From: Thermoplasmatales archaeon SG8-52-3
GTDB lineage: Archaea; Thermoplasmatota; E2; DHVEG-1
NCBI GenBank assembly: GCA_001595915.1
Contig: LSSG01000019.1
Span: 5,408 to 69,407 of the forward strand
Length of the DNA stretch: 64,000 nucleotides
Direction: 5' to 3'
This document shows, piece by piece, positions 1 to 64,000 of this stretch. Positions within the stretch are counted from its first letter, which is position 1, and each line of letters starts with the position of its first letter. Position numbers and translations under genes: made by a program. The notes under the pieces are model-generated. The model did not search any database. It worked only from the letters and a program-made list of their open reading frames with translations, and was not told where the DNA came from.

Positions 1-130
1 TGAAATTGAAAAAATATTAAAAGAACTTCATTGGGAAATTCCTGAAAAGTCAGTTAATATTAATTATATACCTAATGAAGAGGATTTGAATAATGCTAAA
101 AAAATTGGTAAGAAATTGATTGAAAATTGA
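1..130 (+). CDS. 3' end of an unidentified protein (partial, runs off the window start)
   Basis: Open frame from position 2 to TGA at 128-130 (…EIEKILKELHWEIPEKSVNINYIPNEEDLNNAKKIGKKLIEN*). No motif recognised. Confidence 0.35.
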   Translation, partial: EIEKILKELHWEIPEKSVNINYIPNEEDLNNAKKIGKKLIEN

Positions 131-154
131 AGAATTTAAAAGGAGGTAAATAAA

Positions 155-310
155 ATGTGTAAAAGTTGTGGTTGTAAAGAATCTGGAAAACCTGTAAAAT
201 ATCAATGTCAATGCTCTGAAGATGAGTGCAGCTGTGGTATAATAGAATTTGATGAGGACCCAAAGTCTGTACCATACTGTTGTGGCGAACCTATGAAACG
301 TATAAAATAA
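155..310 (+). CDS. Small Cys-rich metal-binding protein (51 aa) with desulforedoxin-like CCGxPM motif. It is below the ORF-track size cutoff.
   Basis: ATG at 155 sits 8 nt after AGGAGG (141-146). Translation: MCKSCGCKESGKPVKYQCQCSEDECSCGIIEFDEDPKSVPYCCGEPMKRIK, TAA at 308-310. It has 11 Cys. The 'CCGEPMK' motif matches 'CCGESME' in the Dfx N-domain (5289..) and 'CCGKPMK' in 11205..11390. Confidence 0.6.
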   Translation: MCKSCGCKESGKPVKYQCQCSEDECSCGIIEFDEDPKSVPYCCGEPMKRIK

Positions 311-351
311 TTAAAATAATTTAAAAATTACAAAAAGGAGTTAGATAGAAT

Positions 352-888
352 ATGGTTAAGAAGAATGATAAAAGAATAAATATCAAAACAAAAAAAACAA
401 GTGAAAAAACTTCTTCTCCAGCTGTTTGGAATCCATGGGATTTAATGGATAGTATGGATGCATGGTTTTGGGAAGATCCCTGGACTCCTATCTGGCGAAG
501 AAGGTGGAGCGGTCTTTCACCAGCTGAAAGGATGGTTGATAGATGGTTGGATACTGATAGAAAAATTACTGCAATAGACATGATAGATACAGGAAAACAA
601 TACAAGATTACAGCAGAGATGCCTGGAATAAACAAAAAAGATATAGAGGTAAATATCACAACAAACAACATTAGTATTTGTGGAGAGACAAAAATTGAAA
701 CAAAAGATAAAAATAAAGACTGGGTGAGACGTGAGCGTAGCTATTCAACAATATGTAGAACAATGAATTTTCCAGAAGAAGTTAATCCCGATAATGCAGA
801 TGCAACTTTAAAAGATGGAATATTAGAAATATTAGTATCAAAAAAATTACCCACTGGGTTAAAAGGAAGAAACATACCTGTAAAATAG
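352..888 (+). CDS. Hsp20/alpha-crystallin family small heat-shock protein
   Basis: Alpha-crystallin domain: IDMIDTGKQYKITAEMPGINKKDIEVNI…ICGETK…RRERSYSTICRTMNFPEEVNPDNADATLKDGILEILVSKK. GGAG lies upstream. Confidence 0.9.
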   Translation: MVKKNDKRINIKTKKTSEKTSSPAVWNPWDLMDSMDAWFWEDPWTPIWRRRWSGLSPAERMVDRWLDTDRKITAIDMIDTGKQYKITAEMPGINKKDIEVNITTNNISICGETKIETKDKNKDWVRRERSYSTICRTMNFPEEVNPDNADATLKDGILEILVSKKLPTGLKGRNIPVK

Positions 889-896
889 TATAAAAT

Positions 897-1451
897 ATGA
901 TAATGGTTGATAATATGGGAAAAGTAAAAGTTTTTAGATGTAGAATTTGCGGCGATCCTTACATTGGTTCAGAGGCACCAATGCATTGCCCTTTTTGTGG
1001 TGCACCTCAAAGATTCTTTGTGAAAGCTCAAGATTGGAATCCTGATGAATTTAACGTAAAATTAAGTGAAATATCTAAGAAAAATCTTGAAGCTGCACTA
1101 CAGCTGGAATTAGACAATGCATCATTTTATGATTGTGCAAAAAACAAAGCACAGAAAGCAGGTGATAATTACAGTCTAGCAAAATTCAAAGCTCTTATGA
1201 AAGTTGAAAGAGAGCATGCTTCAGCAATCTCAAAATTCTTGAAAATTTCTAGCCCCGAACTTAAAAAACAAGCATGTAATGCTGATTCAAAGGTAAATTC
1301 AAAAGAGGGTTGGGAAAGAGAAGGTCGTGCAATAAAATCCTATTCTAAGTTCAGAGACGAAGCAACTGAGCAAAGACTTAAAGAGTTTTTTGGTGCCCTT
1401 GTAGAGATTGAAACAGATCATTTAGATTTACATTCTGAATATTTCAAGTGA
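897..1451 (+). CDS. Rubrerythrin-family diiron protein with N-terminal rubredoxin-like Cys4 ribbon ('reverse' domain order)
   Basis: N-terminus FRCRICGDPY…MHCPFCGAPQ (CxxC…CxxC), followed by a ferritin-like four-helix region (LELDNASFYDCA…MKVEREHASAI…VEIETDHLDLH). The start could also be ATG 915. Confidence 0.8.
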   Translation: MIMVDNMGKVKVFRCRICGDPYIGSEAPMHCPFCGAPQRFFVKAQDWNPDEFNVKLSEISKKNLEAALQLELDNASFYDCAKNKAQKAGDNYSLAKFKALMKVEREHASAISKFLKISSPELKKQACNADSKVNSKEGWEREGRAIKSYSKFRDEATEQRLKEFFGALVEIETDHLDLHSEYFK

Positions 1452-1460
1452 GGTGAAACA

Positions 1461-1952
1461 ATGGATTTGAATAGTTTTGATTTGGAAGAATTATTTCTAG
1501 CAGCAATTAAAAGTGAAATTGATAGCAATAAACTATACATAAAAATGTCGAAGAAAACAAAAAACGGGTTACTTAAAGATAAACTGAAATTTCTTGCTCT
1601 CGAAGAAGAAAAACATAGAGAATATATTGAAGAAATTTATCTAAATCATTATCCAGAAAATAAAATTATTATTCCAAAGAAATCACCTGTTCCTTTACCT
1701 GAAATAAATATGTCTGAAGACCTACCTTTAAGTAAACTTTTAAAAGAAGCAATGAATGCTGAAAATATTGCAAGTGATTTTTACAAATCCCTTGCAGATC
1801 GTTTCGAAGAAGGAACTAAATTATTCAATACTTTAGTTTATTTTTCAGATATGGAAAAGGGTCATTATAAATTATTAGAAATGGAAAAAGAGAGCATGGA
1901 ACGTTTTGAGGAAGGAGATGTTTACTGGCCTATGGTTCATGCTGGTCCATGA
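1461..1952 (+). CDS. Ferritin-like/rubrerythrin-domain protein (no rubredoxin domain)
   Basis: EIDSNKLY…FLALEEEKHREYIEE…AENIASDFY…SDMEKGHYKLLE. These are paired E…ExxH diiron-type motifs. GAGGTGA lies upstream. Confidence 0.7.
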   Translation: MDLNSFDLEELFLAAIKSEIDSNKLYIKMSKKTKNGLLKDKLKFLALEEEKHREYIEEIYLNHYPENKIIIPKKSPVPLPEINMSEDLPLSKLLKEAMNAENIASDFYKSLADRFEEGTKLFNTLVYFSDMEKGHYKLLEMEKESMERFEEGDVYWPMVHAGP

Positions 1953-1976
1953 ATAAAATTGTAAGGAGGAAAATTT

Positions 1977-2552
1977 ATGAAAACTATGAAAGGAACACAA
2001 ACTGAAAAAAATCTACTTGCAGCATTTGCAGGAGAATCACAAGCTAGGAATAGATATTCATTTTTTGCTTCAACAGCAAAAAAAGAAGGATACGAACAAA
2101 TTGCAGCAATATTCCAAGAGACAGCTGATAACGAAAAAGAACATGCTAAGGTGTTTTTTAAGCATTTACAAGGTGGAGATGTTGAAATCATCGCTGAATA
2201 CCCTGCAGGAAAAATCGGAAGTACAGCAGATAACTTATTAGCAGCAGCTGAAGGTGAAAAAATGGAATGGGGTAAACTTTATCCAGATTTTTCAGAAACA
2301 GCAGAAAAAGAAGGATTCCCAATGGTTGCACATAGTTTTAAAAAGATTGCTGAAGTAGAAGCATATCATGAAAGAAGATATAGAAAATTACTTGAAAATA
2401 TCAAGAAAAAACAAGTATTTAAAAAAGATGATACAAAAAAATGGAAATGTCGTAATTGTGGATATGTTCATGAAGGAAAAGAGGCACCTGATGTATGTCC
2501 AGCATGTCAACATCCACAAAGCTACTATGAGATTTGGACAGAATCTTATTAA
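1977..2552 (+). CDS. rbr: Rubrerythrin (classical: N-terminal diiron domain, C-terminal rubredoxin domain)
   Basis: MKGTQTEKNLLAAFAGESQARNRYSFFASTAKKEGYEQIAAIFQETADNEKEHAK… and C-terminal WKCRNCGYVHEGKEAPDVCPACQHPQSYYE. AGGAGG lies upstream. Confidence 0.95.
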   Translation: MKTMKGTQTEKNLLAAFAGESQARNRYSFFASTAKKEGYEQIAAIFQETADNEKEHAKVFFKHLQGGDVEIIAEYPAGKIGSTADNLLAAAEGEKMEWGKLYPDFSETAEKEGFPMVAHSFKKIAEVEAYHERRYRKLLENIKKKQVFKKDDTKKWKCRNCGYVHEGKEAPDVCPACQHPQSYYEIWTESY

Positions 2553-2572
2553 AATTTAAGGAGGAAAACAAT

Positions 2573-3100
2573 TTGACAAATATTGAAAATGTAAAGGATG
2601 CAATTTTGACTGCTATACAAATGGAAAAAGATGGATACACATTTTATACAAATGCTGCTGCCCAAACCAAGAGTGAGATGGGTAGAACGATATTTGAAAG
2701 TCTAGCAGCAGATGAACAAAAGCATCTTGATGTTTTTCAGAAAATGTTTGAAGAAAGAGTAGGACAATCAGAGTGGAATGATTTAGTAAAATCTAGTAAG
2801 AAATATGCAAATATACCAGTATTTCCAACAGATCTAAAAGATGCTCCTGGAATGGATCCTGACAGTACTGAAATTGATGCTCTAAGAATGGCAATGGATA
2901 GTGAAAAAGAAGCAATTGATTATTATAACTCCATAAAGGAAAACCTCGAAGATGATGAATTGAAAAATGTAATAAGTGAGATAATTGAACAAGAAAAAAA
3001 TCATTATTCTTTGCTTGAAAATGAATTCAATCATATCAATTCAACAGGTTATTGGTTTGAATTTGACTATTTAGGTGGTCATGGGGGGCAATATTTCTGA
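2573..3100 (+). CDS. Ferritin-like/rubrerythrin-domain protein
   Basis: AIQMEKDGYTFYTNAA…LAADEQKHLDVF…AMDSEKEAIDYY…IIEQEKNHYSLLE. The ORF track starts at ATG 2534 inside rbr. The in-frame TTG at 2573, 9 nt after GGAGG (2559-2563), is the more plausible start. Confidence 0.7.
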   Translation: MTNIENVKDAILTAIQMEKDGYTFYTNAAAQTKSEMGRTIFESLAADEQKHLDVFQKMFEERVGQSEWNDLVKSSKKYANIPVFPTDLKDAPGMDPDSTEIDALRMAMDSEKEAIDYYNSIKENLEDDELKNVISEIIEQEKNHYSLLENEFNHINSTGYWFEFDYLGGHGGQYF

Positions 3101-3153
3101 ATAAAATTATAAAACCAGACGCAGAAATTGATTGTGTTGGTTATTTTTGCCCA

Positions 3154-3339
3154 ATGCCTATTGCTATGACAAAGGAAGAAATTGATAAGATAGAAATTGG
3201 ACAGGTGTTAAAAGTTGAAGCAGATGATCCTGCAGCAGAAGAGGACATTAAACGTTGGGCAAAACGCACAGGTCATGAGATATTAAAATTTCAAAAAGAA
3301 GGGACAATTTTAACCTTCTATATTAAAAAAAAGAAATGA
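3154..3339 (+). CDS. TusA/SirA-like sulfur-carrier protein. The true start is probably upstream of the first ATG (see findings).
   Basis: From the ATG: MPIAMTKEEIDKIEIGQVLKVEADDPAAEEDIKRWAKRTGHEILKF. The upstream in-frame codons read …IDCVGYFCP, completing the family's CPxP active-site motif (Cys codon 3148-3150). Confidence 0.75.
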   Translation: MPIAMTKEEIDKIEIGQVLKVEADDPAAEEDIKRWAKRTGHEILKFQKEGTILTFYIKKKK

Positions 3340-3340
3340 A

Positions 3341-3712
3341 GTGAAAAAAATGAAAGATGAAAATTCAATATTATATGTGCTAACAACAGATGCACCTGAA
3401 AAACAATATTCACCATTGGTTTTGGCTCAAACTGCAAAAATGATGGATATTAAACCTATGGTTTATTATCTTGGAACAGGACTCAAGATTTTAAAACCTG
3501 GGGAGGCTGAAAAAATAAAACTAGGTAGTTTTCCAAGTGTTGCAGAGATGATAAAAAAAACTCTTGATATGGGAATAGAAATATATGTGTGTGAAGCGTC
3601 AAAACAAATGCTTGGTTGGGAAAAGGTCGACCTAATTTCTGGAGTTAAAATTGTTGGAGCTGGAACACTAAACGATCTTGCCTTAGATGCAGGAGCAACT
3701 ATGTGGTTTTAG
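3341..3712 (+). CDS. DsrE/DsrF-like sulfur-relay family protein
   Basis: GTG start. ILYVLTTDAPEKQYSPLVLAQTAKMMD…VYYLGTGLKIL…EIYVCEASKQMLG is typical of the DsrE-fold with a conserved Cys. Confidence 0.7.
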   Translation: MKKMKDENSILYVLTTDAPEKQYSPLVLAQTAKMMDIKPMVYYLGTGLKILKPGEAEKIKLGSFPSVAEMIKKTLDMGIEIYVCEASKQMLGWEKVDLISGVKIVGAGTLNDLALDAGATMWF

Positions 3713-3724
3713 TGAGATTATAAA

Positions 3725-4879
3725 ATGGAAAAAATTTATCTAGATCATGCATCTGCAATGCCCATTGATTCTAGGGTTTACAAATTTGCAGAACCATACT
3801 TGCTAAATGTAGGAAATCCCTCATCATTATATGAGTTTGGACAAGAAGCCAAAGATGCAATTGAAAAATCAAGAATTAAGATTGTTGATTTAATAAATGC
3901 AGAAAATGAAAAAACTATAATATTTACAGGTAGTGCAACTGAATCAAATAATATAGCAATAAGAGGAACTGCTTATAGAAATATAAATGAGGGAAAAGAA
4001 GTTCTTTCCAGTGCAATTGAACATATTTCAGTAATTAATCCTATGAAAGATCTTCAAAAAAATGGCTGGACATATAATTCAATTCCTGTGGACAAATATG
4101 GAATTATTGATTTATCTAAACTTAAAAAAATAATAACAAAAAAAACAATTGTGACTTCAATTATGTATGCAAATAATGAGATTGGTACAATTGAACCTAT
4201 AAAAGAAATCTCAAAAATTGTTCATGATGAAGGAAAATATTTACATGTGGATGCAACAGCAGCAGCGGGAAGAATCCCAATCGATGTTCAGAAAGATGGA
4301 ATTGATCTTTTAACTCTATCCTCAAATGATTTGTATGGTCCACGAGGTGCAGGTGTCTTATATATAAAACCTGGTGTGAAAATCCAATCGATAATGCCTG
4401 GAGGAGGACAAGAGAGGGGTCTTAGGTCTGGAACTGAAAATATTTTTGCAATTGCTGGTATGGGTGAAGCAGCAAAAATTGCAAAAAACGAAATGAATGC
4501 TGAAAGTAAACGTTTGATAACGATAAGAGATAAACTTATATCTGAAATTACAAAGATGGATGAAACCTATTTAACAGGTCATCAAAAACAACGTTTACCT
4601 CATCATGCAAGTTTCAGATTTAGCCATATTGAGGGAGAAAGTATTCTGTTAAACATGGACATGTATGGAATTCAAATTGCAACTGGTTCTGCTTGTTCAT
4701 CAAAAACTCTTGAACCATCACATGTTCTTTTAGCAATAGGTCTAAAACATGAGGAAGCACATGGATCTATGGTAATTACTTTAGGTAGGTCTAATAAAAT
4801 AAATCAAGTTCAAAAAATTGTGAAAGCTGTTAATGAAACTGTAATTAGATTAAGAAAGCTTTCACCATTAATTAAATGA
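3725..4879 (+). CDS. iscS: IscS/NifS-like class-V aminotransferase-fold protein lacking the PLP-binding lysine
   Basis: IYLDHASAMP…FTGSATESNN…, active-site loop ATGSACSSKTLEPSHVL. The canonical S-x-H-K-x-x-GP-K/R-G motif instead reads LSSNDLYGPRGAG (Asn-Asp codons 4325-4330). Confidence 0.85.
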   Translation: MEKIYLDHASAMPIDSRVYKFAEPYLLNVGNPSSLYEFGQEAKDAIEKSRIKIVDLINAENEKTIIFTGSATESNNIAIRGTAYRNINEGKEVLSSAIEHISVINPMKDLQKNGWTYNSIPVDKYGIIDLSKLKKIITKKTIVTSIMYANNEIGTIEPIKEISKIVHDEGKYLHVDATAAAGRIPIDVQKDGIDLLTLSSNDLYGPRGAGVLYIKPGVKIQSIMPGGGQERGLRSGTENIFAIAGMGEAAKIAKNEMNAESKRLITIRDKLISEITKMDETYLTGHQKQRLPHHASFRFSHIEGESILLNMDMYGIQIATGSACSSKTLEPSHVLLAIGLKHEEAHGSMVITLGRSNKINQVQKIVKAVNETVIRLRKLSPLIK

Positions 4880-4912
4880 GGTGATAAAATTCCGGCATAT
4901 AGTAAGAAAGTA

Positions 4913-5266
4913 ATGGATCATTTTACAAATCCGAGAAATGTAGGCGTAATTGAAAATCCTGATGGTTATGGAAAGGTTGGAAATCCTGTTTGTGGGGATT
5001 TAATGGAGATGTACATAAAGGTTGAAAATGATGTTATAAAAGATATAAAATTCAAAACATTTGGGTGTGGCTCGGCCATTGCAACTAGTTCCATGGTAAC
5101 AGAAATAGCAATTGGAAAAACAGTTGATGAAGCATTGAAAATTACTAGAAATGACGTAGCAAATGAACTAGATGGTCTGCCACCTCAGAAGATGCATTGC
5201 TCTAATTTAGCTGCCGATGCGTTGCATGCAGCTATTGATGATTATAAGAAGAAAAAAAAGAAATAA
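4913..5266 (+). CDS. iscU: IscU/NifU-N-type Fe-S cluster scaffold
   Basis: NPRNVG…[15 protein letters not shown]…[14 protein letters not shown]…[12 protein letters not shown] carries the three scaffold Cys. The conserved N-terminus (P)AYSKKV lies upstream of the first ATG, so a probable ATT start at 4889 is proposed (see findings). Confidence 0.9.
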
Positions 5267-5288
5267 TAATTTTAGAGGTAGAAATTTT

Positions 5289-5666
5289 ATGACAAAAGTT
5301 AGAGAGATATACAAATGTAATATTTGTGGAAATATTGTAGAAATGGTACATGCTGGTGTTGGTGAGCTTGTTTGTTGTGGAGAATCAATGGAATTATTGA
5401 AGGAAAAAACAGAGGATTCATCTGTTGAAAAACATGTTCCTTTTATTGGAAAAACAGATGATGGTGTTCTTGTAAAAGTGGGTCAAAACCAAGATCACCC
5501 AATGGAAGAGAAACACTTTATCGAATGGATTCAAATAATTGCAGATGGCGAGGTATATAGAAAGTTTTTAAAACCAGGTGATAAACCTCAAGCAAAGTTT
5601 TGTATTAAAGCAAATAAAATTCAAGCCCGTGAATATTGTAATGTTCATGGTTTATGGAGATCATAG
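5289..5666 (+). CDS. dfx: Desulfoferrodoxin (2Fe superoxide reductase)
   Basis: [37 protein letters not shown] is the desulforedoxin-like N-domain. The SOR domain follows: EKHVPFI…[12 protein letters not shown]…CNVHGLW. The track start at 5217 overlaps iscU and adds a basic junk leader. ATG 5289 follows AGAGGT. Confidence 0.9.
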
Positions 5667-5709
5667 TTAGTAAGTATTCATAGAATACAAGATTGGAGGA
5701 AGAATCAAT

Positions 5710-7323
5710 ATGTTTTGTTATCAATGTGAGGAAACAATAAATAATAAGGGTTGTACAACTGCTGGTGCTTGTGGTAAAAAAGGTGATGTAGCAAATTTAC
5801 AAGACCTTTTAATATATTTAATGAAAGGAATATCACTTTGCAATATTGAAGCAAGAAAACAGGGTAAAAACACCGAGGAAGCAGACAAATTCATAATGGA
5901 TAATTTATTTGCTACAATTACAAATGCAAACTTTGATAAAAAATATTTTTTAGATAAAATTCAAGAAGCAATAAAATTAAGAGAAAAAATAAAAGAAACA
6001 GTATCTGTAGACTCAAAACATGATTCAGTTATATGGCAATCTAATAATCAAGATGAGATTTTTGAAAAAGCAGAGAAAATAGGCATCCTTAGTACACAAA
6101 ACGAAGATATAAGATCACTTCGATGGTTACTTACATATGGAATTAAGGGAATGGCTGCTTATTCTCATCATGCATATGTAATTGGTAACAAAGACGAAGA
6201 AATTTTCAAATTTATGCAAGAGGGACTTGCTGCCACTACCAAGGATTTATCAGCAGAAGAATTAACAAATTTAGTAATTAAATGTGGTGAGATGGGTGTC
6301 AAAACTATGGCCTTACTTGATAAAGCAAACACATCAACATATGGTAATCCCGAAATTACAAAGGTAAATATCGGTGTTAGAAACAACCCAGGTATTCTGA
6401 TTAGTGGTCATGATTTGAAGGATTTAGAACAATTACTCAAACAAACAAAAGGAACTGGTGTTGATGTATACACCCATGGTGAGATGCTACCAGCAAATGC
6501 CTATCCGGCTTTTAAGAAATATTCTCATTTAGTTGGCAATTATGGCAGTTCTTGGTGGAAACAAAAGGAAGAGTTTGAAAAATTCAATGGACCTATCCTT
6601 TTAACAACGAATTGTCTTGTTCCTCCAAGAGATTCCTACAAAGATAGAGTATATACAACTGGAATTGTGGGTTTTGAAGGACTAAGGTATATTCCAGATG
6701 GAGATCCTAAGGATTTTTCAGAAATAATTGAACATGCAAAAAGAAGTTCCACACCTGAAAAAATTGATGATGGTGAAATTACAATTGGTTTTGCACATAA
6801 TGCAACACTAAGTGTTGCTGATAAAATAGTTGATGCAGTAAAATCCGGCAAAATCAAGCGATTTATTGTGATGGCCGGTTGTGATGGCAGACGACCAAAT
6901 AGACAATATTATACTGATTTTGCAAAAGCTCTATCAAATGATACAGCAATTCTTACTGCGGGATGCGCAAAATATCGATATAATAAACTTGGACTTGGAG
7001 ATATTGACGGAATCCCAAGAGTTATAGATGCAGGTCAATGTAATGATTCTTATTCACTTGTAGTAATCGCTAAAAAGCTCGCTGAGGTTTTTGGAGTTGA
7101 ATTGAATGAGTTACCAATTTCTTTCAATATTGCATGGTATGAACAAAAAGCTGTTCTTGTTTTACTTTCACTTTTATCACTTGGTGTTAAAAATATAATG
7201 CTAGGGCCAACTCTACCTGCATTTGTATCACCAAATGTGTTAAAAGTTTTGATTGAAAAGTTCAATATACAACCAAATTCAACTGTTGAAAATGATCTTC
7301 CAACATTAAAAATTGTTGCATAG
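5710..7323 (+). CDS. hcp: Hybrid-cluster protein (prismane protein/hydroxylamine reductase)
   Basis: [36 protein letters not shown]… is the N-terminal Cys motif. Length and the remainder are typical of Hcp. GGAGGA lies upstream. Confidence 0.95.
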
Positions 7324-7333
7324 ATTGATAAAA

Positions 7334-8182
7334 ATGTCGAAAAGAAAGATTGTTAAAATTGATGAGGAAAAGTGTACAGGTTGTGGATTATGCATTCCAA
7401 ATTGTCCTGAAGGTGCAATTCAAATAATAGATGGAAAAGCTAGACTTGTTAGTGATATTTTTTGCGACGGTCTTGGTGCTTGTCTTGGACATTGCCCTGA
7501 AGGAGCAATTTCTACTGAAGAACGAGAGGCAGAACCTTATGATGAAAGAAAGACAATGGTAAATATTGTTAAAGCTGGGAAAAACACAATTATTGCTCAT
7601 CTAAATCATTTAAAAGATCATGGTGAAACTGAATATCTCAGGCAAGCACAAGAATATCTAGAAGAACAAGGTATTGAAATTAAATTAAAAGATGAAGAAT
7701 GTGGTTGTACACATGAACCTCATCATGCATGTCCTGGAGCGCAAATGAAGGATTTCTCAAATGAAAAAAAAGATACTGAGGGGGAGACAGAATCTAAAAG
7801 CTCTCAACTTAGACAATGGCCTATTCAACTTCATCTGGTACCACCATTTGCACCATATTTCCAAGGAAAAGATGTGTTGCTAGTTGCTGATTGTGTCGGT
7901 TATTCTATTGGTGATTTTCATAAAGATTATATCAAAGGTAGAAGTATTTCTATTGCTTGTCCAAAATTAGATTCAAATCAAGAAATCTACTTGGATAAAT
8001 TGATTAAATTGATAGATGGAGCAAAAATAAAAACCTTAACGGTTATGACAATGGAGGTACCATGTTGTAGTGGCCTACTTCATCTTGCAAAAAGAGCAGC
8101 TGAAAAAGCCACAAAGAAAATTCCTATAAAATCAATAGTTGTTGGAATTAAAGGGGACATTTTAAAGGAAGAATGGATTTAA
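7334..8182 (+). CDS. 4Fe-4S dicluster-domain protein with Cys-rich C-terminal domain. It is a putative Hcp-associated electron-transfer partner.
   Basis: CTGCGLCIPNCPEGAI…CDGLGACLGHCPEGAI, then a C-terminal VLLVADCVGYS…IACPKLDS…MEVPCCSGLLH. Function is inferred from adjacency to hcp. Confidence 0.65.
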   Translation: MSKRKIVKIDEEKCTGCGLCIPNCPEGAIQIIDGKARLVSDIFCDGLGACLGHCPEGAISTEEREAEPYDERKTMVNIVKAGKNTIIAHLNHLKDHGETEYLRQAQEYLEEQGIEIKLKDEECGCTHEPHHACPGAQMKDFSNEKKDTEGETESKSSQLRQWPIQLHLVPPFAPYFQGKDVLLVADCVGYSIGDFHKDYIKGRSISIACPKLDSNQEIYLDKLIKLIDGAKIKTLTVMTMEVPCCSGLLHLAKRAAEKATKKIPIKSIVVGIKGDILKEEWI

Positions 8183-8195
8183 GAGGTATGTAAAT

Positions 8196-8663
8196 ATGCA
8201 GAAAAAATGTTTTAAGGCAGGAGAAAAAGCACCTGATTTTTCTTTATTTGATCATAATGAAAAAGAGTTTAGATTATCTGATTTCAAAGGTAAAAGAGTG
8301 CTTCTTTCGTTTCATCCACTTGCTTGGACTGGAATTTGTTCAGAACAAATGAAATCTCTTGAGAAAAATTCAAAGGAATTTGAAGAATTAAACACAATTG
8401 CAGTAGGAATAAATGTTGATCCGATTCCGTCAAAAAAGGCATGGGCAGATAGTCTTGGTTTAAAAAATACAAAACTTCTTTCAGACTTCTGGCCACATGG
8501 AAAAGTATCAGATTTATATTTTTTATTTAGAGAAAAGCAGGGTTTTTCCGAGCGAGCAAATATAATTATCAATGAGAATCAAGAAATCGAATTTATTCGT
8601 ATATATGAAATTGGTGAATTACCGGATATTAATGAAATTCTAACATTTCTAAGAGAATTATGA
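8196..8663 (+). CDS. Peroxiredoxin (AhpC/TSA fold, AhpE-like active site)
   Basis: KAPDFSLFDHNEKEFRLSDFKGKRVLLSFHPLAWTGICSEQM, compared with the AhpE-type FPLAFTGIC motif. Confidence 0.8.
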   Translation: MQKKCFKAGEKAPDFSLFDHNEKEFRLSDFKGKRVLLSFHPLAWTGICSEQMKSLEKNSKEFEELNTIAVGINVDPIPSKKAWADSLGLKNTKLLSDFWPHGKVSDLYFLFREKQGFSERANIIINENQEIEFIRIYEIGELPDINEILTFLREL

Positions 8664-9385
8664 ACAATGGAATAGGAGATAGATTTCAAAAGGAAACAAA
8701 ATACTCTCGTTATTCAATGGTTGGAGGTAGTCTTGATTGGAGAAATCAACCAGAACCTTACAAGAGTTATCCAAATAGTAAGAAAATTAAACTTGAACCT
8801 CCAAAAGCTTTATCAAACATATCTCTAGATGAAGTTTTGAAAAAACGAAGAAGTATACGTAATTTTTCTGAAAAACCAATTACAAAAAAACAACTTTCCT
8901 ATTTATTATGGGCTTCAACTGGTATTCAAAGAAAAGAAATTGGATATGAATTTCGAACAGCTCCATCTGCAGGAGCACTATATCCAGTTGAGACATATTT
9001 GATAATTAATAGAGTTGAAAATATATCTAAAGGTGTTTATCATTATTCAGTAAAAGATCATCTTTTAGAGGAATTAAAAACTGGCGATTTTGGTATTAAT
9101 ATTTCAAGGGCTGCTTTAGAACAAGATATGTGTAATTCTTCTGCTTTTGTTGTTATTTGGACTGCTATCTTCAACCGTTCTAAGTGGAAATATGCGGAGC
9201 GTGCCTATAGGTATATATATTTAGATGCAGGTCACATTGCCGAAAATTTTGCCCTTGCATCAACAGGTCTTGGTTTAGGAAGTTGTCAAATTGCTGCATT
9301 ATATGATGATGAAGTAAATGAAATTATTGGCGTTGATGGAATTAATGAAAGTGTAATTTATATGAGTGTTGTTGGAAATTTGTAA
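8660..9385 (+). CDS. SagB-type dehydrogenase/nitroreductase-fold flavoprotein
   Basis: The ATGA start overlaps the peroxiredoxin stop. FQKETKYSR…WRNQPEPYKSYP…RRSIRNFSEKPITKKQLSYLLWASTGI…RTAPSAGALYPVETYL. Confidence 0.8.
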   Translation: MNNGIGDRFQKETKYSRYSMVGGSLDWRNQPEPYKSYPNSKKIKLEPPKALSNISLDEVLKKRRSIRNFSEKPITKKQLSYLLWASTGIQRKEIGYEFRTAPSAGALYPVETYLIINRVENISKGVYHYSVKDHLLEELKTGDFGINISRAALEQDMCNSSAFVVIWTAIFNRSKWKYAERAYRYIYLDAGHIAENFALASTGLGLGSCQIAALYDDEVNEIIGVDGINESVIYMSVVGNL

Positions 9386-9443
9386 TTTATAGTAAATAAT
9401 AAATCTGAAATATTTGTTTATTAACTTTAGATTGGAGGTTCCT

Positions 9444-9836
9444 ATGAGTTCTGATATTATTAAAAAATTAAATGATAAAAGCTGGGAAAAGACTGTAGAA
9501 AGGGGGAAAAAACCAGTAGTTGTAATGTTTTCCAGTCCTACTTGTCCTTATTGTATGCAAATGAGACCATATTTTGAAGAGTATGCAAAAGAATACAAAG
9601 ATAAGATTTTATTTGCAGAGGTTGATATATCAATTAGTCAAACCATTGCATCTAGATATGGTGTGATGGGAACACCTACGTTCAAATTTTTTTGTAAGGG
9701 TAAACCAATAAATGAACTTGTTGGTGCAATCTATCCAGCTATTATAAAAAAAACAATTGAGATTACACTAGAACATGGATCACAATGTGCTGAAAATACA
9801 TCCTGGGTTGATTCAAGTATTTCAGGATATGCATAG
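9444..9836 (+). CDS. Thioredoxin-fold protein (CPYC active site)
   Basis: KKPVVVMFSSPTCPYCMQMRPYFEE…GVMGTPTFKFF. ATG 9444 follows GGAGG (9434-9438). The track's TTG at 9414 is less likely. Confidence 0.85.
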   Translation: MSSDIIKKLNDKSWEKTVERGKKPVVVMFSSPTCPYCMQMRPYFEEYAKEYKDKILFAEVDISISQTIASRYGVMGTPTFKFFCKGKPINELVGAIYPAIIKKTIEITLEHGSQCAENTSWVDSSISGYA

Positions 9837-9850
9837 AGAGGCATATTAAT

Positions 9851-10405
9851 ATGGATGTAAAGGATGCAATTATTAAGAGGAGAGCGTATAGATCTTTGAT
9901 TCCCACTAAAATTACTAAAAAATTAATTACTGATCTTGCAGAATGTGCTCGAATTACTGCTTCATGTTTTAATAATCAACCTTGGAAATATGTTTTTGTT
10001 TTCAAAAAAGAAGTGCTAAATAAAATGCATGAAGCTTTATCATCTGGTAATGAATGGGTAAAAAAAGCATCAATGATTATTGTTGTTCTTGGTAAAAAAG
10101 AAGATGATTGTGTAATAAGAGATAGGATATACTATCGATTCGATATTGGAATGGCTACTGAAGCAATCATTCTTAGAGCAACTGAACTTGGTCTTGTTGC
10201 CCATCCTATTGCAGGATATAGCCCAAGAAAAACCAGAGAAGTTCTTGGAATACCAGAAGATATTGATGTTATTACATTAGTGATTATTGGTAAGCATTCT
10301 GATAAAATCGATCCTGTTTTATCTGAAAAACAAATTGAAGCTGAAAAAAATCGGCCAGAAAGAATCCCAATAGATGATTTTGTATATATAAATAAATATA
10401 TTTGA
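9851..10405 (+). CDS. Nitroreductase-family flavoprotein
   Basis: IIKRRAYRSL…AECARITASCFNNQPWKYVFV…DIGMATEAIILRATELGLVAHPIAG. Confidence 0.8.
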   Translation: MDVKDAIIKRRAYRSLIPTKITKKLITDLAECARITASCFNNQPWKYVFVFKKEVLNKMHEALSSGNEWVKKASMIIVVLGKKEDDCVIRDRIYYRFDIGMATEAIILRATELGLVAHPIAGYSPRKTREVLGIPEDIDVITLVIIGKHSDKIDPVLSEKQIEAEKNRPERIPIDDFVYINKYI

Positions 10406-10420
10406 AAGGAGTGAGAATTT

Positions 10421-10702
10421 ATGAATATTGAACATGTAGATGGAGAGAATAGAGGTAAGATTTTATTATATGCCTTAAGTACTTGTGGCTGGTGTAGAAA
10501 GACTAAAGAATTCTTAAAAAAACTAGGTGTAGAATTTTCATATATATATGTTGATTTAGTTGATGAAATTGAAAAAGATAAAGTAATTCAAGAAGTAAGA
10601 AAATGTAATCCTAGAAACTCCTATCCTACTATTATTATTAACGATAATCAATGTATTGTTGGCTATAAGGAAGATGAAATAAGAGAGGTTCTAAACAAAT
10701 GA
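10421..10702 (+). CDS. Glutaredoxin-like small redox protein (CGWC)
   Basis: [32 protein letters not shown]…[22 protein letters not shown] lies upstream. Confidence 0.75.
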
Positions 10703-11202
10703 ACAATATTAAAAAAGAAGATATTGAAAAAATTTATAAAAAACTTAACAAAGAGGCAGAATTCTCTGGTTATTATCTAAATTCTGATATTGAGTTTACA
10801 AAAGACCTTATTAGAGGTCTATTGATAAATGAAGAAAGGTATGGATATTGGGCTTGTCCATGTAGACTTGCGTCAGGTAATAAAAGTAAGGATTTAGACA
10901 TGATATGTCCATGTGATTATCGAGATGATGATTTATCAGATTATGATTGCTGTTATTGTGCTTTATATGTTTCAAAAGATGTAATAGATGGTAAAAAGAA
11001 AATAAGTCCTATACCAGATCGTAGATTACAGGATGATTATAAAAGGGTAAAGGGAGAAAAACCAATAGAAAATTATAATTTCAAATTATCAAAACCTGTT
11101 TGGAGATGTAAGGTTTGTGGTTATCTATGTGGTAGAGATAATCCTCCTGAGATATGTCCGATATGTAAAGCAAAAAAAGAAAGATTTGAAAAATTTATGT
11201 GA
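10699..11202 (+). CDS. Ferredoxin:thioredoxin-reductase catalytic-subunit-like protein fused to a C-terminal rubredoxin domain (FDR-type)
   Basis: The ATGA start overlaps the preceding stop. [30 protein letters not shown]…CCYCALYVS is FTR-type CPC…CPC…CxC. The C-terminus is [29 protein letters not shown]. Confidence 0.8.
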
Positions 11203-11204
11203 AA

Positions 11205-11390
11205 CTATCCAGCTCTTCCATCATCACATGCATTTTCATCATCCATCGGTCTAGCATGTTCTGCATGGGCGGGTTGAGTACATATATCGAGAGGTACTTT
11301 TTTCATAGGTTTACCACAACAACTAGGGATATTTTCATCAAATACTTCAATCGTTTTTCCACATAACTCACATTTATAGTTAATTTTCAT
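11205..11390 (-). CDS. Desulforedoxin-like small metal-binding protein with conserved-looking acidic/His tail
   Basis: MKINYKCELCGKTIEVFDENIPSCCGKPMKKV matches the desulforedoxin pattern CxxC…CC-G-x-x-M. The tail is PLDICTQPAHAEHARPMDDENACDDGRAG. ATG at 11390 follows AGGTG. The track's earlier start at 11420 would overlap the upstream gene. Confidence 0.6.
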   Translation of the reverse strand: MKINYKCELCGKTIEVFDENIPSCCGKPMKKVPLDICTQPAHAEHARPMDDENACDDGRAG

Positions 11391-11403
11391 GGTTATACAC
11401 CTA

Positions 11404-11847
11404 TTATTGTACAATTTCATTTATTTTTGATTCAATATGTTTTTTCTCATTTTCAGTCAATGATTGATCAAGCATTGTGTAGACCTTTTCTTCCTCATAA
11501 GTTTTATGTCTAATCAGATATATTTTAAAACTGTAGATATCAGATATCATTCTCTTATTTTTAATATCCTTCCTCCAATTGTTCAATTTATTTAATATGA
11601 AATTATGTTGTTTTGTAAGCTCAGGTAACATCTTATAACCCTCAGCTTTGTCTTCAGGATTATATGTGGTAAATATTGCTTTTTCTTCAGTAAAAATATG
11701 TTTTTCAAGTTCCCATTCAAATTTATTAAATGCATTTTGCATTGATTCAAAATCTTTATTATTATTTTCTTCAAGTTTAGTTAATAAATTTTCGATTTTT
11801 CTATGATTTTTTACCATCAATTTAAATATATTTACAGATTTCATCAT
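11404..11847 (-). CDS. Hemerythrin-like (HHE cation-binding) domain protein
   Basis: MVKNHRKIENLL…FEWELEKHIFTEEKAIF…ELTKQHNFILNKL…LIRHKTYEEEKVY. These are repeated H…E/HxxxE helix motifs. Confidence 0.7.
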   Translation of the reverse strand: MMKSVNIFKLMVKNHRKIENLLTKLEENNNKDFESMQNAFNKFEWELEKHIFTEEKAIFTTYNPEDKAEGYKMLPELTKQHNFILNKLNNWRKDIKNKRMISDIYSFKIYLIRHKTYEEEKVYTMLDQSLTENEKKHIESKINEIVQ

Positions 11848-11970
11848 TGTATATTAATACCTCTTCTTTGTAGGAATGATTTAATATAATTTATATATTG
11901 CTAAACAAAAGAAATATTTTCAAAATAGTATTATAGAATCAATCTATTTATATGTGGTAGGAATAAAAGG

Positions 11971-12396
11971 ATGAATAGACAAAAATTTCAAATAAAACTA
12001 GTTAAAGCATGGCCTGAAGATCAAATTGTGAATCTCTATAAAGCTGGAGGTTGGTGGAAGGATTATTATGATTCATCAAAACTAAAATTATTGATTAAGG
12101 GAAGTTACGCTTTTGCAGTAGCTATTGAAAAAGAATCAAATAAAGCAATTGGGATGGGACGTGTTATCTCTGATGGTACATCTGATGCTTATATTCAAGA
12201 TCTTGTAGTTTTACCAGAGTTTCGTGAATCTGGAATAGGTAAAAAACTTGTTAAAAAATTACTTGAATTTTGCCTATCAAAAAATCTAGCTTGGATTGGT
12301 CTTATTGCAGAACCAAATCAGAACGGTTTCTATTCAAATATAGGATTTAAAATATTAAAAAATTATACACCAATGAAATATTACAAAGATGATTAA
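11971..12396 (+). CDS. GNAT-family N-acetyltransferase
   Basis: IGMGRVISDGTSDAYIQDLVVLPEFRESGIGKKLVKKLLEF…GFYSNIGF is the acetyl-CoA-binding Q/RxxGxG/A motif. Confidence 0.8.
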   Translation: MNRQKFQIKLVKAWPEDQIVNLYKAGGWWKDYYDSSKLKLLIKGSYAFAVAIEKESNKAIGMGRVISDGTSDAYIQDLVVLPEFRESGIGKKLVKKLLEFCLSKNLAWIGLIAEPNQNGFYSNIGFKILKNYTPMKYYKDD

Positions 12397-13294
12397 AATG
12401 CTTTCAATTGATGACTTTAAATTAATTTCACTTGATGATAAAGAAATATTTGATAAACATTATAAAAAATATCCACCGGTCCATAGTGATAATAATTTTA
12501 CAACATTGATTAGCTGGGTAGAATACAGTAAATATAAATATGTCTTTATTGAGGATAATATTATAATTATGAGCAATATAAAAAATCAGATTCAGTTCAG
12601 ACCTCCTTGGGGTAATATTAACAAAAATTTGTTTGATCAAGTTTTGATGCTTGCTAAAAAACAAGATTCAGAATATCCCTTCGGTGTTATCGATAATAAA
12701 ACAAAGAACTGGCTTTCAATAAATTATCCAAAATTAGAATTTATTCCAAAAAGAGAATACTTTGATTATGTCTATCTTGCTATGGACCTTGCTGAATTAC
12801 CTGGCTCAGCTTATAGTAAAATTAGAAATCGAGTTAACAAATTCAAAAGAAATTATACATATAATGTTGAAAAAATCACAGAAGAAAATATAAATGAAAT
12901 TCATGAATTTTTAAAGAGATGGTGTCTTTGGAAGGATTGCGAATCTGATCCTTTACTTGAAAATGAGAAAAAAGCAATATTATATTCAATGAATCATTAT
13001 TTTGATCTTGGGTTAGCAGGTATTTTGATTCGCATTGAGGATGCAGTTGAGGCAATTGCAGTTTTTGAAGCTATGAATACTGATACTGCAGTTGTTCATT
13101 ATGAAAAAGGTTCACCTGATTATGATGGGATTTATAAAATAGTAAATCAGGAAACAGCAAAAATACTTCAAAAAGATTTTAAGTTTATAAATAGAGAATC
13201 TGACATGGATTTACCAGGATTAAGAAAAGCAAAAATGTCATATAGACCTCATCATATGATAGAAATATTTAATATTAACAAAAAAAGTATATAA
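12389..13294 (+). CDS. DUF2156-like (lysyl-PG-synthase C-terminal/GNAT-fold) domain protein
   Basis: Overlaps the GNAT stop. It has the size and general pattern of DUF2156 proteins (FTTLISW…, …YDGIYKIVNQE…FINRESDMDLPGLRKAKMSYRP). This is a recollection-level match only. Confidence 0.5.
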   Translation: MIKMLSIDDFKLISLDDKEIFDKHYKKYPPVHSDNNFTTLISWVEYSKYKYVFIEDNIIIMSNIKNQIQFRPPWGNINKNLFDQVLMLAKKQDSEYPFGVIDNKTKNWLSINYPKLEFIPKREYFDYVYLAMDLAELPGSAYSKIRNRVNKFKRNYTYNVEKITEENINEIHEFLKRWCLWKDCESDPLLENEKKAILYSMNHYFDLGLAGILIRIEDAVEAIAVFEAMNTDTAVVHYEKGSPDYDGIYKIVNQETAKILQKDFKFINRESDMDLPGLRKAKMSYRPHHMIEIFNINKKSI

Positions 13295-13315
13295 TTTCAG
13301 ATATTTATTAATTTA

Positions 13316-13654
13316 TTATTCATCACATGCTCTGCAAAATAAAGAAAATTCTGGGCTTTTTCTTAACAATTTACAAATCCTGCAGGTTTCGGGAATTACA
13401 TGTCCATTTCCATTATCGATTATGTTTTGAGCAGATGTTTTAATCTCAGTTAGAATTAAATCATCTACTATATTTATCCTCCCACGCTTTCTTGAAACAT
13501 ATTGACAAACCGCAGCCGGTGTAATGCCTAATTTTTCTGCAGTATCTTTTTGACTTAAACCAAAATCCTTTATCATGCTTTCCGCAATTTCTTTTCTAAT
13601 GACGGGCAAACCATTCCACATCATATATTCGCAGGTAGTTCGTTTCATATACAT
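13316..13654 (-). CDS. HTH transcriptional regulator with C-terminal Cys4 (zinc-ribbon-like) module
   Basis: GLSQKDTAEKLGITPAAVCQYVSRKRG is the helix-turn-helix. The C-terminus is CRICKLL…LFCRACDE. Architecture resembles small archaeal COG2522-type regulators. Confidence 0.7.
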   Translation of the reverse strand: MYMKRTTCEYMMWNGLPVIRKEIAESMIKDFGLSQKDTAEKLGITPAAVCQYVSRKRGRINIVDDLILTEIKTSAQNIIDNGNGHVIPETCRICKLLRKSPEFSLFCRACDE

Positions 13655-13688
13655 GAATATTATTCTGTATACTTATAATTAACGATTG

Positions 13689-13702
13689 TTTATTAATATG
13701 TT
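13689..13702. promoter_or_regulatory. Imperfect palindrome TTAACGATTGTTTA, a candidate operator 35-48 nt upstream of the regulator gene start
   Basis: It matches 12 of 14 positions of the perfect palindrome at 13847-13860. Confidence 0.3.
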
Positions 13703-13821
13703 ACATTTGTTGCAAATTAGAAAAAACTAGGAATTAAATTATTGAAACTATTGTTATAATAATATCTTATTTAGAATTTATTATTATCATAATCTTAAAA
13801 TTATTATGGGCTATAAGCAAC

Positions 13822-13835
13822 GAAACATTTAAATA
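13822..13835 (+). promoter_or_regulatory. Archaeal-type BRE/TATA promoter (GAAAC-A-TTTAAATA)
   Basis: The 12-mer AAACATTTAAAT (13823-13834) recurs at 30447-30458, at a sensible distance upstream of the gene at 30505. It matches the TTTAWATA archaeal TATA consensus preceded by a purine-rich BRE. Confidence 0.45.
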
Positions 13836-13846
13836 CCTGATATATA

Positions 13847-13860
13847 TTAACAATTGTTAA
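13847..13860. promoter_or_regulatory. Perfect 14-bp palindrome TTAACAATTGTTAA, a candidate repressor operator over the predicted transcription start
   Basis: Read directly. It begins 12 nt downstream of the TATA element at 13828-13835. Confidence 0.35.
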
Positions 13861-14040
13861 TTAGAGGCTTAATGGGGAAATATATCTCTTGATTATTAAG
13901 GAAATCAGGATTAAAAAAAATATTATTCAGGCTGATGGAAACTGGGGGTGAAAAAGGCAGGGTGAACCCATCTTTTTATATCCCATCCTTTCCTCCTCTC
14001 CTCAAAACTATATTTTGAACCCTCTCCATCTTTTTTTTTT
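13860..14040 (+). ncRNA. Candidate small non-coding transcript or structured leader (boundaries approximate)
   Basis: It is bounded by the BRE/TATA at 13822-13835 and a T10 run at 14031-14040. It contains the only G+C-rich island in an otherwise A+T-rich spacer (13930-14030). That island has GATGG (13934-13938) complementary to three downstream CCATC+T-run copies. No family was recognised. Confidence 0.25.
14031..14040 (+). terminator. T10 run, a candidate archaeal oligo-T terminator
   Basis: tttttttttt follows the sequence gaaccctctccatc. A separate TATA-like AT box lies about 25 nt before the ogg ATG, suggesting ogg has its own (leaderless-type) promoter. Confidence 0.35.
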
Positions 14041-14077
14041 ATAAAATAATAAACATTACATATTGGATAAATTATAG

Positions 14078-14710
14078 ATGTTGGAAATGAACGAACTTAT
14101 AAATAAAATTGAAAACCTTAAACATAGTGAGATTGCAAATATTATCGATAAAAGAATAGAGGATTTTAAAAAAATTGATAAAAATTCAAATGAGGAGTTA
14201 TTTAAGGAGATATGTTTTTGTTTGTTAACTGCAAATTATAATGCTGAAAAAAGCATTAAAATTCAAAAAGAAATTGGAGATTGTTTTTTGACAGATTCTA
14301 AAGAAGAACTAACAAAAAAACTTAGAAATTATGGTCATAGATTTCCAAATGCTAGAGCAGAATATATCCAAGACTCATTGAATTGTAAAGATAAGTTAAA
14401 AGAAGTTATTCAATTTCCAGATAAAAAAGCATTAAGAGATTGGATTGTAAATAATGTAAAGGGTATTGGATATAAAGAAGCTAGTCATTTTCTAAGAAAT
14501 GTAGGTTTTGATGATTATGCAATAATTGATTTTCATATAATCGATATATTAGTTAATAATAATATAATTAACAGACCAAAAACTCTAACAAAAAAAAGAT
14601 ATTTTGAAATAGAAGATGTATTAAGAAGACTAGCTAAAAAAACTGATCTAACCTTAGCAGAACTTGATTTGTATCTTTGGTACCTTGAAACAGGAAAAAT
14701 ATTGAAGTAA
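14078..14710 (+). CDS. ogg: 8-oxoguanine DNA glycosylase/AP lyase, archaeal Ogg2 type (HhH-GPD)
   Basis: ELFKEICFCLLTANYNAEKSIKIQ…VKGIGYKEASHFLRNVGFDDYAIIDFHIIDIL. Confidence 0.8.
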   Translation: MLEMNELINKIENLKHSEIANIIDKRIEDFKKIDKNSNEELFKEICFCLLTANYNAEKSIKIQKEIGDCFLTDSKEELTKKLRNYGHRFPNARAEYIQDSLNCKDKLKEVIQFPDKKALRDWIVNNVKGIGYKEASHFLRNVGFDDYAIIDFHIIDILVNNNIINRPKTLTKKRYFEIEDVLRRLAKKTDLTLAELDLYLWYLETGKILK

Positions 14711-14771
14711 CTATTGATGTTTAACCTAAAGGTTTTTAGAGGATTAGCATATCACGGATTTGGTGATTTAA

Positions 14772-15911
14772 TTGGATTTCAATCTTACAGAGCAACAAAA
14801 ATTGTTCCAAAAGGTTATTAGAGAATTTTGTGAAAAAGAAATAAAACCAATTGCTTCAAAAATTGATCAAGAGGAATATTTTCCGTTTGAACTTTATAAA
14901 AAAATGGGTAAAATGGGACTTATGGGAATGACTGTTCCTCAAGAATATGGTGGGGCAGGTATTGATAAAGTAAGTTATATGATTGCACTTGAGGAAATAT
15001 CCAGATATTGCGGATCTACCGGACTTACTGTTGAAGCACATAATACTCTAGGTTGTGGTTATATCTATGAGCATGGTTCTGAAGAACAGAGAAAGAAATA
15101 CCTTCCAAATTACACAAATGGTGAGAATTTTGCAGCCCTAGCAATAACTGAACCTAATGCGGGATCAGACGTTGCAGGACTTCAAACAACAGCAGTTCTT
15201 AATAAAGATGAATGGGTGATTAATGGTACAAAACAGTTCATTACTAGTGGTGATATCGCAGGAGTAACTATTGTAATGGCAAAAACTGACAAGGATAAAG
15301 GTGCCAAGGGGATATCAGCAATTCTTGTAGAAAAAGATACAGAAGGTTTTAAAGTGGGCCAATTAGAAGATAAACTTGGTCTTCGGGGCAGTAGAACAGC
15401 TGAGCTTATCTTTGAGGATTGCAGAGTACCTAAAGAAAATCTATTAGGAGAGTTAAATAAGGGATTTTATGGAGTAATGGATACTCTTGATAGAGGTAGA
15501 ACAGCAGTTGGAGCAATGTCAGTAGGTATTGCTCGAGGTGCTCTTGAAGATAGTCTTGAATATGCACAACAAAGACAACAGTTTGGACGACCTATCGGTA
15601 AATTTCAAGCAATTCGTTGGATGATAGCAGACATGGCAACTGATATTGATGCTGCAAGACTACTTGTTTATAGAGCTGCATTTTTAGAAGATAACAAATT
15701 ACCTTATTCAAAGGAAGGTGCTATGGCAAAACTATTTGCTTCAGAAATTGCAATGAGAGCAACAAATAAGGCAATTCAGATTTTTGGAGGTTATGGTTAT
15801 ACACGTGAATATCCTGTTGAAAGGTACTTTAGAGATGTAAAACTTTGTCAGATTGGTGAAGGCACCTCAGAAGTACAACGAATTGTCATATCAAAAAGAT
15901 TAGGGTTATAG
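14772..15911 (+). CDS. Acyl-CoA dehydrogenase (short/medium-chain type)
   Basis: TTG start after GGTGA. MDFNLTEQQKLFQKVIREFCEKEI…ALAITEPNAGSDVAG…QIFGGYGYTREYPVERYFRDVKLCQIGEGTSEVQR. Confidence 0.9.
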   Translation: MDFNLTEQQKLFQKVIREFCEKEIKPIASKIDQEEYFPFELYKKMGKMGLMGMTVPQEYGGAGIDKVSYMIALEEISRYCGSTGLTVEAHNTLGCGYIYEHGSEEQRKKYLPNYTNGENFAALAITEPNAGSDVAGLQTTAVLNKDEWVINGTKQFITSGDIAGVTIVMAKTDKDKGAKGISAILVEKDTEGFKVGQLEDKLGLRGSRTAELIFEDCRVPKENLLGELNKGFYGVMDTLDRGRTAVGAMSVGIARGALEDSLEYAQQRQQFGRPIGKFQAIRWMIADMATDIDAARLLVYRAAFLEDNKLPYSKEGAMAKLFASEIAMRATNKAIQIFGGYGYTREYPVERYFRDVKLCQIGEGTSEVQRIVISKRLGL

Positions 15912-15933
15912 ATTTAAATTTGGGGAGGAATTA

Positions 15934-17559
15934 ATGCAGAAAAATGAGGGATATGATAATTTATACAAGAAGTTTAAATGGAACGTTCCAAAATATTACA
16001 ATTTTGGTTTTGATGTTGTTGATAAATGGGCAGAAGACAGAACAAAACTTGCATTAATATCAATTGATAGAACTGGTAGAAGAGATAGATATCATACTTT
16101 TAGGGATTTATCAGTTGAATCCAATCGTTATGTAAATGCTTTAAAACGAATTGGTATAAAAAAAGGTGATAGAGTACTTGTAATATTACAAAGTATTCCT
16201 GAATGGTATATTGCTTTAATTGGAATGTTTAAACTTGGTGTAATTCCAATGCCTGGTACAGTTCTATTAACTTCAAAAGACATTGAATATAGAGTAAATC
16301 GTGCTGAAGCAAATATGATTTTTACAGATTTAAATCATGCAGACCTTGTTGATGGAATTAAATCAAAATGTCCAACACTCAAATATTTAATGCTTGTGGA
16401 TGGAAAAAGAAAAGGATGGTTAAACTATCTTGAGGAAATGGATAAATCTTCTTATGAATGTATACAAAAAGATTTTGGTAAAACTAAATCAACTGATTCA
16501 ATGCTTATATATTTTACATCAGGAACCACGGGTCCACCTAAAATGGTACTTCATACACATAGCTATCCTCTAGGTCATGAGGTAACTGCTAGATTTGCTC
16601 AATCACTGACAGATAAGGATTTACATTGGACTGTTTCAGAAACTGGATGGGCAAAAGCTGCTTGGGGAAAGCTTTTTGGTCAAATGCTTGTCGGTGCTGC
16701 TGTAATCCAATGGGAAACACCAGGAAGATTTGATGCTGATGGTTTATTGTGGGCATTGGAGAGATATGGAGTAACCTCTTTTTGTGCACCACCAACGGTT
16801 TATCGTTTATTAATTCAAATGGATTTAAAAAAATATAATTTAAAACTACGTCATTCTATGAGTGCAGGTGAACCGTTAAACCCTGAGGTAATTCGTGTTT
16901 GGAAAGATACTTTTGGTTTAGAAATCTATGATTTTTATGGACAAACTGAAACTGTATGCGTTCTGTCAAATTATCCATTTATGCCAATAAAATATGGTTC
17001 AGTTGGCAAGCCAACACCAGGTCATGATGTAAGAATTGTTGATGATAATGGAAATGAATTACCAGCAAATGAAGAAGGAAATATTGCTCTTTATATTGAT
17101 AAGGTCCGTCCACCAGGACTCTTCAAGGAATACTGGAAAGATAAAGAAGCAATGAAAAAATCATTTAGAGGAAACTATTATTTTACAGGTGATAGAGGTT
17201 ATAAAGACGAAGATGGTTATTTCTGGTTTGTAGGAAGAGATGATGATGTAATAAAATCGTCTGGTTATAGAATAGGTCCTTTTGAAGTAGAATCAGCATT
17301 GATGGAGCATGATGCAGTTGCAGAATGTGCTGTTATTGGATCAAATGACCCAAAAAAAGTTAGAGGTATTGTTGTAAAAGCAGTAATAGTTCTCTCAAAA
17401 GGTTATAAACCATCAGAAAGACTTACTAAAGAATTACAAGATCATGTAAAAAAAACAACTGCACCTTACAAGTATCCAAGAATTATTGATTATGTTGATG
17501 AGCTTCCAAAAACAATATCTGGAAAAATTTTAAGAAGAGAGTTAAGAAAAAACAATTAA
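15934..17559 (+). CDS. AMP-forming acyl-CoA synthetase (medium-chain/aromatic-acid-CoA-ligase-like)
   Basis: MLIYFTSGTTGPPKMV is the AMP-binding motif. Also YGQTET, GDRGYKDEDGYFWFVGRDDDVIKSSGYRIGPFEVE, PKTISGKILRREL. Confidence 0.85.
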   Translation: MQKNEGYDNLYKKFKWNVPKYYNFGFDVVDKWAEDRTKLALISIDRTGRRDRYHTFRDLSVESNRYVNALKRIGIKKGDRVLVILQSIPEWYIALIGMFKLGVIPMPGTVLLTSKDIEYRVNRAEANMIFTDLNHADLVDGIKSKCPTLKYLMLVDGKRKGWLNYLEEMDKSSYECIQKDFGKTKSTDSMLIYFTSGTTGPPKMVLHTHSYPLGHEVTARFAQSLTDKDLHWTVSETGWAKAAWGKLFGQMLVGAAVIQWETPGRFDADGLLWALERYGVTSFCAPPTVYRLLIQMDLKKYNLKLRHSMSAGEPLNPEVIRVWKDTFGLEIYDFYGQTETVCVLSNYPFMPIKYGSVGKPTPGHDVRIVDDNGNELPANEEGNIALYIDKVRPPGLFKEYWKDKEAMKKSFRGNYYFTGDRGYKDEDGYFWFVGRDDDVIKSSGYRIGPFEVESALMEHDAVAECAVIGSNDPKKVRGIVVKAVIVLSKGYKPSERLTKELQDHVKKTTAPYKYPRIIDYVDELPKTISGKILRRELRKNN

Positions 17560-17561
17560 TT

Positions 17562-18767
17562 TTATTTATATGGTAAAAATTCTTTTCCCAACAATTCTCG
17601 TCCAATAATTATTCTCATAATATTCATTGTACCTTCTGCACCAATAGAATAAGACCTTACACCTCTTATGCCCATTTCAACAGGAAACTCTTTTGTATAA
17701 CCAAGTGCACCTAACCAATCTGCAACTTCATTCATAACACCAAATGCATAGATTGGAGCTCGAAGTTTTGCAATAGCTGCAGCTAGTGCTACATCATTAT
17801 GATTGGCCTTTTTATCCTTATACATTCTATCCATTACCCAGGCAGCACGATAGACTTGGAGTTTTACTGCATCAATATTACAATGATGTTCTGCTAAAGG
17901 AAACTGAATTCCTTCATAACTTCCAAGAGGTCTACCAAATGCTTTACGATTTTTTATATGTTCAATGCCAAGTTCTAAAGCAGCTTCAGATGCTCCTACA
18001 CAAGTAGCTCCAATTAAAACACGTGCTGCTGAAAAACCCTCCATAGCATAGTAGAAACCTCTGTTTAAATCTCCAATTAGATTATAATCTGGAAGTTCAA
18101 CATTATTCATAGTAAAACCTCCAGTTGAAATCCCCATTCTACCCATATCCTCAAACAAGGTTGTTTCAATTTTTTTCATATCTTTTAAAGGAACAGCAAA
18201 AAATGAAAAACCTTTATGACCTTTAGATGGGTCGGTTCTTGCAAGAGTAAGATGAACACCTCCCCAGTTACTAGACTCTGATATACCACTAATGTATATT
18301 TTCTCACCATTAAGTATCCAATTTTTCCCTTTTTTTTCTGCCTTTGTTTTGGCAGCACCTAAAATATCAGATCCACCCTCAGGTTCTGTTACAGCAATAC
18401 CACAGAAAGCTTCTCCAGAGGTTACTTTATTTAAATATTCCTTTTTAATTTTATCTGTACCGTATCTACTGAAAATAAAACCCCATGCTGCCTCAACAAG
18501 ATAAAGTACAGGTATTGCTAAACTAATATCTGCTCGACCTAGTTCTTCAGCTGCAATACTAGCCATAGTCCAGTCAACACCTGCTCCTCCATAATCTTGT
18601 GAAGCAGTAGGAGCTAGTAAACCAAGTTTTCCCATATCCTTTATTATTTCCACTGGAATTTTTTTATTAGTATCAATTTCTCTAACCCTTGGTTTAATTT
18701 TCTTCTGAGCAAAATCACGAACTGTTCTTCTCCAAATTTCTTGTTCTTCAGTCCAACTAAAATCCAT
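17562..18767 (-). CDS. Acyl-CoA dehydrogenase
   Basis: MDFSWTEEQEIWRRTVRDFAQKKI…GIAVTEPEGGSDILG…GALGYTKEFPVEMGIRGVRSYSIGAEGTMNIMR. GGAGGAGG lies upstream. Confidence 0.85.
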   Translation of the reverse strand: MDFSWTEEQEIWRRTVRDFAQKKIKPRVREIDTNKKIPVEIIKDMGKLGLLAPTASQDYGGAGVDWTMASIAAEELGRADISLAIPVLYLVEAAWGFIFSRYGTDKIKKEYLNKVTSGEAFCGIAVTEPEGGSDILGAAKTKAEKKGKNWILNGEKIYISGISESSNWGGVHLTLARTDPSKGHKGFSFFAVPLKDMKKIETTLFEDMGRMGISTGGFTMNNVELPDYNLIGDLNRGFYYAMEGFSAARVLIGATCVGASEAALELGIEHIKNRKAFGRPLGSYEGIQFPLAEHHCNIDAVKLQVYRAAWVMDRMYKDKKANHNDVALAAAIAKLRAPIYAFGVMNEVADWLGALGYTKEFPVEMGIRGVRSYSIGAEGTMNIMRIIIGRELLGKEFLPYK

Positions 18768-18905
18768 CTTTTTTTTACCTCCTCCAGTACCCTTCGGTTA
18801 GGAGGAGTATCATAAAATCGTTATAATAAGTTTGTTATAATTTTAGCTTTCTATCAGGAGATAGAAATTTATATAATTAATTTAATACGGAGTCGGGGAG
18901 AAAGA

Positions 18906-20114
18906 ATGGCTTTCAAAAATACATTTATACCTTATGGAGGATATTGGAGTACACCATTTTGTGCTTGGCAAAAAAGTTTTCAGAACCTTCATGCAGTTAA
19001 ATTTGCTGCTGAGATAGGTTCAAGATTTCTGAAAGAAAAAAAAATATCACCCAAAGAATTTGATGAATTGATTTTTGGAATTACAATACCTCAAACATCT
19101 ATTTTTTATGGTACGCCTTGGTTAGCAGGAATGCTTGGTGCAGAAAATATAACAGGACCTATGATTGGTCAAGCTTGTGCAACAGGTGCAAGAGGTGTTG
19201 AATTAGCAGCTCTTGCTATAGAATCTGGATTAAGAAAAAATATTTTTGTTGTTTATGCAGATAGATGTTCTAATGGTCCTTTACTAGTTTATCCAAACCC
19301 TGAAGCACCTGGTGCTACTCAAGATAAAGAAAGCTGGGTTTGGGATAACTTTGGAAATGATCCTTTTGCAAAAAATGCAATGGTTGAAACTGCTGAAAAT
19401 GTAGCAAAAGAAATAGGAATTTCAAGAGAAGATCAAGATAAAATTACTCTTCTTCGTTACCAACAATATATTGATTCAACAAAAAACAATAGAGCCTTTC
19501 AAAAAAAGTATATGATATCACCAGTTGAAGTGAAAGATAGAAAAGGAAGAAAAGTTATTTCAACAGTTGATGGTGATGAAGGAATTTTTCCAACTACTAC
19601 AGAAGGTCTTTCAAAACTTAGACCAGTAATACCTAATGGTACTGTTACTTTTGGAACCCAAACTCATCCTGCTGATGGAAATTGTGGAATTATTGTTACA
19701 AATCGCGAGAAAGCAAAAGAATTAAGTAAAAATAAAAAAATAGAAATTCAAGTCTTATCATATGGTGAAGGTAGGGCAAAAAAGGGTTATATGGCAAAGG
19801 CAATTATTCCAGCAGCTAAAATGGCTCTCAAACAAGCAAATTTATCTATTAAAGATATCAGTGCAATAAAAACACATAATCCTTTTGCAGTAAATGATAT
19901 TTACTTTTGCAGAGAAATGGATATTGACTGGAAAGATATGAACAATTATGGTTCTTCACTGATATATGGACATCCACAAGCACCTACTGGTGCAAGACTA
20001 ATAATTGAACTTATTGAGGAATTGGTTGAAAAGGATGGAGGTTTGGGTCTATTTGATGGTTGTGCCGCTGGTGATACAGGTGCTGCTATTGTTATTAAGG
20101 TTAGTATTGAATGA
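18906..20114 (+). CDS. Thiolase-family acyl-CoA acetyltransferase
   Basis: MIGQACATGARGVELAA is the nucleophile Cys region. The C-terminus is NPFAVNDIY…GHPQAPTGARLI…GCAAGDTGAAIVI. Confidence 0.8.
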   Translation: MAFKNTFIPYGGYWSTPFCAWQKSFQNLHAVKFAAEIGSRFLKEKKISPKEFDELIFGITIPQTSIFYGTPWLAGMLGAENITGPMIGQACATGARGVELAALAIESGLRKNIFVVYADRCSNGPLLVYPNPEAPGATQDKESWVWDNFGNDPFAKNAMVETAENVAKEIGISREDQDKITLLRYQQYIDSTKNNRAFQKKYMISPVEVKDRKGRKVISTVDGDEGIFPTTTEGLSKLRPVIPNGTVTFGTQTHPADGNCGIIVTNREKAKELSKNKKIEIQVLSYGEGRAKKGYMAKAIIPAAKMALKQANLSIKDISAIKTHNPFAVNDIYFCREMDIDWKDMNNYGSSLIYGHPQAPTGARLIIELIEELVEKDGGLGLFDGCAAGDTGAAIVIKVSIE

Positions 20115-20140
20115 TACTTTTTAATTTTGGATGAATAGCT

Positions 20141-22180
20141 ATGAATATACAAAAAGTGGGAATTATTGGTGCTGGAAACATGGGTAGTGGAATTGCGCAG
20201 AAGGTTGCTCAAGAAGGTATATCTGTAGTAATGTTAGATGTTGAAGAAAAATTTGTTAAAAATGGTTTAAATAATATTAAAAAAACTCTTTCAGAAGCAG
20301 TTGAAAGAAAGATATTATCCGAGGATCAAACAGATGAAATATTAAATCGCATTTCTGGAACTACAAATAAAGATGAATTAAAAGATGCAGATATTATTAT
20401 TGAAGCAGTATTTGAAGATTTTGAGGTTAAAAAGAATCTTTTTAATAATCTTGATAAAATTTGTAAAGAAAAAACAGTATTTGCTACTAATACCTCTTCT
20501 TTTTCAATATCTGAATTAGGGTCATCAATAAAAAGAAATGATAAGTTCATTGGTCTACATTTTTTCTATCATCCTGCTAAAAACCGTTTACTAGAAATTA
20601 TACCTGGTAAAAATACATCTCAAAATACAATAGATTTAGCTGAGGTCTTTTCAAAGATAATAGGAAAAACTGCGATAAATGTATTAGATTCACCAGGATT
20701 TGCTGTAAATCGTTTTTTTGTACCATGGTTAAATGAATCAACTAGAATACTTGAAGAAAATATTGCAAACATTCCAACAATCGATGATGTGGCAAAAAAG
20801 GTTTTTAAAATACCAATTGGCCCGTTTGAACTGATGAATTTGACAGGTATTCCAATTGCATATCACTCGACTGTAAGTCTGGGAGAAAAATTAGGTGATT
20901 TCTATAATCCTAGTAATTTACTAAAAAATCAATTTGAAAAAAAAGAGGAATGGAATCTTAATGGACAAATTGATTTATCAAAAGTAAAGATAATAGAAGA
21001 GCGTTTACTTGGTACGGTTTTTATTGTAGCATGCTACCTTGTAGAAGAAGGTGTATCAAGTATTGAGGATATTGATAGAGGAGCAAAAATTGGTCTTAGA
21101 TGGAGAAGAGGTCCATTTGAAATAATGAATAAATATGGAATAGAACGCTCTTATGAAATCGTTAAAAAATATGTTGAAAAATATCATATGCTTGGGATAC
21201 CTTCAATTCTTGAGAAACAAAATAAATCTAAAAAAATTTGGAAATTTAATTTTGTTGATTTGAAAATCAAAGATAACATTGCTAAAATTATAATAAACAG
21301 GCCAGAAGCAATGAACTCGATTAATGAGGAAGTAATAAATCAACTTGATAAAAAATTCATTGAAGCAAACAACAATTCAAAAGTAAAAGGAATCGTACTT
21401 GAGGGTGCGGGAAAAGCTTTTATTGCTGGTGCAGACATTCAATACTTTATTAATAAAATCGAACAAAACAAAATAGATGACATATACAATTTTACAAAAT
21501 ATGGGCATTCTGTAATAAATAAGATTGATGAATCTAACAAACCAGTTATTGTAAAACTTGATGGAATTGCCTTGGGCGGTGGAGCTGAAATTGCACTTGC
21601 TGCAGATACTATTGTTGCAACAGAAAAGGGTTGTATTGGTTTTCCAGAAACCGGTATCGGAATTTATCCAGGTTTAGGAGGAACTCAGAGAACTACAAAA
21701 TATATTGGAAAAGAACTAGCAAAATACCTTATATTTACTGGTAAAATCCTTGATGCGAAATCTGCTCACTCAATTGGTTTAATTGAATATGTTTTTAATC
21801 AAGATGAAATAGACAATAAGATATTTGAACTTGTTTTAGGCGGTAATGTAATAAAAAAATCAAATAAAAGACCATTAAAACTACCTGAAAATTTTCAAAA
21901 AATAAAGAATTTTTTCATAGATGAAAATATCGATTCTATATTATCTGGAAGTAAAGACTTAGATGAATTAGGACAAAAACTAGCAAAAATTATATCTTAT
22001 AAGGCGCCAATAGCAATCAAACTTGCAAATAAAATCATTGATGAAGGAAATCTTCTAGATCTAAAAGAAGGATTAAAACTAGAACTTGACAGCCTATCAA
22101 AGATTTTTTCAACCGATGATGCTTTAGAAGGGCTTCGATCAATAATAAAAAGACAAAGACCAAACTTTAAAGGAAATTAG
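20141..22180 (+). CDS. Bifunctional 3-hydroxyacyl-CoA dehydrogenase (N-terminal) / enoyl-CoA hydratase (C-terminal)
   Basis: N-terminus: VGIIGAGNMGSGIAQ…FATNTSS…GLHFFYHPAKNRLLEIIPG…SPGFAVNR. C-terminus: IIINRPEAMNSIN…VLEGAGKAFIAGADI…DGIALGGGAEIALAAD. Confidence 0.9.
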   Translation: MNIQKVGIIGAGNMGSGIAQKVAQEGISVVMLDVEEKFVKNGLNNIKKTLSEAVERKILSEDQTDEILNRISGTTNKDELKDADIIIEAVFEDFEVKKNLFNNLDKICKEKTVFATNTSSFSISELGSSIKRNDKFIGLHFFYHPAKNRLLEIIPGKNTSQNTIDLAEVFSKIIGKTAINVLDSPGFAVNRFFVPWLNESTRILEENIANIPTIDDVAKKVFKIPIGPFELMNLTGIPIAYHSTVSLGEKLGDFYNPSNLLKNQFEKKEEWNLNGQIDLSKVKIIEERLLGTVFIVACYLVEEGVSSIEDIDRGAKIGLRWRRGPFEIMNKYGIERSYEIVKKYVEKYHMLGIPSILEKQNKSKKIWKFNFVDLKIKDNIAKIIINRPEAMNSINEEVINQLDKKFIEANNNSKVKGIVLEGAGKAFIAGADIQYFINKIEQNKIDDIYNFTKYGHSVINKIDESNKPVIVKLDGIALGGGAEIALAADTIVATEKGCIGFPETGIGIYPGLGGTQRTTKYIGKELAKYLIFTGKILDAKSAHSIGLIEYVFNQDEIDNKIFELVLGGNVIKKSNKRPLKLPENFQKIKNFFIDENIDSILSGSKDLDELGQKLAKIISYKAPIAIKLANKIIDEGNLLDLKEGLKLELDSLSKIFSTDDALEGLRSIIKRQRPNFKGN

Positions 22181-22227
22181 CGGATTAATAAATTACTAAC
22201 AAATTATCTAAGAAAAATATATTTTAT

Positions 22228-23181
22228 TCATTTAATATGACCTTCTTGTTCAAGCCATTCTTTAACTTTTTTCATGCCTTGGTTATAATCAATTTTTGGT
22301 TTATATTTAAGAATTTTTTCCGCCTTTTTAATATCAATGATTTTATCATTTGAAAAAATACTGACAGCTAACGGAGTTACCCATGGCTTAAAATTTGTTA
22401 TCTTGTTTAAAAATATCATAAATTTTGCAATTATTAATCCTTGTCTTCTTGAAAAATTTCTCTCAATTGGTCTTTTTCCAATTATTTTTGCTAAATCATT
22501 AAGATATTTGCCCCAAGTTATTGAATAATCCCCGTCATTTATATCAATAATTTGTCCTATTGCCTTTGGTTCAGTAATTGCCTTAATCATAGGATCAAGA
22601 AGATTTTCTATATATGTATGTAAAAAAATCCCATTTCCTTTATTAATTAATGCAACTCTATTTTTTTTGATTGATTCTATTGGTCTTAATACCCAAGTTG
22701 TAGCTCCAGGTCCATAAACATTTCCAGGTATAATTATCACGACTGGGAACTTTTCTTTTTTGAATTTTTCTAATAAATATTTTTCTGCTAATTTTTTTGT
22801 TATATTATAATATCCAAATCTTTTTTCTTGTTCGTAACCCATATGGCTAATAAAAATAAATCTCTTAAGATTATATTTTTCACATGCATTTACTAAATTT
22901 TTTGTTCCCTCAACATTTATTTTATAAAAAAGATCTCTTGAACCATAATCTTTTACTAATGCAGCACAATGAATAACTACATCAATATTTCCAGGTATTT
23001 TTTTTAAGTCTGAAGGTTTAGTCAAGTCACATTGTATATATTCAATTTTTTTCTCAAAAAATTCTGGTTTTTTATTGTGATATATTGCTTTTACTTTATA
23101 ACCTTCTTTTACTAATCTTTTTATTATGGCACTTCCAATAAAGCCTGTAGAACCTGTTACTAGACAATTCATGTATACCAC
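22228..23181 (-). CDS. NAD-dependent epimerase/dehydratase-family (extended SDR) protein
   Basis: CLVTGSTGFIGSAIIKRLVKEGYKV…YNITKKLAEK (YxxxK). Confidence 0.8.
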   Translation of the reverse strand: MVYMNCLVTGSTGFIGSAIIKRLVKEGYKVKAIYHNKKPEFFEKKIEYIQCDLTKPSDLKKIPGNIDVVIHCAALVKDYGSRDLFYKINVEGTKNLVNACEKYNLKRFIFISHMGYEQEKRFGYYNITKKLAEKYLLEKFKKEKFPVVIIIPGNVYGPGATTWVLRPIESIKKNRVALINKGNGIFLHTYIENLLDPMIKAITEPKAIGQIIDINDGDYSITWGKYLNDLAKIIGKRPIERNFSRRQGLIIAKFMIFLNKITNFKPWVTPLAVSIFSNDKIIDIKKAEKILKYKPKIDYNQGMKKVKEWLEQEGHIK

Positions 23182-23247
23182 ATAAATTAATTTTTTCTTT
23201 TTATAATCATCGAGATATTGACAATAAATTTTTTTACTTCTAAAAAA

Positions 23248-24567
23248 TTATCCTATAAAACAAAAATTAAGGATTTTGATTTCAATACTACCTAATCTAC
23301 TAAAAGAATCCTCAGCAGTAATCAAAATAGTATATATTCCAAATGCTCTTCCAGTCCAATACCATTCATATAATTTCCATTCACTACAGTAACTTATATT
23401 AACTTGTTCTTTTCCATTAAGATAAACCTTAACAATTAAATCTTCACTTTTATCAATGTCATCAACAGCACTAAATATTATTGGTCTTAATCTGAATCCT
23501 CCCAAGGATATTGAATCAGCAATCAAATTAAAAGGTAATAATATTAATGGAATGCCAGAATAATGTAAATAACCTATCTTTGGATTTGTTATGTCAATAA
23601 TTGGTGGTTTATTTTCACCATATGGTTTCATTAATGGATATTTATCAATGTTATCTCCACCAGGTATTAAATATGGTATGTCTCCAATTCCATCTGAATC
23701 TTCATCAGTTCCATTGTAGTCACTCCAATAATTTCCACCTGAAGGATAACCATTGTGCCATTTATTACTAAACTGATCTTCAGCATTCTTAGTATTGTTT
23801 ATAAAATTGTTATGATATATGATATTGTTATAACAATAACAACAAATTTTAATTCCAAAGTTCTGATTATAAGCAAAAGTATTTCCAGTTATGTTGTTAT
23901 ATTCATGATAAAGACTCATATGTAAGCCTCTTTGAGTATTATTCAAGATTATATTATTGATAATCTTGTTATATTTACAAGGTCCTGGTCCTGATAAAGT
24001 CCAATGAAGCCCAATTCCATAAATATTATTCTGAACAATATTACTTGAAATTACATTGTAGGAAGAATTTGCTAAATATATTCCCTCAAGGGAATTATCT
24101 GTTATAATATTATTAAATATTGTAGTATCATTGGATGATATTAATCTGATAGCATATCTGCCATTTTTAACTGTGAATCCAGATAATCTAACATTACTAG
24201 CATAAATTTCAATAATATCCTCATTTTCTTTTTTTATAACAGTAGAATTCTTGTCTTCTCCCTTTAAATCTATGGATTTATTAACTATTATGTTTTCAAT
24301 ATAGGGTGAAGAATCATCATAAACAAATATTATATCTCCATCAGATGCATCATTTATCGCGCTTTGAATAGTTGTATAGTTGTTTACTCCAGTTCCTCCA
24401 ACATATAAGGTATTTCCTGAAGTTATTTTTGCATCAATTATAATAAGTTGTGTCTGTTTATGATTCAAAACTAAGGAGTTATCTGTAGATGAAACAATAT
24501 CTATACAAACAATTAAAATTAATATTGATAATGTAATTACTTTTGTAAGAATTGTTTTTGGTTTCAA
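23248..24567 (-). CDS. Exported right-handed parallel beta-helix repeat protein (NosD/PbH1-like)
   Basis: It has an N-terminal hydrophobic signal/anchor. Repeated N-I-I-x-x-N/G-I-x-L units occur (NIITDNSLEGIYLANSSYNVISSNIVQNNIYGIGLHW…). It also carries DEDSDGIGDIPY. Confidence 0.75.
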   Translation of the reverse strand: MKPKTILTKVITLSILILIVCIDIVSSTDNSLVLNHKQTQLIIIDAKITSGNTLYVGGTGVNNYTTIQSAINDASDGDIIFVYDDSSPYIENIIVNKSIDLKGEDKNSTVIKKENEDIIEIYASNVRLSGFTVKNGRYAIRLISSNDTTIFNNIITDNSLEGIYLANSSYNVISSNIVQNNIYGIGLHWTLSGPGPCKYNKIINNIILNNTQRGLHMSLYHEYNNITGNTFAYNQNFGIKICCYCYNNIIYHNNFINNTKNAEDQFSNKWHNGYPSGGNYWSDYNGTDEDSDGIGDIPYLIPGGDNIDKYPLMKPYGENKPPIIDITNPKIGYLHYSGIPLILLPFNLIADSISLGGFRLRPIIFSAVDDIDKSEDLIVKVYLNGKEQVNISYCSEWKLYEWYWTGRAFGIYTILITAEDSFSRLGSIEIKILNFCFIG

Positions 24568-24672
24568 TATATAAGTCCCCTAAATGATTATTATTACTAT
24601 GGGACAAACAATATATAAATACTATGCTAAAAAATAAATAAAAATTACAAAAAAGAAATTTATATGAATTTT

Positions 24673-25440
24673 TTATTTATTTTTCCAAACCGGTTGTCTT
24701 TTTTCAAGAAATGCAGAAAGTCCCTCATTTGCATCGATTGTTTTCATAAGCTCATTTAAGTAAATATCTTCAATTTTCTTAATAGAATCAGAATAATTTT
24801 TAGTGGCTCCCTCTATAATTGCTCGCTTTGTAAGCTTTAGAACAATTGCACTATTACTAGCAATTTTTTCATTTATAAGTTTTTCAGCTTCTTCATCAAA
24901 ATTATCAACAGGTAGTACATGGTTAACAAGACCTATTTCTTTTGCTTCATTTGCACTAATCACTTCACCCGTGATAATAAGCTCTAATGCTTTTTTATTA
25001 TACATTAATTTAGGAAAAATTGCAGCAGCTATTGGAGGAAATACTCCAACTTTTATCTCAGGTTGCCCAAATTTTGATTTTTCAGAAGCAATTACTATAT
25101 CACAAAATGTTGCAACTTCACAACCACCTCCAAGGGCAGCACCATTTACAAGTGCAACTGTGGGAGCATTTATATTATGAAGATTAGTAAAAATTTCATG
25201 AAACACTTGAATCATTTCTTTAACTTTTTCTTTTGTATGATCGGATATATCAACTCCAGCTGAAAATGCTTTTCCATTTGCATTGAATATAAGAACTTTT
25301 AAATTTTTATCTTTAAATACTTTCAATGCTTGATTAATTTCTTTCATCATCTCTATGTTAAGAATATTGAGAGGTAAATTATTGAAAGTAATTTTTCCAA
25401 TCATGTTTTTCTCTTCAATTTGAATTAATTTAAAATCCAT
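24673..25440 (-). CDS. dch: Enoyl-CoA hydratase (crotonase). Candidate cyclohexa-1,5-dienecarbonyl-CoA hydratase (Dch/BzdW-like).
   Basis: LIFNANGKAFSAGVDI…VNGAALGGGCEVATFCDIVIAS…FGQPEIKVGVFP. It is 255 aa. The specific role is inferred from the adjacent had/oah-like genes. Confidence 0.6.
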   Translation of the reverse strand: MDFKLIQIEEKNMIGKITFNNLPLNILNIEMMKEINQALKVFKDKNLKVLIFNANGKAFSAGVDISDHTKEKVKEMIQVFHEIFTNLHNINAPTVALVNGAALGGGCEVATFCDIVIASEKSKFGQPEIKVGVFPPIAAAIFPKLMYNKKALELIITGEVISANEAKEIGLVNHVLPVDNFDEEAEKLINEKIASNSAIVLKLTKRAIIEGATKNYSDSIKKIEDIYLNELMKTIDANEGLSAFLEKRQPVWKNK

Positions 25441-25454
25441 TTTGTCACCCCAAT

Positions 25455-26627
25455 TTAGATAATATTGATTGTTGCTCTACCAAGAATCTTACCTCCTTCA
25501 AGATCATGAATTGCATTTTCCAACTTGTCTAATGTATAATCTTTGTTAGTTACTAGTAAGTTTAAATCAACAATTCCATCTTCTACAGCTTTTACATTTT
25601 CTTCCAACTCATTCATCGGACAAGCCCAAGTTCCATTAATTGTTAAATATTTGTCCATAATTTTTTGATTAAGAAAGTCTTGAACAGGTCTTGGAGGCCA
25701 ACCAACTTGAATAACAGTTCGGTTTTTACTAACTGTTTCAACTGCTACTGGAAAGGTATCAGCAACCCCAGAACAATCAAGCACACAGTCAACCTGGAAT
25801 TTATCTTCTGCAAAATGAGAACTAATATGTCTTGCTAGTCCAGAAATTGCTTTTGCTTTTTCTCTGCCCGAAAGGTCATTGATATTAATTTTATTTTCTT
25901 CGAAAAAGGATTTCATATTAACTGTATGAGTAGCACCTAGTTTTTTTGCAAAATCAAGCTTTTTATCAAAAATGTCGACTGCAAGGATGTTTTTTGCTTG
26001 AAAATATCTTGAAGAAAGGTTTACGGTAGGTCCACCTACACCACCAACTCCAAAAACAACTACATTTTTTCCTCTTAACCAATGAGTTTTTTGTTGAAAC
26101 AAATTTTTATAGTTTGATGAATTTTGAACTATATGCGGAGGAACAGATCTACTTTTTAAGGCATGAAATGGAGTAGATACCGCATCTGGAATTATACAGG
26201 CTTCATCAAGAGGAACGCTATCCTTTATTCTAAATGCATATTTTGAAGGAACAGCAATATATTCTGCATCCCCACCATGAACTCCATGACCAATAAATAT
26301 TGAATTTTTACATCTATTTGTCAATCCTTCTCTGCATGCAGGACAATTTTCATCTTCACAACCAGGATAAACTGGTGGAATGATTACATGGTCACCTTCT
26401 TGTAAATTTTTTGAAGATTTACCAATTTCTTCAACGATACCTGCAATTTCATGGCCTATGATTAGTGGGGGTTTGAATGGAACAAAACCGCGATATAAAG
26501 TTCTATCTGTACTACATAATCCAGTGTATTTTGACCTAATTAGAACTTCTGATTCTTTAATGACTGGATCTTTAAAATCAGTTACAATATTTAGCTCTTC
26601 TTTTCCATATAAAACCGCAGCTTTCAT
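25455..26627 (-). CDS. had: Zn-dependent MDR alcohol-dehydrogenase-family enzyme. Candidate 6-hydroxycyclohex-1-ene-1-carbonyl-CoA dehydrogenase (Had/BzdX-like).
   Basis: GLCSTDRTLYRG…PLIIGHEIAGIVEEIG…GCEDENCPACREGLTNRC is the structural-Zn Cys motif. VVVFGVGGVGG is the Rossmann motif. The specific role is inferred from context. Confidence 0.6.
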   Translation of the reverse strand: MKAAVLYGKEELNIVTDFKDPVIKESEVLIRSKYTGLCSTDRTLYRGFVPFKPPLIIGHEIAGIVEEIGKSSKNLQEGDHVIIPPVYPGCEDENCPACREGLTNRCKNSIFIGHGVHGGDAEYIAVPSKYAFRIKDSVPLDEACIIPDAVSTPFHALKSRSVPPHIVQNSSNYKNLFQQKTHWLRGKNVVVFGVGGVGGPTVNLSSRYFQAKNILAVDIFDKKLDFAKKLGATHTVNMKSFFEENKININDLSGREKAKAISGLARHISSHFAEDKFQVDCVLDCSGVADTFPVAVETVSKNRTVIQVGWPPRPVQDFLNQKIMDKYLTINGTWACPMNELEENVKAVEDGIVDLNLLVTNKDYTLDKLENAIHDLEGGKILGRATINII

Positions 26628-26761
26628 ATCTTTCCCCCGGCTTCTGTGATAAGATGAAGAGTATATAATATTATTTGTTTAAGGGAGTATTTTATTAAAA
26701 AAATTATAAATAACATTTACATTATTCAGCATAAATACTTTGAACAAGAGGGAGGTTAAAT

Positions 26762-27898
26762 ATGTCTTTAGATTGGTTGCCAAAAGATGATAAAATAAAG
26801 AACCATGATTTATGGAGTGATGAATATTTTAGTCAAGAACCACCAAGCATTATTTATAAATTAAAACCTGTTGTCGACAATGAGGGAAACAAAGTAAAGG
26901 GTTTGAATTCCGCTTGGATTATACTTAATAATCCTGATCAATACAATTCATATACAACAGATATGGTAAAGGGAGTTATTGCAGGATTTCATAAAGCATC
27001 TATGGATAGAAGTGTAGTTGCAGCAATATTTACTGCAGTTGGAGATAAGGCTTTTTGTACTGGTGGAAACACAAAAGAGTATGCTGAATATTATAGTGGT
27101 AGACCTAATGAATATGGATTATACATGGATCTTTTCAATGCTATGGTTGATTCAATTTTAAATTGTAAAAAACCAACTATATGTCGTGTAAATGGTATGC
27201 GAGTTGCTGGTGGTCAAGAAATAGGTATGGCCTGTGATATTGCAGTATCATCAGACTTAGCAATATATGGTCAAGCTGGACCACGTCATGGCTCTGCACC
27301 TGATGGTGGATCCACTGATTTTCTCCCTTGGATGCTATGTATTGAGGATGCTATGTGGAATTGTATTTCTTGTGAATTATGGTCTGCTTATAAAGCAAAA
27401 AGATTAAGTCTCATTAGCAAAGTTGTTCCTATTTTAAAACAAGATAACAAATTCATAAGAAATCCAACAGTGATAATAGATAAATACATTCAAGACGGAG
27501 AAATTGTTTATGGAGAATTTTTAAAGGGTGAAAAATTTAAAAAAGCCCGTGAAATCATAAAATCAACTCCGACTGATTTTAAACTATTAGACAAAGCTGT
27601 TGACGACATTGTATGGACTTATACAAATCTCATGCCTGGATGTCTTATGAAATCTATAGATGGAATTAGAATGAAAAAGAAGTTTTTCTGGGATCAAACA
27701 AAACTAGCAAATAGACATTGGCTTGCAGCAAATATGGCAACTGAGGCGTTTCTTGGATTCAATGCATTCAATAATAGAAAAACAACTGGAAAAGATGTAA
27801 TTGATTTTGTTAAATACAGACAACTTTTAGCAGAAGGTCATCCATTTGATGATAAACTAAAAGAAGCAGTATTACCAAAACCATTGAAAAAATCCTAA
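26762..27898 (+). CDS. oah: 6-oxocyclohex-1-ene-1-carbonyl-CoA hydrolase (Oah/BamA/BzdY-like ring-cleaving crotonase)
   Basis: This is a 378-aa enlarged crotonase. YNSYTTDMVKGVIAGFHKAS…GDKAFCTGGNTKEYAEYYSGRPNEY…ICRVNGMRVAGGQEIGMACDIAVSSDLAIYGQAGPRHGSAPDGGSTDFLP closely matches my recollection of BamA/Oah sequences. Confidence 0.8.
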   Translation: MSLDWLPKDDKIKNHDLWSDEYFSQEPPSIIYKLKPVVDNEGNKVKGLNSAWIILNNPDQYNSYTTDMVKGVIAGFHKASMDRSVVAAIFTAVGDKAFCTGGNTKEYAEYYSGRPNEYGLYMDLFNAMVDSILNCKKPTICRVNGMRVAGGQEIGMACDIAVSSDLAIYGQAGPRHGSAPDGGSTDFLPWMLCIEDAMWNCISCELWSAYKAKRLSLISKVVPILKQDNKFIRNPTVIIDKYIQDGEIVYGEFLKGEKFKKAREIIKSTPTDFKLLDKAVDDIVWTYTNLMPGCLMKSIDGIRMKKKFFWDQTKLANRHWLAANMATEAFLGFNAFNNRKTTGKDVIDFVKYRQLLAEGHPFDDKLKEAVLPKPLKKS

Positions 27899-27901
27899 AT
27901 A

Positions 27902-28321
27902 TTATTGTTTTTCTATTGTATAATAGAGTTTAATTTCAGGTATTTCTTCAAACATCCGAGGTACAACTTTTACCTTCATATTAATCTTGAGATCATTTTC
28001 TGGAATATCTCCAATCCAAGATATCAAGCGCCCACCTTCTTCAAGGTCAACAACTCCCAAAGTATAGGGTGCAATATCTTCAAAACCTTTTGGTGCTGCA
28101 TAAATTTTTGTAAAACTATGAAGTTTACCCCTACCTGAAAATTCAATCCATTGAAAAGTATCACTCATACATTTTAGACAATCTGCACGGGGTGGAAAAT
28201 ACAATTCACCACATATCTTACATTTTGTTCCCATTAGTTTTCCCTTTTGAAGATAATCTGAAAATTTATCCACCTTAGTATACGGTGTAAAATTTATTTT
28301 TCCAAAGTATTTGAAGGGCAT
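27902..28321 (-). CDS. DUF35 Zn-ribbon/OB-fold acyl-CoA-associated protein
   Basis: LMGTKCKICGELYFPPRADCLKCMS (CxxC…CxxC), then an OB-fold region. It lies immediately downstream of an SCP-x-type thiolase. Confidence 0.8.
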   Translation of the reverse strand: MPFKYFGKINFTPYTKVDKFSDYLQKGKLMGTKCKICGELYFPPRADCLKCMSDTFQWIEFSGRGKLHSFTKIYAAPKGFEDIAPYTLGVVDLEEGGRLISWIGDIPENDLKINMKVKVVPRMFEEIPEIKLYYTIEKQ

Positions 28322-28325
28322 AATT

Positions 28326-29477
28326 TCACCTTTTTAGAATATTTACAAAGGTATATTGTCCAATTCCACCAACATTATGTGTAAGACCAATTTCTGCACC
28401 AGAAACTTGTCTTTTTCCTGCCTCCCCTCTTAATTGTTTTACGATTTCAGTAGTCATTGAAACACCTGTTGCACCAACAGGGTGACCCTTAGCTTTCAAA
28501 CCTCCATCTACATTTACTGGGGTTTGACCACCAATGTATGATTGTTTTTCTTCAATGAACTTTCCACCTTTACCTTTATCACAGAAACCAAGATTTTCAT
28601 ATGCCATGATTTCTGCTATTGTAAAACAATCATGAACATCTGCTACAGATATATCAGATGGTTTTACTTTAGCTTGTGAATATGCTTGTTTTGCTGCTTC
28701 TATTGCACTTGGAATTTCAACAAGATTAGGTCTTCTAAGTAGAGACATTTGTGCAGAAGCAGAACCTAATCCCTCAAACCAAATCGGTGTGTCATTGAAT
28801 TTCTTTGCTAGTTTTTCATTTGTTAAAATAACACAAGCCGCACCATCGGCATTAGCACAACAATCAAAGACATTAACAGGAGATGCAACATCATCTGAAC
28901 CAAGTACTCTTTCCTTTGTAACTTCCTTTTGAAAAAATGCATATGGGTTCATTGCACCATAAAAGTGGTTTTTCACAGCAACAAGAGCCATTTGTTCCTT
29001 TGTTGTGCCAAACTCATACATGTGCCTTTTTGCATATAATGCATAATAACCAGGAAATGTAGTTCCAAAAATTGATTCCCATTGAACGTCTCCCACTCTA
29101 CCCATTAAAGCTAAAATTTCCTCTGTAGATAATTCCCTCATTTTTTGCACTCCGATTACTGCAACGATATCATGCATTCCTGATTTAATTGACATATAGG
29201 CTGTTCTAATAGCAGCACTTCCAGATGCACAGGCTGCTTCAGTAAGCCAAGTTGATTTTGGATTCATTCCAACATATTCTGCTACCACTCCAGGTAACGA
29301 ACGCTGCATATGATATTCAGGAACTGATCCAACGATTAATGCATCGATATCTTCTCTTCTAAGATTATTTGCATTTTCTATTGCTTCTTTAAAGGGTTCA
29401 AAAGCTAATTCCTGAACAGTTGCATCACTACGATTTCCAAATTTTCCATGACCTATACCAATAATTCCTACTTTCAA
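28326..29477 (-). CDS. SCP-x/archaeal-type thiolase (DUF35 partner)
   Basis: LTEAACASGSAAIRTAYMSIKSG…DVHDCFTIAEIMAYENLGF…VNVDGGLKAKGHPVGATG. Confidence 0.85.
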   Translation of the reverse strand: MKVGIIGIGHGKFGNRSDATVQELAFEPFKEAIENANNLRREDIDALIVGSVPEYHMQRSLPGVVAEYVGMNPKSTWLTEAACASGSAAIRTAYMSIKSGMHDIVAVIGVQKMRELSTEEILALMGRVGDVQWESIFGTTFPGYYALYAKRHMYEFGTTKEQMALVAVKNHFYGAMNPYAFFQKEVTKERVLGSDDVASPVNVFDCCANADGAACVILTNEKLAKKFNDTPIWFEGLGSASAQMSLLRRPNLVEIPSAIEAAKQAYSQAKVKPSDISVADVHDCFTIAEIMAYENLGFCDKGKGGKFIEEKQSYIGGQTPVNVDGGLKAKGHPVGATGVSMTTEIVKQLRGEAGKRQVSGAEIGLTHNVGGIGQYTFVNILKR

Positions 29478-29492
29478 TATTTCACCAACTAT

Positions 29493-30236
29493 CTAAATGT
29501 ATTGACCACCATCAACCTTAATTACCTCACCTGTTATGTGTCTTGATTTTTCACCACATAAAAAAAGAACTACATTTGCAACGTCTTCTGTAGATGCAAT
29601 CCGGCCCAAAACAGTTTCATCTACTGCCTTTTGAAGAAATTCAGTAGGAATATTTTTTGCCATTTCAGTCATAACCATTCCTGGTGCAACTGCATTTACA
29701 TTAACATTGAATTTACCAAGCTCTTTGGCAAGAGCTTTAGTAAGTGATATTATACCGCCTTTTGAAGCTGAGTAATTGCACTGTCCAAATTTTCCTCTTA
29801 GACCATTGATTGATGTGATATTTACAATTTTTCCAGATCTTTTGTCCTTGAAATATGAAGCTGCTAATTTATTATAAATAAAATAACCCTTAAGATTAAC
29901 GTTAATAACATTATCCCAATCATTTTCACTCATTTTCCAAATTACTCGGTCAATATTTATTCCAGCATTGCAGACAAGGATATCGAGTCCTCCAAACTCC
30001 TCAATTACTTTTTTAAACATTCCTTCTGCATGACTATAATTAGTCACATCTGCCTTAATAATAAGACAAGTCTTCCCAAACTTTTCAATTTTTTTAGCAA
30101 CTTCTTTTGCCTCAGTATCATGTTTACGATAATTAATCGCTACATTAGCACCTTGCCGAGCTAGTTCAACTGCGATGGTTGCACCAATTCCAATGCTTCC
30201 ACCAGTAATAATTGCAGATTTTCCTTCAAACTCCAT
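29493..30236 (-). CDS. Short-chain dehydrogenase/reductase (FabG-like 3-oxo/3-hydroxyacyl reductase)
   Basis: AIITGGSIGIGATIA…NAGI…YSASKGGIISLTKALAKE. ATG at 30236 follows GGAGGAG. The track's 30290 start adds 18 aa with no RBS. Confidence 0.85.
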   Translation of the reverse strand: MEFEGKSAIITGGSIGIGATIAVELARQGANVAINYRKHDTEAKEVAKKIEKFGKTCLIIKADVTNYSHAEGMFKKVIEEFGGLDILVCNAGINIDRVIWKMSENDWDNVINVNLKGYFIYNKLAASYFKDKRSGKIVNITSINGLRGKFGQCNYSASKGGIISLTKALAKELGKFNVNVNAVAPGMVMTEMAKNIPTEFLQKAVDETVLGRIASTEDVANVVLFLCGEKSRHITGEVIKVDGGQYI

Positions 30237-30445
30237 TTTTGCTCCTCCATTGTAAGAATATATAACAAATGAATTTTGATAGTATGCCAAACTATTATTT
30301 TATTTTTTGGTGAAATAAGTTTTTTATATATTCTTATTAAATAATTATAAATTAATTTATTTGACTATTAAATAAAATTATTTTAGAATTTTTGAAGTAT
30401 AAAAAAAGTTATTTATTGGATTTTAACCTCAATTATATTTTTAAC

Positions 30446-30459
30446 CAAACATTTAAATT
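30446..30459 (+). promoter_or_regulatory. Archaeal-type BRE/TATA promoter (CAAAC-A-TTTAAATT) for the gene at 30505
   Basis: The TATA lies about 50 nt upstream of the ATG. GGGAGG SD is at 30498-30503. It shares the AAACATTTAAAT 12-mer with 13823-13834. Confidence 0.5.
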
Positions 30460-30504
30460 AAAAATACCAATTAGGGCTTTACTATACCTGTGTTTTAGGG
30501 AGGC

Positions 30505-31785
30505 ATGAAAAAAACGAAGAAAATATTTATCCATACACATTCATGTAAGTTAAGATATCTTGATGCAACTAGAATATCAAAATATTTTTCTCGAAATAAT
30601 TATAAAATTGTTAATAAACCAAAAGACGCAGATATAATTTTTTTCTTAACTTGTGGGGCATTTGACCATCTTGCAGATGAATCATTACGTATGGTTAAGG
30701 AGTTTCAAAAATATGATGCAGAACTAATTGTTGGTGGTTGCCTACCAGAAATTGAGAAAGAAAAGCTAGGTTCTATTTTTAATGGTAGAATAATTAATAC
30801 AAAAGACTTAGATAAAAACCCTGATAAGATGGATGAACTTTTCCCAGATAATATTGTAAAATTTAGAAATATTGATGATGCAAATGTTTCTTATGCTAAC
30901 TTAAATGAAGGAAATTTTATAGGGGCTTTAAAGCATTTTATTGGAAAAATTGGTTGGTTGGAAAAATTCTTTATTACTATTCAAACCCAAATTTTTAAAT
31001 GTGTTTATGGTAAACATTCTTTTTTCTATAATATTTTGTTAGATGAACCGATGTTTAGAATGAGAATTTCTTGGGGATGTAATAGTAATTGTTCTTATTG
31101 TGGAATAAAAATGGCAATTGGGCCTCATAAAAGCAAACCTATTGAAAAAGTTTTACAGGAATTTAATTCAGGTCTTAAAGAAGGTCAAAAGCATTTTATG
31201 ATGAATGCAGATGATATCGGTGCATATGGGACTGATATTGGCTCTAGTTTTGCAGAATTGTTAGATAAAATGACAAAAATCCCTGGTGATTATTTCATTT
31301 CAATAGCAAATCTAAGTCCACGATGGGTCATTAAATACATTGATTATCTTGAAGAGATAATGAAACGAGAAAAGATTATAAGAATAGGAGTTCCAGTACA
31401 ATCTGGTAGTAATCGGATTTTAAAACTTATGAATCGTTTCAATGATAAAGATAAGATAAAGGATTCTTTATTAAGATTGAAAAAGGTTTTTCCAAAGCTT
31501 TCCATTCATACTCATATTATAGTAGGATTTCCAACTGAAACTGAAGATGAATTTAAACAAACCTTAGCGTTTATTAAGGATTGTAAATTTAGTGCTGGTC
31601 AATTAATGCCTTTTTCATCCAAATCTGGTTCTGATGCTGCAAGTTTAGAACCAAAAATTCCTATGGATGAAATTAACAAAAGGCTGTTATATGCTAGAGA
31701 TTTCTTTAGAAAAGAAGGATACAGTGTAAATTATAAATCAAGAGGTAGAACCTTTTTATTTGATAAACTTGATTACCAATTATAA
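30505..31785 (+). CDS. MiaB/RimO-like radical SAM methylthiotransferase-family protein
   Basis: The UPF0004-type N-domain has three Cys (HTHSCKLRY…FLTCGAF…GGCLPE). The radical SAM motif is WGCNSNCSYCGI. Confidence 0.75.
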   Translation: MKKTKKIFIHTHSCKLRYLDATRISKYFSRNNYKIVNKPKDADIIFFLTCGAFDHLADESLRMVKEFQKYDAELIVGGCLPEIEKEKLGSIFNGRIINTKDLDKNPDKMDELFPDNIVKFRNIDDANVSYANLNEGNFIGALKHFIGKIGWLEKFFITIQTQIFKCVYGKHSFFYNILLDEPMFRMRISWGCNSNCSYCGIKMAIGPHKSKPIEKVLQEFNSGLKEGQKHFMMNADDIGAYGTDIGSSFAELLDKMTKIPGDYFISIANLSPRWVIKYIDYLEEIMKREKIIRIGVPVQSGSNRILKLMNRFNDKDKIKDSLLRLKKVFPKLSIHTHIIVGFPTETEDEFKQTLAFIKDCKFSAGQLMPFSSKSGSDAASLEPKIPMDEINKRLLYARDFFRKEGYSVNYKSRGRTFLFDKLDYQL

Positions 31786-31836
31786 TTAAATTTTTATTCT
31801 ATTATCTATTAAAAGAGAATAAACAAAAATATTTAT

Positions 31837-31869
31837 ATATAGCTTTAATATAGCTATAATATAGCTATG
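31837..31869 (+). repeat. Three tandem 11-nt units (ATATAGCTTTA / ATATAGCTATA / ATATAGCTATG), a candidate operator/promoter array
   Basis: Read directly. The core ATATAGCT recurs with exact 11-bp phasing at 31837, 31848 and 31859. The array ends 8 nt before the ATG at 31878. Confidence 0.6.
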
Positions 31870-31877
31870 GGGTTTTT

Positions 31878-32015
31878 ATGGTAAGTCCATCAAAATTTGA
31901 GGTATATGGTCAAGAAATGCTTGAAAAAATTGTAAAAAAATGCGGTAATAGCGGTCGAATTTATCTTCCACCAGATTGGGTCGATAAAAAAGTCAAGATT
32001 ATCAGGATTGATTGA
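31878..32015 (+). CDS. Tiny AbrB/SpoVT-like (DUF2080-like) DNA-binding protein, 45 aa. It is below the ORF-track cutoff.
   Basis: MVSPSKFEVYGQEMLEKIVKKCGNSGRIYLPPDWVDKKVKIIRID. The GNSxxxYLPxxWxxKKVKI pattern is typical of swapped-hairpin AbrB-type domains. The stop at 32013-32015 abuts or overlaps the possible GNAT starts. Confidence 0.55.
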   Translation: MVSPSKFEVYGQEMLEKIVKKCGNSGRIYLPPDWVDKKVKIIRID

Positions 32016-32026
32016 GGATGATAAAA

Positions 32027-32476
32027 ATGACAGAAATTACTGTAAGACCAATGAATGTAAAAGATATTACTCAGGCAGTAAATATTCATAAGAGAGTTAT
32101 AAGGGAAGGACTTAGTCAAGATTTAGATTATGAAATTACTGAACTTTTTGTTTCTTTTATCAAAAAAACACCTAAAACTTGCTTGGTTGCGGAAATCAAT
32201 AACAATGTAGCAGGTTTTATTATTGGTGTTATAAAAGAGTGGGGATTTGGTGTAGAACGCTCTGGATGGATTGAGATGATAGAAGTTGATCCTAAGATTA
32301 TGGGTAAAGGTGTAGGAAAATCACTAGGTGAAGCTTTGATAAAATATTTTACAGACGAGGGGATTAAAGAAGTTTATACTTCAGTAAAATGGGATAGTGG
32401 AGATTTAATAGCTTTTTTTAAATCTATAGGATTTGATAAGAGCAATTTTATCAATTTAGAATATAAATCAGATTAA
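32027..32476 (+). CDS. GNAT-family acetyltransferase
   Basis: IEMIEVDPKIMGKGVGKSLGEALIKYF…FFKSIGF. Alternative starts are TTG 32012 and ATG 32018. ATG 32027 is best spaced from GAGG (32014-32017). Confidence 0.8.
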   Translation: MTEITVRPMNVKDITQAVNIHKRVIREGLSQDLDYEITELFVSFIKKTPKTCLVAEINNNVAGFIIGVIKEWGFGVERSGWIEMIEVDPKIMGKGVGKSLGEALIKYFTDEGIKEVYTSVKWDSGDLIAFFKSIGFDKSNFINLEYKSD

Positions 32477-32504
32477 ATTTAAAATTAAAAAGGGAGTGAT
32501 ATAA

Positions 32505-33629
32505 TTGATTGAACAATTCAAGCAAATTGAAAAAAATCGACATGATTATGCTAAAGATTGGAAAAAAAAGAAAGATGGAAAGGTATTAGGTTACTTTTGT
32601 ACCTATGTACCTGAAGAGATTTTATATGCTGCTGGAGTGCTACCTGTACGTATTTTAGGTAGTCACGAACCTCAAGATGTAACTGAACCCCACATTTTTG
32701 GTATGTTCTGTCCTTTTTGTAGAGATTGTCTTGCTCAAGGGCTAAAAAACAGATATAAATATCTTGATGGTTTAATGATAGCTCAATCTTGTCTCCATAT
32801 TAGACAGGCTTATACAAGTTGGATTAAGCATAGACCTGTAGATTTTAGTAAATTTCTTTGTATGCCTCATAAGGTACAGAGCCCACATGCATATGAATTC
32901 TTGACTGAAGAATATAAAGTTTTTAAAAAGGAATTGGAGAATTGGACAGGCAATAAAATTACAGACAACGATTTAGACAAAGCTATTGAAGTTTATAATG
33001 AAAATCGCCGTCTTATGAGGAAATTATATGATCTAAGGAAGCGTGATAAACCACCTTTAACAGGTGAACAAGTTATGGAAGTTGTTATGGCAATGCAGAT
33101 GACTGATAAAGCTGAGCATAATAAGATGTTGAAGGAACTTTTAAAAAAAATAGAGAATTATATCCCAGATAGAGAAACAGGTAGTCGATTGATGATACTT
33201 GGTTCTGAGGATGATGACACTGTTTTTATGAATATGGTAGAAGAATCTGGTGCTACCTTTGTGATAGATGATCATTGTACGGGATCAAGATATTTTTGGA
33301 ATGAGGTAGAAGATGGTAAAGATCCATTATCATCAATAGCAGCAAGATATGTAAATAGGATTCCCTGTCCTTCTAAGGATTGGGAAGAACGAAAAAGAAT
33401 TCCTCATATTTTGAACCTTTGTAAAGATTGGAAAGTTGATGGAGTTATAATAATGCAGCAGAAGTTCTGTGATCCGCATGAACTTGATTTTGTAGCAATA
33501 AAGAAAGCATTAGAGGATGCTGGTATACCAACATTATTCTTAGAGTTTGATGTAACTGTGCCAATTGGACAGTTTAAGATTCGTGTTGAAGCATTTCTTG
33601 AAATGATTGGTGAGGAGGATTTATTCTAG
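32505..33629 (+). CDS. bzdN: Benzoyl-CoA reductase class I, gamma-type subunit (BzdN/BcrC-like; HgdB-type fold)
   Basis: [28 protein letters not shown]…[11 protein letters not shown]…[17 protein letters not shown]. It is the first of four tightly linked genes. Confidence 0.7.
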
Positions 33630-33640
33630 GAGGAAAAAAT

Positions 33641-34981
33641 ATGGAACAAGAAGCAATATATCCAACTGAGAAATTGAAATGCTGGAAGAAGGTAAAAGAT
33701 ATTCGAATGAAGTTTTATCAGGATTATGCAGAAGCACATGATAAGGGTGGTCTTCGTTGGGCTGGTGGAGCTTGGACTTTTGATGCGATTCCAGCGGGTT
33801 TAGGAGAAGATGTTTATCCAATAACTAGTGAACCATATAGTGCAACAATTGCTTTTGATAAGGAGCTCTCACTAGAATGTATGGAGGCAACAGAAGTAAA
33901 AGGTTATCCTCGAGATTTATGTTCTTATATGAGAAATTACTGGGGTTCAATTATAACCGATAAATTTGCATTTGGATACAAAGATGGGGAGTTTGTCCCT
34001 AGATTCCAAGGTGCAAAACCTATAGGATTTCCAAAACCAGATTTCATCTGGCAGGATCATATTTGTTGTTCACATGCCAAATGGTATCAGGTCGTATCAG
34101 ATCTTGAAGGTGGAATTCCTATGTTTACGGTTGATAATGCTGTTGGACCTTCTAATGAACTTACAGATAGTAAAATAAAATATGTTGTAGAACAATTGAA
34201 AGATGGAATAAAGTTTTTGGAAAAAACAACTGGTAGGGATTATGATGATGAACTGATGTTCAAGGCAATTAAGAATCATTTTGTTTCAACTTCTAAATGG
34301 GCAGAGTCGTGTGCATTAAATAAAGCCATACCTGCTCCACTAGATGAAAAAACTATTTATTCACTTTATGTTCTTGGAACTCTTCAAAAAGCTGGTAAGC
34401 AGGTTGCAGATTTTTATGAAAAAGACCTTCTTCCAGAAGTAAAAGATCGGGTCAAAAGAGGAATTGCTGCGGTTCCTAATGAACGTGTACGTGTGATGTC
34501 TGATACTCAACCTCCATGGAGTTTTTTAAGTATATTTAGATATTTAGAAAAATTTGGATGTGTCAGTGTTGGTTCATTATACACTTTTGGTTTGATTGGC
34601 CAATGGGAGGTAAAAAAAGATGGAACCTGGGGTGCCAAAAAAATTCCAGATGTTGAATTTACAAGCAGAGATCAGGCACTCTATGAATATGTTAAATATG
34701 AATTACATAAACCTGAATGGCAGCATTTCTATTCATGTCATCTGAAGAGTGATATGATGATTCGAATAGCAAAAGAATGGAAACTTAATGGAGTAATGCT
34801 TCATTACAACAGAGGTTGTGAGGGACTTACTGTTGGAATTGCTGAAAATAGACTAGCTTTACTTGATGCTGGATTTCCAGTAATGGCATTTGAAGGAAAT
34901 AATGCAGATGAAAGAGAGTTTGATGAGGCTAGAACTAAGGCAAAAATTAATGCATTTATGGAGACGCTTGGAGTAAAATGA
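33641..34981 (+). CDS. bzdO: Benzoyl-CoA reductase class I, beta-type subunit (BzdO/BcrB-like; HgdA-type fold)
   Basis: It is 446 aa. [38 protein letters not shown]…[12 protein letters not shown]…[22 protein letters not shown] lies upstream. Confidence 0.7.
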
Positions 34982-34994
34982 GGAGGCATTTAAT

Positions 34995-35774
34995 ATGATA
35001 ACCATGGGTATTGATTTAGGTGCAAAAAATATTAAGGTAGTGATTTTGAAAGATAATAAGATAATTGGAAAATCAAATGTTCTCGCAGGATTTGATGTAG
35101 AAAAAAGCGCCCAGCAAGCAATTGATAAAGCTCTCAAAGAAGCAGGTATCACGAAGGATAAAATAGAAAAGACAATATCTACAGGAGCTGGAGATAAACT
35201 TGCTCCATTTTATGATGAGATCAAGTCGATTGTTGGATGTGATTCATTAGGAGCTGTATTTCTTCACCCTGCTGCAAGAAGTGTTATTGATGTAGGTGCT
35301 GAAGAAGGAAGAGGTATGAGATGTGATGAGACCGGAAAAATTATAGATTTTGAGGTAAATGAAAAATGTGCTGCAGGAGCAGGAGCCTTTACTGAGGCTA
35401 TGTCTCGCGCACTTGAGGTAAAACTTGAAGAAATTGGCCCTCTTTCTTTGAAAGCTACAGAAGATATTCCAATGAATGCACAGTGTACAGTGTTTGCAGA
35501 ATCAGAGGTTGTAACAATGGTACATAACAAAGTTTCAAAGGCAAATATGGCTAAAGCAGTTCATGATGCAATGGCAAGCAGGATTACATCAATGGTTAGA
35601 AAGATAGGCTTTAACAAAGATGTAGTTCTTGTTGGAGGAGTAGCAAATAACATTGGTTTTGTTGATTCTCTTAATAAAGATCTTGACCTTAAAGTTGTGA
35701 TACCAAAAGATCCAGAGTTTGTTGGAGCTTTAGGTGCTGCACTTGCTGCAGCTGGTTGGAAGGGAGGTAAATAA
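34995..35774 (+). CDS. bzdP: Benzoyl-CoA reductase ATPase subunit, delta-type (BzdP/BcrD-like; BcrAD_BadFG family)
   Basis: MGIDLGAKNIKVVIL…IDVGAEEGRGMRCDETGKIIDFEVNEKCAAGAGAF…AQCTVFAESEV…LVGGVANN. Confidence 0.75.
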   Translation: MITMGIDLGAKNIKVVILKDNKIIGKSNVLAGFDVEKSAQQAIDKALKEAGITKDKIEKTISTGAGDKLAPFYDEIKSIVGCDSLGAVFLHPAARSVIDVGAEEGRGMRCDETGKIIDFEVNEKCAAGAGAFTEAMSRALEVKLEEIGPLSLKATEDIPMNAQCTVFAESEVVTMVHNKVSKANMAKAVHDAMASRITSMVRKIGFNKDVVLVGGVANNIGFVDSLNKDLDLKVVIPKDPEFVGALGAALAAAGWKGGK

Positions 35775-35775
35775 T

Positions 35776-36648
35776 ATGGAAGAAAAAGCTGAACTTTGGA
35801 GATGGACAGAATCTCGTTGGACGAATACTGACCTAAATTGGAAAGGAAAATTGATTACTTCTGGAGTTGATGTAGGTTCAGTTAGTTCACAGGCTGTAAT
35901 ACTTGCTGATGGAGAGCTCTATGCTTATTCTAATATGAGAACTGGTTCTGATAGTCCTGATTCTGCTATGAAGGCAATAAACTGGGCTATGGAAGATACA
36001 GGTCTTAAATTGGATGATTTAACCTATACTGTTGGTACTGGATATGGTCGAGTTAATGTTCCATTTAGTCAACGAGCCATTACAGAAATTGCTTGTCATG
36101 CTCGTGGTGGTAACTTCATGTATGGGCCTTCAGTTAGAACAATTTTGGATATGGGTGGTCAGGATTGTAAAGCTATTCATTGTGATGAAAGAGGAAAGGT
36201 TACAAATTTTCTAATGAACGATAAATGTGCGGCGGGAACAGGACGAGGAATGGAAGTATTTGCCGATCTTTTGGGTGTATCTATTAATGACGTTGGAGAT
36301 CTTTCTCTTGATGTTGATGAGGAACCACAGCCAGTAAGTAGTACTTGCGTAGTATATGCAAAAACCGAGGCTACAGGTTTACTTAGAGAAGGTTGGCCAA
36401 AGAATAAAGTTTTAGCAGCATATTGTTCAGCAATGGCTCATAGGATAATGACACTACTAGAAAGAATTGGTGTTGAGGAAGATTTTGCAATAACAGGTGG
36501 AATAGCAAAGAATAAAGGGGTAGTTACAAGACTTGAGAAAGAGGTTGGAATAAAAATCATGAAGACCACAGATTATGATACACAAATTGCAGGAGCCCTT
36601 GGTGCAGCACTTTTTGCTAAAGCTTTAGTTGAGAAAGGGAAAAAATAA
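35776..36648 (+). CDS. bzdQ: Benzoyl-CoA reductase ATPase subunit, alpha-type (BzdQ/BcrA-like; BcrAD_BadFG family)
   Basis: ATG 35776 follows GGGAGGT and lies 1 nt after the preceding stop. SGVDVGSVSSQAVIL…LDMGGQDCKAIHCDERGKVTNFLMNDKCAAGTGRG…SSTCVVYAKTE…ITGGIAKN. Confidence 0.75.
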   Translation: MEEKAELWRWTESRWTNTDLNWKGKLITSGVDVGSVSSQAVILADGELYAYSNMRTGSDSPDSAMKAINWAMEDTGLKLDDLTYTVGTGYGRVNVPFSQRAITEIACHARGGNFMYGPSVRTILDMGGQDCKAIHCDERGKVTNFLMNDKCAAGTGRGMEVFADLLGVSINDVGDLSLDVDEEPQPVSSTCVVYAKTEATGLLREGWPKNKVLAAYCSAMAHRIMTLLERIGVEEDFAITGGIAKNKGVVTRLEKEVGIKIMKTTDYDTQIAGALGAALFAKALVEKGKK

Positions 36649-36663
36649 ATTTGAGGAATTTTC

Positions 36664-36951
36664 ATGATAGCAAATTATGGATATAAGGATGGTTCTGGGG
36701 ACTATTTCATTGCAATTGATACTGACAAATGTAATGGATGTAAGGATTGTATTGATGCTTGTCCATATGGAGTATTGGATGTTGGTCCTGATGAAAACGA
36801 TCCTCTATCTGATGAAGAGGTAGCATTTGTAACAGAAGCCGAAAGAAAAAAGATAAAATACACCTGTGCTCCTTGTAAACCAATGAACAATAGACCACCT
36901 TTACCATGTATGGCTGTATGTAAAAAAGAAGCAATTTCACATTCCTGGTGA
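36664..36951 (+). CDS. Ferredoxin (2x[4Fe-4S]-type with insertion), the putative electron donor to the reductase (BzdM/Fdx-like)
   Basis: CNGCKDCIDACPYG … CAPCKP…C…VCKKEAI. Its position directly after the reductase genes is the main argument. Confidence 0.65.
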   Translation: MIANYGYKDGSGDYFIAIDTDKCNGCKDCIDACPYGVLDVGPDENDPLSDEEVAFVTEAERKKIKYTCAPCKPMNNRPPLPCMAVCKKEAISHSW

Positions 36952-37001
36952 GATTATTTGGAAATAATTCCTCCAATCTTATTCGAAAATCGAGGTTTAT
37001 T

Positions 37002-39515
37002 ATGAGTGTAACTATAAATATCAATGGCAACAAGATTAAAGCCGAAGATGGGATGTCGATCTTAGAAGCTGCTCAAATTAATGAGATATATATCCCAAGG
37101 CTTTGTTATCATCCTAGTTTAGGTAGTTCACATGGTTTGAAACCTATAGATACAATTTACAGAGAGGATGGTAAATATCAGAATGATGATACAGGGCCAA
37201 AAGAAGGATTTAAGGGATGTCAACTCTGTCTTGTTGAGATAAATGGCCATGAAGGTCTATTTACCTCATGTGATACTATTGTTGAAGATGGGATGATTGT
37301 AAATTCTGAAACTGATGTGGTTAAGGAAGCACGTAGAAATAATCTTGCAGAGATATTAAAAGATCACCCTCATGCATGTCTTCAATGTGCTCAACAGGAT
37401 GGCTGTTCAAGAACAGATTGTTCAACAAATGTTCCTGAAAGTGAAAGATGCTGTCCATTATTAGGACATTGTGAGCTTCAAAAGATTGCACAATATATAG
37501 GTATCAGACAGGATCTATCGAAATATGTATTTAAAGGCCTTCCTAAGCATAAAAATGAACCCCTCTTTGAGAGTGATTATAATTTATGTGTTTCTTGTTT
37601 AAGATGTGTACGAGCTTGTCGTGAATTAAGAGGTGTTGAGGCTATAGGATTCGTATTTAACAAAGAAAAGACCATTGTTGGACCATCAAAAAATTCAAAT
37701 TTTAAAGAGTCAGACTGCAGGTTCTGTGGTGCTTGTGTCGAAGTTTGTCCTACAGGAGCAATGAGTGATAAAAATCTACCGAAAGGAGAAAAGGAAGAAG
37801 TCTTAGTTCCCTGCATTTCTAATTGCCCCGTTTGTTTGGATATTCCTAGATATATCAATCTTATTAATGAAGGAAATTATAATGATGCTGTTGCTGTAAT
37901 AAGAGAAAGAATTCCATTTCCTAAAATATTAGGACAAGTATGTTTCCATCCTTGTGAGGATAAATGTCGTAGAGGTGAATTAGATCAACCAATGGCAATA
38001 TGTGCTTTAAAAAGGTTCGCAGCTGAAAATGAGGATGATTCCTTCAAAATTAAAGGAAGAGAACCTACTGGAAAAAAGGTTGCTATTGTTGGGAGTGGCC
38101 CATCAGGGCTTACAGCAGCATATTATCTTGCATTATCTGGACATAGTGTTACTATTTTTGAAGCAGAGGAAAAGATTGGTGGTTTGTTAAGATATGCTAT
38201 CCCTAATTACCGTTTGAATCCTGATTTATTAGATGCGGAAATGGAAATTTTTAATGAGTTGAATGTTGAATTTAGAATTAATACACAAATCGGGAATAAA
38301 ATAACCTTATCTGATCTTTGTAAAGATTTTCAAGCTGTCTTTATAGGTACTGGTGCTTGGCTAAGTAAAAAAATTTCTGTTGAAGGTTCAAATCTTCAAG
38401 GGGTGGAATGGGGTTTAGATTTTTTAATGAATGTTAAAAAGAATAATGTGAAATCATTAAATGGTCAAGTATTTGTTATTGGTGGTGGAAATGTTGCAAT
38501 GGATGTTGCAAGAACCGCAATTCGACTAGGTGCAAGCATTGTTCAACTTGCTTGTTTAGAATGTAGGGAAGAAATGCCAGCACATGATTGGGAAATAAAA
38601 GATGCTATGGATGAAGGAGTTAAAATGCATTCATCCTGGGGCCCTAAGAAAATTCTTGAAAAAAATGGAAAAATATCAGGAATTGAACTAATCAAATGTA
38701 ATTCTGTATTTGATAAAAGAGGCAATTTTGATCCAAAATTTGATTCTTGCGAAACTAAAAATATTGATACTGATAAAATTATTTTAGCAATTGGACAAGT
38801 ACCAAATCTCTCTTGGATGAAGGGAATTGATACAAAAAACGGGATGATAAAAATTAACAAAGATATGCAAACGAATATATCAAATGTTTTTGCAGGAGGG
38901 GAGGTTACAAGAGGTCCTGCATCTGTTGTAGAGGCTATAGCTGATGGAGCAACAGCTGCTTCATCAATTGATAGACTTCTTGGCGGTGACGGAAACATTT
39001 ATAAGAAGATTATGTCGCCATATGAATTTAATCCATGTATTGGTAAAATTGATGGTTTTGCAGATATGGTTAGAATGATTGTTAAAAAAGTAAGTCCTAT
39101 TGATAGAATAGATAATTTTAATATGGTTGAGACTTGCTATAATGAAAAACAAGCAAAACAAGAATCGATACGCTGTCTAAGATGTGATTTACGCTTAAAA
39201 ATACTTCCAATTACATTTCCCCCAGATAGATGGCTCGAATTAAACAATAATAATATTGCAGAAGTTCCAGCTGTGGAAGGAGTGTACCAGCTTAGGGATG
39301 AAAATAAAGTTATAATAGTAATAAAAGGCACTCAAAATATTAAAGCAGACCTACAGCAAAAGCTTAAATCTGATACCAAAGCAAGATATTTCTGGTTTGA
39401 GCCTGATCCTATGTATACAAAACGGGAAAGTGAATTGATACAACAGTTCCTACAACAATTTGGGAAGATGCCAGAAGGTGATGGGGAGGGTGATGATATT
39501 GATGACCTCTTCTAA
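37002..39515 (+). CDS. Multidomain Fe-S flavoprotein, a putative NAD(P)H:ferredoxin oxidoreductase (BzdV-like role). Domains are a 2Fe-2S (NuoG-like) N-terminus, 4Fe-4S domains, a GltD-like FAD/NAD(P) oxidoreductase and an about 110-aa uncharacterised acidic tail.
   Basis: VTININGNKIKAEDGMSILEAA…GCQLCLVEI…DHPHACLQCAQQDGC…CVSCLRCVRAC…CRFCGACVEVCPTGA…VAIVGSGPSGLTAAYYL…GGLLRYAIPNYRL…VIGGGNVAMDVART. ATG 37002 follows GAGGT. Confidence 0.75.
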   Translation: MSVTININGNKIKAEDGMSILEAAQINEIYIPRLCYHPSLGSSHGLKPIDTIYREDGKYQNDDTGPKEGFKGCQLCLVEINGHEGLFTSCDTIVEDGMIVNSETDVVKEARRNNLAEILKDHPHACLQCAQQDGCSRTDCSTNVPESERCCPLLGHCELQKIAQYIGIRQDLSKYVFKGLPKHKNEPLFESDYNLCVSCLRCVRACRELRGVEAIGFVFNKEKTIVGPSKNSNFKESDCRFCGACVEVCPTGAMSDKNLPKGEKEEVLVPCISNCPVCLDIPRYINLINEGNYNDAVAVIRERIPFPKILGQVCFHPCEDKCRRGELDQPMAICALKRFAAENEDDSFKIKGREPTGKKVAIVGSGPSGLTAAYYLALSGHSVTIFEAEEKIGGLLRYAIPNYRLNPDLLDAEMEIFNELNVEFRINTQIGNKITLSDLCKDFQAVFIGTGAWLSKKISVEGSNLQGVEWGLDFLMNVKKNNVKSLNGQVFVIGGGNVAMDVARTAIRLGASIVQLACLECREEMPAHDWEIKDAMDEGVKMHSSWGPKKILEKNGKISGIELIKCNSVFDKRGNFDPKFDSCETKNIDTDKIILAIGQVPNLSWMKGIDTKNGMIKINKDMQTNISNVFAGGEVTRGPASVVEAIADGATAASSIDRLLGGDGNIYKKIMSPYEFNPCIGKIDGFADMVRMIVKKVSPIDRIDNFNMVETCYNEKQAKQESIRCLRCDLRLKILPITFPPDRWLELNNNNIAEVPAVEGVYQLRDENKVIIVIKGTQNIKADLQQKLKSDTKARYFWFEPDPMYTKRESELIQQFLQQFGKMPEGDGEGDDIDDLF

Positions 39516-40140
39516 ACTAAAAGTTGAAATATTGGTAGTTGGACCATTATTTTCAAATTGTTATATTGTGTGGGATGAAAAAACAAAAGAAGGAGCAGTA
39601 ATTGATCCTGGCGATGATTCAATTTCTATCTTAAAAACTGTTGAAAAACTTGATATTAATATTAAATATATCTTAGCTACACATGGTCATTTTGATCATG
39701 TTGGTGCTGTTGCACCGTTAAGAAGAGAACTAAAAGCTGAATTTCTTGCTCATAAAGGTGATTTCTTTTTTATTGAAGATGGAGAAAATGCAGCTAGACG
39801 CTGGGGAATTAATATTGAACAGCCTCCAAGTCCTGATAGATTTATAGAAAACGGCGATAAGATAGAAATTGGAAATTTTCATTTAGAGGTAATCCATACT
39901 CCAGGTCATTCACCTGGCGGTATAAGTTTTTTATATGATAAAATGTTATTCGGAGGAGATACTCTTTTTCAAGGAAGTATAGGTAGAACAGATTTTCGAA
40001 AGGGCTCATTTGAGGAAATATCTGAATCTATTAAAACACGTCTTTACACATTACCTGATGATACTATTGTTTATACAGGCCATGGACCAATAACTACAAT
40101 TGGTGATGAAAAAAAATATAATGCATTTGTTAGAGCATGA
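39502..40140 (+). CDS. MBL-fold metallo-hydrolase (glyoxalase II-like)
   Basis: ILATHGHFDHVGA (HxHxDH) …HTPGHSPGG…GDTLF. ATG 39502 is best spaced from GGAGGGTGA, and the gene overlaps the end of the preceding gene. Confidence 0.85.
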   Translation: MTSSKLKVEILVVGPLFSNCYIVWDEKTKEGAVIDPGDDSISILKTVEKLDINIKYILATHGHFDHVGAVAPLRRELKAEFLAHKGDFFFIEDGENAARRWGINIEQPPSPDRFIENGDKIEIGNFHLEVIHTPGHSPGGISFLYDKMLFGGDTLFQGSIGRTDFRKGSFEEISESIKTRLYTLPDDTIVYTGHGPITTIGDEKKYNAFVRA

Positions 40141-40143
40141 TTT

Positions 40144-40875
40144 ATGGATAAGTTAATTTCTAAACTTAAGAAATTTGTTTCAGTATCTGATCAAATTGTA
40201 GCATTTACAGGTGCTGGTTTTTCAGCTGAAAGCGGGATTTCCACATTTAGAGGAGCAGGTGGTCTTTGGTCTAAATATGACCCATCAATCTATGCAGATA
40301 TTAATTATTTTAATCAGGATCCTACTTATTATTGGAACTTTTTTAAGGATGAGCGATATCCAGTAATTAAAAAAGCTAAACCAAATGATGGGCACTATGC
40401 TTTAGTAAAGCTTGAAAAACGAGGAAAGATTTTTCGAATAATAACACAAAATATTGATGGTCTGCATCAATTAGCAGGGTCTTCAAATGTAATTGAACTT
40501 CATGGTAATACTCGAAATATATTTTGTAGAAAATGTAATAAAAAATATTCCTTGGATGAAGTTTATACTATTTTAAAAAAAGAGTTACCACCTAGGTGTT
40601 CATGCGGTGGACTTTTAAAACCAAGTACAGTTCTTTTTGGTGAACCTTTACCCCAAGTCGCTCTTGATATGGCAAATATATCAGCTCGAAATTGTGATTT
40701 GTTTTTAGTTCTTGGTAGTTCCTTGGTTGTTTATCCTGCTGCATCTTTTCCAGAAATTGCTAAAAATAATGGTGCAAAATTAGTAATAGTTAATATTGAT
40801 CCTACTCCTTTAGATGATATTGCTGATATAGTTATAAACGAGAGCACATCAAAGGTTCTTTCTGAATTAATTTAA
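40144..40875 (+). CDS. Sir2-family NAD-dependent protein deacylase
   Basis: FTGAGFSAESGISTFRG…ITQNIDGLHQLAGS…ELHGN…CRKC…CSCGGLLKPSTVLFGE. Confidence 0.9.
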   Translation: MDKLISKLKKFVSVSDQIVAFTGAGFSAESGISTFRGAGGLWSKYDPSIYADINYFNQDPTYYWNFFKDERYPVIKKAKPNDGHYALVKLEKRGKIFRIITQNIDGLHQLAGSSNVIELHGNTRNIFCRKCNKKYSLDEVYTILKKELPPRCSCGGLLKPSTVLFGEPLPQVALDMANISARNCDLFLVLGSSLVVYPAASFPEIAKNNGAKLVIVNIDPTPLDDIADIVINESTSKVLSELI

Positions 40876-40955
40876 ATTTATAAGCGATAGTTTTATAGAA
40901 AAATTTTTATTAAATCAGATTACTATATATTACTAATAATGGGAGAGTAATTATT

Positions 40956-41879
40956 ATGAAAAAAGCAATTGTCGGTATAATAATTTTTATGCTAATGATA
41001 GTATGTTCAATTTTTAGCAGTGCTGATATTTTAGGAAATGTTAAAACAACAAAAAATAATCTTATAGTTTTGGAAAAAGATTCTGTACTGCAATTAGATA
41101 AATTTTCTAATTATCAGACTGATCTTGATTGGGATTATACTAGTAATCCACCACATATGTATACAATTCCGTTAGGAAAAGTTGGAATTGGTACAACAAA
41201 TCCATCAGCAAAGCTTGATGTTGAGGTAAATAATGGTGGTGCAGCAACGATAGGCTCTAGTTATAATATTGCAATTGGAGACTATGCTGTAGCATTAGGT
41301 TATGCTGCAAAAGCAATAGGAAATTATTCTATTGCAATGGGTAGATATACAAATGCAAGTGGGCTTACTGCAACTGCATTAGGATGGGGAACATCTGCAA
41401 AGGGCAGTTGCTCAACTGCAATGGGCGAAGGTACTACTGCAAGTGGAAGCTTTTCAACTGCAATGGGGCGAAGTATAAAAGTAAATGGAGATTATTCATT
41501 TGGAATTGGTTTAAGTTCAAAATCATATTCTATAGATTCTGATAATGTGCTTTCAATTATGGGTGGAAAAGTTGGTATTGGTACAGCTGATCCTTCTTAC
41601 TTATTGGATGTTTTTAGTGACAATGATATAGTAGCTCAGTTTTCTGGTAGGGTAAAGGGAGTTGATGCAATATATGATGATGAATTTGTAACCAAAGGAC
41701 AAGTCAAAACCAGTCTTCCATCATATTTTACACCATATGGTACAAGTGATCCTACTGGAATTGAGGGGGATATATCTTGGGATAGCAACTATTTCTATCT
41801 TAAAACAAGTGAAGGTTGGAAAAGGGCAAAATTGGAAACTTGGGGCTCAACATCTGTTGTTTTAGAAAATAACCCTTAA
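40956..41879 (+). CDS. Exported adhesin/tail-fibre-like repeat protein (YadA-head/Hep_Hag-like repeats)
   Basis: It has a signal/anchor at the N-terminus. GKVGIGTTNPSAKLDV and GKVGIGTADPSYLLDV flank SIAMGRYTNASGLTATALGWGTSAKGSCSTAMGEGTTASGSFSTAMGRS. Confidence 0.6.
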   Translation: MKKAIVGIIIFMLMIVCSIFSSADILGNVKTTKNNLIVLEKDSVLQLDKFSNYQTDLDWDYTSNPPHMYTIPLGKVGIGTTNPSAKLDVEVNNGGAATIGSSYNIAIGDYAVALGYAAKAIGNYSIAMGRYTNASGLTATALGWGTSAKGSCSTAMGEGTTASGSFSTAMGRSIKVNGDYSFGIGLSSKSYSIDSDNVLSIMGGKVGIGTADPSYLLDVFSDNDIVAQFSGRVKGVDAIYDDEFVTKGQVKTSLPSYFTPYGTSDPTGIEGDISWDSNYFYLKTSEGWKRAKLETWGSTSVVLENNP

Positions 41880-42009
41880 TTTACACTTTTTTTCCTATTT
41901 TAATATTAAAATTTAATTAATTTACGCTCAGTTATTAAAAATGTTTATATATTATTAAATGCATTGATAATATTGCCTATCAAGAGCAAAAAGGCGCGGG
42001 AGGTATAGT

Positions 42010-42729
42010 TTGCATAAGAGGAAGAAAAAAATAATAGTTCCAATTCTGATTGTTATACTATTTTTAGGGTTGGCATTAACACCTGGTATTAGTGCAACTG
42101 CAGAAAAAGTAAAAGAGCATCAATTGACTATTAAGTTACAAGATCCTTATGGTACTGGAGGAGGTTACGAATTTAGAAAACTTGTAACACAATCTCAATT
42201 AGAAGAAATCAACAATTCTGTTTGTGAATTTATAATGTTAGCAAAGGATTCGATGGATGAAAATAGTGCTGATGGTTCAAATATTACAGATTCTGAATGG
42301 GGTAACCTAATAAATAAGATAGACTCTGCCGTTGACATATTAGGAACAATTATAGGTAAAGAGTTTCCTGTTGAGGACACAAAATATTATATTTCCCAGG
42401 TAAGTAGCACTCTACTAAAATTTGGGTACACTCTTAGACAACCTTTAATAAGTATAGGTTTAGGAATTACTTGGATACCTTTCTATGATTATGAATCAAT
42501 GATTGGAAGGTTAATCAAACCCGTATTTATACATCATGTGCTTGGATTTTCAGCGACATTTAAATTAAATCCATTTAAACTTGGTTTTCCAAGCTTATCA
42601 TATGGTCTTCATAGAGTAAGAACATTTTTCTTTCAAGGATTGCTTATTGATTTTTCAGATCTTGGCTATGATAGAATAATCGGACCACAGATACTTATTG
42701 GATATGGCTTATTTACAGGATTTGCATAA
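42010..42729 (+). CDS. Hypothetical exported/membrane protein
   Basis: TTG start after GGGAGG. It has an N-terminal KKKIIVPILIVILFLGLALTPGISA signal. No motif was recognised. Confidence 0.5.
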   Translation: MHKRKKKIIVPILIVILFLGLALTPGISATAEKVKEHQLTIKLQDPYGTGGGYEFRKLVTQSQLEEINNSVCEFIMLAKDSMDENSADGSNITDSEWGNLINKIDSAVDILGTIIGKEFPVEDTKYYISQVSSTLLKFGYTLRQPLISIGLGITWIPFYDYESMIGRLIKPVFIHHVLGFSATFKLNPFKLGFPSLSYGLHRVRTFFFQGLLIDFSDLGYDRIIGPQILIGYGLFTGFA

Positions 42730-42864
42730 TTAAAAAATTATTCCTAATATTTCAAAAAAAATAGTATAATAAATTAGTGCAAATACTGTAAGCCATTTTT
42801 TTACATTTTTAACAATATTTATTTATATTTATTATAAAATTTTTAAACCTATTTTTTAAATATA

Positions 42865-44187
42865 TTATATTCCAATAGGTATTACAAACATTGGATCGAA
42901 TTTCTCTTTGTCTAATTTAAGTATTGAACATATAGCCTCTTTATTTTTTATTGAAACGATGTTACCTGAAAGTCCCCTAGAAGTTGCTTGTAAAAGTACA
43001 TTATGGGCTGAAGCACCAGCCTCATAATACCAAATCCAACGAACACTTTCATCAGATAAATCATCCCAATCTATTGTTTTTTCTATTTCTAGAACAGGGA
43101 TTATAAATAAAGGAGCATTTGAAACAAATGAATCCGTAGCATCTGCAATCTCTGATCGTTTATCACCATTGGCAATTCTTAGTAAAAATGATACAATAGG
43201 TAGTCCAATGAAATCAATTTTAAATAAACCATAAATGTATCTAGAAATGCCAGATTTTGTTACTGAATATATTCGAAAAGGATAATAACCATGTGCACTT
43301 GGTAATGTGTGATGTCTTTTTACAACATTTGAATTGCTTTTATCGATATAAAATGAATATCCATATGATGCCCAAACCAAGTGACTGAGGTCCTTTCTTG
43401 AAATGCTATCACTGTTCCATGATGTTACCTCCTTTCTTTCTTCAAGAGCTGTTGTAAGGGCCATATCTGAAAATTTTATTCGAGGTAGAAGTGATATAAA
43501 AAGAGGTCTATTAACAAAATTATAGTCAATCACAGGATGACCAATAGGCATAACACCCATACCCTTCTCATTTACAGGTAATCCAACCGGTTCAATAGCA
43601 GGCTCCAATTGTGCAGTAATAACTGTACCTAAACCAATAGAATTAGCAGCAAAATATATATTCTGACCAACTGCTCCACATTCAGCACTCCCAAAATTGA
43701 TATCTGCTATATCACTATTCCAGCATAGACCTAATTGAACCGGAGCATGATATTGCCATCCTACAATATCTCTATAATCGCCTTCTTTATAAAATACTAA
43801 TGAATGGTTCTCTGGATTGTATTTGTATACATCTTCTAAAAGAACATAAATTAATACTGAATGACTACCATTTATCTTCGCGACAGTATAATTGCCATCT
43901 TCCCTTAAACCATAAGCTGCCCAAAGAACTGTTGATAATTCTTCATCAGTCACTGGTTCATCTGTGAAATTTCTCATTGACATTCTACGCATAATTGTTT
44001 CTTCTAAAACCATATCAATATGTTTTGGTTCTGGAAGTAAAAATTCCTGATTATTTGTTACATAATCATTTTTATTTGTATACTCTAAGAAATTATCTAT
44101 TCCTAATGTTGAGGAAATTGTATTGCCAAAAAAAATGGCAACAAAAATTATAATTATTGCATGTTTTACAAAATATTTTCTTTTCAT
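42865..44187 (-). CDS. Signal-anchored protein with two tandem SagB/nitroreductase-like domains
   Basis: ATG 44187 follows GGGGGA. It has an N-terminal hydrophobic segment. The two domains show RRMSMRNFTDEPVTDEELSTVLWAAYGL… and …DLSHLVWASYGYSFY…. Confidence 0.65.
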   Translation of the reverse strand: MKRKYFVKHAIIIIFVAIFFGNTISSTLGIDNFLEYTNKNDYVTNNQEFLLPEPKHIDMVLEETIMRRMSMRNFTDEPVTDEELSTVLWAAYGLREDGNYTVAKINGSHSVLIYVLLEDVYKYNPENHSLVFYKEGDYRDIVGWQYHAPVQLGLCWNSDIADINFGSAECGAVGQNIYFAANSIGLGTVITAQLEPAIEPVGLPVNEKGMGVMPIGHPVIDYNFVNRPLFISLLPRIKFSDMALTTALEERKEVTSWNSDSISRKDLSHLVWASYGYSFYIDKSNSNVVKRHHTLPSAHGYYPFRIYSVTKSGISRYIYGLFKIDFIGLPIVSFLLRIANGDKRSEIADATDSFVSNAPLFIIPVLEIEKTIDWDDLSDESVRWIWYYEAGASAHNVLLQATSRGLSGNIVSIKNKEAICSILKLDKEKFDPMFVIPIGI

Positions 44188-44286
44188 ATTTCTTCCCCCA
44201 ATAAACATTAATTATATGTAATAATATAAATTTTACTGTTACAAAATTAAAAAAATTGAGATAATATTATCGATATGATTATCTTT

Positions 44287-46125
44287 TTAAGTTTTTATAA
44301 TTGATATTAGCTCTTTAAAATGATTATAAAATCGTTCTAATAAATTAACAATTAAAAAATTATTTACTCTATATCTGGGAATTTTAACCTGAATTGTTAC
44401 CCAACTACTCTCTTCTTGGTATGGATCCCTTACTTTGACGCTAACTGAATAGGTTCCTTCTTCTTCCCAAGAATGATTTAAGATAAATTCCACTCCAGAT
44501 GAATATGGACCAATCCATTCTTCACAATTATCATCTCCCCATTTTATGTAAAATTCAAGATTATCATTATCTGGATCTGTTGCAGAAAATATATATTCAT
44601 AATTTATTCCAGGTACACCTTTTGTCGGACCATCAATAGATGGTTTATCTGGAGCTTCATTATATCTATCAAGAGAAATTTCTAAAATTTCTGAACTTGT
44701 CTCACTCACAGTTACTTGCTTAATTTGACTGTGGTAATTATCTAATGAAAATTCGATATCATAGGTACCAGGTGGTAAAAATAAATGATATCTACCGTAT
44801 CTAGGTTCACTGAAAAATTCTTCATCATTTGGAAATGTTATTCCTTGAAGATTAATTTTTGCAACAAGAGGTTCACCTGTAATAGAATCTATAACATGTC
44901 CGCTAACAGATATAGGTCTTTCAAGCATCCATATTGTACCTGGCCAAAGCTGTTCTGCCTCAGCAACTGCACTATTATATTCAGGTTGAAAAGTTATATG
45001 AGTCTCTATTAAATTTGCATAGGACCCATTTGAAGCTATCTGCCACTCATAGTTTTCACCTTCTGCACTTGGTACTCTTATGTATCCACCATAACCAACG
45101 ATATTTGACAAATCTGTTGCTTCAGATTGTATAAAACTTGAAAAAGGATGAGAGTGACAGCAATAACCATACAAAACTTCCTGTCCATGGGAATGATAGT
45201 CTAATACTTTAGTAAAATGTCGGTCATTAGAAAATTCAATCATGGTTTGAGTCTCAACTTCAGATGCAGAACTAGGGCCCTTGTACGTTTCAGATGTTGG
45301 GTCTGTACTTCCTGAACATTCTGAATCCCATCCAAAAGGATAGTTACGATTCAAATCAACACCTATACCGGGTGAATAGGGTTGTCTGTTTTTACGCCAC
45401 ATATTATCAAAGTAATATACATAATCATAACCATCAGGATTCCATACTGGTGAAATCCAAATCTCATATTCATCTACTAGAGCAGTTATATCTGGATCAC
45501 TACCATAATTTGCAGTAAATTGATCAATTGAATATAAGGCAATTACTGGAGTTACTATCTCACGAGCATGATGACAGCTAACCATTAAAAAATTAGGTTC
45601 ATCTTCATCTTCTTCAACATTATCCGAAATTTTTATTGCATAGATATGATTATCATCATAAGTAGCAGATAAACCATAGGTATCAGTCAGGTCATAAACT
45701 TTACAGATTGATGGAAAAAGACTCTCATACCCATACATTTCTTCAATAATCTGTGTATGATCAAGATAGCCTGGAGGAACCTCACCAATTATGTATTGGT
45801 TACGCTCAGATTGAATTTCAATAAAAGGTCTTCCATATGAAATTATTGTAAAATTATAACCTTTTGATTTTAATATATCTAATTCATCTGGTGTAACTAT
45901 TAACTCAAATGAATTCTCAGTTATTGTATTATAAAAAACATCAAAACCTTCAGAAATTAAATATTTAGCAACCTTAGGTGCATTATCTACCTTAATAATA
46001 ACTTGACTAGATGTTTGAATTTCTAAATAATTGTTAATTTGATTTAGCTTACCTAATGATAAAACTGAAAAACTTGTTAAAATAAAAATTAAAGTAATTG
46101 TTAAACTAAACCATTTTTTACTCAT
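44287..46125 (-). CDS. Exported M14 zinc carboxypeptidase with C-terminal carboxypeptidase-regulatory-like and PKD-like domains
   Basis: It has a signal peptide. SCHHAREIVTP (HxxE), VDLNRNYPFGW, LDYHSHGQ. Then SGHVIDSITGEPLVAKINLQG and YIFSATDPDNDNLEFYIKWGDD. Confidence 0.8.
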   Translation of the reverse strand: MSKKWFSLTITLIFILTSFSVLSLGKLNQINNYLEIQTSSQVIIKVDNAPKVAKYLISEGFDVFYNTITENSFELIVTPDELDILKSKGYNFTIISYGRPFIEIQSERNQYIIGEVPPGYLDHTQIIEEMYGYESLFPSICKVYDLTDTYGLSATYDDNHIYAIKISDNVEEDEDEPNFLMVSCHHAREIVTPVIALYSIDQFTANYGSDPDITALVDEYEIWISPVWNPDGYDYVYYFDNMWRKNRQPYSPGIGVDLNRNYPFGWDSECSGSTDPTSETYKGPSSASEVETQTMIEFSNDRHFTKVLDYHSHGQEVLYGYCCHSHPFSSFIQSEATDLSNIVGYGGYIRVPSAEGENYEWQIASNGSYANLIETHITFQPEYNSAVAEAEQLWPGTIWMLERPISVSGHVIDSITGEPLVAKINLQGITFPNDEEFFSEPRYGRYHLFLPPGTYDIEFSLDNYHSQIKQVTVSETSSEILEISLDRYNEAPDKPSIDGPTKGVPGINYEYIFSATDPDNDNLEFYIKWGDDNCEEWIGPYSSGVEFILNHSWEEEGTYSVSVKVRDPYQEESSWVTIQVKIPRYRVNNFLIVNLLERFYNHFKELISIIKT

Positions 46126-46259
46126 AATTTACCCCTGTATTAAGATTATATACAGTTATACCTATTTAAAATTAACACGCCTTAATTTTTTTTAAAATTA
46201 AATTAGTATAAACTACAAATACCAGAACTATATTCTGAATCTATAATCCTGGGGATTTA

Positions 46260-48089
46260 ATGTTAAAAGGAAAACTTGGTATCATTGATTTATCAAAGAA
46301 TAAAATTACTATAAAACAAACTTCAGAGTCTTTAAAAAAGATACTTTATGGAGGAAGAGGTCTTAACAGCTATTATCTTTATAAAATGATAAAACCTAGT
46401 ATTGATCCATTTTCACCAGAAAACGTTTTAATTTTTGGTACAGGTTTTCTTACAGGGACTCTTGTCCCAAATTCTAGTCGTTTTAATGTCTCAGCAAAAT
46501 CACCAGAAACTGGTATTTTAGGAGACTCTAACTGTGGAGGTTACTTTGCAGCAGAAATGAAATATGCAGGTTTTGATAGATTTATTATTATTGGAAAATC
46601 TAAGAAACCATGCTATCTTTATATAACAGATAATAAAATAGAAATAAAGGATGCAAGAGATTATTGGGGGATGGATACAACAGATGTTCAACAGACTCTT
46701 AGAAGAGATTTAGGACATGTTGAAGTAGCATGTTGTGGTGTTGCTGGTGAAAATCTTGTAAGATTTGCATGTGTGAGAACAGGTGTAAAAAATGCAGCTG
46801 GTAGATGTGGCCTTGGTGCAGTTATGGGTTCAAAACAATTGAAGGCTATTGCAGTAAAAGGAACTCAGGGTATACAAATAGAACATCCTGAAGAAATGCT
46901 TGAAACTGTCGAACAACTAAAAGAATATATTATGAATTCAAAAATAACATCAATTCTTGGTACTGTCGGAACACCCCTACTTTATGAGGTATCTAATACA
47001 CTTGGCGCCATTCGTACAAAAAATAGTCAGTTAAACGCTTGGTCAGAATCATTAAATGCAGAGGAAATAGAGAAACATGTTGAAAAAATGATTAGTTGTT
47101 CCTCATGTATTGTACATTGTCGTCATAGAAACAAGCTAGGTGGTGAAGGACCAGAATATACTGCAGTTGGTTTACTTGGCGCAAACATTGGTATTGATGA
47201 TCCCTGTAAAGTAATAGAATTAAATAATATATGTAATGAATTAGGTTTAGATATTTCATCAAGTGGAACTATTCTTGCCTGGGCATTAGAACTTTATGAA
47301 CGAGGCATCATTGATAAGAAAATAACAGAGGAAGAATTATGTTTTGGGAATTTTGAACTTGCTAAAAAATTATTATATAAAATTTCCCGGCGCAAAGGAT
47401 TTGGTAATATTCTAGCTGAAAGTACAAAAAATATTGCAAGATTTGGTGAAGAATCTAAAGACTATCTTATTGCTATTAAGAATTTACCTCAAAGCGATCC
47501 TCATGATTGTAGATATATCAAGGCATTTGCTCTTGGTATTGCCACTTCTTCCAGAGGAGCAGATCATCTTAGAAGTAGACCAACTTTGGAAATATTTTTA
47601 AAACTACCTCAGGAAGTTAAAGAAAAAATATATGGTAAAGGAATTCCAAATGATCCAACATCGTATATTGCTAAAGAAAAAACAATATATTTTTCAGATA
47701 ATATTTTTGCTATGATTGATTGTCTTGGAATATGTAAATTTATATGTCATGGTTTCAATAGTCCCCATTTCGTTGATTATACATGGATGAAGAAACTCAT
47801 TCACAGTGCGTCTGGTTGGACAGTTAATGAAAATGATTTAGAAATGGTTGGAAAAAGGGTAATAGATATTGAAAGGATGTTTAATAATCGTGAAGGTATA
47901 TCAAAAAAAGACGATACCTTACCTAAAAGATATTTTGATGATCCAATGCCTTTAAATTTATCAAAAGGTCATCACATTGATAGAAAGGAGTTTGATAAAC
48001 TCCTTACAAATTATTATAAAATTAGAGGATGGACTAACGATGGTAAAGTAAAAAAAGAACGTATAAATGAATTGGAGGCTTTAGCTTGA
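46260..48089 (+). CDS. aor: Tungsten-type aldehyde:ferredoxin oxidoreductase (AOR family)
   Basis: GGRGLNSYYLY…FGTGFLTGT…SRFNVSAKSPETG…DSNCGGYFA…CSSCIVHCRH…GICKF. Confidence 0.9.
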   Translation: MLKGKLGIIDLSKNKITIKQTSESLKKILYGGRGLNSYYLYKMIKPSIDPFSPENVLIFGTGFLTGTLVPNSSRFNVSAKSPETGILGDSNCGGYFAAEMKYAGFDRFIIIGKSKKPCYLYITDNKIEIKDARDYWGMDTTDVQQTLRRDLGHVEVACCGVAGENLVRFACVRTGVKNAAGRCGLGAVMGSKQLKAIAVKGTQGIQIEHPEEMLETVEQLKEYIMNSKITSILGTVGTPLLYEVSNTLGAIRTKNSQLNAWSESLNAEEIEKHVEKMISCSSCIVHCRHRNKLGGEGPEYTAVGLLGANIGIDDPCKVIELNNICNELGLDISSSGTILAWALELYERGIIDKKITEEELCFGNFELAKKLLYKISRRKGFGNILAESTKNIARFGEESKDYLIAIKNLPQSDPHDCRYIKAFALGIATSSRGADHLRSRPTLEIFLKLPQEVKEKIYGKGIPNDPTSYIAKEKTIYFSDNIFAMIDCLGICKFICHGFNSPHFVDYTWMKKLIHSASGWTVNENDLEMVGKRVIDIERMFNNREGISKKDDTLPKRYFDDPMPLNLSKGHHIDRKEFDKLLTNYYKIRGWTNDGKVKKERINELEALA

Positions 48090-48544
48090 AATATCTTTAT
48101 GTATATCCTGAGAAATGCACTGGGTGTAGAGAATGCTCTATTGCATGTTCACTTAGCAAATTTGGAGAATGTAACCCTAAGAAAGCAGCTATTACTATTG
48201 TAAGAGATGAATTCAATAGATATGAGTTTCCAATAATTTGCTTTCAATGCGAAGATCCAGTATGCTTAAAGTTCTGCCATCAGAATGCATATCAAATAAA
48301 AAATGGAATAGTTATTAGAGATAAAGATAAGTGTATCGGATGCAGACTTTGTGCAACATTATGTCCTTATAATTCTATTACTTCTATTGATGATGAGATT
48401 ATAAAATGTGATCTATGTGAGGGAGACCCTAAATGTGTAAAATATTGTTCTACAGGTGCAATTCAATACCTTGATGAAACAGAAGAGCTTGAAAAAAGAC
48501 GTAAAAAAATGACAGAGAAATTTTTAGAGATTAATAAAAAATAG
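48086..48544 (+). CDS. 4Fe-4S polyferredoxin-type electron-transfer subunit (AOR-associated)
   Basis: There is a 4-nt overlap with aor. CTGCRECSIAC…CFQCEDPVCLKFC…CIGCRLCATLCPY…CDLCEGDPKCVKYC. Confidence 0.85.
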   Translation: MKYLYVYPEKCTGCRECSIACSLSKFGECNPKKAAITIVRDEFNRYEFPIICFQCEDPVCLKFCHQNAYQIKNGIVIRDKDKCIGCRLCATLCPYNSITSIDDEIIKCDLCEGDPKCVKYCSTGAIQYLDETEELEKRRKKMTEKFLEINKK

Positions 48545-48654
48545 ATAAGAACTTTTTTTATTTTCAATTTTTTAAAATTGGAGTATGTTTGTACTATAAA
48601 GTTTATATACTAAATTTTTAGAAGATTATATATAGAATATAAAAAAAGATTAAA

Positions 48655-49032
48655 ATGAAAAAAAAATTGATATCATCGGGAATTGTTTTATTATTCATAA
48701 TTACAATATTTACTAGTACAATTAGTGCTGGTTTTATTAAAAATGAAAATCTATTGTCATCTCTTTCAAATCCTAAAATTAGTGGAATAGTACTTAGATC
48801 ATATGTTATTGGAAATGCTACAAATGGTAAACAAATAGGTCGAATTGCATTAATAGAATTTTCAAAGGTTGAATTTAAAACTATTCGCCTTTTACCTCCT
48901 GGATTTGGATATGTAAGTTATGAAAATGTAACTGTATTAATTTTTGGATTAAAATCTCAGATTTCACAAGGTCCATTTGATTTAGATACAAAAGCTGAAA
49001 ATAATAAAGTGTCATCTATTATTTTTAATTAA
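48655..49032 (+). CDS. Hypothetical small exported protein
   Basis: It has an N-terminal signal-like segment (KKKLISSGIVLLFIITIFTSTISA). No motif was recognised. Confidence 0.45.
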   Translation: MKKKLISSGIVLLFIITIFTSTISAGFIKNENLLSSLSNPKISGIVLRSYVIGNATNGKQIGRIALIEFSKVEFKTIRLLPPGFGYVSYENVTVLIFGLKSQISQGPFDLDTKAENNKVSSIIFN

Positions 49033-49056
49033 ATAATTATTTTTTGGTCAATAATT

Positions 49057-50298
49057 TTAAATATTCATTTTGGAAGAAATTACCTCTGGATTAATAAAAA
49101 AATTATCATCTAATAATCTATTAAGAATGTTACTTACATCACTTCCTTTTTTCATTAAACTGTAAAAAGTTCCAGTATTTCTGATGGTGCCAATAAACTG
49201 AAGACCAACGATTTTATTGTTTTTTAATAAAATCTTTTTAGAGGTTTGTGGGGTAAATCTAGAAATGGTTTTACATTTTCCAATTTCTTTTGACGTTTGA
49301 CCCATTGCAACAATTGGTGTGTTGAAAACATCTAAAACATTTACTACCTCTGCACCAGTATATTCAATATTTTCTCCAGTAATATTTAAACCTGCAATTC
49401 TTCCTTGCTCAATAGCATTTGGCCATATAGCAAATGATCCTTTTCTTCCTTCAATTTGTTCCCAGACCTCAGTTATGTCTCCAGCAGCAAAAATATCTTT
49501 TTTATTTGTTTTCATTTTTGAATTTACTATAATTCCTTTATTTACCTTAATTTCAGAGTCTTTTACTATATCAGTATTTGGAGAAACACCTATTGCAAGT
49601 ACCACCATATCACATGATATTTTCTTATTATCAATTGAAACACTTTCAACAATTTTTTTTCCATTTACACTTTTTACTGTATTGTTTAAAATTAGTTTTA
49701 TTCCATTATTTTTTAGAATATCACTAACTTTTTTTGAAATATCTGAGTCGATCATTCTTGATAATATATACGGAAGCATTTCTACAATTGTTACTTTTAT
49801 TCCTCTTAATTTCAGCATCGTAGCGGTTTCTATACCCATGAAACCTCCACCAATCACTACAGCATGTTTTACACCTTTTTTTATATGATTAATTATTCCT
49901 ATTGCTGAATCAAGTGTACCCATAATATGCACACCCTCAAGGTTTATTCCTTTCATTTCTTTTAGAGTAATAGGTTTGGCACCTGCTGCAATTAACAACT
50001 TGTCAAAATTTATGCTATTTCCTTTTGAATCTATAATTTTTTTATTATCTGGAAGAATCTGAATTATTTCAGTATTTTTTACAAATTTTACATTATAACT
50101 TTTATAAAAATTTTTGTCAAATCGAAGAATTGTTGATTTATCAATTTCTCCTCCAATTAAGTTTGGTAAAGAACATGGAGAATAAGCAGGATATTTCTCT
50201 TTTGATATGATTGTTATATCTGATTTTTTATCAATTGAGCGAATGGCTTGAATGGCACTGATTCCAGCCCCACCATTTCCAATTATTACAAAGTGCAA
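49057..50298 (-). CDS. FAD-dependent pyridine-nucleotide-disulfide-family oxidoreductase
   Basis: FVIIGNGGAGISA…YSPCSLP…VVIGGGFMGIETA…FAAGD. Confidence 0.8.
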   Translation of the reverse strand: MHFVIIGNGGAGISAIQAIRSIDKKSDITIISKEKYPAYSPCSLPNLIGGEIDKSTILRFDKNFYKSYNVKFVKNTEIIQILPDNKKIIDSKGNSINFDKLLIAAGAKPITLKEMKGINLEGVHIMGTLDSAIGIINHIKKGVKHAVVIGGGFMGIETATMLKLRGIKVTIVEMLPYILSRMIDSDISKKVSDILKNNGIKLILNNTVKSVNGKKIVESVSIDNKKISCDMVVLAIGVSPNTDIVKDSEIKVNKGIIVNSKMKTNKKDIFAAGDITEVWEQIEGRKGSFAIWPNAIEQGRIAGLNITGENIEYTGAEVVNVLDVFNTPIVAMGQTSKEIGKCKTISRFTPQTSKKILLKNNKIVGLQFIGTIRNTGTFYSLMKKGSDVSNILNRLLDDNFFINPEVISSKMNI

Positions 50299-50319
50299 TA
50301 GAATCCCTTCTAAAAATCC

Positions 50320-51267
50320 TTAGGCACCTATATACTCTGGAAGTTCGGATCCTCTAATTAGAGCAACTATAGTTGAATTAATTGGTGTAGGAATGCCCTT
50401 TTTCTTCCCATAATTTACTATCTTACCATTAATAAAACCTATCTCTGTTGGATTCTTCTTTTCGATATCTACATGCATTGAGGTTCTATGATGACCTGCT
50501 TTATCAAGATAATTCATACAAAATTCTAAAAAATTATCATTAAAATGGTAACCATTTGCAGCAGCAACTTCTATTGCCTCACGTAATATTGCTTCAGATA
50601 GATTCCTAGTTTCTTTATAGTTCATCATCTGTTTCATGGTTCTTCTTGTTAATGCACAAACAGGACTTAGAGCTGCATTTAGTATAATTTTTTCCCATTC
50701 ATATTTTTTAATTTCTTTTGTAAAATCAGTTTCCAAATCTGATTTAGTAATTATAACTGCGAGTTCCTTTGCTTTCTTTTCAGCTGAAGAATCTATCATT
50801 CCGATATAATTTGGGGCATTAAAAAATGACATTCTGATTTTTCCATTATCTATAAGATTTCCAGCATAATTTACTACAATTCTAAGGGTATTTTCTTTTC
50901 CAAATTCATCAGCAATCAAATCTTCATTATCAAGTCCATTCTGTAAACTAATATAAGTTATTCCAGATTTTGTTACCTGTTTTAATAAAGAAAGGATTTG
51001 AGGAAGTACCGATGCTTTTACTGATATAAATAAAAAATTTATATCTTTATCAACCAACTCATCAATACCATAACAAATATTTTCTTCAGGAAATTTAACG
51101 TTTATATCTTTAAAACCTGTTATTGAAAGTCCATTTTTCTTAATTTCGTCCATATGTGCTTTTAGAATATCTATAAGTGTAACATCATGCCCAGCCTTTG
51201 CAAGGTGGGCAGCCATTATTGCACCAACAGGACCTGTACCTAAAATTCCAAATCTATATTTATCCAT
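50320..51267 (-). CDS. Ketopantoate-reductase (PanE/ApbA) family 2-oxo/hydroxy-acid reductase
   Basis: FGILGTGPVGAIMAAHLAKAGHDVTLI…SLQNGL…TSMHVDIEKKNPTEI. Confidence 0.75.
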   Translation of the reverse strand: MDKYRFGILGTGPVGAIMAAHLAKAGHDVTLIDILKAHMDEIKKNGLSITGFKDINVKFPEENICYGIDELVDKDINFLFISVKASVLPQILSLLKQVTKSGITYISLQNGLDNEDLIADEFGKENTLRIVVNYAGNLIDNGKIRMSFFNAPNYIGMIDSSAEKKAKELAVIITKSDLETDFTKEIKKYEWEKIILNAALSPVCALTRRTMKQMMNYKETRNLSEAILREAIEVAAANGYHFNDNFLEFCMNYLDKAGHHRTSMHVDIEKKNPTEIGFINGKIVNYGKKKGIPTPINSTIVALIRGSELPEYIGA

Positions 51268-52825
51268 CTTTTCTTCCCCCTGAATTATATCTTTCCCTTA
51301 AAATGCGATGTAAAATCTTTCCAGTGGGTGTTCGTGGCATCTCACTATCTTTTATGAAAATTACTTTTTTTGGTCTTTTATATCCACTTATTTTATTACG
51401 ACAAAAATCCAATATTTTTTCTTCAGAAATCTTGGTATTTTCTTTAGGTACAATTACTGCAGTAACTTGTTCACCCCACTTATCATGAGGTAGACCAATA
51501 ACAGCAACATCAAATACGTCTGGATGTGTGACTATAATCTCTTGAACTTCAGTTGGATATACATGTTCACCACCAGTGATTATCATGTTATCTTTTCTAT
51601 CAACTATGTAATAGAATCCATCATTATCACGCATTGCCATATCACCAGCAGAAAACCATTCACCTAAAAAGGAGCTTTTTGTTTTCTCGGGCATTTTATA
51701 GTATTCATCAAACATCATAGGGCCACGTGAATATAATTCCCCTATCTCATTAACACCAACTTCATTTCCATTTTCATCAAGTAATTTAACACAATCTGTT
51801 CCAACTGCTTCGTATCCAATGGAGCCAAGCTTTCTCATCTGGTCTTCAGGTTTAAGAAGAGTTACTAAACCTGCTTCAGTGGAACCATAAGCTTCATATA
51901 ACTCGACGCCAGGAAAAAATTTCATAATTTCTTTTTTCATAGATTTTGTTACAGGGGCTGATGAACAGAGCAATTTTCTAATTGAGGCTACATTACGTTT
52001 TTTTGCATTTTCTGGTGCATTTAATATTAAATTATAATGCGTTGGAATTAAAGATATATACGTAATTTTTTCCTTTTCAATGATTTCTAATATTTCTTCT
52101 GGTCTAAAATGTCGTGCAGGATGAATATATGCAGTTCCACCAATATATAAAAATAAAAATGTATAGAAAGTTGAATTTACATGATAAAGAGGCATAACAT
52201 TGAGACAGACGTCATGCTCATTAAATCCAAAATCAACTGAATTGATTAAAAAGAAGGCAATATATGATTCATGAGACCGGACAACACCTTTTGGTATGCC
52301 CGTTGTGCCAGATGTATACAGTATTATCCAAGTATCCTTACAATTAATATCTGCTTCAGGTTCTTCGTCTATAGAATCTTTTATAAAATCTTCATATTCC
52401 AAGTATCCTTTTATCTTATTTCCGACAACTATATATCTATCAGATCTTACATTTATCAAATCATCTTTTATTGAATTGACTAAAGAAACGAACTCTTCAT
52501 GAACAATAAATGCTTTAGCATCAGAGTTCTCCATTAAATTTACTATTTCTCTACCTACAAAACGAAAATGAACAGGTACAATTATTAGACCAGTTTTTGC
52601 TGCTGCAAGATATGCCTCAACAATCTCTATACTATTTTCTAAAAGGACTGCAAATTTATCGCCTTTCTTGAGTCCTAGAGAAAGAAGGCTATGAGATAGT
52701 TTATTTACTCTCTTATTTAACTCAGTATAAGTAAGACTTCTATCTTTTTCTTTCAAAGCAATTGTTTTTGGGAATTTCTTTGAATTCATCTTTATCATTT
52801 GACCAAGATTTAACCAGCAGGTCAT
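51260..52825 (-). CDS. AMP-forming acyl-CoA synthetase
   Basis: [16 protein letters not shown]…YGSTE…[35 protein letters not shown]…[11 protein letters not shown]. GGAGG lies upstream. The 3' end overlaps the next gene by 8 nt. Confidence 0.85.
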   Translation of the reverse strand: [521 protein letters not shown]

Positions 52826-52854
52826 AGTAGCTTTCCTCCATTCTATTTTAATGA

Positions 52855-54054
52855 TTATGATTTATTGCTTTCGAGTTGTTCTATGAAAGCTTCAATATTT
52901 GTCTTGAATTGTTCGTCAGATAGACATCTTAGATCATTAAAATCTCCATCTACAACTAAGCTTGGAATACCTGTTTCTTTTTCCAACCTTTGTGGCATAC
53001 CATAACGACAATTCGAATTATTTGAACATGATTTTGAATCATGATATATAATACCATCAATTTTAAAGAAATCAATCATTTTTTTCAGATATTTCTCTTT
53101 TGCTTCGTCTGCTCGAACAATAAATAATTCAGTATATGCCTTTGCCATGCTTCTAAAGGGATCATTTGCATCAAAATCTGTAAATATCCAACTATTACAA
53201 TATGTTGATGCAACAACACATGTTCTTTGAATAGCAAATAATTCAGAATGTGCTCTTAACCTTCCCCATATAGGCATACCATCCCAATACAATCTATATT
53301 TTTCATCTTCTACTGCTCCATCACAATTTTTTATCCTATCCTCAAGTTCTGAAATTAATAATTTATAATAATCAATAGCTTGTTTTGTCCCTCTTAAAAC
53401 TACTGCAGGTCCCATCTGGATACTTCCATCAAAAAACGTTAATGGTGAAGGTACATTAGAGGCTGTATCTAACACTTTTTTCCAAAGATCAGAACATTGA
53501 CGTGAAAGAGACAGTACCTTTTTTAATTCCATTTTATCAAAGTTATTACCTGATATTTTTTCAAAAGGACTAATTAAATTTTCCATTTGTTGAGCTATTG
53601 CTTTGATATGGTCATTTGTGATATCATTGATATTTCTAAATGTATGAATACCAAGCATTGGAACATTGAACTCTTTAGAATAAAATCTAAACCAATCCTG
53701 AACATCTCTACATTGATTAGTATTAAATACTAAAACATCAGGTTTGGGTATACTTTTTATACTTTCATAAGCTTTTGAAAGGGGTGTATATTTCTTTATG
53801 TATGCCCCAATATCCGAAGTAAGATATGAACAAACCTCAGGGGAATAACCAATTGCATTTGCATAAGGTATCATATCTGTTGCTACTCTACTTGCTCCAA
53901 GCATTGCACTATGATTTTCAGGAAAATAGACATGGAAACCAAAACTTCTTAATATTTCTGCAGGACCAACACTTGAGCACCAGGCAACCTTTTCCTTATC
54001 TGTTTTTGTAGCAGAATCAAGATCATTATAATAATTGGCCATTATCTTTTTCAT
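52855..54054 (-). CDS. Orphan HgdA-like subunit of the 2-hydroxyacyl-CoA dehydratase / benzoyl-CoA reductase / double-cubane-cluster protein family
   Basis: EKVAWCSSVGPAEILRSFGFHVYFPENHSAMLGA parallels the HgdA N-terminal region …EKVGWSSSKFPCELAESFGLHVGYPENQAA (as recalled). Conserved Cys occur (VCSYLTS, QCRD, YHDSKSCSNNSNC). No HgdB-type partner is adjacent. Confidence 0.7.
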   Translation of the reverse strand: MKKIMANYYNDLDSATKTDKEKVAWCSSVGPAEILRSFGFHVYFPENHSAMLGASRVATDMIPYANAIGYSPEVCSYLTSDIGAYIKKYTPLSKAYESIKSIPKPDVLVFNTNQCRDVQDWFRFYSKEFNVPMLGIHTFRNINDITNDHIKAIAQQMENLISPFEKISGNNFDKMELKKVLSLSRQCSDLWKKVLDTASNVPSPLTFFDGSIQMGPAVVLRGTKQAIDYYKLLISELEDRIKNCDGAVEDEKYRLYWDGMPIWGRLRAHSELFAIQRTCVVASTYCNSWIFTDFDANDPFRSMAKAYTELFIVRADEAKEKYLKKMIDFFKIDGIIYHDSKSCSNNSNCRYGMPQRLEKETGIPSLVVDGDFNDLRCLSDEQFKTNIEAFIEQLESNKS

Positions 54055-54197
54055 CTCTCTTGTTGCTTCGAATCTTTTACGAGATGACTTTTCATCAGCG
54101 ATATTATCTCCCCCGATCTGATAATGGCTTTAACAGATAGTAAACCCAAATAAAGATTGAACTTATTATTTTTTTGTGTTTTTTCAGTTTTGAGCAT

Positions 54198-55640
54198 TCA
54201 ACTAATATTCTTACTTCTTATAATTTCTTTTCCAGCTTCTTTTGCTTCATTAAATGATAAAATATATTTTAAACCATTTCTTAGTAAGTTAAATTCTTTC
54301 CGCAAGAGAATCTTAAAGATTTGTTCAAACATATAATAAGGTCTAAAATAAAAAGATGTAAATGCTTTTGTGGTATAATGGATTAATTCATCCTCTGTAA
54401 AATTACTGAGATTGTGACTTTTGTCTGCAAGCACCTCATACTGATTTGGTTTTATCTTTTTATTTTTCACAGCTTCTACCCATAGAGCAGATCCCATCCT
54501 ATAAATCAAAGGAACAAAATTGACCCTGTCAAGTGGAAGAGAACGGGCAAGTTTTATTGTATTTTCAATATGTTTATCAGTCTCCATAGGAGCACCAATA
54601 ATAAATGACGCCCCAATAAAAAATTTCATTTCTCTTGCTAATTTTACAGTCTTTCTAATTTGTTGAAGAGTTATATTCTTGTTATAAAAATCAAGAACAT
54701 CTTGATTTCCAGATTCAAGTCCATAAAAAATATATTTAACACCTGCCTTTTTCATTTTTAAGTAGAGGTCCTTCTCAGCTGTATCAACCCTAGCTCCTTG
54801 AATAAGTAAATCAACATTTATATCTGATTCTAGAAGCATATCAAATATTTTATGAGCTCTTTTTTTATCTGCTAGAAAGTTGTCGTCAACTATTACAATC
54901 GATTTATATATGTCACTTATTTCTTGAATCTCTTTTATTACATTTTCTGCCGACCTCATCCGAAAACTCCAGTTCTTGATAATATTACCATATCTACTAC
55001 AAAAACGACAATGATATGGACAACCTTTACTTGAGATAAAATTTGTAACTTTCTTTTTAAATAAATATCCAAAAGAAATTGTACTATAATCATATTTATC
55101 AACTAGATGTCTTGCTGGGAATGGTATCTCATCTAAATTTTCAATTACTTCTAACTGCTTTCCTGAACGAATCAAATTTTTTTCTTTATAAAAAATACCA
55201 TTAATATTTGCTAGCTGTTTTTTTCCCTCTAAATATTTTGATATGTCAAGAATAACATTTTCCCCCTCACCTGCTACACTGATATCTGCATGAGGAATAT
55301 CATTTAATGATCGTTTTTGAAGAAAAGTACAATGTGGTCCACCAATAATCAATGTTATATCTGAATCGATTTCCTTTATCAATTTTGAGATATCTGCTGC
55401 AGGTACGCAATCATCTGTATAAACAGACATTCCCACAGCATCACATGAATTCAATGATTTTTTTAATCTATCTTTTGTTATTTTTTCTGCAAAATAATCA
55501 AGAATTTCCACCTTATGGCCTTCTTTTTCAAGAGATGCTCCAATATAAAGTAATCCCAAAGGTGGGAGATTGAGAGATTGTTTATTCAGAGACTGATTAT
55601 TTTCTTCTCGGAATGCTGGTCTCAGAAGAAGAAATTTCAT
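54198..55640 (-). CDS. B12-binding-domain radical SAM enzyme, paralog A
   Basis: N-terminal B12-type Rossmann region: LLLRP…PPLGLLYIGASLEKEGHKVEILD…IIGGPHCT. Radical SAM motif: SSKGCPYHCRFCSRY. Confidence 0.85.
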   Translation of the reverse strand: MKFLLLRPAFREENNQSLNKQSLNLPPLGLLYIGASLEKEGHKVEILDYFAEKITKDRLKKSLNSCDAVGMSVYTDDCVPAADISKLIKEIDSDITLIIGGPHCTFLQKRSLNDIPHADISVAGEGENVILDISKYLEGKKQLANINGIFYKEKNLIRSGKQLEVIENLDEIPFPARHLVDKYDYSTISFGYLFKKKVTNFISSKGCPYHCRFCSRYGNIIKNWSFRMRSAENVIKEIQEISDIYKSIVIVDDNFLADKKRAHKIFDMLLESDINVDLLIQGARVDTAEKDLYLKMKKAGVKYIFYGLESGNQDVLDFYNKNITLQQIRKTVKLAREMKFFIGASFIIGAPMETDKHIENTIKLARSLPLDRVNFVPLIYRMGSALWVEAVKNKKIKPNQYEVLADKSHNLSNFTEDELIHYTTKAFTSFYFRPYYMFEQIFKILLRKEFNLLRNGLKYILSFNEAKEAGKEIIRSKNIS

Positions 55641-55715
55641 ATAATCTACTCCCCGAATTAAATATTATCATGAAAATCTAAGATATATAACTTTTTATTA
55701 AAAAAAATATAAAAA

Positions 55716-57164
55716 TTATTGTTTTGCCTGAGGATTTATTTTTTTGAAGGTTCCCATTTCCCGTTTCATTGAAAAAAGAAGTTTAAGTCCAGAATAAAGC
55801 AAGGTATAGTCTTTTCTAATTAAATTTCTAAATATTTGACTTATCATATATGTTGGTCTGTAATAAAAACGTTGAAATGCATCAAGGGTAAAGTCCATTA
55901 GTTCTTTTTTTGTGAAATTTCCAAGACCATGCTCAGAATCAGCAAAAAAGAATATTTCATCAGTATCTTTTTGTATTCTGTTATCTTCTACAGCCTCATT
56001 CCATAATTGAGAACCTTTAATATATCTCAATGGCCCAAAACCTGCAAAATCTAGAGGAAGTGAACAGGCAAATTTTATTGTGTTTTCAATATGCTCTTTT
56101 GTTTCCATTGGAGCACCTAAAATGAAACTACCCATTGTAATAAAATTCATTTTTCTACTCAATTTTACTGCATTTCTTATTTGAGGGAGAGTAGTTCTTT
56201 TGTTATAAAAATCAAGAACATCCTGATTTCCAGATTCAATTCCAAAAAATATAATTTTTACTCCTGCTTTTTTCATTTTTTTATAGAGTTCTTTACTTGC
56301 GGCATCAACTCTAGTACCATAAATCCATAGGTCAATATCCTTTCTCATCTCTATAAGTCCATCAAATATTATATGCGCCCTTCTGTTATCTGCAAGAAAA
56401 CTGTCATCAACAATGTTTATTGTTTTATATTTTTCATTAAGCTCTTCAAATTCCTTTAAAATGTTCTCAGCTGACCTTTGTCTAAATGTCCATTCATCAA
56501 AAAAATTGTTATATCTCGCACAAAATCTACATTTAAATGGGCATCCTCTACTGGTTATTGTTGAAGTTACAGTTTTTCTTAGTTTAAAACCAAATGGAAA
56601 ATCACCATAATCATATTTATCAACTAGATGTCTTGCTGGAAAGGGTAAATCATCTAAATTTTCAATAATTTGTAGGGGTTTTCCTAGTTTTATATTTCCA
56701 TTGTTTCTATAATAGATGCCATTAATATCTTCTAATTTCTTTTTTCCTTGAAAATATTTCACTAAATCAAGAATGACATGCTCTCCTTCACCTACTACAC
56801 TAATGTCTGCCAATGGTATATCCTGTAATGATTGTTTTTGTACAAATGTACAATGAGGTCCACCAATTATTTGTGGAATATCTGAATCAATTTCTTTAAT
56901 TGTTTTTGAGATATTATTGTATGGAATAAAATCAATATCACTACATACAGTCATTCCAACAGCATCAGTTTTTAATAGTGTGTTTTTTAGTTTTTCTTTT
57001 GAAATATTTTCCATACAAAAATCAAGAATCTCAACAGTATGTCCTTCATTTTCGAGTATTGCCCCAATATAAAGCAATCCAAGCGGGGGAAGAGTAGAAG
57101 GATCTAGTAACAAATTTTTTGTAATATTTTCGTAAATTCCAGGTTTAAGAAGAAGAATTTTCAT
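55716..57164 (-). CDS. B12-binding-domain radical SAM enzyme, paralog B
   Basis: PPLGLLYIGAILENEGHTVEILD…IIGGPHCT…TSRGCPFKCRFCARY. It is colinear with paralogs A and C over the full length. Confidence 0.85.
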   Translation of the reverse strand: MKILLLKPGIYENITKNLLLDPSTLPPLGLLYIGAILENEGHTVEILDFCMENISKEKLKNTLLKTDAVGMTVCSDIDFIPYNNISKTIKEIDSDIPQIIGGPHCTFVQKQSLQDIPLADISVVGEGEHVILDLVKYFQGKKKLEDINGIYYRNNGNIKLGKPLQIIENLDDLPFPARHLVDKYDYGDFPFGFKLRKTVTSTITSRGCPFKCRFCARYNNFFDEWTFRQRSAENILKEFEELNEKYKTINIVDDSFLADNRRAHIIFDGLIEMRKDIDLWIYGTRVDAASKELYKKMKKAGVKIIFFGIESGNQDVLDFYNKRTTLPQIRNAVKLSRKMNFITMGSFILGAPMETKEHIENTIKFACSLPLDFAGFGPLRYIKGSQLWNEAVEDNRIQKDTDEIFFFADSEHGLGNFTKKELMDFTLDAFQRFYYRPTYMISQIFRNLIRKDYTLLYSGLKLLFSMKREMGTFKKINPQAKQ

Positions 57165-57230
57165 TTGAACCAGTTACTCTCTTGAAAATAGGATAAATAT
57201 TAGTTATTTAAATGTTATATATTATCTATT

Positions 57231-58661
57231 TTATCCATCTGGATTACTTTTTTTAATAGGTGTTTTTCCCCATTTATTTATTATTGTCAAATATTTTAAA
57301 CCGTTTAATAGTAGTCGAATATCATTTCTTAATAATGACCTATAAATCTGTTTAAAGATATAAATTGGTCTAAAATAAAAAGCTTTATAAGCATCTATTG
57401 TAAAATCTATTAATTCCTTTTTTGTAAATTTTCCGAGAGTATTATCTTTTTCAGCAATAACTGCATATTCATTTGGTGAAATTTTTTTATTTTTTACAGC
57501 TTCCATCCATAATGAAGATCCAGTTAAGTATGTTAAAACTCCAAAATTCGCAAGATCTATTGGTAAAGAACAAGCAAATTTAATGGTGTTTTCAATTTGC
57601 TTTTTTGTTTCGATAGGTGCTCCAAGTATAAAAGAAGTATAAACAAAAAAATTCATTTTTCTAGCAAGTTTTATTGCTTTTTTTATTTGATTTAAATTGA
57701 TATTCTTGTTATAAAAATTAAGAATATTCTGATTTCCAGATTCAAGGCCATATAGAATGGTTTTTACTCCTGCTTTTTTCATTTTTTTATATAAATTTTT
57801 ATCTGCTGTATCAACCCTTGCTCCTTCAATAAAAAATTCCATATCGATATTAGAATCTAGTATCATGTCAAATATTTTATTTGCTCGTTTCTTATCAGCT
57901 AAAAAATTATCATCTACAATCACAACAGAATCATATTTTTTATTTATTTCCCTTAATTCATTTATTACATTCTCTGCAGATCTAACTCTAAATCTCCAAT
58001 CCTCAATAACGTTACTATATTTAGAGCAAAAACTGCATGAAAAAGGGCAACCTCTACTAGAAATTAGAGCTGTAACATTATTCATTATCTTATAATACCA
58101 GGGTGAGATACCATATTCATATTTTTCAACAAGATGTCTTGCGGGAAATGGTAAAGAATTTAAATCTTTGATTATCTTTGGAGGTTTTCCTTGTTTTATT
58201 AAGCTTTTTTTTCTATAATAAATGCCATTTATATCTGATAACTTTTTTTCACCATTCAAATAATTGGCGATATCTAAGATTACTTGTTCACCTTCTCCTA
58301 TTACACTGATATCAGCATTTGGTATGTTTATTAAAGACTGTTTTGGAAGAAAAGAACAATATGAACCACCAATAATTATTGGAATTTCGGGAGTTATTTT
58401 TCTAATTTTTTTTGAGATATCATTTACTAATTGAAAATTATCGATAAATGTTATTCCAACTGCATCAGATGAGTTTAATGAGTTTTTTAATTTATCAAAT
58501 GAAATGTCTTTAACTAAATAATCAAGAATTTCAACCTTATAACCCTCTTTTTCTAAAACAGCTCCCAGATATAATAGACTTAATGGAGGATGTGTCATCG
58601 GAAAAGAGATGATAGGTTTATCTTTAAGTCTAGCTGCTGGTCTTATTAGAAGAAATTTCAT
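57231..58661 (-). CDS. B12-binding-domain radical SAM enzyme, paralog C
   Basis: PPLSLLYLGAVLEKEGYKVEILD…IIGGSYCS…SSRGCPFSCSFCSKY. Confidence 0.85.
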   Translation of the reverse strand: MKFLLIRPAARLKDKPIISFPMTHPPLSLLYLGAVLEKEGYKVEILDYLVKDISFDKLKNSLNSSDAVGITFIDNFQLVNDISKKIRKITPEIPIIIGGSYCSFLPKQSLINIPNADISVIGEGEQVILDIANYLNGEKKLSDINGIYYRKKSLIKQGKPPKIIKDLNSLPFPARHLVEKYEYGISPWYYKIMNNVTALISSRGCPFSCSFCSKYSNVIEDWRFRVRSAENVINELREINKKYDSVVIVDDNFLADKKRANKIFDMILDSNIDMEFFIEGARVDTADKNLYKKMKKAGVKTILYGLESGNQNILNFYNKNINLNQIKKAIKLARKMNFFVYTSFILGAPIETKKQIENTIKFACSLPIDLANFGVLTYLTGSSLWMEAVKNKKISPNEYAVIAEKDNTLGKFTKKELIDFTIDAYKAFYFRPIYIFKQIYRSLLRNDIRLLLNGLKYLTIINKWGKTPIKKSNPDG

Positions 58662-58812
58662 TGTCTACCTTACCTCCCATTTTCAAATCTGATTTAAGAT
58701 TTAAATAATTACCTAAAGAGAAAAATACCAAATAAAATCATAAAATGCCAAAAATGATATACAGCTAATTATATCCATTTTTTAAAATTACATTATCATA
58801 TTTAGTGAAAAT

Positions 58813-59595
58813 ATGCTAGATAATGAATATTATGCAGGTATTGACGTTGGTACATCTTATATAAAAGTTGTAATAATTGATAACAAAAACAAGATACTAG
58901 GATCGTTTGTTGATAGAACAGGATCCGATCTTAAAAAATCAATAAAAGTAGTTTATGAAAATGCTTTGAGCTCTGCAAAAATTTCTGAAAAAAATTTTAA
59001 ATCTATTGTTGCTACAGGTTTTGGTAGAGAAAATGTCTCTTTTGCAGATGGTATAATAACCGAAATTAGCTCTCATGCAAAAGGTGCTTATCATTATTTT
59101 CCAAGAAAGATAATCGTTATTGATATTGGGGGACAAGATACAAAAATTATAAAAATTGATGATAAGGGTAAGATTCAAGGCTTTAAAATGAATAGAAAAT
59201 GTGCAGCAGGTACCGGTTCTTTTCTAGAGGAAATTGCATATAAACTCAATATTCCAATAAATGAAATGAATACTTTAGCTGCAAAATCTGATAAAGAGAC
59301 AGCATTAAGTAGCTTTTGTACAGTTTTTGCATCAACTGAGATTATTACGAGAATAAAGGAAGGAGAAAGAATTGAGGATATGGTTAAAAGTGCTTTTGAA
59401 TCAATTATTAGAAGAGTCATCGAAATGGACACATTAAAAGGTGAAGTTATGGTCTCTGGAGGTGTGGTTGCATATAATGATATCATTTTAAAAATTCTAG
59501 CAAAGCAAGTTGGAAAAGATATCTTAAAACCTCCAAAACCCCAGTTATGTGGAGCTATTGGTGCAGCTTTATTTGCAAAGGATTTAAAATCCTAA
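58813..59595 (+). CDS. BcrAD/BadFG/HgdC-family ATPase (archerase-type activator)
   Basis: YAGIDVGTSYIKVVII…IDIGGQDTKIIKIDDKGKIQGFKMNRKCAAGTGSFLEE…FCTVFASTEI…VSGGVVAYN. Confidence 0.85.
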   Translation: MLDNEYYAGIDVGTSYIKVVIIDNKNKILGSFVDRTGSDLKKSIKVVYENALSSAKISEKNFKSIVATGFGRENVSFADGIITEISSHAKGAYHYFPRKIIVIDIGGQDTKIIKIDDKGKIQGFKMNRKCAAGTGSFLEEIAYKLNIPINEMNTLAAKSDKETALSSFCTVFASTEIITRIKEGERIEDMVKSAFESIIRRVIEMDTLKGEVMVSGGVVAYNDIILKILAKQVGKDILKPPKPQLCGAIGAALFAKDLKS

Positions 59596-59665
59596 TAGCT
59601 TAACATTTTATCATTTTGATATTTTGCCAGGTTAGTTTTAAGTATCATTAAATTTAAAGGATATA

Positions 59666-59914
59666 ATGGGTGATTGGAAGGTGAAAATAAAACTATTTAT
59701 ACCTATAGTTTTAGTAACTATAATATTTGCTTCCACACTAGCGATAGCAGCAAAACCATCTGATCTACCAGATCAAGCATATAATAATGGACCAAGTTTA
59801 GATAAACAAATGGCCCGTTATTTCCGTCTCGATGAAATAGCTTATCGGCTTTGGTTGGAAAAAGGTTGGGTACCAGAAGGATTACTAATGGCTATGGGTA
59901 GCTCAGGTCGTTAA
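59666..59914 (+). CDS. Hypothetical small signal-peptide/membrane-anchored protein
   Basis: KIKLFIPIVLVTIIFASTLAIAAKPSD is followed by a 55-aa soluble tail. No motif was recognised. Confidence 0.45.
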   Translation: MGDWKVKIKLFIPIVLVTIIFASTLAIAAKPSDLPDQAYNNGPSLDKQMARYFRLDEIAYRLWLEKGWVPEGLLMAMGSSGR

Positions 59915-60047
59915 TTTATATATAAATTTCGATGAGAAAAAATTAGTTTAATCTAAATCTTTAAATTCATTCTTTTTTTCTTTTTTTTATTTTATTTAAA
60001 AATTTAGGGAAAAATTAAAATCATATTTCTTACTCTAGATATATAAA

Positions 60048-60989
60048 ATGTGGAATTATCATTCATTAGACTATGATTATCCGCCCTATCGACCACCTAA
60101 TGAGGCAGGGTCTGCTCTAATTAGGGCATCTAGAGGTTGTCCATGGAATAGATGTCTTTTTTGTACAATGTATAAAACACTAAAATTCCAACCAAAATCA
60201 AGTGAAGAAGTATTAAAAGATATTGATAAGGCAGCAAAAATATATGCTAGAGCTAAAACCATATTTATTGCAGACTCAGATAGCCTTGTTATGAAGGATA
60301 TTGACGATATAATAAAACACATAAAACTTCGTTTTCCTTATGCAGAACGAATTACATCTTATGCGAGAGCTAAAACCTTAATGAAGTTAGGTATTGATAA
60401 ATTAAATAAAATTAAAAAGGCAGGTCTCACGAGGGTTCATGTGGGTCTTGAATCAGGTGATAAAAAAACATTAGAATTTTTAAAAAAAGGTTCAACACCT
60501 AAAGAAATGATTGAAGGTGGAAAAGTAGCAAAAGAGGCAGGACTTGATCTTTCATTTTATATTCTTATAGGTGCTGGTGGAAAAAAAAGATTAAAAGAAC
60601 ATGCAATAGAGTCAGCAAGAGTTTGTAATATAGTAAAACCGGATTTCATTCGTTTAAGGACTCTTGTTGTTCAGCGTGGTTCACTTCTAGAAGAAAAAAT
60701 GAAAGAAGGTAAATACAATCCAACTTCGCCCGTTGAAAAATTAAAGGAAGTAAAGATATTTTTAGAAAATCTTGATGTTAAAAAATGTGAGCTTGCATCT
60801 GATCATTTCACTAATTACATCTGGGTAGGAAGTAATATTGTTTATAGGGGAATTTATGGAGTTTTACCCAAAGATAAAAAAGATATGTTAGGTATTTTAA
60901 ATCAAACTCTTAAGTTCTTAGAAATAACTGATGGTGAGATTCTTGATGCTACAATTTTATATGAAAGAGGAATGATTAATTCTCTTTAA
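60048..60989 (+). CDS. Radical SAM protein with atypical CX4CX2C cluster motif
   Basis: PPNEAGSALIRASRGCPWNRCLFCTMYK is read from GGT TGT CCA TGG AAT AGA TGT CTT TTT TGT. Downstream are GLTRVHVGLESGD and a TIM-barrel-like remainder. Confidence 0.75.
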   Translation: MWNYHSLDYDYPPYRPPNEAGSALIRASRGCPWNRCLFCTMYKTLKFQPKSSEEVLKDIDKAAKIYARAKTIFIADSDSLVMKDIDDIIKHIKLRFPYAERITSYARAKTLMKLGIDKLNKIKKAGLTRVHVGLESGDKKTLEFLKKGSTPKEMIEGGKVAKEAGLDLSFYILIGAGGKKRLKEHAIESARVCNIVKPDFIRLRTLVVQRGSLLEEKMKEGKYNPTSPVEKLKEVKIFLENLDVKKCELASDHFTNYIWVGSNIVYRGIYGVLPKDKKDMLGILNQTLKFLEITDGEILDATILYERGMINSL

Positions 60990-60993
60990 TTTT

Positions 60994-61272
60994 TTATCCA
61001 CCACTAACAGGTATAAAAAATAATAGATTATCATCTTCCTTAAGTTTTGTATCTAACATGTTTATTGCTGATATAGGTTTATCATTTACAAAAATGCAAA
61101 TGTAATCAGTTAATTCTTGATTTTTTTTAAAAATTTCTTTTTCTAGTTTTGGATACTTCTTAACTAGAATTTTTAGTAAATCTAAAATGGTTATAACTTC
61201 TATATTTAGCTCTAACTCAGACTTTCCAATTATATCTTTAAATGGTCTTAGAAATTTTAATTTAAGTTTCAT
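60994..61272 (-). CDS. MoaD/ThiS/SAMP-type ubiquitin-like small protein ending in Gly-Gly
   Basis: It is 92 aa. The C-terminus …DDNLLFFIPVSGG* has the beta-grasp-type pattern. Confidence 0.7.
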   Translation of the reverse strand: MKLKLKFLRPFKDIIGKSELELNIEVITILDLLKILVKKYPKLEKEIFKKNQELTDYICIFVNDKPISAINMLDTKLKEDDNLLFFIPVSGG

Positions 61273-61307
61273 TTGATATTCACCGATATTTCATAAATGA
61301 CTTTTAT

Positions 61308-61598
61308 TTATTCCTCAAGTATATCTTCTTCATTTGAAATATTTATCTTTGTGGTTTTTACAAACTTGTCTTTTATTTCTTTTAGTTTAAGATACAGATA
61401 ATAATCACTTGAGATAATAAATGGATGTTTTAGGTTACCTTTTTCAAATTCTTCTTTTAAACCATCTTTAATTTCTTCAAAAAGAAAATCAGTTGTTTTG
61501 CTTATCACTATATCTACAAAATCCTCAATAAAAATTTCGTCTTTTACTTTTTGTTGATTGTACCATTCAACTACTTCTTTTAGGATTTTGTCTTTCAT
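61308..61598 (-). CDS. Hypothetical small acidic protein
   Basis: It is an intact 96-codon ORF, co-directional with and 35 nt upstream of the GG protein. No motif was recognised. Confidence 0.4.
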   Translation of the reverse strand: MKDKILKEVVEWYNQQKVKDEIFIEDFVDIVISKTTDFLFEEIKDGLKEEFEKGNLKHPFIISSDYYLYLKLKEIKDKFVKTTKINISNEEDILEE

Positions 61599-61935
61599 TT
61601 ATCTCTCCAATCCCACCAGAACCCATATAAACTTTATGTTTATAAAACTATTATATTTTATTTGAATATTTTCAATATCTCTATAAATTTTCTTTAAAAA
61701 TTATATTCTCCAATAATATTAACTTATTACATATTATATTAGAATTTGTTATGAAAACATATAAAATTAACAAAAATCTTGATATAATTTATCATGGTTA
61801 CAATTATAACGGTAATATATTGTTTTCGGCATTATAGTAACAAAATGTTATGAATTATAACAATTTTAATTTAATTTGGTTATTTTTTGAATAATAAGAT
61901 TTATATAATATTCAAATTATATTAAATTGATTTGC

Positions 61936-62595
61936 ATGGTAACTATATCACATATCGTCACGAAATTGATAAACGACAATATTTATTTGCAAGAAGCAAT
62001 TGGAAAAGGGATAGCATCTTATGGATCAGTTGCAAAAAAATTAAAACCTGATATTGAAGGGGAATTAAACAAAGAAGTCGCCCATTATGCAATAGTTGCT
62101 GCAATTCGGAGGTATTCTGAAAAGATGAACTATCGATTTCACGACATTAAATTTGATGCAAATACTTCTGAAGTGAATTTAAAGACAAATGTTATGGATA
62201 TAAATATACTTAGAAGTAATACTCTTTTTGACAAATTAAAAAGGATATATGATATAATACAATTTGAAAAGGGTGATATATTACATATCATCTATGGTAA
62301 GAATTCCTTAAGTATTGTTACAAATGAACGATACAAGGAAAATATTTGTCAATTTTTGAGGGATGAAAATATTACTAATATTGAAGAAAATCTTGTTTCA
62401 CTATCTTTTACAATTGATAAGGGTTTAGTTGATAGAGCAGGAGTATTGTTTCAAATAGTAAGAAATTTTGCTTGGGAAAATATAAACATAATAGAAGTTA
62501 TTTCAATTGATTTAGAAATAACATTTATTGTTGATGTAAAAGATGCAGTTAGAGGATATAAAGCACTTCAGCGACTAATTATAAAACCAACTTAA
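61936..62595 (+). CDS. ACT-domain-containing protein of unknown function
   Basis: The C-terminus VSLSFTIDKGLVDRAGVLFQIVRNFAWENINIIEVIS is ACT-like. The start is ambiguous (TTG 61927 or ATG 61936). Confidence 0.5.
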   Translation: MVTISHIVTKLINDNIYLQEAIGKGIASYGSVAKKLKPDIEGELNKEVAHYAIVAAIRRYSEKMNYRFHDIKFDANTSEVNLKTNVMDINILRSNTLFDKLKRIYDIIQFEKGDILHIIYGKNSLSIVTNERYKENICQFLRDENITNIEENLVSLSFTIDKGLVDRAGVLFQIVRNFAWENINIIEVISIDLEITFIVDVKDAVRGYKALQRLIIKPT

Positions 62596-63806
62596 TTTTT
62601 GCTTTTTAAAAATTTGTCTCTAATTTTTAAATATAACAATCGTCTAATCATCTTCTTTCTGCAGGTCCGCGCATTTAATCTACCTATTATTGCATCTACA
62701 GAATATTCGCTTAGTTTGTCATCTTTACAAATAATATCAATAAATTTTTCATTTTCTTTTCCCCAAAGATCAGAAATTTTGTAAAGTAATTTTAAGTCTT
62801 TTCCAAAATCTTTATACCAATTTTTTTGATATTTTGATAAAAACTTTTCACTTGTGTTATTTTTTTCTAAAGCTCTTGTGATAACTTCTGCAGCAATTTC
62901 ACCAGATGCCATTGCATGAAAAATACCCTCACCAGTGACAGGATTTGCAAAACCAGCAGCATCACCACAAATAATTACTCTATCTGAATATGTTTTTTCA
63001 AGAGGACGGGTTGGCAATGCTGCTCCTCTGATTCTCCCAATCTCAAAATCTTCAGGTAATACCTTATCTTTTTTGAGAATTTTTAAATATTCAATATATT
63101 TTTCCTTGATGGTTTTTTTATTTTTTTGGTTGTGAATTGCCTGCCTAAACTCTGTAACACCAATATTAATATGTTCCTTTTTTGGAAATACCCACCCATA
63201 ACCTGCAGATTTATTTACCTTGAAATGTATATGACACCTTCTTGTTTCTCCTAAATATCTGTCAAGTGTTTTTTGATTCACATTATATTCTTCAAAAACA
63301 CACATACAAATATTTTTATAGTTTTTACATAGTCCAATTTTTTTGGCAATTGTACTCCATATTCCATCTGCACCAATAACAATATCTGATTCAAAAGTAG
63401 TTTTGTCATCAAGTAGGATTTTTGCTGAGTTATTTGAAATTTTTATATCAATAACAGTTTTTTTATCGATGAATTTAGTTCCAGAATTAATTGCTAATTT
63501 TACTAATTGGTTATCAAATTTTTTCCTTAATATCATAGCAATAAGGGGTTCATCTCTTTGAAATTCCAATTTATATTTTAGAGTTGGTGAATATGCAGAT
63601 GCTGAATATGAATAAGATTCAATAAAATCATCATTAATATAGGGAAATCTATTAAATACCCTTACAGGAAGTCCACCACCACAGGGTTTATCTCTTGGAA
63701 ATTTATCTTTATCTAAAAGAAGTACTTTAATTCCCTTTTCTGATAGAAATTTAGCAGCAGTTGAACCAGCAGGTCCTGCACCTACAACTACAACATCATA
63801 TTTCAT
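62592..63806 (-). CDS. Geranylgeranyl-reductase-family FAD-dependent oxidoreductase
   Basis: MKYDVVVVGAGPAGSTAAKFLSEKGIKVLLLDKDKFPRDKPCGGGL…IGADG…VIICGDAAGFANPVTGEGI. Confidence 0.85.
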   Translation of the reverse strand: MKYDVVVVGAGPAGSTAAKFLSEKGIKVLLLDKDKFPRDKPCGGGLPVRVFNRFPYINDDFIESYSYSASAYSPTLKYKLEFQRDEPLIAMILRKKFDNQLVKLAINSGTKFIDKKTVIDIKISNNSAKILLDDKTTFESDIVIGADGIWSTIAKKIGLCKNYKNICMCVFEEYNVNQKTLDRYLGETRRCHIHFKVNKSAGYGWVFPKKEHINIGVTEFRQAIHNQKNKKTIKEKYIEYLKILKKDKVLPEDFEIGRIRGAALPTRPLEKTYSDRVIICGDAAGFANPVTGEGIFHAMASGEIAAEVITRALEKNNTSEKFLSKYQKNWYKDFGKDLKLLYKISDLWGKENEKFIDIICKDDKLSEYSVDAIIGRLNARTCRKKMIRRLLYLKIRDKFLKSKN

Positions 63807-63834
63807 ATTGCATTTTTTTTAATTTTTTTTTTTT

Positions 63835-64000
63835 TTACATTCTAAACACGCCAGGTTTCCAGTCTGGAATTGGAGCATTTAATGATGCAGAAATCCCAAG
63901 TCCTAAAACTAGTCTTGTATCAATAGGATCAATTATCCCATCATCCCATATCCTTGCAGTACTATAATATGGATTTCCCTCTTTTTCATATTTCTTAAGA
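63835..64000 (-). CDS. 3' end of an acyl-CoA carboxyltransferase beta-type subunit (methylcrotonyl-/propionyl-CoA carboxylase or glutaconyl-CoA decarboxylase family), partial
   Basis: The reverse translation …[54 protein letters not shown] is a characteristic carboxyltransferase C-terminus. The gene runs off the window end. Confidence 0.75.

Follow-up and report, generated by a model that had tools for sequence, protein, structure and literature searches.

Desulfococcus multivorans can grow with phenyllactate, and it makes the proteins of certain gene clusters specifically with phenylacetate or phenylpyruvate (PMC5109826); genes in these clusters carry the annotations phenylpyruvate reductase, phenyllactate dehydratase alpha and activator. 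A locus in the sediment archaeon Thermoplasmatales (Thermoprofundales/MBG-D) SG8-52-3 matches this set by annotation, size and order only. The D. multivorans gene at the position of the archaeal PanE-like gene is annotated "putative phenylpyruvate reductase," and in its vicinity are TRAP genes and the genes for a thiolase (396 aa) and a 3-hydroxyacyl-CoA dehydrogenase/enoyl-CoA hydratase (HADH/ECH) fusion (680 aa). Another described system that bears on this locus is Aromatoleum AorABC (8C0Z), whose three subunits are matched by an FAD protein, a Fer4 protein and an AOR in our window, the 64,000-nucleotide stretch of DNA that we analyzed.

At 49057-59595 of the window, the ORF listing gives eight genes, seven on the minus strand and one on the plus strand. 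The first-pass annotation had described these genes and their domains, an 8-nt overlap of the AMP-ligase and PanE genes (51260-51267) and a 151-nt divergent spacer between radical SAM (rSAM) paralog 1 and the activase (58662-58812); the coordinates in the ORF listing and the Pfam matches bear all of this out. It had also proposed one CoA-thioester pathway coupling a dehydratase to three B12-rSAM steps. We think it rather probable that the locus is a composite of two layers rather than one pathway. The first layer, comprising 49057-54102 and the divergent activase at 58813-59595, is with moderate confidence read as the archaeal copy of a module widespread in anaerobic bacteria and archaea. The second layer, the rSAM array at 54198-58661, is not a conserved component of the dehydratase module. 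The features are as follows.

49057..50298, minus strand, 413 aa: FAD/NAD(P) pyridine-nucleotide-disulfide-family oxidoreductase (Pfam Pyr_redox_2, 4e-62; probably AorC-like)
50320..51267, minus strand, 315 aa: PanE/ApbA-family NAD(P)H 2-oxoacid reductase, proposed arylpyruvate reductase (NCBIfam TIGR00745, 191.9 bits, cutoff 141.35; Pfam ApbA_C, 5e-36, and ApbA, 3e-23)
51260..52825, minus strand, 521 aa: AMP-forming acyl-CoA ligase, proposed to activate a 2-hydroxy acid (Pfam AMP-binding, 278.5 bits, 1e-82)
52855..54054, minus strand, 399 aa: solitary HadB-type (alpha-type) 2-hydroxyacyl-CoA dehydratase homolog (HgdA-like), candidate aryl-lactyl-CoA dehydratase (Pfam HGD-D, 222.6 bits, 1e-65)
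54055..54185, minus strand: HgdA-proximal half of the ancestral activase/HgdA spacer, common to rSAM-bearing and rSAM-free relatives
54186..58744, minus strand: insertion (about 4.56 kb) that holds the three class-B rSAM paralogs in tandem and has no counterpart in relatives' intact spacers
54198..55640, minus strand, 480 aa: B12-binding rSAM paralog 3, group c (Pfam B12-binding and Radical_SAM; 1e-15 to 1e-25 across the three paralogs)
55716..57164, minus strand, 482 aa: B12-binding rSAM paralog 2, group b (same Pfam domains)
57231..58661, minus strand, 476 aa: B12-binding rSAM paralog 1, group a (same Pfam domains)
58745..58812, no strand assigned: activase-proximal half-spacer of the ancestral region, with the conserved motif TATATCATTTTTGGCAT at its end (colinear spacer alignment)
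58813..59595, plus strand, 260 aa: archerase-type activase (HgdC/HadI/MbdQ-like ATPase), single gene (Pfam BcrAD_BadFG, 161.6 bits, 4e-47)

To place the HgdA-like protein, we compared it with the models and structures of its superfamily. The highest-scoring NCBIfam model was HadB (252.6 bits, far below that model's cutoff of 750); BcrB scored 167 bits and double_cubane 64.7 bits. PDB matches included HadB (3o3m_A, 5e-56), MbdO (2e-36) and DCCP (0.004). Six Cys residues (26, 75, 115, 187, 286 and 343) are invariant in 81 of 81 orthologs; Cys 75, 115 and 343 align with HadB Cys, and Cys 26, 187 and 286 are family specific. The DCCP 7-Cys motif was not found in the protein. These comparisons make the HgdA-like protein a member of the HadB type rather than of the DCCP type. 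Thus, the analogy to DCCP and YjiM drawn earlier holds for the architecture, a lone subunit with a single archerase-type ATPase, but fails for the sequence and for the count of Cys against DCCP ligands. The start of the gene is probably about 54102, 48 nt further upstream and at a non-ATG codon, because orthologs share, at the protein level, a 16-residue N-terminal extension that lies just 3' of the conserved RBS GGGGGAGAT. NCBI calls a protein of 415 aa.

The activase exceeds the cutoff of NCBIfam TIGR00241 CoA_E_activ (221 bits against 125.4), and its best PDB matches are MbdQ (1e-52), HadI (3e-50), HgdC (1e-40) and DCCP-R (4e-33). Both conserved Cys are present: Cys130 and Cys169 align with MbdQ Cys, and we take them to be cluster ligands, as in the HgdC structure. 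For the AMP-ligase, the nearest PDB entries are FadD5, FadD13 and a feruloyl-CoA synthetase, and those of the PanE-like protein belong to the ketopantoate-reductase family.

We then turned to 80 loci, each from one genome, that carry orthologs of the HgdA-like protein (63 to 78% identity). Their hosts are Thermoplasmata, Asgard archaea, Desulfobacterales, Anaerolineae, Aminicenantes and others. Neighbors within 10 kb, grouped by unbiased clustering, included the activase in 55 loci, an ADP-forming acyl-CoA synthetase in 53, the AMP-ligase in 51 (62 to 85% identity, on the same strand as HgdA) and PanE in 51. Thus, the conserved partners of HgdA are the activase, the AMP-ligase, the PanE-like reductase and usually the ADP-forming synthetase. 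Also recurrent were a thiolase (25 loci), a PaaK-type ligase (22), IorB (19), IorA (18), the HADH/ECH fusion (17), an ACT protein (12), a TRAP transporter (9) and Oah; in the Chloroflexi loci L016, L018, L044 and L079, an Oah ortholog (67 to 70% identity) is encoded no more than 10 kb from the solitary HgdA. Of the module's neighbors elsewhere, the ADP-forming synthetase, IorAB and the PaaK-type ligase are missing from the window. No homolog of rSAM1 to rSAM3 was found within 10 kb of HgdA in any of the 80 loci. The rSAM genes are therefore not co-conserved with the HgdA-like gene, an outcome that the first-pass annotation had itself named as one that would refute its proposal, and their association with it is confined to the closest clade.

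All three rSAM proteins carry a CxxxCxxC motif near residue 205-208 (CPFSCSFC at 205 in paralog 1). Paralog 1 is 54 to 58% identical to paralogs 2 and 3 and 78% identical to its L093/L174 ortholog, and it is absent from two-copy relatives. Orthologs of paralog 2 (L086, L089, L093) are 82 to 91% identical, and its top NCBIfam model is BchE (164 bits, cutoff 481). Orthologs of paralog 3 are 72 to 88% identical. This paralog has at least 120 matches; all those listed are at least 55% identical, and all listed with an organism name are Thermoplasmatales MAGs. Its closest solved structure is AprD4, at 1e-12 only. The three are old paralogs of a class-B family restricted so far, among the matches listed, to this Thermoplasmata lineage.

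How the array came to stand here can be read from the spacers. Its periodicity is 1506 to 1521 nt. The activase-proximal half-spacer aligns colinearly with the same half in L006, L009, L011 and L013, which have intact spacers without rSAM genes, and the window's two half-spacers, when spliced, are colinear with the uninterrupted spacers of relatives lacking rSAM. The HgdA-proximal half retains a conserved box AAAAATAATAAGTTC, which occurs once in the window, a motif TTTGCTATCTGTT (window version TTTACTATCTGTT) and the RBS. There are three rSAM copies in the window and in L093/L174, two in L086, L089 and L090, one in a relative whose HgdA lies about 480 kb away (L091 versus L088), and none in relatives at 73 to 78% identity. 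From this alignment and this series of copy numbers, we conclude that insertion of the rSAM genes into the control region ancestrally shared by activase and HgdA took place in one genus-level clade. This anatomy and the 480-kb separation also count against the single pathway. Within that clade, the rSAM genes may nevertheless be co-transcribed with HgdA by read-through or tied to it functionally: they lie directly upstream on the same strand with gaps of 66 to 143 nt, and the conserved distal spacer motif now stands in front of rSAM1, where it could serve as a shared operator. Despite the insertion, the HgdA operon still has its conserved upstream box and RBS.

The FAD oxidoreductase had been counted as a pathway reductase, which it probably is not. 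Its top NCBIfam model is PadH-like (259 bits, below the cutoff of 475), and its match to the FAD subunit in the structure of Aromatoleum aldehyde oxidoreductase (8c0z_E, 1e-41) is a near-tie with the best. Among the 80 loci, it occurs only in those of Thermoplasmata; Fer4 and AOR genes adjoin it in five of six sufficiently flanked loci, and in the sixth the contig ends at this gene. In the window, these neighbors are the following.

46260-48089, plus strand: tungsten-type aldehyde:ferredoxin oxidoreductase, AOR (Pfam AFOR_N, AFOR_C; PDB 1aor, 7e-120; AorB 8c0z_A, 1e-80)
48086-48544, plus strand: small poly-ferredoxin subunit (Pfam Fer4; PDB AorA 8c0z_C, 5e-28)

The oxidoreductase at the operon end is thus probably an AorC-like partner that serves this convergent AOR/Fe-S pair, as in AorABC. 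Further genes of the window provide the aromatic context.

18906-20114, plus strand: thiolase (Pfam; 65 to 71% identity to the thiolase family HgdA-linked in 25 loci)
20141-22180, plus strand: HADH/ECH fusion (Pfam; 53% identity to the HgdA-linked fusion of 17 loci)
26762..27898, plus strand: Oah/BamA, 6-oxocyclohex-1-ene-1-carbonyl-CoA hydrolase, ring cleavage in the benzoyl-CoA pathway (NCBIfam TIGR03200, 571.2 bits, cutoff 464.45)
32505..36648, plus strand: complete Bzd-type class I benzoyl-CoA reductase, BzdN-BzdO-BzdP-like-BzdQ (NCBIfam)

BzdN (469.5 bits, cutoff 453.8), BzdO (614.7, cutoff 448.6) and BzdQ (436, cutoff 380.2) all exceed their cutoffs, and the BzdP-like gene between BzdO and BzdQ has an activase domain (212 bits). 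BzdNOPQ is a system separate from the HgdA module, with two ATPases of its own.

We asked whether the dehydratase has a partner subunit. No second HGD-D gene was found in the cluster, and with filters off, the family HMM found no other HGD-D in the window than the BzdN/BzdO pair at 32505-34981. No beta-type gene adjoins the HgdA-like ortholog in any of the 80 loci, in agreement with the earlier view of a solitary subunit. A beta subunit may be encoded far from the locus; we infer instead a homodimer. The substrate may also be aliphatic, since HadB, the NCBIfam model with the highest score (far under its cutoff, as given above), is of the aliphatic kind. Homology and neighborhood are what point to the substrate and reaction type of this beta-less family. 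Of the two roles suggested earlier, the lipid reading, based on a GGR-family gene, finds no support for the HgdA module, and the degradative aromatic/AOR option is favored by BzdNOPQ, Oah, the orthologs of the HgdA-linked thiolase and HADH/ECH fusion, and the D. multivorans annotations.

On the aromatic reading, the PanE-like reductase would convert a 2-oxo acid such as phenylpyruvate to the corresponding 2-hydroxy acid, which is probably aromatic (in this example, phenyllactate), and the AMP-ligase would form the CoA thioester of that 2-hydroxy acid. The dehydratase, activated by the HgdC/HadI-type archerase with one ATP-driven electron, would then remove water from the 2-hydroxyacyl-CoA to give a 2-enoyl-CoA of the cinnamoyl-CoA type. 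Side-chain beta-oxidation to benzoyl-CoA and acetyl-CoA would most likely fall to the thiolase and HADH/ECH fusion, after which BzdNOPQ would dearomatize benzoyl-CoA and Oah would open the ring. Thus, the HgdA operon probably converts aromatic 2-hydroxy acids to benzoyl-CoA precursors with a beta-less dehydratase, with substrate and direction of flux as suggested by this context.

All eight open reading frames of the locus lie exactly where the first-pass annotation had placed them, and Pfam searches recovered every domain it had claimed, with E-values of 1e-15 to 1e-83. The 8-nt overlap of the genes for the AMP-forming ligase (ACS) and the PanE-like reductase and the 151-nt divergent spacer both follow from the coordinates. 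The host, SG8-52-3, is a Thermoprofundales (MBG-D) genome whose source is White Oak River estuary sediment. The genes and their Pfam assignments are as follows.

49057-50298, minus strand, Pyr_redox_2 flavoprotein
50320-51267, minus strand, PanE/ApbA reductase
51260-52825, minus strand, AMP-binding ligase
52855-54054, minus strand, HGD-D protein (the HgdA-like protein)
54198-55640, minus strand, B12-binding radical SAM protein (rSAM3)
55716-57164, minus strand, B12-binding radical SAM protein (rSAM2)
57231-58661, minus strand, B12-binding radical SAM protein (rSAM1)
58813-59595, plus strand, BcrAD_BadFG ATPase (the activase)

The annotation had also read these genes as a single pathway: the archerase-driven HgdA-like enzyme would dehydrate or reduce a CoA thioester, and the B12-binding radical SAM enzymes would add up to three methylations or cyclizations. 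We fetched 80 genome loci carrying HgdA orthologs, 63 to 78% identical, from Thermoplasmata, Asgard archaea, Desulfobacterales, Anaerolineae, Aminicenantes, and other groups. There was no rSAM homolog within 10 kb of the HgdA ortholog in any of the 80 loci. Approached from the rSAM side, none of the 80 more distant B12-rSAM loci listed had a homolog of HgdA, the activase, or ACS nearby. Thus, the locus is a composite of an archaeal member of a widespread, predicted beta-less aryl-lactyl-CoA dehydratase module (the HgdA-like gene, the activase, the AMP-ligase, and PanE), which lies within an aromatic catabolic island, and a clade-specific insertion of three class-B rSAM paralogs.

The number of rSAM genes at the site differs among close relatives. 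Three copies are present in the window and in the comparison loci L093/L174, and two are present in three others (L086, L089, and L090), whose HgdA is 83 to 84% identical to that of the window. Relatives with HgdA 73 to 78% identical have no rSAM gene, and there the activase directly faces HgdA. In the record CP070712.1 (HgdA 81% identical), one rSAM gene lies beside the activase and HgdA-ACS-PanE lies ~480 kb off. The loci fetched from this record (L088 and L091) retain the activase, the one rSAM gene, and the left-flank synteny block in place; the relocated genes adjoin those for AOR, an aminotransferase, glutamate dehydrogenase, and glutamine synthetase, and the record has a run of N just upstream of HgdA. 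On the activase side of the window, 59666-63806 is a synteny block conserved in Thermoplasmata that encodes an 82-aa ORF, a 313-aa radical SAM protein (Radical_SAM_C-like), a ThiS/Urm1-like protein (60994-61272), 96-aa and 222-aa ORFs, and a GGR-like flavoprotein (62592-63806); we saw no sign of a tie between this block and the dehydratase module. The three rSAM paralogs of the window are 54 to 58% identical to each other and 72 to 91% identical to their orthologs. Therefore, they represent old paralog groups and not a recent duplication. We also observed a second, diverged copy of the whole locus in L174 (JGI Ga0209536_100001055, 45.8 kb; same metagenome and same NCBI MAG), where three rSAM genes, HgdA, ACS, PanE, and the flavoprotein gene run in this order and face Fer4-AOR; compared with those of the window, its rSAM proteins show identities of 78, 91, and 88%. 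SG8-52-3 is either a composite of two related populations or a genome with a large duplication.

An alignment of spacers located the insertion. When the activase-rSAM1 and rSAM3-HgdA spacers of the window are spliced together, they are colinear with the intact activase/HgdA spacers of rSAM-free relatives. Positions 58812-58745 (~68 nt) correspond to the activase-proximal half of the intact spacer and end in TATATCATTTTTGGCAT. The HgdA-proximal half runs from 54185 downstream and includes AAAAATAATAAGTTC, a conserved motif TTTGCTATCTGTT that reads TTTACTATCTGTT in the window, and the ribosome-binding site GGGGGAGAT. Thus, the block 58744-54186 is a ~4.56-kb insertion into the divergent control region. 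The conserved upstream element of the HgdA operon, which occurs once in the window, has been kept. We considered and rejected a mobile cassette: no direct or inverted boundary repeats were found at the rSAM block, only the internal ~1.5-kb periodicity of the three paralogs. A scan for sigma-70 promoters and terminators was uninformative in this archaeal host, with 62 sites against 60.5 expected. In relatives, the ancestral ATG of the HgdA-like gene directly follows GGGGGAGAT; the rSAM-bearing clade has this codon in mutated form (AAT/AAA; window 54055-54110) but still keeps a conserved N-terminal extension of 16 residues in frame. The start is therefore either a non-ATG codon, for which the NCBI call of 415 aa takes ATC near 54102, or the downstream ATG at 54054.

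All three rSAMs carry a B12-binding domain (PF02310, 55.6 to 69.5 bits) and a radical SAM core (PF04055, 85.1 to 89.6 bits), with the CxxxCxxC motif at residues 205-208 and Cys207, Cys211, and Cys214 invariant in a 16-sequence alignment. This architecture, an N-terminal B12-binding domain followed by a CxxxCxxC core, is common to BchE, HpnJ, HpnR, PhpK, Grs, Gmm, Cgm, and Ted. The best profile matches were BchE-, HpnJ-, and PhpK-type models; all scores lay at ~100 to 170 bits against cutoffs of 360 to 750. In NCBIfam, no characterized class-B subfamily (BchE, HpnJ, HpnR, PhpK, ApyD, Mmp10-type, and others) was matched above 153 to 168 bits, with cutoffs of 481 to 578. The nearest solved structure is AprD4, at only 1e-12. 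The family is multicopy: the best 120 matches listed were all at least 55% identical, every organism-named one among them was a Thermoplasmatales MAG, and another paralog lies in an unrelated gene context. Matches listed in a metagenome scan were mostly 25 to 35% identical and stood in heterogeneous contexts. Among 80 more distant relatives listed, no consistent partner gene was found, and the NCBIfam, structure, and neighborhood searches together returned neither a characterized ortholog nor a conserved partner gene for the rSAMs of the window.

We asked how far these genes might nevertheless belong with the dehydratase. Although the genes run head to tail on the same strand with gaps of only 21 to 143 nt, two or three rSAM genes stay linked to HgdA in several contigs (HgdA 82 to 90% identical to that of the window), and rSAM1 is preceded by a conserved distal spacer motif common to the activase, a single pathway does not fit well with the lack of linkage in both sets of 80 loci or with an rSAM copy number of 1 to 3 among carriers. 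Neither does it fit with the ~480 kb between the rSAM and the HgdA operon in CP070712.1, with an HgdA operon that retains its own conserved upstream region, or with the Desulfococcus module, which is annotated and has an expressed cluster but no rSAM genes tabulated beside it. The missing co-conservation has already largely refuted the single pathway, which we regard as improbable, and the proposed rSAM-dehydratase system should not be carried forward as new. Since one whole clade keeps the rSAM genes upstream of HgdA, where they now follow a conserved spacer motif, there is a small chance of a local functional tie to HgdA in that clade. A specific version of such a tie has a very slim chance of being correct: the rSAMs would have been recruited into an aryl-lactate/benzoyl-CoA catabolic island of this Thermoprofundales clade, acting on aromatic acids or CoA thioesters (by C-methylation or other radical C-H functionalization, for example) or taking their low-potential electron from the archerase next to them, with transcription starting behind the operator-like motif common with the activase. 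If true, this would be a new pairing of archerase-type with cobalamin radical-SAM chemistry. A role in membrane lipid or envelope tailoring, with the position beside the dehydratase operon accidental, is possible by analogy but, in our judgment, rather unlikely. The three paralogs would methylate, cyclize, or desaturate their substrates like Grs, Gmm, Cgm, and Ted; we drew the likeness to these enzymes and to Pgm from literature descriptions. Homologous B12-rSAM enzymes of diverse chemistry do tailor archaeal lipids (bioRxiv 10.1101/2025.10.20.683597), and this role would suit a multicopy family that is lineage limited among the best 120 matches listed and has other paralogs elsewhere, in unrelated neighborhoods that include secreted or envelope-type genes, methyltransferases, and glycosyltransferases. 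The weak NCBIfam matches include HpnJ, HpnR, and a "lipid biosynthesis B12-binding/radical SAM" model, but every score is far under its cutoff, the rSAM contexts listed hold no conserved lipid-gene partner, and the proteins are 476 to 482 aa long, against a >495-aa length filter for Cgm homologs (bioRxiv 10.1101/2025.10.20.683597).

The HgdA-like protein scored 222.6 bits against the Pfam HGD-D model. Among solved structures, the closest is that of HadB, the alpha (substrate-binding) subunit of 2-hydroxyisocaproyl-CoA dehydratase. The match to HadB (3o3m_A) spans residues 9 to 398 at E = 5e-56, and MbdO (2e-36) and BzdO are the next structural relatives. The protein did not pass the HadB equivalog model NF052455 (252.6 bits; cutoff, 750). 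Cys75, Cys115, and Cys343 align with HadB cysteines and are conserved without exception across the 81 family members, an alignment pattern consistent with a HadB-like three-Cys cluster site; in 2-hydroxyacyl-CoA dehydratases, three Cys bind a [4Fe-4S] cluster with one open iron site (PMC7317905). Cys26, Cys187, and Cys286 are also invariant in all 81 members and are not Cys in HadB, with Cys26 common to MbdO; a second cluster, a proton relay, and a redox switch are candidate roles. The first-pass annotation had described an HgdA-like subunit without an adjoining HgdB partner, and this held in a filters-off search of the window and the 80 loci with the family HMM: in none of the 80 does a beta-type gene lie beside the HgdA ortholog. 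Where beta-type genes do exist, the same search finds them: it picked up BzdN in the window and, in one comparison locus (L050), an alpha/beta pair distinct from the ortholog. Two candidates for a hidden beta subunit were rejected, the ~700-aa gene 3' of HgdA in most loci being an ADP-forming acyl-CoA synthetase and the ~405-aa gene preceding HgdA in Asgard loci being a thiolase. Thus, as judged from the neighboring genes, the proteins form a beta-less variant of the family, presumably homodimeric, although a beta gene at a distance is conceivable. More than 7,500 HgdA-like homologs were found, with archaeal and bacterial orthologs 63 to 78% identical. A literature search for a Thermoplasmata 2-hydroxyacyl-CoA dehydratase and for a homodimeric dehydratase yielded nothing usable, and the Thermoprofundales genome paper does not mention these genes. 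The activase, a single gene, passes TIGR00241 (221 bits; cutoff, 125.4) and is closest to MbdQ, HadI (3e-50), and HgdC (1e-40). Its Cys130 and Cys169 align with MbdQ cysteines; from the HgdC structure, we take the two conserved Cys to bridge a [4Fe-4S] cluster.

To define the module, all ORFs adjoining the 80 HgdA orthologs were clustered into families without reference to the window. The activase is linked to HgdA in 55 of the 80 loci, an ADP-forming acyl-CoA synthetase of ~700 aa in 53, and the AMP-ligase and the PanE-like reductase in 51 each. These are followed by a thiolase (25 loci), a PaaK-type ligase (22), IorB (19), IorA (18), a 3-hydroxyacyl-CoA dehydrogenase/enoyl-CoA hydratase (HADH/ECH) fusion (17), an ACT protein (12), and TRAP transporter genes (9). 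Contig ends cut many loci, so these counts are lower bounds. The ADP-forming synthetase is a fused protein encoded 3' of HgdA (for example, at 11181-13274 in locus L008 and 11210-13333 in locus L075). It is absent from the window locus and its closest Thermoplasmata relatives, and none was present among the window ORFs scanned.

In the gene families present, in their sizes, and in how they are ordered, the bacterial loci match the predicted phenyllactate module Dmul_24840-24900 of Desulfococcus multivorans (Doerries et al. 2016, PMC5109826). That block encodes IorA, IorB, an ACT protein, a reductase of ~319 aa, an activator of ~269 aa, a CoA ligase of ~518 aa, and a dehydratase "alpha" of 416 aa with no beta tabulated; a 396-aa thiolase, a 680-aa HADH/ECH fusion, and TRAP genes lie in its neighborhood. 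The reductase, ligase, dehydratase, and activator are common to the window and the Dmul block, as matched by family and size to Table S1 (PMC5109826). Orthologs of the thiolase (65 to 71% identical to the HgdA-linked family) and of the HADH/ECH fusion (53%) are also in the window at 18.9 to 22.2 kb, 31 to 35 kb from the four core genes. However, the window locus lacks IorAB, the ACT protein, and the TRAP genes, its order is HgdA-ACS-PanE with a divergent activase, and it adds the FAD oxidoreductase, the AOR/Fe-S genes, and the three inserted rSAMs. In D. multivorans, cluster proteins are formed specifically with phenylacetate and phenylpyruvate and the organism grows on phenyllactate; the phenyllactate assignment is a prediction backed by proteomics and a growth test (PMC5109826). 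A 2026 paper describes a "singular" FldB-like gene in another Desulfobacterales strain, and the route proposed there runs from phenylpyruvate through phenyllactyl-CoA and cinnamoyl-CoA to benzoyl-CoA and acetyl-CoA (PMC13416013). Because the neighbor set matches the Desulfococcus block and the window genes fit the route, we propose an aryl-lactate reading of the module, with its substrate and direction of flux inferred. Arylpyruvate would be reduced to aryl-lactate by the PanE-like protein, and aryl-lactate would be activated to aryl-lactyl-CoA by the AMP-forming ligase. The beta-less dehydratase, primed by the archerase, would then yield arylacrylyl-CoA, which side-chain beta-oxidation would convert to benzoyl-CoA.

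The logic of a 2-oxoacid reductase, CoA activation, and ATP-primed radical dehydration is that of HadBC/HadI from Clostridioides difficile (3O3M, 4EHT), where HadB is nearest to the HgdA-like protein with its three Cys positions kept and HadI is close to the window activase. In contrast to HadBC, a HadC-type beta subunit occurs in 0 of 80 loci, three extra Cys are invariant, and the HadB equivalog score is far under its cutoff. CoA activation for 2-hydroxyacyl-CoA dehydratases is usually by a CoA-transferase, whereas the module has an AMP-forming ligase. FldABC/FldI of Clostridium sporogenes shares archerase activation and the proposed substrate class and product (aryl-lactyl-CoA to a cinnamoyl-CoA type), and one HgdA-like homolog carries a phenyllactate dehydratase name in the public record. 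Fld is a heterotrimer of a CoA-transferase and an alpha/beta dehydratase pair, and it feeds a reductive route to arylpropionates. The window context points instead to beta-oxidation to benzoyl-CoA. FldABC is cited for the same proposed route in the Desulfobacterales strain (PMC13416013).

The window has the genes to take benzoyl-CoA further. A complete Bzd-type benzoyl-CoA reductase is encoded at 32505-36648, with BzdN, BzdO, and BzdQ above their curated cutoffs and a BzdP-like activase gene between BzdO and BzdQ; a Bzd-type reductase in a Thermoprofundales (MBG-D) archaeon is a notable occurrence. An 855-aa Fe-S/NAD(P) flavoprotein (GltD/NuoG-like) follows these genes (block 32505-39515) and could regenerate the reductase's low-potential electron donor. 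Directly upstream, at 30505-31785, is a MiaB/RimO-family radical SAM methylthiotransferase, which probably modifies tRNA or a ribosomal protein and is unrelated. Oah, the hydrolase that opens the ring in the benzoyl-CoA pathway, is above its curated cutoff in the window, and Oah orthologs lie no more than 10 kb from a solitary HgdA in four Chloroflexi loci. The window Oah belongs to a dense beta-oxidation and benzoyl-CoA lower-pathway block (14772-30290). This block also encodes two acyl-CoA dehydrogenases, one of them acryloyl-CoA-reductase-like (500 bits), a second AMP-ligase (MbcS-like), a thiolase, the HADH/ECH fusion, a Zn-ADH, an SDR, a Dch-like hydratase below its cutoff (157 bits), and a DUF35/ChsH2-like protein with an SCP-x-type thiolase.

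What the HgdA-like protein catalyzes admits other readings. The first-pass annotation had likened the locus to DCCP/DCCP-R and YjiM/YjiL, and the architecture is indeed alike, with one HGD-D-family protein and one archerase ATPase gene. The likeness goes no further than this. A regular expression for the 7-Cys DCCP motif (CX19CX18-19CX29CX166-170CX32-34CX32C) had no match, the invariant Cys of the family follow one another at intervals of 49, 40, 72, 99, and 57 residues, and Cys343 is the only one to line up with a DCCP Cys. DCCP was barely detectable from the HgdA-like protein (E = 0.004; PDB 6eno), and the double_cubane model gave 64.7 bits against a cutoff of 350 over residues 147-394 only, so we rejected a DCCP/YjiM identity. 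A homodimer is proven for DCCP and only inferred for the window protein. The motif holds the six ligands of the [8Fe-9S] cluster, and DCCP channels appear too narrow for a CoA ester (PMC7317905), whereas a CoA ligase is linked to HgdA in 51 of 80 loci. BcrABCD, BzdNOPQ, and MbdONQP belong to the same superfamily. Class I benzoyl-CoA reductases require a pair of unlike HGD-D subunits and a pair of unlike ATPase subunits; the locus has one protein of each kind, with genuine BzdNOPQ elsewhere in the window, and the HgdA-like protein scored 167 against 486 for BcrB and 76 against 449 for BzdO. An ATP-dependent low-potential reductase of a BCR- or DCCP-like kind with an unusual six-Cys Fe-S site, dearomatizing or dehydroxylating an aryl-CoA, for example, would account for the lone subunit with one ATPase, as in DCCP/DCCP-R (PMC7317905), for six invariant Cys in place of the three of HadB, for the Cys26 held in common with the reductase subunit MbdO, and for MbdQ, a BCR subunit, as the best structural relative of the activase. 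We nonetheless consider it very improbable given the missing DCCP motif, the low double_cubane and BcrB scores in NCBIfam, HadB as by far the nearest relative, and a co-occurring 2-oxoacid reductase and CoA ligase (51 of 80 loci each) that fit 2-hydroxyacyl-CoA formation.

A role in aliphatic amino acid fermentation is unlikely in our judgment but stays a serious rival, because HadB is the best profile match and most other genomes have an ATP-yielding ADP-forming synthetase linked to the module. In this case, the module would be a general reductive branch of the Stickland type without a specific aromatic link: a 2-oxo acid from Leu, Glu, or another amino acid would be reduced, CoA activated, and dehydrated, the enoyl-CoA would be reduced, and ATP would be gained through the ADP-forming synthetase. 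The best family model and the best structure are both the alpha subunit of an aliphatic 2-hydroxyisocaproyl-CoA dehydratase, the synthetase lies 3' of HgdA in 53 loci although the window has none, an aminotransferase and glutamate dehydrogenase are encoded beside the operon in L088, and the acryloyl-CoA-reductase-like acyl-CoA dehydrogenase is at 14772-15911. In addition, the host is a proposed protein degrader with an M14 carboxypeptidase gene adjacent. However, the recurrent neighbors are aromatic specific (IorAB, the PaaK-type ligase, and Oah in the Chloroflexi loci), the window carries BzdNOPQ and Oah, and the response of the Desulfococcus cluster is to phenylpyruvate and phenylacetate (PMC5109826). 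We retain the aryl-lactate reading as the more probable one.

The role of the flavoprotein is less clear. Among the 80 HgdA-ortholog loci, the Pyr_redox_2 flavoprotein is found in those of Thermoplasmata only. Six of these loci reach far enough; in five, the next genes are Fer4 and AOR, and the sixth contig ends there. AOR, the small Fe-S protein, and the flavoprotein match the chains of the tungsten aldehyde oxidoreductase AorABC of Aromatoleum aromaticum (8C0Z) at 1e-80, 5e-28, and 1e-41, respectively. Genes for AOR, a small poly-ferredoxin, and an FAD protein stand side by side in Thermoplasmata; in the window, the one for the FAD protein lies on the other strand, as the last gene of the HgdA operon. 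By sequence, the flavoprotein more likely serves AOR, as an NAD(P)-linked electron module, than the pathway, as a reductase; this evidence is indecisive because structures of CoA-disulfide reductase and NADH oxidase score just as high. A 125-aa ORF (48655-49032) with no Pfam match separates the genes for the Fe-S subunit and the flavoprotein; its position is conserved in L086, L089, and L174 (128 to 131 aa), and it could be an extra AOR-associated subunit. Further along, 42865-46125 and 40956-41879 encode a 447-aa nitroreductase-family protein, a 612-aa M14 carboxypeptidase with PKD and CarboxypepD_reg domains, which is consistent with extracellular protein degradation, and a YadA-head-repeat protein. 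At the far end, 352-11202 is an oxidative-stress island with HSP20, four rubrerythrin-family genes, a class-V aminotransferase, a peroxiredoxin, a hybrid-cluster (prismane) protein with an Fe-S partner, two nitroreductases, a thioredoxin, and a ferredoxin-thioredoxin-reductase/rubredoxin fusion.

The beta-less, six-Cys, HadB-type proteins make up a very large family of high conservation, which breaks with the alpha/beta rule of 2-hydroxyacyl-CoA dehydratases; to our knowledge, no member has ever been characterized. The module is a concrete candidate for how sulfate reducers take the side chain to benzoyl-CoA without PadEFGHI in the anaerobic catabolism of phenylalanine, phenylpyruvate, and phenyllactate. 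In the window, the entire predicted route from aryl-lactate to ring cleavage, including an ATP-dependent benzoyl-CoA reductase and Oah, lies on 64 kb of an abundant benthic MBG-D archaeon, which is relevant to the question of which organisms break down aromatic amino acids and aromatic acids where sediments are anoxic.

Follow-up and report, generated by a model that had tools for sequence, protein, structure and literature searches.

The window, a 64,000-nucleotide stretch of contig LSSG01000019.1 from the uncultured sediment organism Thermoplasmatales archaeon SG8-52-3, carries a trio of intact, co-directional and colinear open reading frames (ORFs), here named c1, c2 and c3, with intergenic gaps of 75 bp and 66 bp. 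The trio and its spacers comprise the following features:

54198-55640, minus strand: c1, 480-aa class-B (B12-binding) radical SAM protein, CPYHCRFC (ORF and Pfam)
55641-55715, minus strand: c2-c1 spacer, conserved in C46, L007 and L001
55649-55654, minus strand: SD-like GGGGAG in the c2-c1 spacer
55683-55690, minus strand: putative TATA-like TTATATAT in the c2-c1 spacer
55700-55715, minus strand: oligo-T run, terminator-like, in the c2-c1 spacer
55716-57164, minus strand: c2, 482-aa class-B radical SAM protein, CPFKCRFC (ORF and Pfam)
57165-57230, minus strand: c3-c2 spacer with TATA-like and SD-like elements
57177-57182, minus strand: SD-like AGAGAG in the c3-c2 spacer
57205-57212, minus strand: putative TATA-like TTTAAATA, 41 nt 5' of the c2 ATG
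57231-58661, minus strand: c3, 476-aa class-B radical SAM protein, CPFSCSFC (ORF and Pfam)
58662-58812, minus strand: divergent intergenic region upstream of c3 (sequence and conservation in L007)
58673-58678, minus strand: SD-like GGGAGG upstream of c3
58699-58708, minus strand: TATA-like TTATTTAAAT upstream of c3, putative promoter

An initial annotation had described three colinear B12-binding radical SAM genes of about 480 aa, and the ORFs, with exactly these coordinates, and their Pfam domains bear this out. All three copies match B12-binding (E 1e-15 to 3e-19) and Radical_SAM (E 1e-24 to 3e-25), the values for c1 being 2.9e-19 and 3.4e-25. A three-way MAFFT alignment spans 486 columns with few short gaps; the three copies agree at approximately 42% of these, and the estimate that well over half of aligned residues are identical agrees with computed pairwise identities of 58% (c1/c2), 58% (c1/c3) and 55% (c2/c3). 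The CxxxCxxC motif is, as had been noted, kept in all three. The shared sequence blocks quoted earlier hold as c1/c2 consensus strings, but not for c3, which reads PPLSLLYLGA, IIGGSYCSF and GAPIET. The variability noted after the B12 domain and in the C-terminal tails is confirmed after B12 strand 3 and in the tails; residues 1-20, 181-200, 261-280 and 401-420 vary as well. Cationic amphipathic helices close all three proteins (muH 0.53-0.66). The AlphaFold model of c2 (pLDDT 88.6, pTM 0.87) confidently predicts a class-B radical SAM fold.

Each of the three genes appears, from the spacer motifs, to have its own promoter; the TATA-like motif of the c3-c2 spacer is kept in C46 (a colinear contig of this assembly), L007 and L001 despite diverged flanks.

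Divergence of the copies and assembly of the array

All three copies are under purifying selection. Orthologs of c1 in C46, L001, L007, L008 and L009 are 71-88% identical (dN/dS 0.09-0.17), those of c3 78-85% (0.10-0.14) and those of c2 87-91% (0.05-0.08), making c2 the most constrained of the trio. The dN/dS comparison proposed with the initial annotation thus reveals no relaxed or broken copy (0.05-0.17 for orthologs), and the earlier impression that none is decaying is upheld by intact genes here and in relatives. Synonymous divergence between the paralogs is saturated (dS 1.2-1.4).

The copies had been described as a tandem triplication, which, if taken as one event, did not survive phylogenetic analysis. 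The AU test rejects a tree in which the trio and its orthologs are monophyletic (p = 3e-8), and other genomes have c2-type and c3-type orthologs, often as single genes dispersed over the genome; a recent tandem triplication is therefore rejected. In the trees, single-copy genes from other genomes fall inside the c2 clade and inside the c1/c3 clade, so that the copies are not each other's closest relatives. These results show that c1, c2 and c3 are anciently diverged, intact paralogs from three old lineages, and that the array took shape inside a single genus out of no fewer than two older lineages, one giving c2 and the other c1 and c3. The description of the genes as diverged paralogs of the class-B type stands, on both their domains and their ancient divergence.

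The trio occurs in the same order in L007 and C46. The syntenic locus in L001 holds c2 and c1 only, with a sulfotransferase gene in c3's place, and the closed relative CP070712 has one family copy at the syntenic site. The identity pattern of c3 is unlike that of c2-c1, and c3 is the variable end of the array. The proposal that the paralogs act in sequence sits poorly with these reduced loci and with the separate TATA-like boxes. Differing specificity, also proposed, finds little in the alignments: across the three ortholog groups 6 positions are fixed differently as against 145 identically, which leaves no clear signature of specificity. Both the varying copy number and the scarcity of differently fixed positions would suit duplicates of redundant function, retained for dosage or heading for loss. 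Such redundancy is nevertheless highly improbable, given that none of the loci seen has a broken copy despite saturated paralog dS, that ortholog dN/dS is low, and that the three lineages persist across several genera.

Family membership and neighbouring genes

This assembly contains 12 matches to the family, three of them on C46, which shows a copy number of about nine in the genome. The family is present in 30 of 301 sampled Thermoplasmatota genomes, all of one class (MBG-D type). The best curated profiles for the trio are BchE and HpnJ, matched over nearly the full length (E 1e-44 to 5e-49) at 150-168 bits, where the cut-offs are 481 and 578 bits; no curated cut-off was reached. The RiPP methyltransferase model TIGR03975 gives 90-96 bits (cut-off 282), and true members of that family are separate genes on contigs C66 and C20. 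Grouping with a well-characterised family, named with the initial annotation as a result that would count against it, was looked for by profile comparison and in a tree including the tetraether desaturase Ted, and none was found. The family is thus shown to be an uncharacterised cobalamin-dependent (class B) radical SAM family of BchE/HpnJ-like sequence, confined to a single class of sediment Thermoplasmatota. Public annotations of relatives carry the BchE name, which is an over-annotation.

Around the trio lie the following genes:

49057-54054, minus strand: neighbour module overall (Pfam)
49057-50298, minus strand: Pyr_redox_2 flavoprotein (Pfam)
50320-51267, minus strand: ApbA/PanE-type reductase (Pfam)
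51260-52825, minus strand: AMP-forming CoA ligase (Pfam)
52855-54054, minus strand: HGD-D-like dehydratase subunit (Pfam)
58813-59595, plus strand: stand-alone HgdC/BcrAD-type ATPase ('activase'), divergent from c3 (Pfam BcrAD_BadFG, TIGR00241)
62592-63806: GGR-family flavoprotein, about 4 kb from the trio (GGR_cat below the Pfam cut-off)

The activase (BcrAD_BadFG E 3.5e-47; TIGR00241 221 bits, cut-off 125) is the sole stand-alone activase in this genome, and it also adjoins the single family gene in CP070712 (L052). Together with the co-directional, closely spaced minus-strand genes, the divergent activase invites a reading in which the trio, HGD-D, CoA ligase, ApbA, flavoprotein and activase form one acyl-CoA/2-hydroxyacid small-molecule pathway, in which an acid might, for example, be iteratively C-methylated, then activated, reduced and dehydrated. 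Gene order is kept in four related loci, earlier-branching family members repeatedly have ApbA-type reductase and adenylate-forming ligase genes nearby, and the sulfotransferase within the L001 array has a counterpart in the C12-type cluster. Set against this, the HGD-D/ligase/ApbA block lies approximately 485 kb from the radical SAM/activase locus in CP070712, and is absent from CP070798, which has family genes. In L001 the HGD-D gene is split, and in C46 its 5' end is gone, though the radical SAM genes there are intact; the 143 bp between c1 and HGD-D contain conserved elements of their own, and the ApbA protein of the window is just 27% identical to that of C12. A single pathway is accordingly improbable, and the HGD-D/CoA-ligase/ApbA operon is probably a separate module, lying beside the array by chance in this sub-lineage.

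Candidate substrates of the family

Within 4 kb of family genes, at approximately 50 non-redundant loci, recurring neighbours include AttH-fold hydratases (8), LPG_synthase_TM flippase-like genes (8), DGGGP-synthase-like UbiA prenyltransferases (5), DUF4070 B12-radical SAM genes (11), small methyltransferases (14) and PaaK-like ligases (15). The AttH fold of the hydratases was confirmed by Foldseek (AttH 2ICH, E 7e-13; kievitone hydratase 7A0T, E 4e-10), and five of the eight match Pfam CrtC. Family and AttH-like genes are adjacent in four further genomes (G265, G141, G239 and G004). An AttH-like gene is found in 26 of 30 genomes with the family and 18 of 271 without it (Fisher 1e-21), and, inside one taxonomic family, in 20 of 23 as against 5 of 14 (p = 0.003), both values being uncorrected for phylogeny. 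A homolog of the ted-adjacent Grs-type gene adjoins family genes in L041 and lies within 8 kb of them in L043 and L044, and the paralog on contig C32 adjoins an archaeal mevalonate operon (GHMP kinase, UbiD, AcnX). This genome also has a gene for Tes (567 bits against a cut-off of 450).

On account of these neighbours of earlier-branching members, and of Tes in the genome, the best explanation, held tentatively and at somewhat less than even chances, is that the trio are isoprenoid ether-lipid tailoring enzymes. The trio itself has no immediate lipid-gene neighbour, the GGR-family flavoprotein about 4 kb away being the only candidate, and in other genomes the c1/c2/c3 sub-clade is flanked mostly by genes for secreted beta-helix proteins rather than lipid genes; the lipid assignment is therefore an extrapolation from paralogs sharing 42-57% identity with the trio. 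A lipid role of the GrsA/GrsB kind, suggested at the outset, is the best-supported reading on the strength of this family-level gene context, homology to Grs playing no part.

In addition, a sulfotransferase, a glycosyltransferase and PaaK-like ligases are part of the conserved cluster, and such a gene content is just as compatible with a pathway for a glycan or another small molecule. Together with a phosphodiesterase-like gene, and with HpnJ among the best profiles and AprD4 among the closest solved structures, it lends some weight to the idea that the family acts on a small molecule other than a lipid, or on a sugar or head group linked to a lipid. The chemistry would then resemble that of HpnJ, GenK or AprD4, with a sugar undergoing ring contraction, methylation or dehydration, and the trio would serve to tailor a glycan, a glycolipid head group or a secondary metabolite. 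We consider this unlikely, as every curated score is far under its family cut-off, and the most specific recurring neighbours are of isoprenoid type (AttH-fold hydratase, DGGGPS-like UbiA, Grs homolog, mevalonate operon). Modification of proteins or peptides, whether RiPP-like precursors or the neighbouring secreted beta-helix/NosD-like proteins, is very improbable. Class-B radical SAM methylation of proteins and peptides is known (MgmA/QCMT, PoyC), and a NosD/beta-helix gene lies within 4 kb in 8 of 11 non-syntenic c1/c2/c3-clade loci, but as 43% of the genome is that close to one, this barely exceeds background (p = 0.05). Furthermore, no precursor-like small ORF was seen beside the trio in the ORF list, and the TIGR03975 match is weak, with the true members encoded elsewhere.

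Under the preferred lipid reading, the [4Fe-4S] cluster of each enzyme would reductively cleave SAM to give a 5'-deoxyadenosyl radical, which would remove a hydrogen from an isoprenoid ether lipid at an unactivated sp3 carbon, the lipid possibly being of archaeol or GDGT type or a lipid-linked precursor. Cobalamin-aided resolution of the radical could then proceed by methyl transfer (methylation) or by a second hydrogen loss (desaturation, as in Ted). The paralogs may differ in position, substrate class or condition of use, with no obligatory three-step relay. If the lipid reading is true, the trio are candidate genes for unknown lipids of a very abundant archaeal group.

Comparison with known systems

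The c2 model shares its fold with the solved class-B structures MgmA/QCMT (9CCB), TsrM (6WTE), OxsB (5UL4), TokK (7KDY), CysS (9N1B) and AprD4 (6FD2), matched by Foldseek at E 1e-17 to 4e-22, TM 0.6-0.69 and 14-22% sequence identity; these enzymes differ in having unrelated substrates and other C-terminal domains. The top curated profiles describe BchE, the anaerobic Mg-protoporphyrin IX monomethyl ester cyclase, and HpnJ, a hopanoid ring-contraction enzyme; archaea are not known to synthesise bacteriochlorophyll or hopanoids.

The GDGT ring synthases GrsA and GrsB offer a parallel in being paralogous radical SAM enzymes that tailor one lipid class at different positions, and the organism of the trio encodes, besides Tes, a Grs-like protein (46% to the L086 gene; contig C75, outside the window). 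The Grs-type protein is, however, a different family, remotely related to that of the trio: in three Sulfolobales genomes the ted-adjacent Grs-like gene finds two homologs of approximately 510 aa (E 1e-59 to 1e-65), whereas the family profile finds no match better than E 1e-9. Gmm, Cgm and Pgm, compared by description, are class-B radical SAM GMGT/GDGT methylases that act on archaeal tetraether tails, predicted to be peripheral membrane proteins. The trio's cationic amphipathic C-terminal helices are similar to features described in Cgm and Ted, two peripheral-membrane enzymes, and cgm is often near CoA-ligase/aromatic-degradation genes, as the trio here is near a CoA ligase. Homologs of Cgm differ in exceeding 495 aa and in their range, which covers thermoacidophilic Thermoplasmata, Sulfolobaceae and Thermococci but leaves out the trio's class.

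Ted (DRO69_02625) is a B12-radical SAM tetraether desaturase, with the AttH-like hydroxy-GDGT synthase Hgs as its partner (Garcia et al., bioRxiv 10.1101/2025.10.20.683597). The family match misses the homolog criterion of that study (E <= 1e-100, >= 500 aa); Ted has approximately 170 additional C-terminal residues, and the family is no nearer to it than to the BchE or HpnJ profiles. The reaction type is not readable at 30% identity; Ted and the methylase Gmm are as distant from each other as the family is from Ted. The AttH-like neighbours are approximately 430 aa, compared with 344 aa for Hgs, to which they have no detectable sequence similarity, and the trio in the window has no hydratase neighbour. 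The likeness to Ted/Hgs lies in the genes beside earlier-branching family members, which encode AttH-fold hydratases and at certain loci also a Grs homolog, and in the N-terminal B12 domain and radical SAM core shared over approximately 440 aa, including an LPFPARHL motif. The NCBIfam neighbours of Ted are also those of the family (HpnJ 1e-48, BchE 3e-47), and within this genome it is this family that Ted matches best (30-31%, E 1e-31 to 3e-39). By sequence, Ted (30% identity to c2, E 4e-35), though outside the family clade, is the closest characterised archaeal enzyme among those compared.

Architecture and class of the three proteins

Three open reading frames lie in tandem on the minus strand, here named c1, c2 and c3 (together, the trio), with gaps of 75 and 66 bp between them. 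Their coordinates and CxxxCxxC motifs had been placed correctly in the initial annotation, as confirmed by ORF calling and Pfam.

54198–55640, minus strand: c1, intact open reading frame, 480 aa
55716–57164, minus strand: c2, intact open reading frame, 482 aa
57231–58661, minus strand: c3, intact open reading frame, 476 aa

The proteins align over their full length (486 columns, few gaps), with pairwise identities of 58, 58 and 55%. Each combines an N-terminal Rossmann-type B12-binding domain (PF02310; E 2.9e-19, 6e-15 and 1.6e-15, all over the gathering score) with a radical SAM core (PF04055; E 1e-24 to 3e-25), the cluster motifs of c1, c2 and c3 being CPYHCRFC, CPFKCRFC and CPFSCSFC, with three cysteines that are unchanged across 75 relatives. 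Several of the sequence blocks originally listed as common to all three are the consensus of c1 and c2, from which c3 differs; the segment following the B12 domain (~residues 72–80), singled out at the same time as divergent, is variable, but not unusually so, with residues 1–20, 181–200, 261–280, 401–420 and the C-terminal tail equally variable. All three window proteins have a C-terminal cationic amphipathic helix (muH 0.53–0.66, net charge +2 to +4), which would be compatible with peripheral membrane binding.

Against c1, c2 and c3, no NCBIfam model reached its cut-off. The top models were BchE, HpnJ, the Sden_1168/PhpK-type P-methyltransferases, ApyD and HpnR; their E values ran from 1e-36 to 5e-49 and their scores from 125 to 168 bits, where the cut-offs are 480–750. 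Identity with BchE (TIGR02026; 153, 164 and 158 bits, curated cut-off 481) and HpnJ (TIGR03471; 152, 149 and 168 bits, curated cut-off 578) was rejected, as was identity with the MCR glutamine C-methyltransferase (TIGR04014; 82–98 bits, cut-off 360) and the RiPP C-methyltransferase (TIGR03975; 90–96 bits, cut-off 282), a true member of which is encoded on another contig of the same genome (C66, 311 bits). When PDB sequences were searched, the radical SAM core alone matched AprD4 (6FD2) and MgmA/QCMT (9CCB) at E ~1e-14 to 1e-15, the latter being an MCR glutamine C-methyltransferase structure (PMC12931638). An AlphaFold model of c2, built from a 75-sequence alignment (pLDDT 88.6, pTM 0.87), can be assigned with confidence to the class-B radical SAM fold, with Foldseek matches to MgmA, TsrM, OxsB, AprD4, CysS and TokK (E 1e-17 to 4e-22, TM 0.6–0.69). 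As AprD4 illustrates, a B12-like domain may be present without cobalamin use. Because domains and fold match but no NCBIfam cut-off is reached, the trio are predicted to be cobalamin-dependent radical SAM enzymes, ordinary class B in architecture, belonging to a subfamily without a characterised member. The copies lie outside every well-characterised family tested, both by the NCBIfam cut-offs and in that the tetraether desaturase Ted falls outside their clade.

History of the array and its flanking genes

The array had been described as a tandem triplication. As one event, this is contradicted by maximum-likelihood trees, which place the trio copies inside a fully supported 24-sequence clade with two subclades: that of c2 includes single-copy genes of other genomes (loci L002, L018, L053, L019 and L021), and that of c1 and c3 includes L010–L013 and L052. 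A tree constrained to unite the trio with its orthologs in one clade was 181 log-likelihood units worse (AU p = 3e-8, for a group defined after the first tree had been seen). Both the trees and this test reject a single recent triplication specific to the lineage. In closed genomes of relatives, a c2-type (L002) and a c3-type gene (L013) lie ~680 kb apart in CP070798, and one c1/c3-type gene (L052) occupies the syntenic site in CP070712, beside an activase gene. Given the trees, the AU test and these dispersed single copies, the array was put together within one genus out of older lineages.

The order c3-c2-c1 is repeated in the MAG CSMAG_1140 (L007) and on C46, another contig of the same assembly. 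One locus (L009) begins at c2, and a 152-kb JGI contig of a close relative (L001) holds c2 and c1, with a sulfotransferase gene where c3 would be. This gene (L001:9179–9811; PF17784, 210 aa) lies on the opposite strand at the position of window 57231–58661; sulfotransferases are also present in a conserved cluster typified by contig C12. In sliding-window identity the c3 region of the window is nearer L007, and the c2-c1 region nearer C46 and L001, a mosaic that points to recombination at the c3 end and suggests exchange between related populations inside the array. It is at this c3 end, too, that gene content and copy number vary. Across window 50000–58900 the mosaic continues, the HGD-D/ligase region again being nearer L007.

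Every trio copy is intact at all loci, and ortholog dN/dS is low throughout (0.05–0.17), in agreement with the initial view that none is decaying. By the Nei-Gojobori method, ortholog values were 0.05–0.08 for c2, 0.09–0.17 for c1 and 0.10–0.14 for c3, and every copy is under purifying selection. Synonymous sites are saturated between the paralogs (pS 0.59–0.63, dS 1.2–1.4), making paralog dN/dS unreliable, and ortholog pairs alone were therefore used. A search for specificity positions found six alignment positions fixed differently across the three ortholog groups, against 145 fixed alike. The trio are thus three real, intact and old paralogs of a lineage-restricted class-B radical SAM family, hereafter the trio family.

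Each gene is preceded by a TATA-like A/T box, read by eye and by conservation, a bacterial-type promoter scan being unsuited to an archaeon.

58699–58708, minus strand: TATA-like A/T box before c3, TTATTTAAAT (sequence and conservation)
57205–57212, minus strand: TATA-like A/T box before c2, TTTAAATA (sequence and conservation)
55683–55690, minus strand: TATA-like A/T box before c1, TTATATAT (sequence and conservation)

The boxes sit 35–45 nt upstream of each ATG, a GGGAG-type Shine-Dalgarno sequence stands before each gene, and an oligo-T run opens the c2-c1 spacer. That these elements persist in C46, L007 and L001, within a spacer that otherwise diverges, suggests that transcription starts separately at each gene and that the three do not form an obligatory operon.

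The array is flanked by the following genes, those downstream including an operon of dehydratase, CoA ligase and ApbA (the HGD-D module).

Downstream of c1: HGD-D-type dehydratase subunit (PF06050, E 1e-65)
Downstream of c1: AMP-forming CoA ligase
Downstream of c1: ApbA/PanE reductase
Downstream of c1: Pyr_redox_2 flavoprotein
Upstream of c3, divergent from c3: HgdC/BcrAD-type activase

Taken alone, these flanking genes would make a coherent route from 2-oxoacid through 2-hydroxyacid and acyl-CoA to enoyl-CoA. That the trio and this operon form one pathway is nevertheless improbable, given the closed relatives and the broken HGD-D copies. In CP070712 a distance of ~485 kb separates the HGD-D/ligase/ApbA block from the radical SAM/activase locus; in CP070724 the distance is 63 kb, and in CP070798 trio-family genes are present and HGD-D is absent. 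The HGD-D-like gene of L001 (13111–14307) is split into ORFs of 161 and 230 aa, and that of C46 (4494–4700, window 54000–54100) has lost ~100 bp, start included, by gene decay or by assembly error in either case; the radical SAM genes beside both are intact. The module is inherited separately from the array, and its link to it is recent and loose. In CP070712 (L085, 1613000–1631000), the ApbA that follows HGD-D and ligase matches only residues 1–227 of the window ApbA, and no Pyr_redox_2 gene comes after it; module content therefore varies between relatives.

The activase beside c3 is the sole stand-alone activase of the genome, so its simplest role would be to activate the HGD-D protein, whatever the location of the gene for that protein. 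A smaller possibility is that the radical SAM or cobalamin centres receive low-potential electrons from this conserved HgdC-type ATPase. A separate radical SAM gene at window 60048–60989, with a CX4CX2C motif (CPWNRCLFC) and a 41%-identical paralog on C71, is accompanied at all related loci, CP070712 included, by an 82-aa exported protein, a MoaD/ThiS-like protein and the activase.

Distribution, gene context and candidate functions

The assembly, a 1.9-Mb MAG that is 79% complete, contains 12 trio-family matches: the window trio on contig C19, a second trio on C46, a pair of genes on C12, and single genes on C39, C53, C32 and C49. C46 (8.5 kb) is colinear end to end with window 49975–58690, flanking genes included, at 82–84% nucleotide identity, and carries c3-c2-c1, HGD-D, ligase and ApbA. 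Most probably it comes from a related strain binned together with this genome and is not a genuine second locus, leaving ~9 copies. Copy numbers of 5–8 occur only within the same genus, with 0–3 in other genera of the taxonomic family. A search of 301 evenly sampled Thermoplasmatota genomes, in which five candidates per genome were scored and copy numbers are lower bounds, found the family at E <= 1e-80 in 30, all of the same class. Relatives bear database names such as ‘Thermoplasmatales archaeon’ or ‘Thermoplasmatota archaeon’, SG8-52-4 among them. Odd labels, namely ‘Petrotogales bacterium’ (P0032), ‘Bacteroidetes bacterium’ (a 5-kb contig) and ‘Methanobacteriota archaeon’, from records P0032, L022 and L034/L039, belong to members that group within Thermoplasmatota sequences, which makes mis-binning or a wrong label the likely cause. 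The whole genome has 52 radical SAM matches, an unusually high load for 1.9 Mb; apparently more than 20 are of B12 type, ~9 are DUF4070-type B12-radical SAM, two are RiPP-type, and seven of the 52 fall inside 20 kb of contig C81 (11–31 kb).

For a survey of gene context, ORFs were called in ~50 non-redundant trio-family loci and proteins within 4 kb were clustered, giving these recurrent neighbours.

8 loci: ~430-aa two-lipocalin protein (CrtC/AttH matches)
8 loci: LPG_synthase_TM flippase-like membrane protein (PF03706, E 2e-38)
11 loci: DUF4070-type B12-radical SAM (Pfam)
14 loci: small SAM methyltransferase (Pfam)
15 loci: PaaK/F390-synthetase-like ligase (NCBIfam)
5 loci: ApbA reductase (Pfam)
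5 loci: UbiA prenyltransferase (nearest to the models for archaeal prenyltransferase and for DGGGP synthase, E 1e-38 to 1e-28, under the cut-off)

The two-lipocalin protein matched Pfam CrtC in five of its eight members (best E 3e-5), and a model of it (pLDDT 70) matched AttH (2ICH; E 7e-13, TM 0.68) and kievitone hydratase (7A0T; E 4e-10) in Foldseek; a profile of the AttH-like protein found no match among PDB sequences. From the CrtC and fold matches, it is an AttH/CrtC-type hydratase; members of this family add water to isoprene double bonds. This genome has four AttH-like genes, all of which adjoin radical SAM genes, three of them trio-family genes, and in four sampled genomes AttH-like and trio-family genes lie 0–6 kb apart. 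The window trio itself has no such hydratase as neighbour, the pairing being with earlier-branching members, in eight loci and four further genomes. An AttH-like gene occurs in 26 of 30 family-positive and 18 of 271 family-negative genomes (Fisher 1e-21) and, inside one taxonomic family, in 20/23 against 5/14 (p = 0.003), kinship being ignored in both comparisons.

In this genome the full set of recurrent neighbours is found in a conserved ~18-kb cluster (C12:477–18748), made up of two PaaK-like ligases, a sulfotransferase, a DUF4070 B12-radical SAM, two AttH-fold hydratases, a flippase-like protein, a SPASM radical SAM, two trio-family genes, methyltransferases, ApbA, a DGGGPS-like UbiA and a glycosyltransferase; the gene set is found again in L015, L017, L020, L037, L039 and L043. 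The paralog on C32 sits among three flippase-like and three methyltransferase genes, beside an archaeal mevalonate operon (GHMP kinase, UbiD-type decarboxylase, AcnX). The genome also encodes tetraether synthase, Tes (C50, ~17.0–18.6 kb; NF045702, 567 bits against a cut-off of 450) and, on C75 (~2.6–4.2 kb), a homolog of the GDGT ring synthase (Grs) type, 46% identical to the gene neighbouring ted; GDGT production by the organism is therefore probable, and the lipids may carry rings.

It is the context of these 42–57%-identical paralogs, not the trio's own neighbours, that leads us to propose, tentatively, that the trio tailors isoprenoid ether lipids, using radical chemistry to methylate or desaturate at C-H bonds, and that the copies differ in the position they act on, in their substrate or in the conditions under which they are used. 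The reaction type is not readable from the trio sequences. A sugar, head group or other small molecule as substrate is a less likely alternative. Modification of a protein or peptide, which NosD/beta-helix neighbours of the c1/c2/c3 sub-clade might have indicated, is very unlikely, since that neighbourhood is background (154 such regions place 43% of the genome within 4 kb, p = 0.05), and mere redundancy of the copies is the least probable reading of all. Within the lipid interpretation, a bolder and rather doubtful version would make the trio family a second cobalamin radical SAM lineage, separate from Ted, that functionalises the saturated isoprenoid chains or the glycerol backbone of archaeal ether lipids, with c1, c2 and c3 installing different modifications. 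These might be desaturation followed by AttH-type hydration or, alternatively, C-methylation, for example of the kind yielding butanetriol and pentanetriol tetraethers, for whose backbone methylation no enzyme was named in the literature found. If this were true, certain specific lipid biomarkers of sediments, as yet orphan, would derive from sedimentary MBG-D archaea.

Sedimentary Thermoplasmatota of the MBG-D/Thermoprofundales type rank with the most abundant archaea of marine sediments. Archaeal tetraether lipids serve widely as environmental and palaeoclimate proxies, and unknown producers or modifications therefore affect how these proxies are read. The membrane lipids of sedimentary MBG-D-type Thermoplasmatota have never been measured (PMC11868695). 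The present genome combines Tes, a Grs-like gene and unusually many B12-radical SAM genes, and the trio family is lineage-specific, strongly conserved and tied to isoprenoid-type genes through earlier-branching paralogs in relatives. At ~1.45 kb each, the trio genes are compact candidates for the lipid chemistry of abundant sediment archaea, suited to the heterologous systems that uncovered Ted, Hgs (hydroxy-GDGT synthase), Cgm and Pgm. Should the lipid reading prove wrong, the ‘BchE’ and ‘YgiQ’ labels on the family would still have been shown uninformative, and the HGD-D operon a separate unit.

Relation to Ted, Hgs and Grs

The comparison set comprised the CHARACTERISED lipid enzymes Ted, Hgs and the neighbouring Grs. 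Ted is a Bathyarchaeon B12-radical SAM enzyme that desaturates GDGT tails; the AttH-like hgs overlaps ted and encodes the enzyme hydrating its product, and a grs gene adjoins both (Garcia et al., bioRxiv 10.1101/2025.10.20.683597). Native ted was located via primer GLC372 on a JGI contig (L086, 6080–7924), its C-terminus (...DKFMGD) agreeing with primer GLC373; hgs overlaps it at 7917–8951, and a radical SAM gene of 571 aa lies upstream. The latter has two ~510-aa homologs per Sulfolobales genome (34–35% identity, E 1e-59 to 1e-65), a pattern that fits GrsA and GrsB. A Grs-like homolog adjoins two trio-family genes in L041, and lies within 8 kb of the family in L043/L044.

Ted and c2 share 30% identity over 445 aa (E 4e-35) and the LPFPARHL motif, the best matches of Ted in this genome are the trio family, ahead of the DUF4070 family, and its NCBIfam neighbour profile is that of the trio family (HpnJ 1e-48, BchE 3e-47). 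However, Ted falls outside the trio-family clade (100% support, stem of 1.2 substitutions per site), and its C-terminal ~170 extra residues (~440–614) have no counterpart in c1, c2 and c3. Identity with Ted is rejected by its authors' homolog criterion (E <= 1e-100, >= 500 aa), the values here being E 4e-35 and 476–482 aa. Between Hgs and the AttH-like neighbours hhalign found no sequence similarity, and the neighbours are not Hgs orthologs. In three Sulfolobales genomes the trio-family profile found nothing better than E 1e-9, and the Grs-like protein has its own ortholog on C75; identity with Grs is likewise rejected. With Ted outside the clade and bearing a C-terminal extension, Hgs dissimilar and the Sulfolobales matches weak, the trio family is neither Ted nor Grs. 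It ranks as a sister-level family within the same BchE/HpnJ-like part of class-B sequence space, and shows a Ted/Hgs-like gene partnership.
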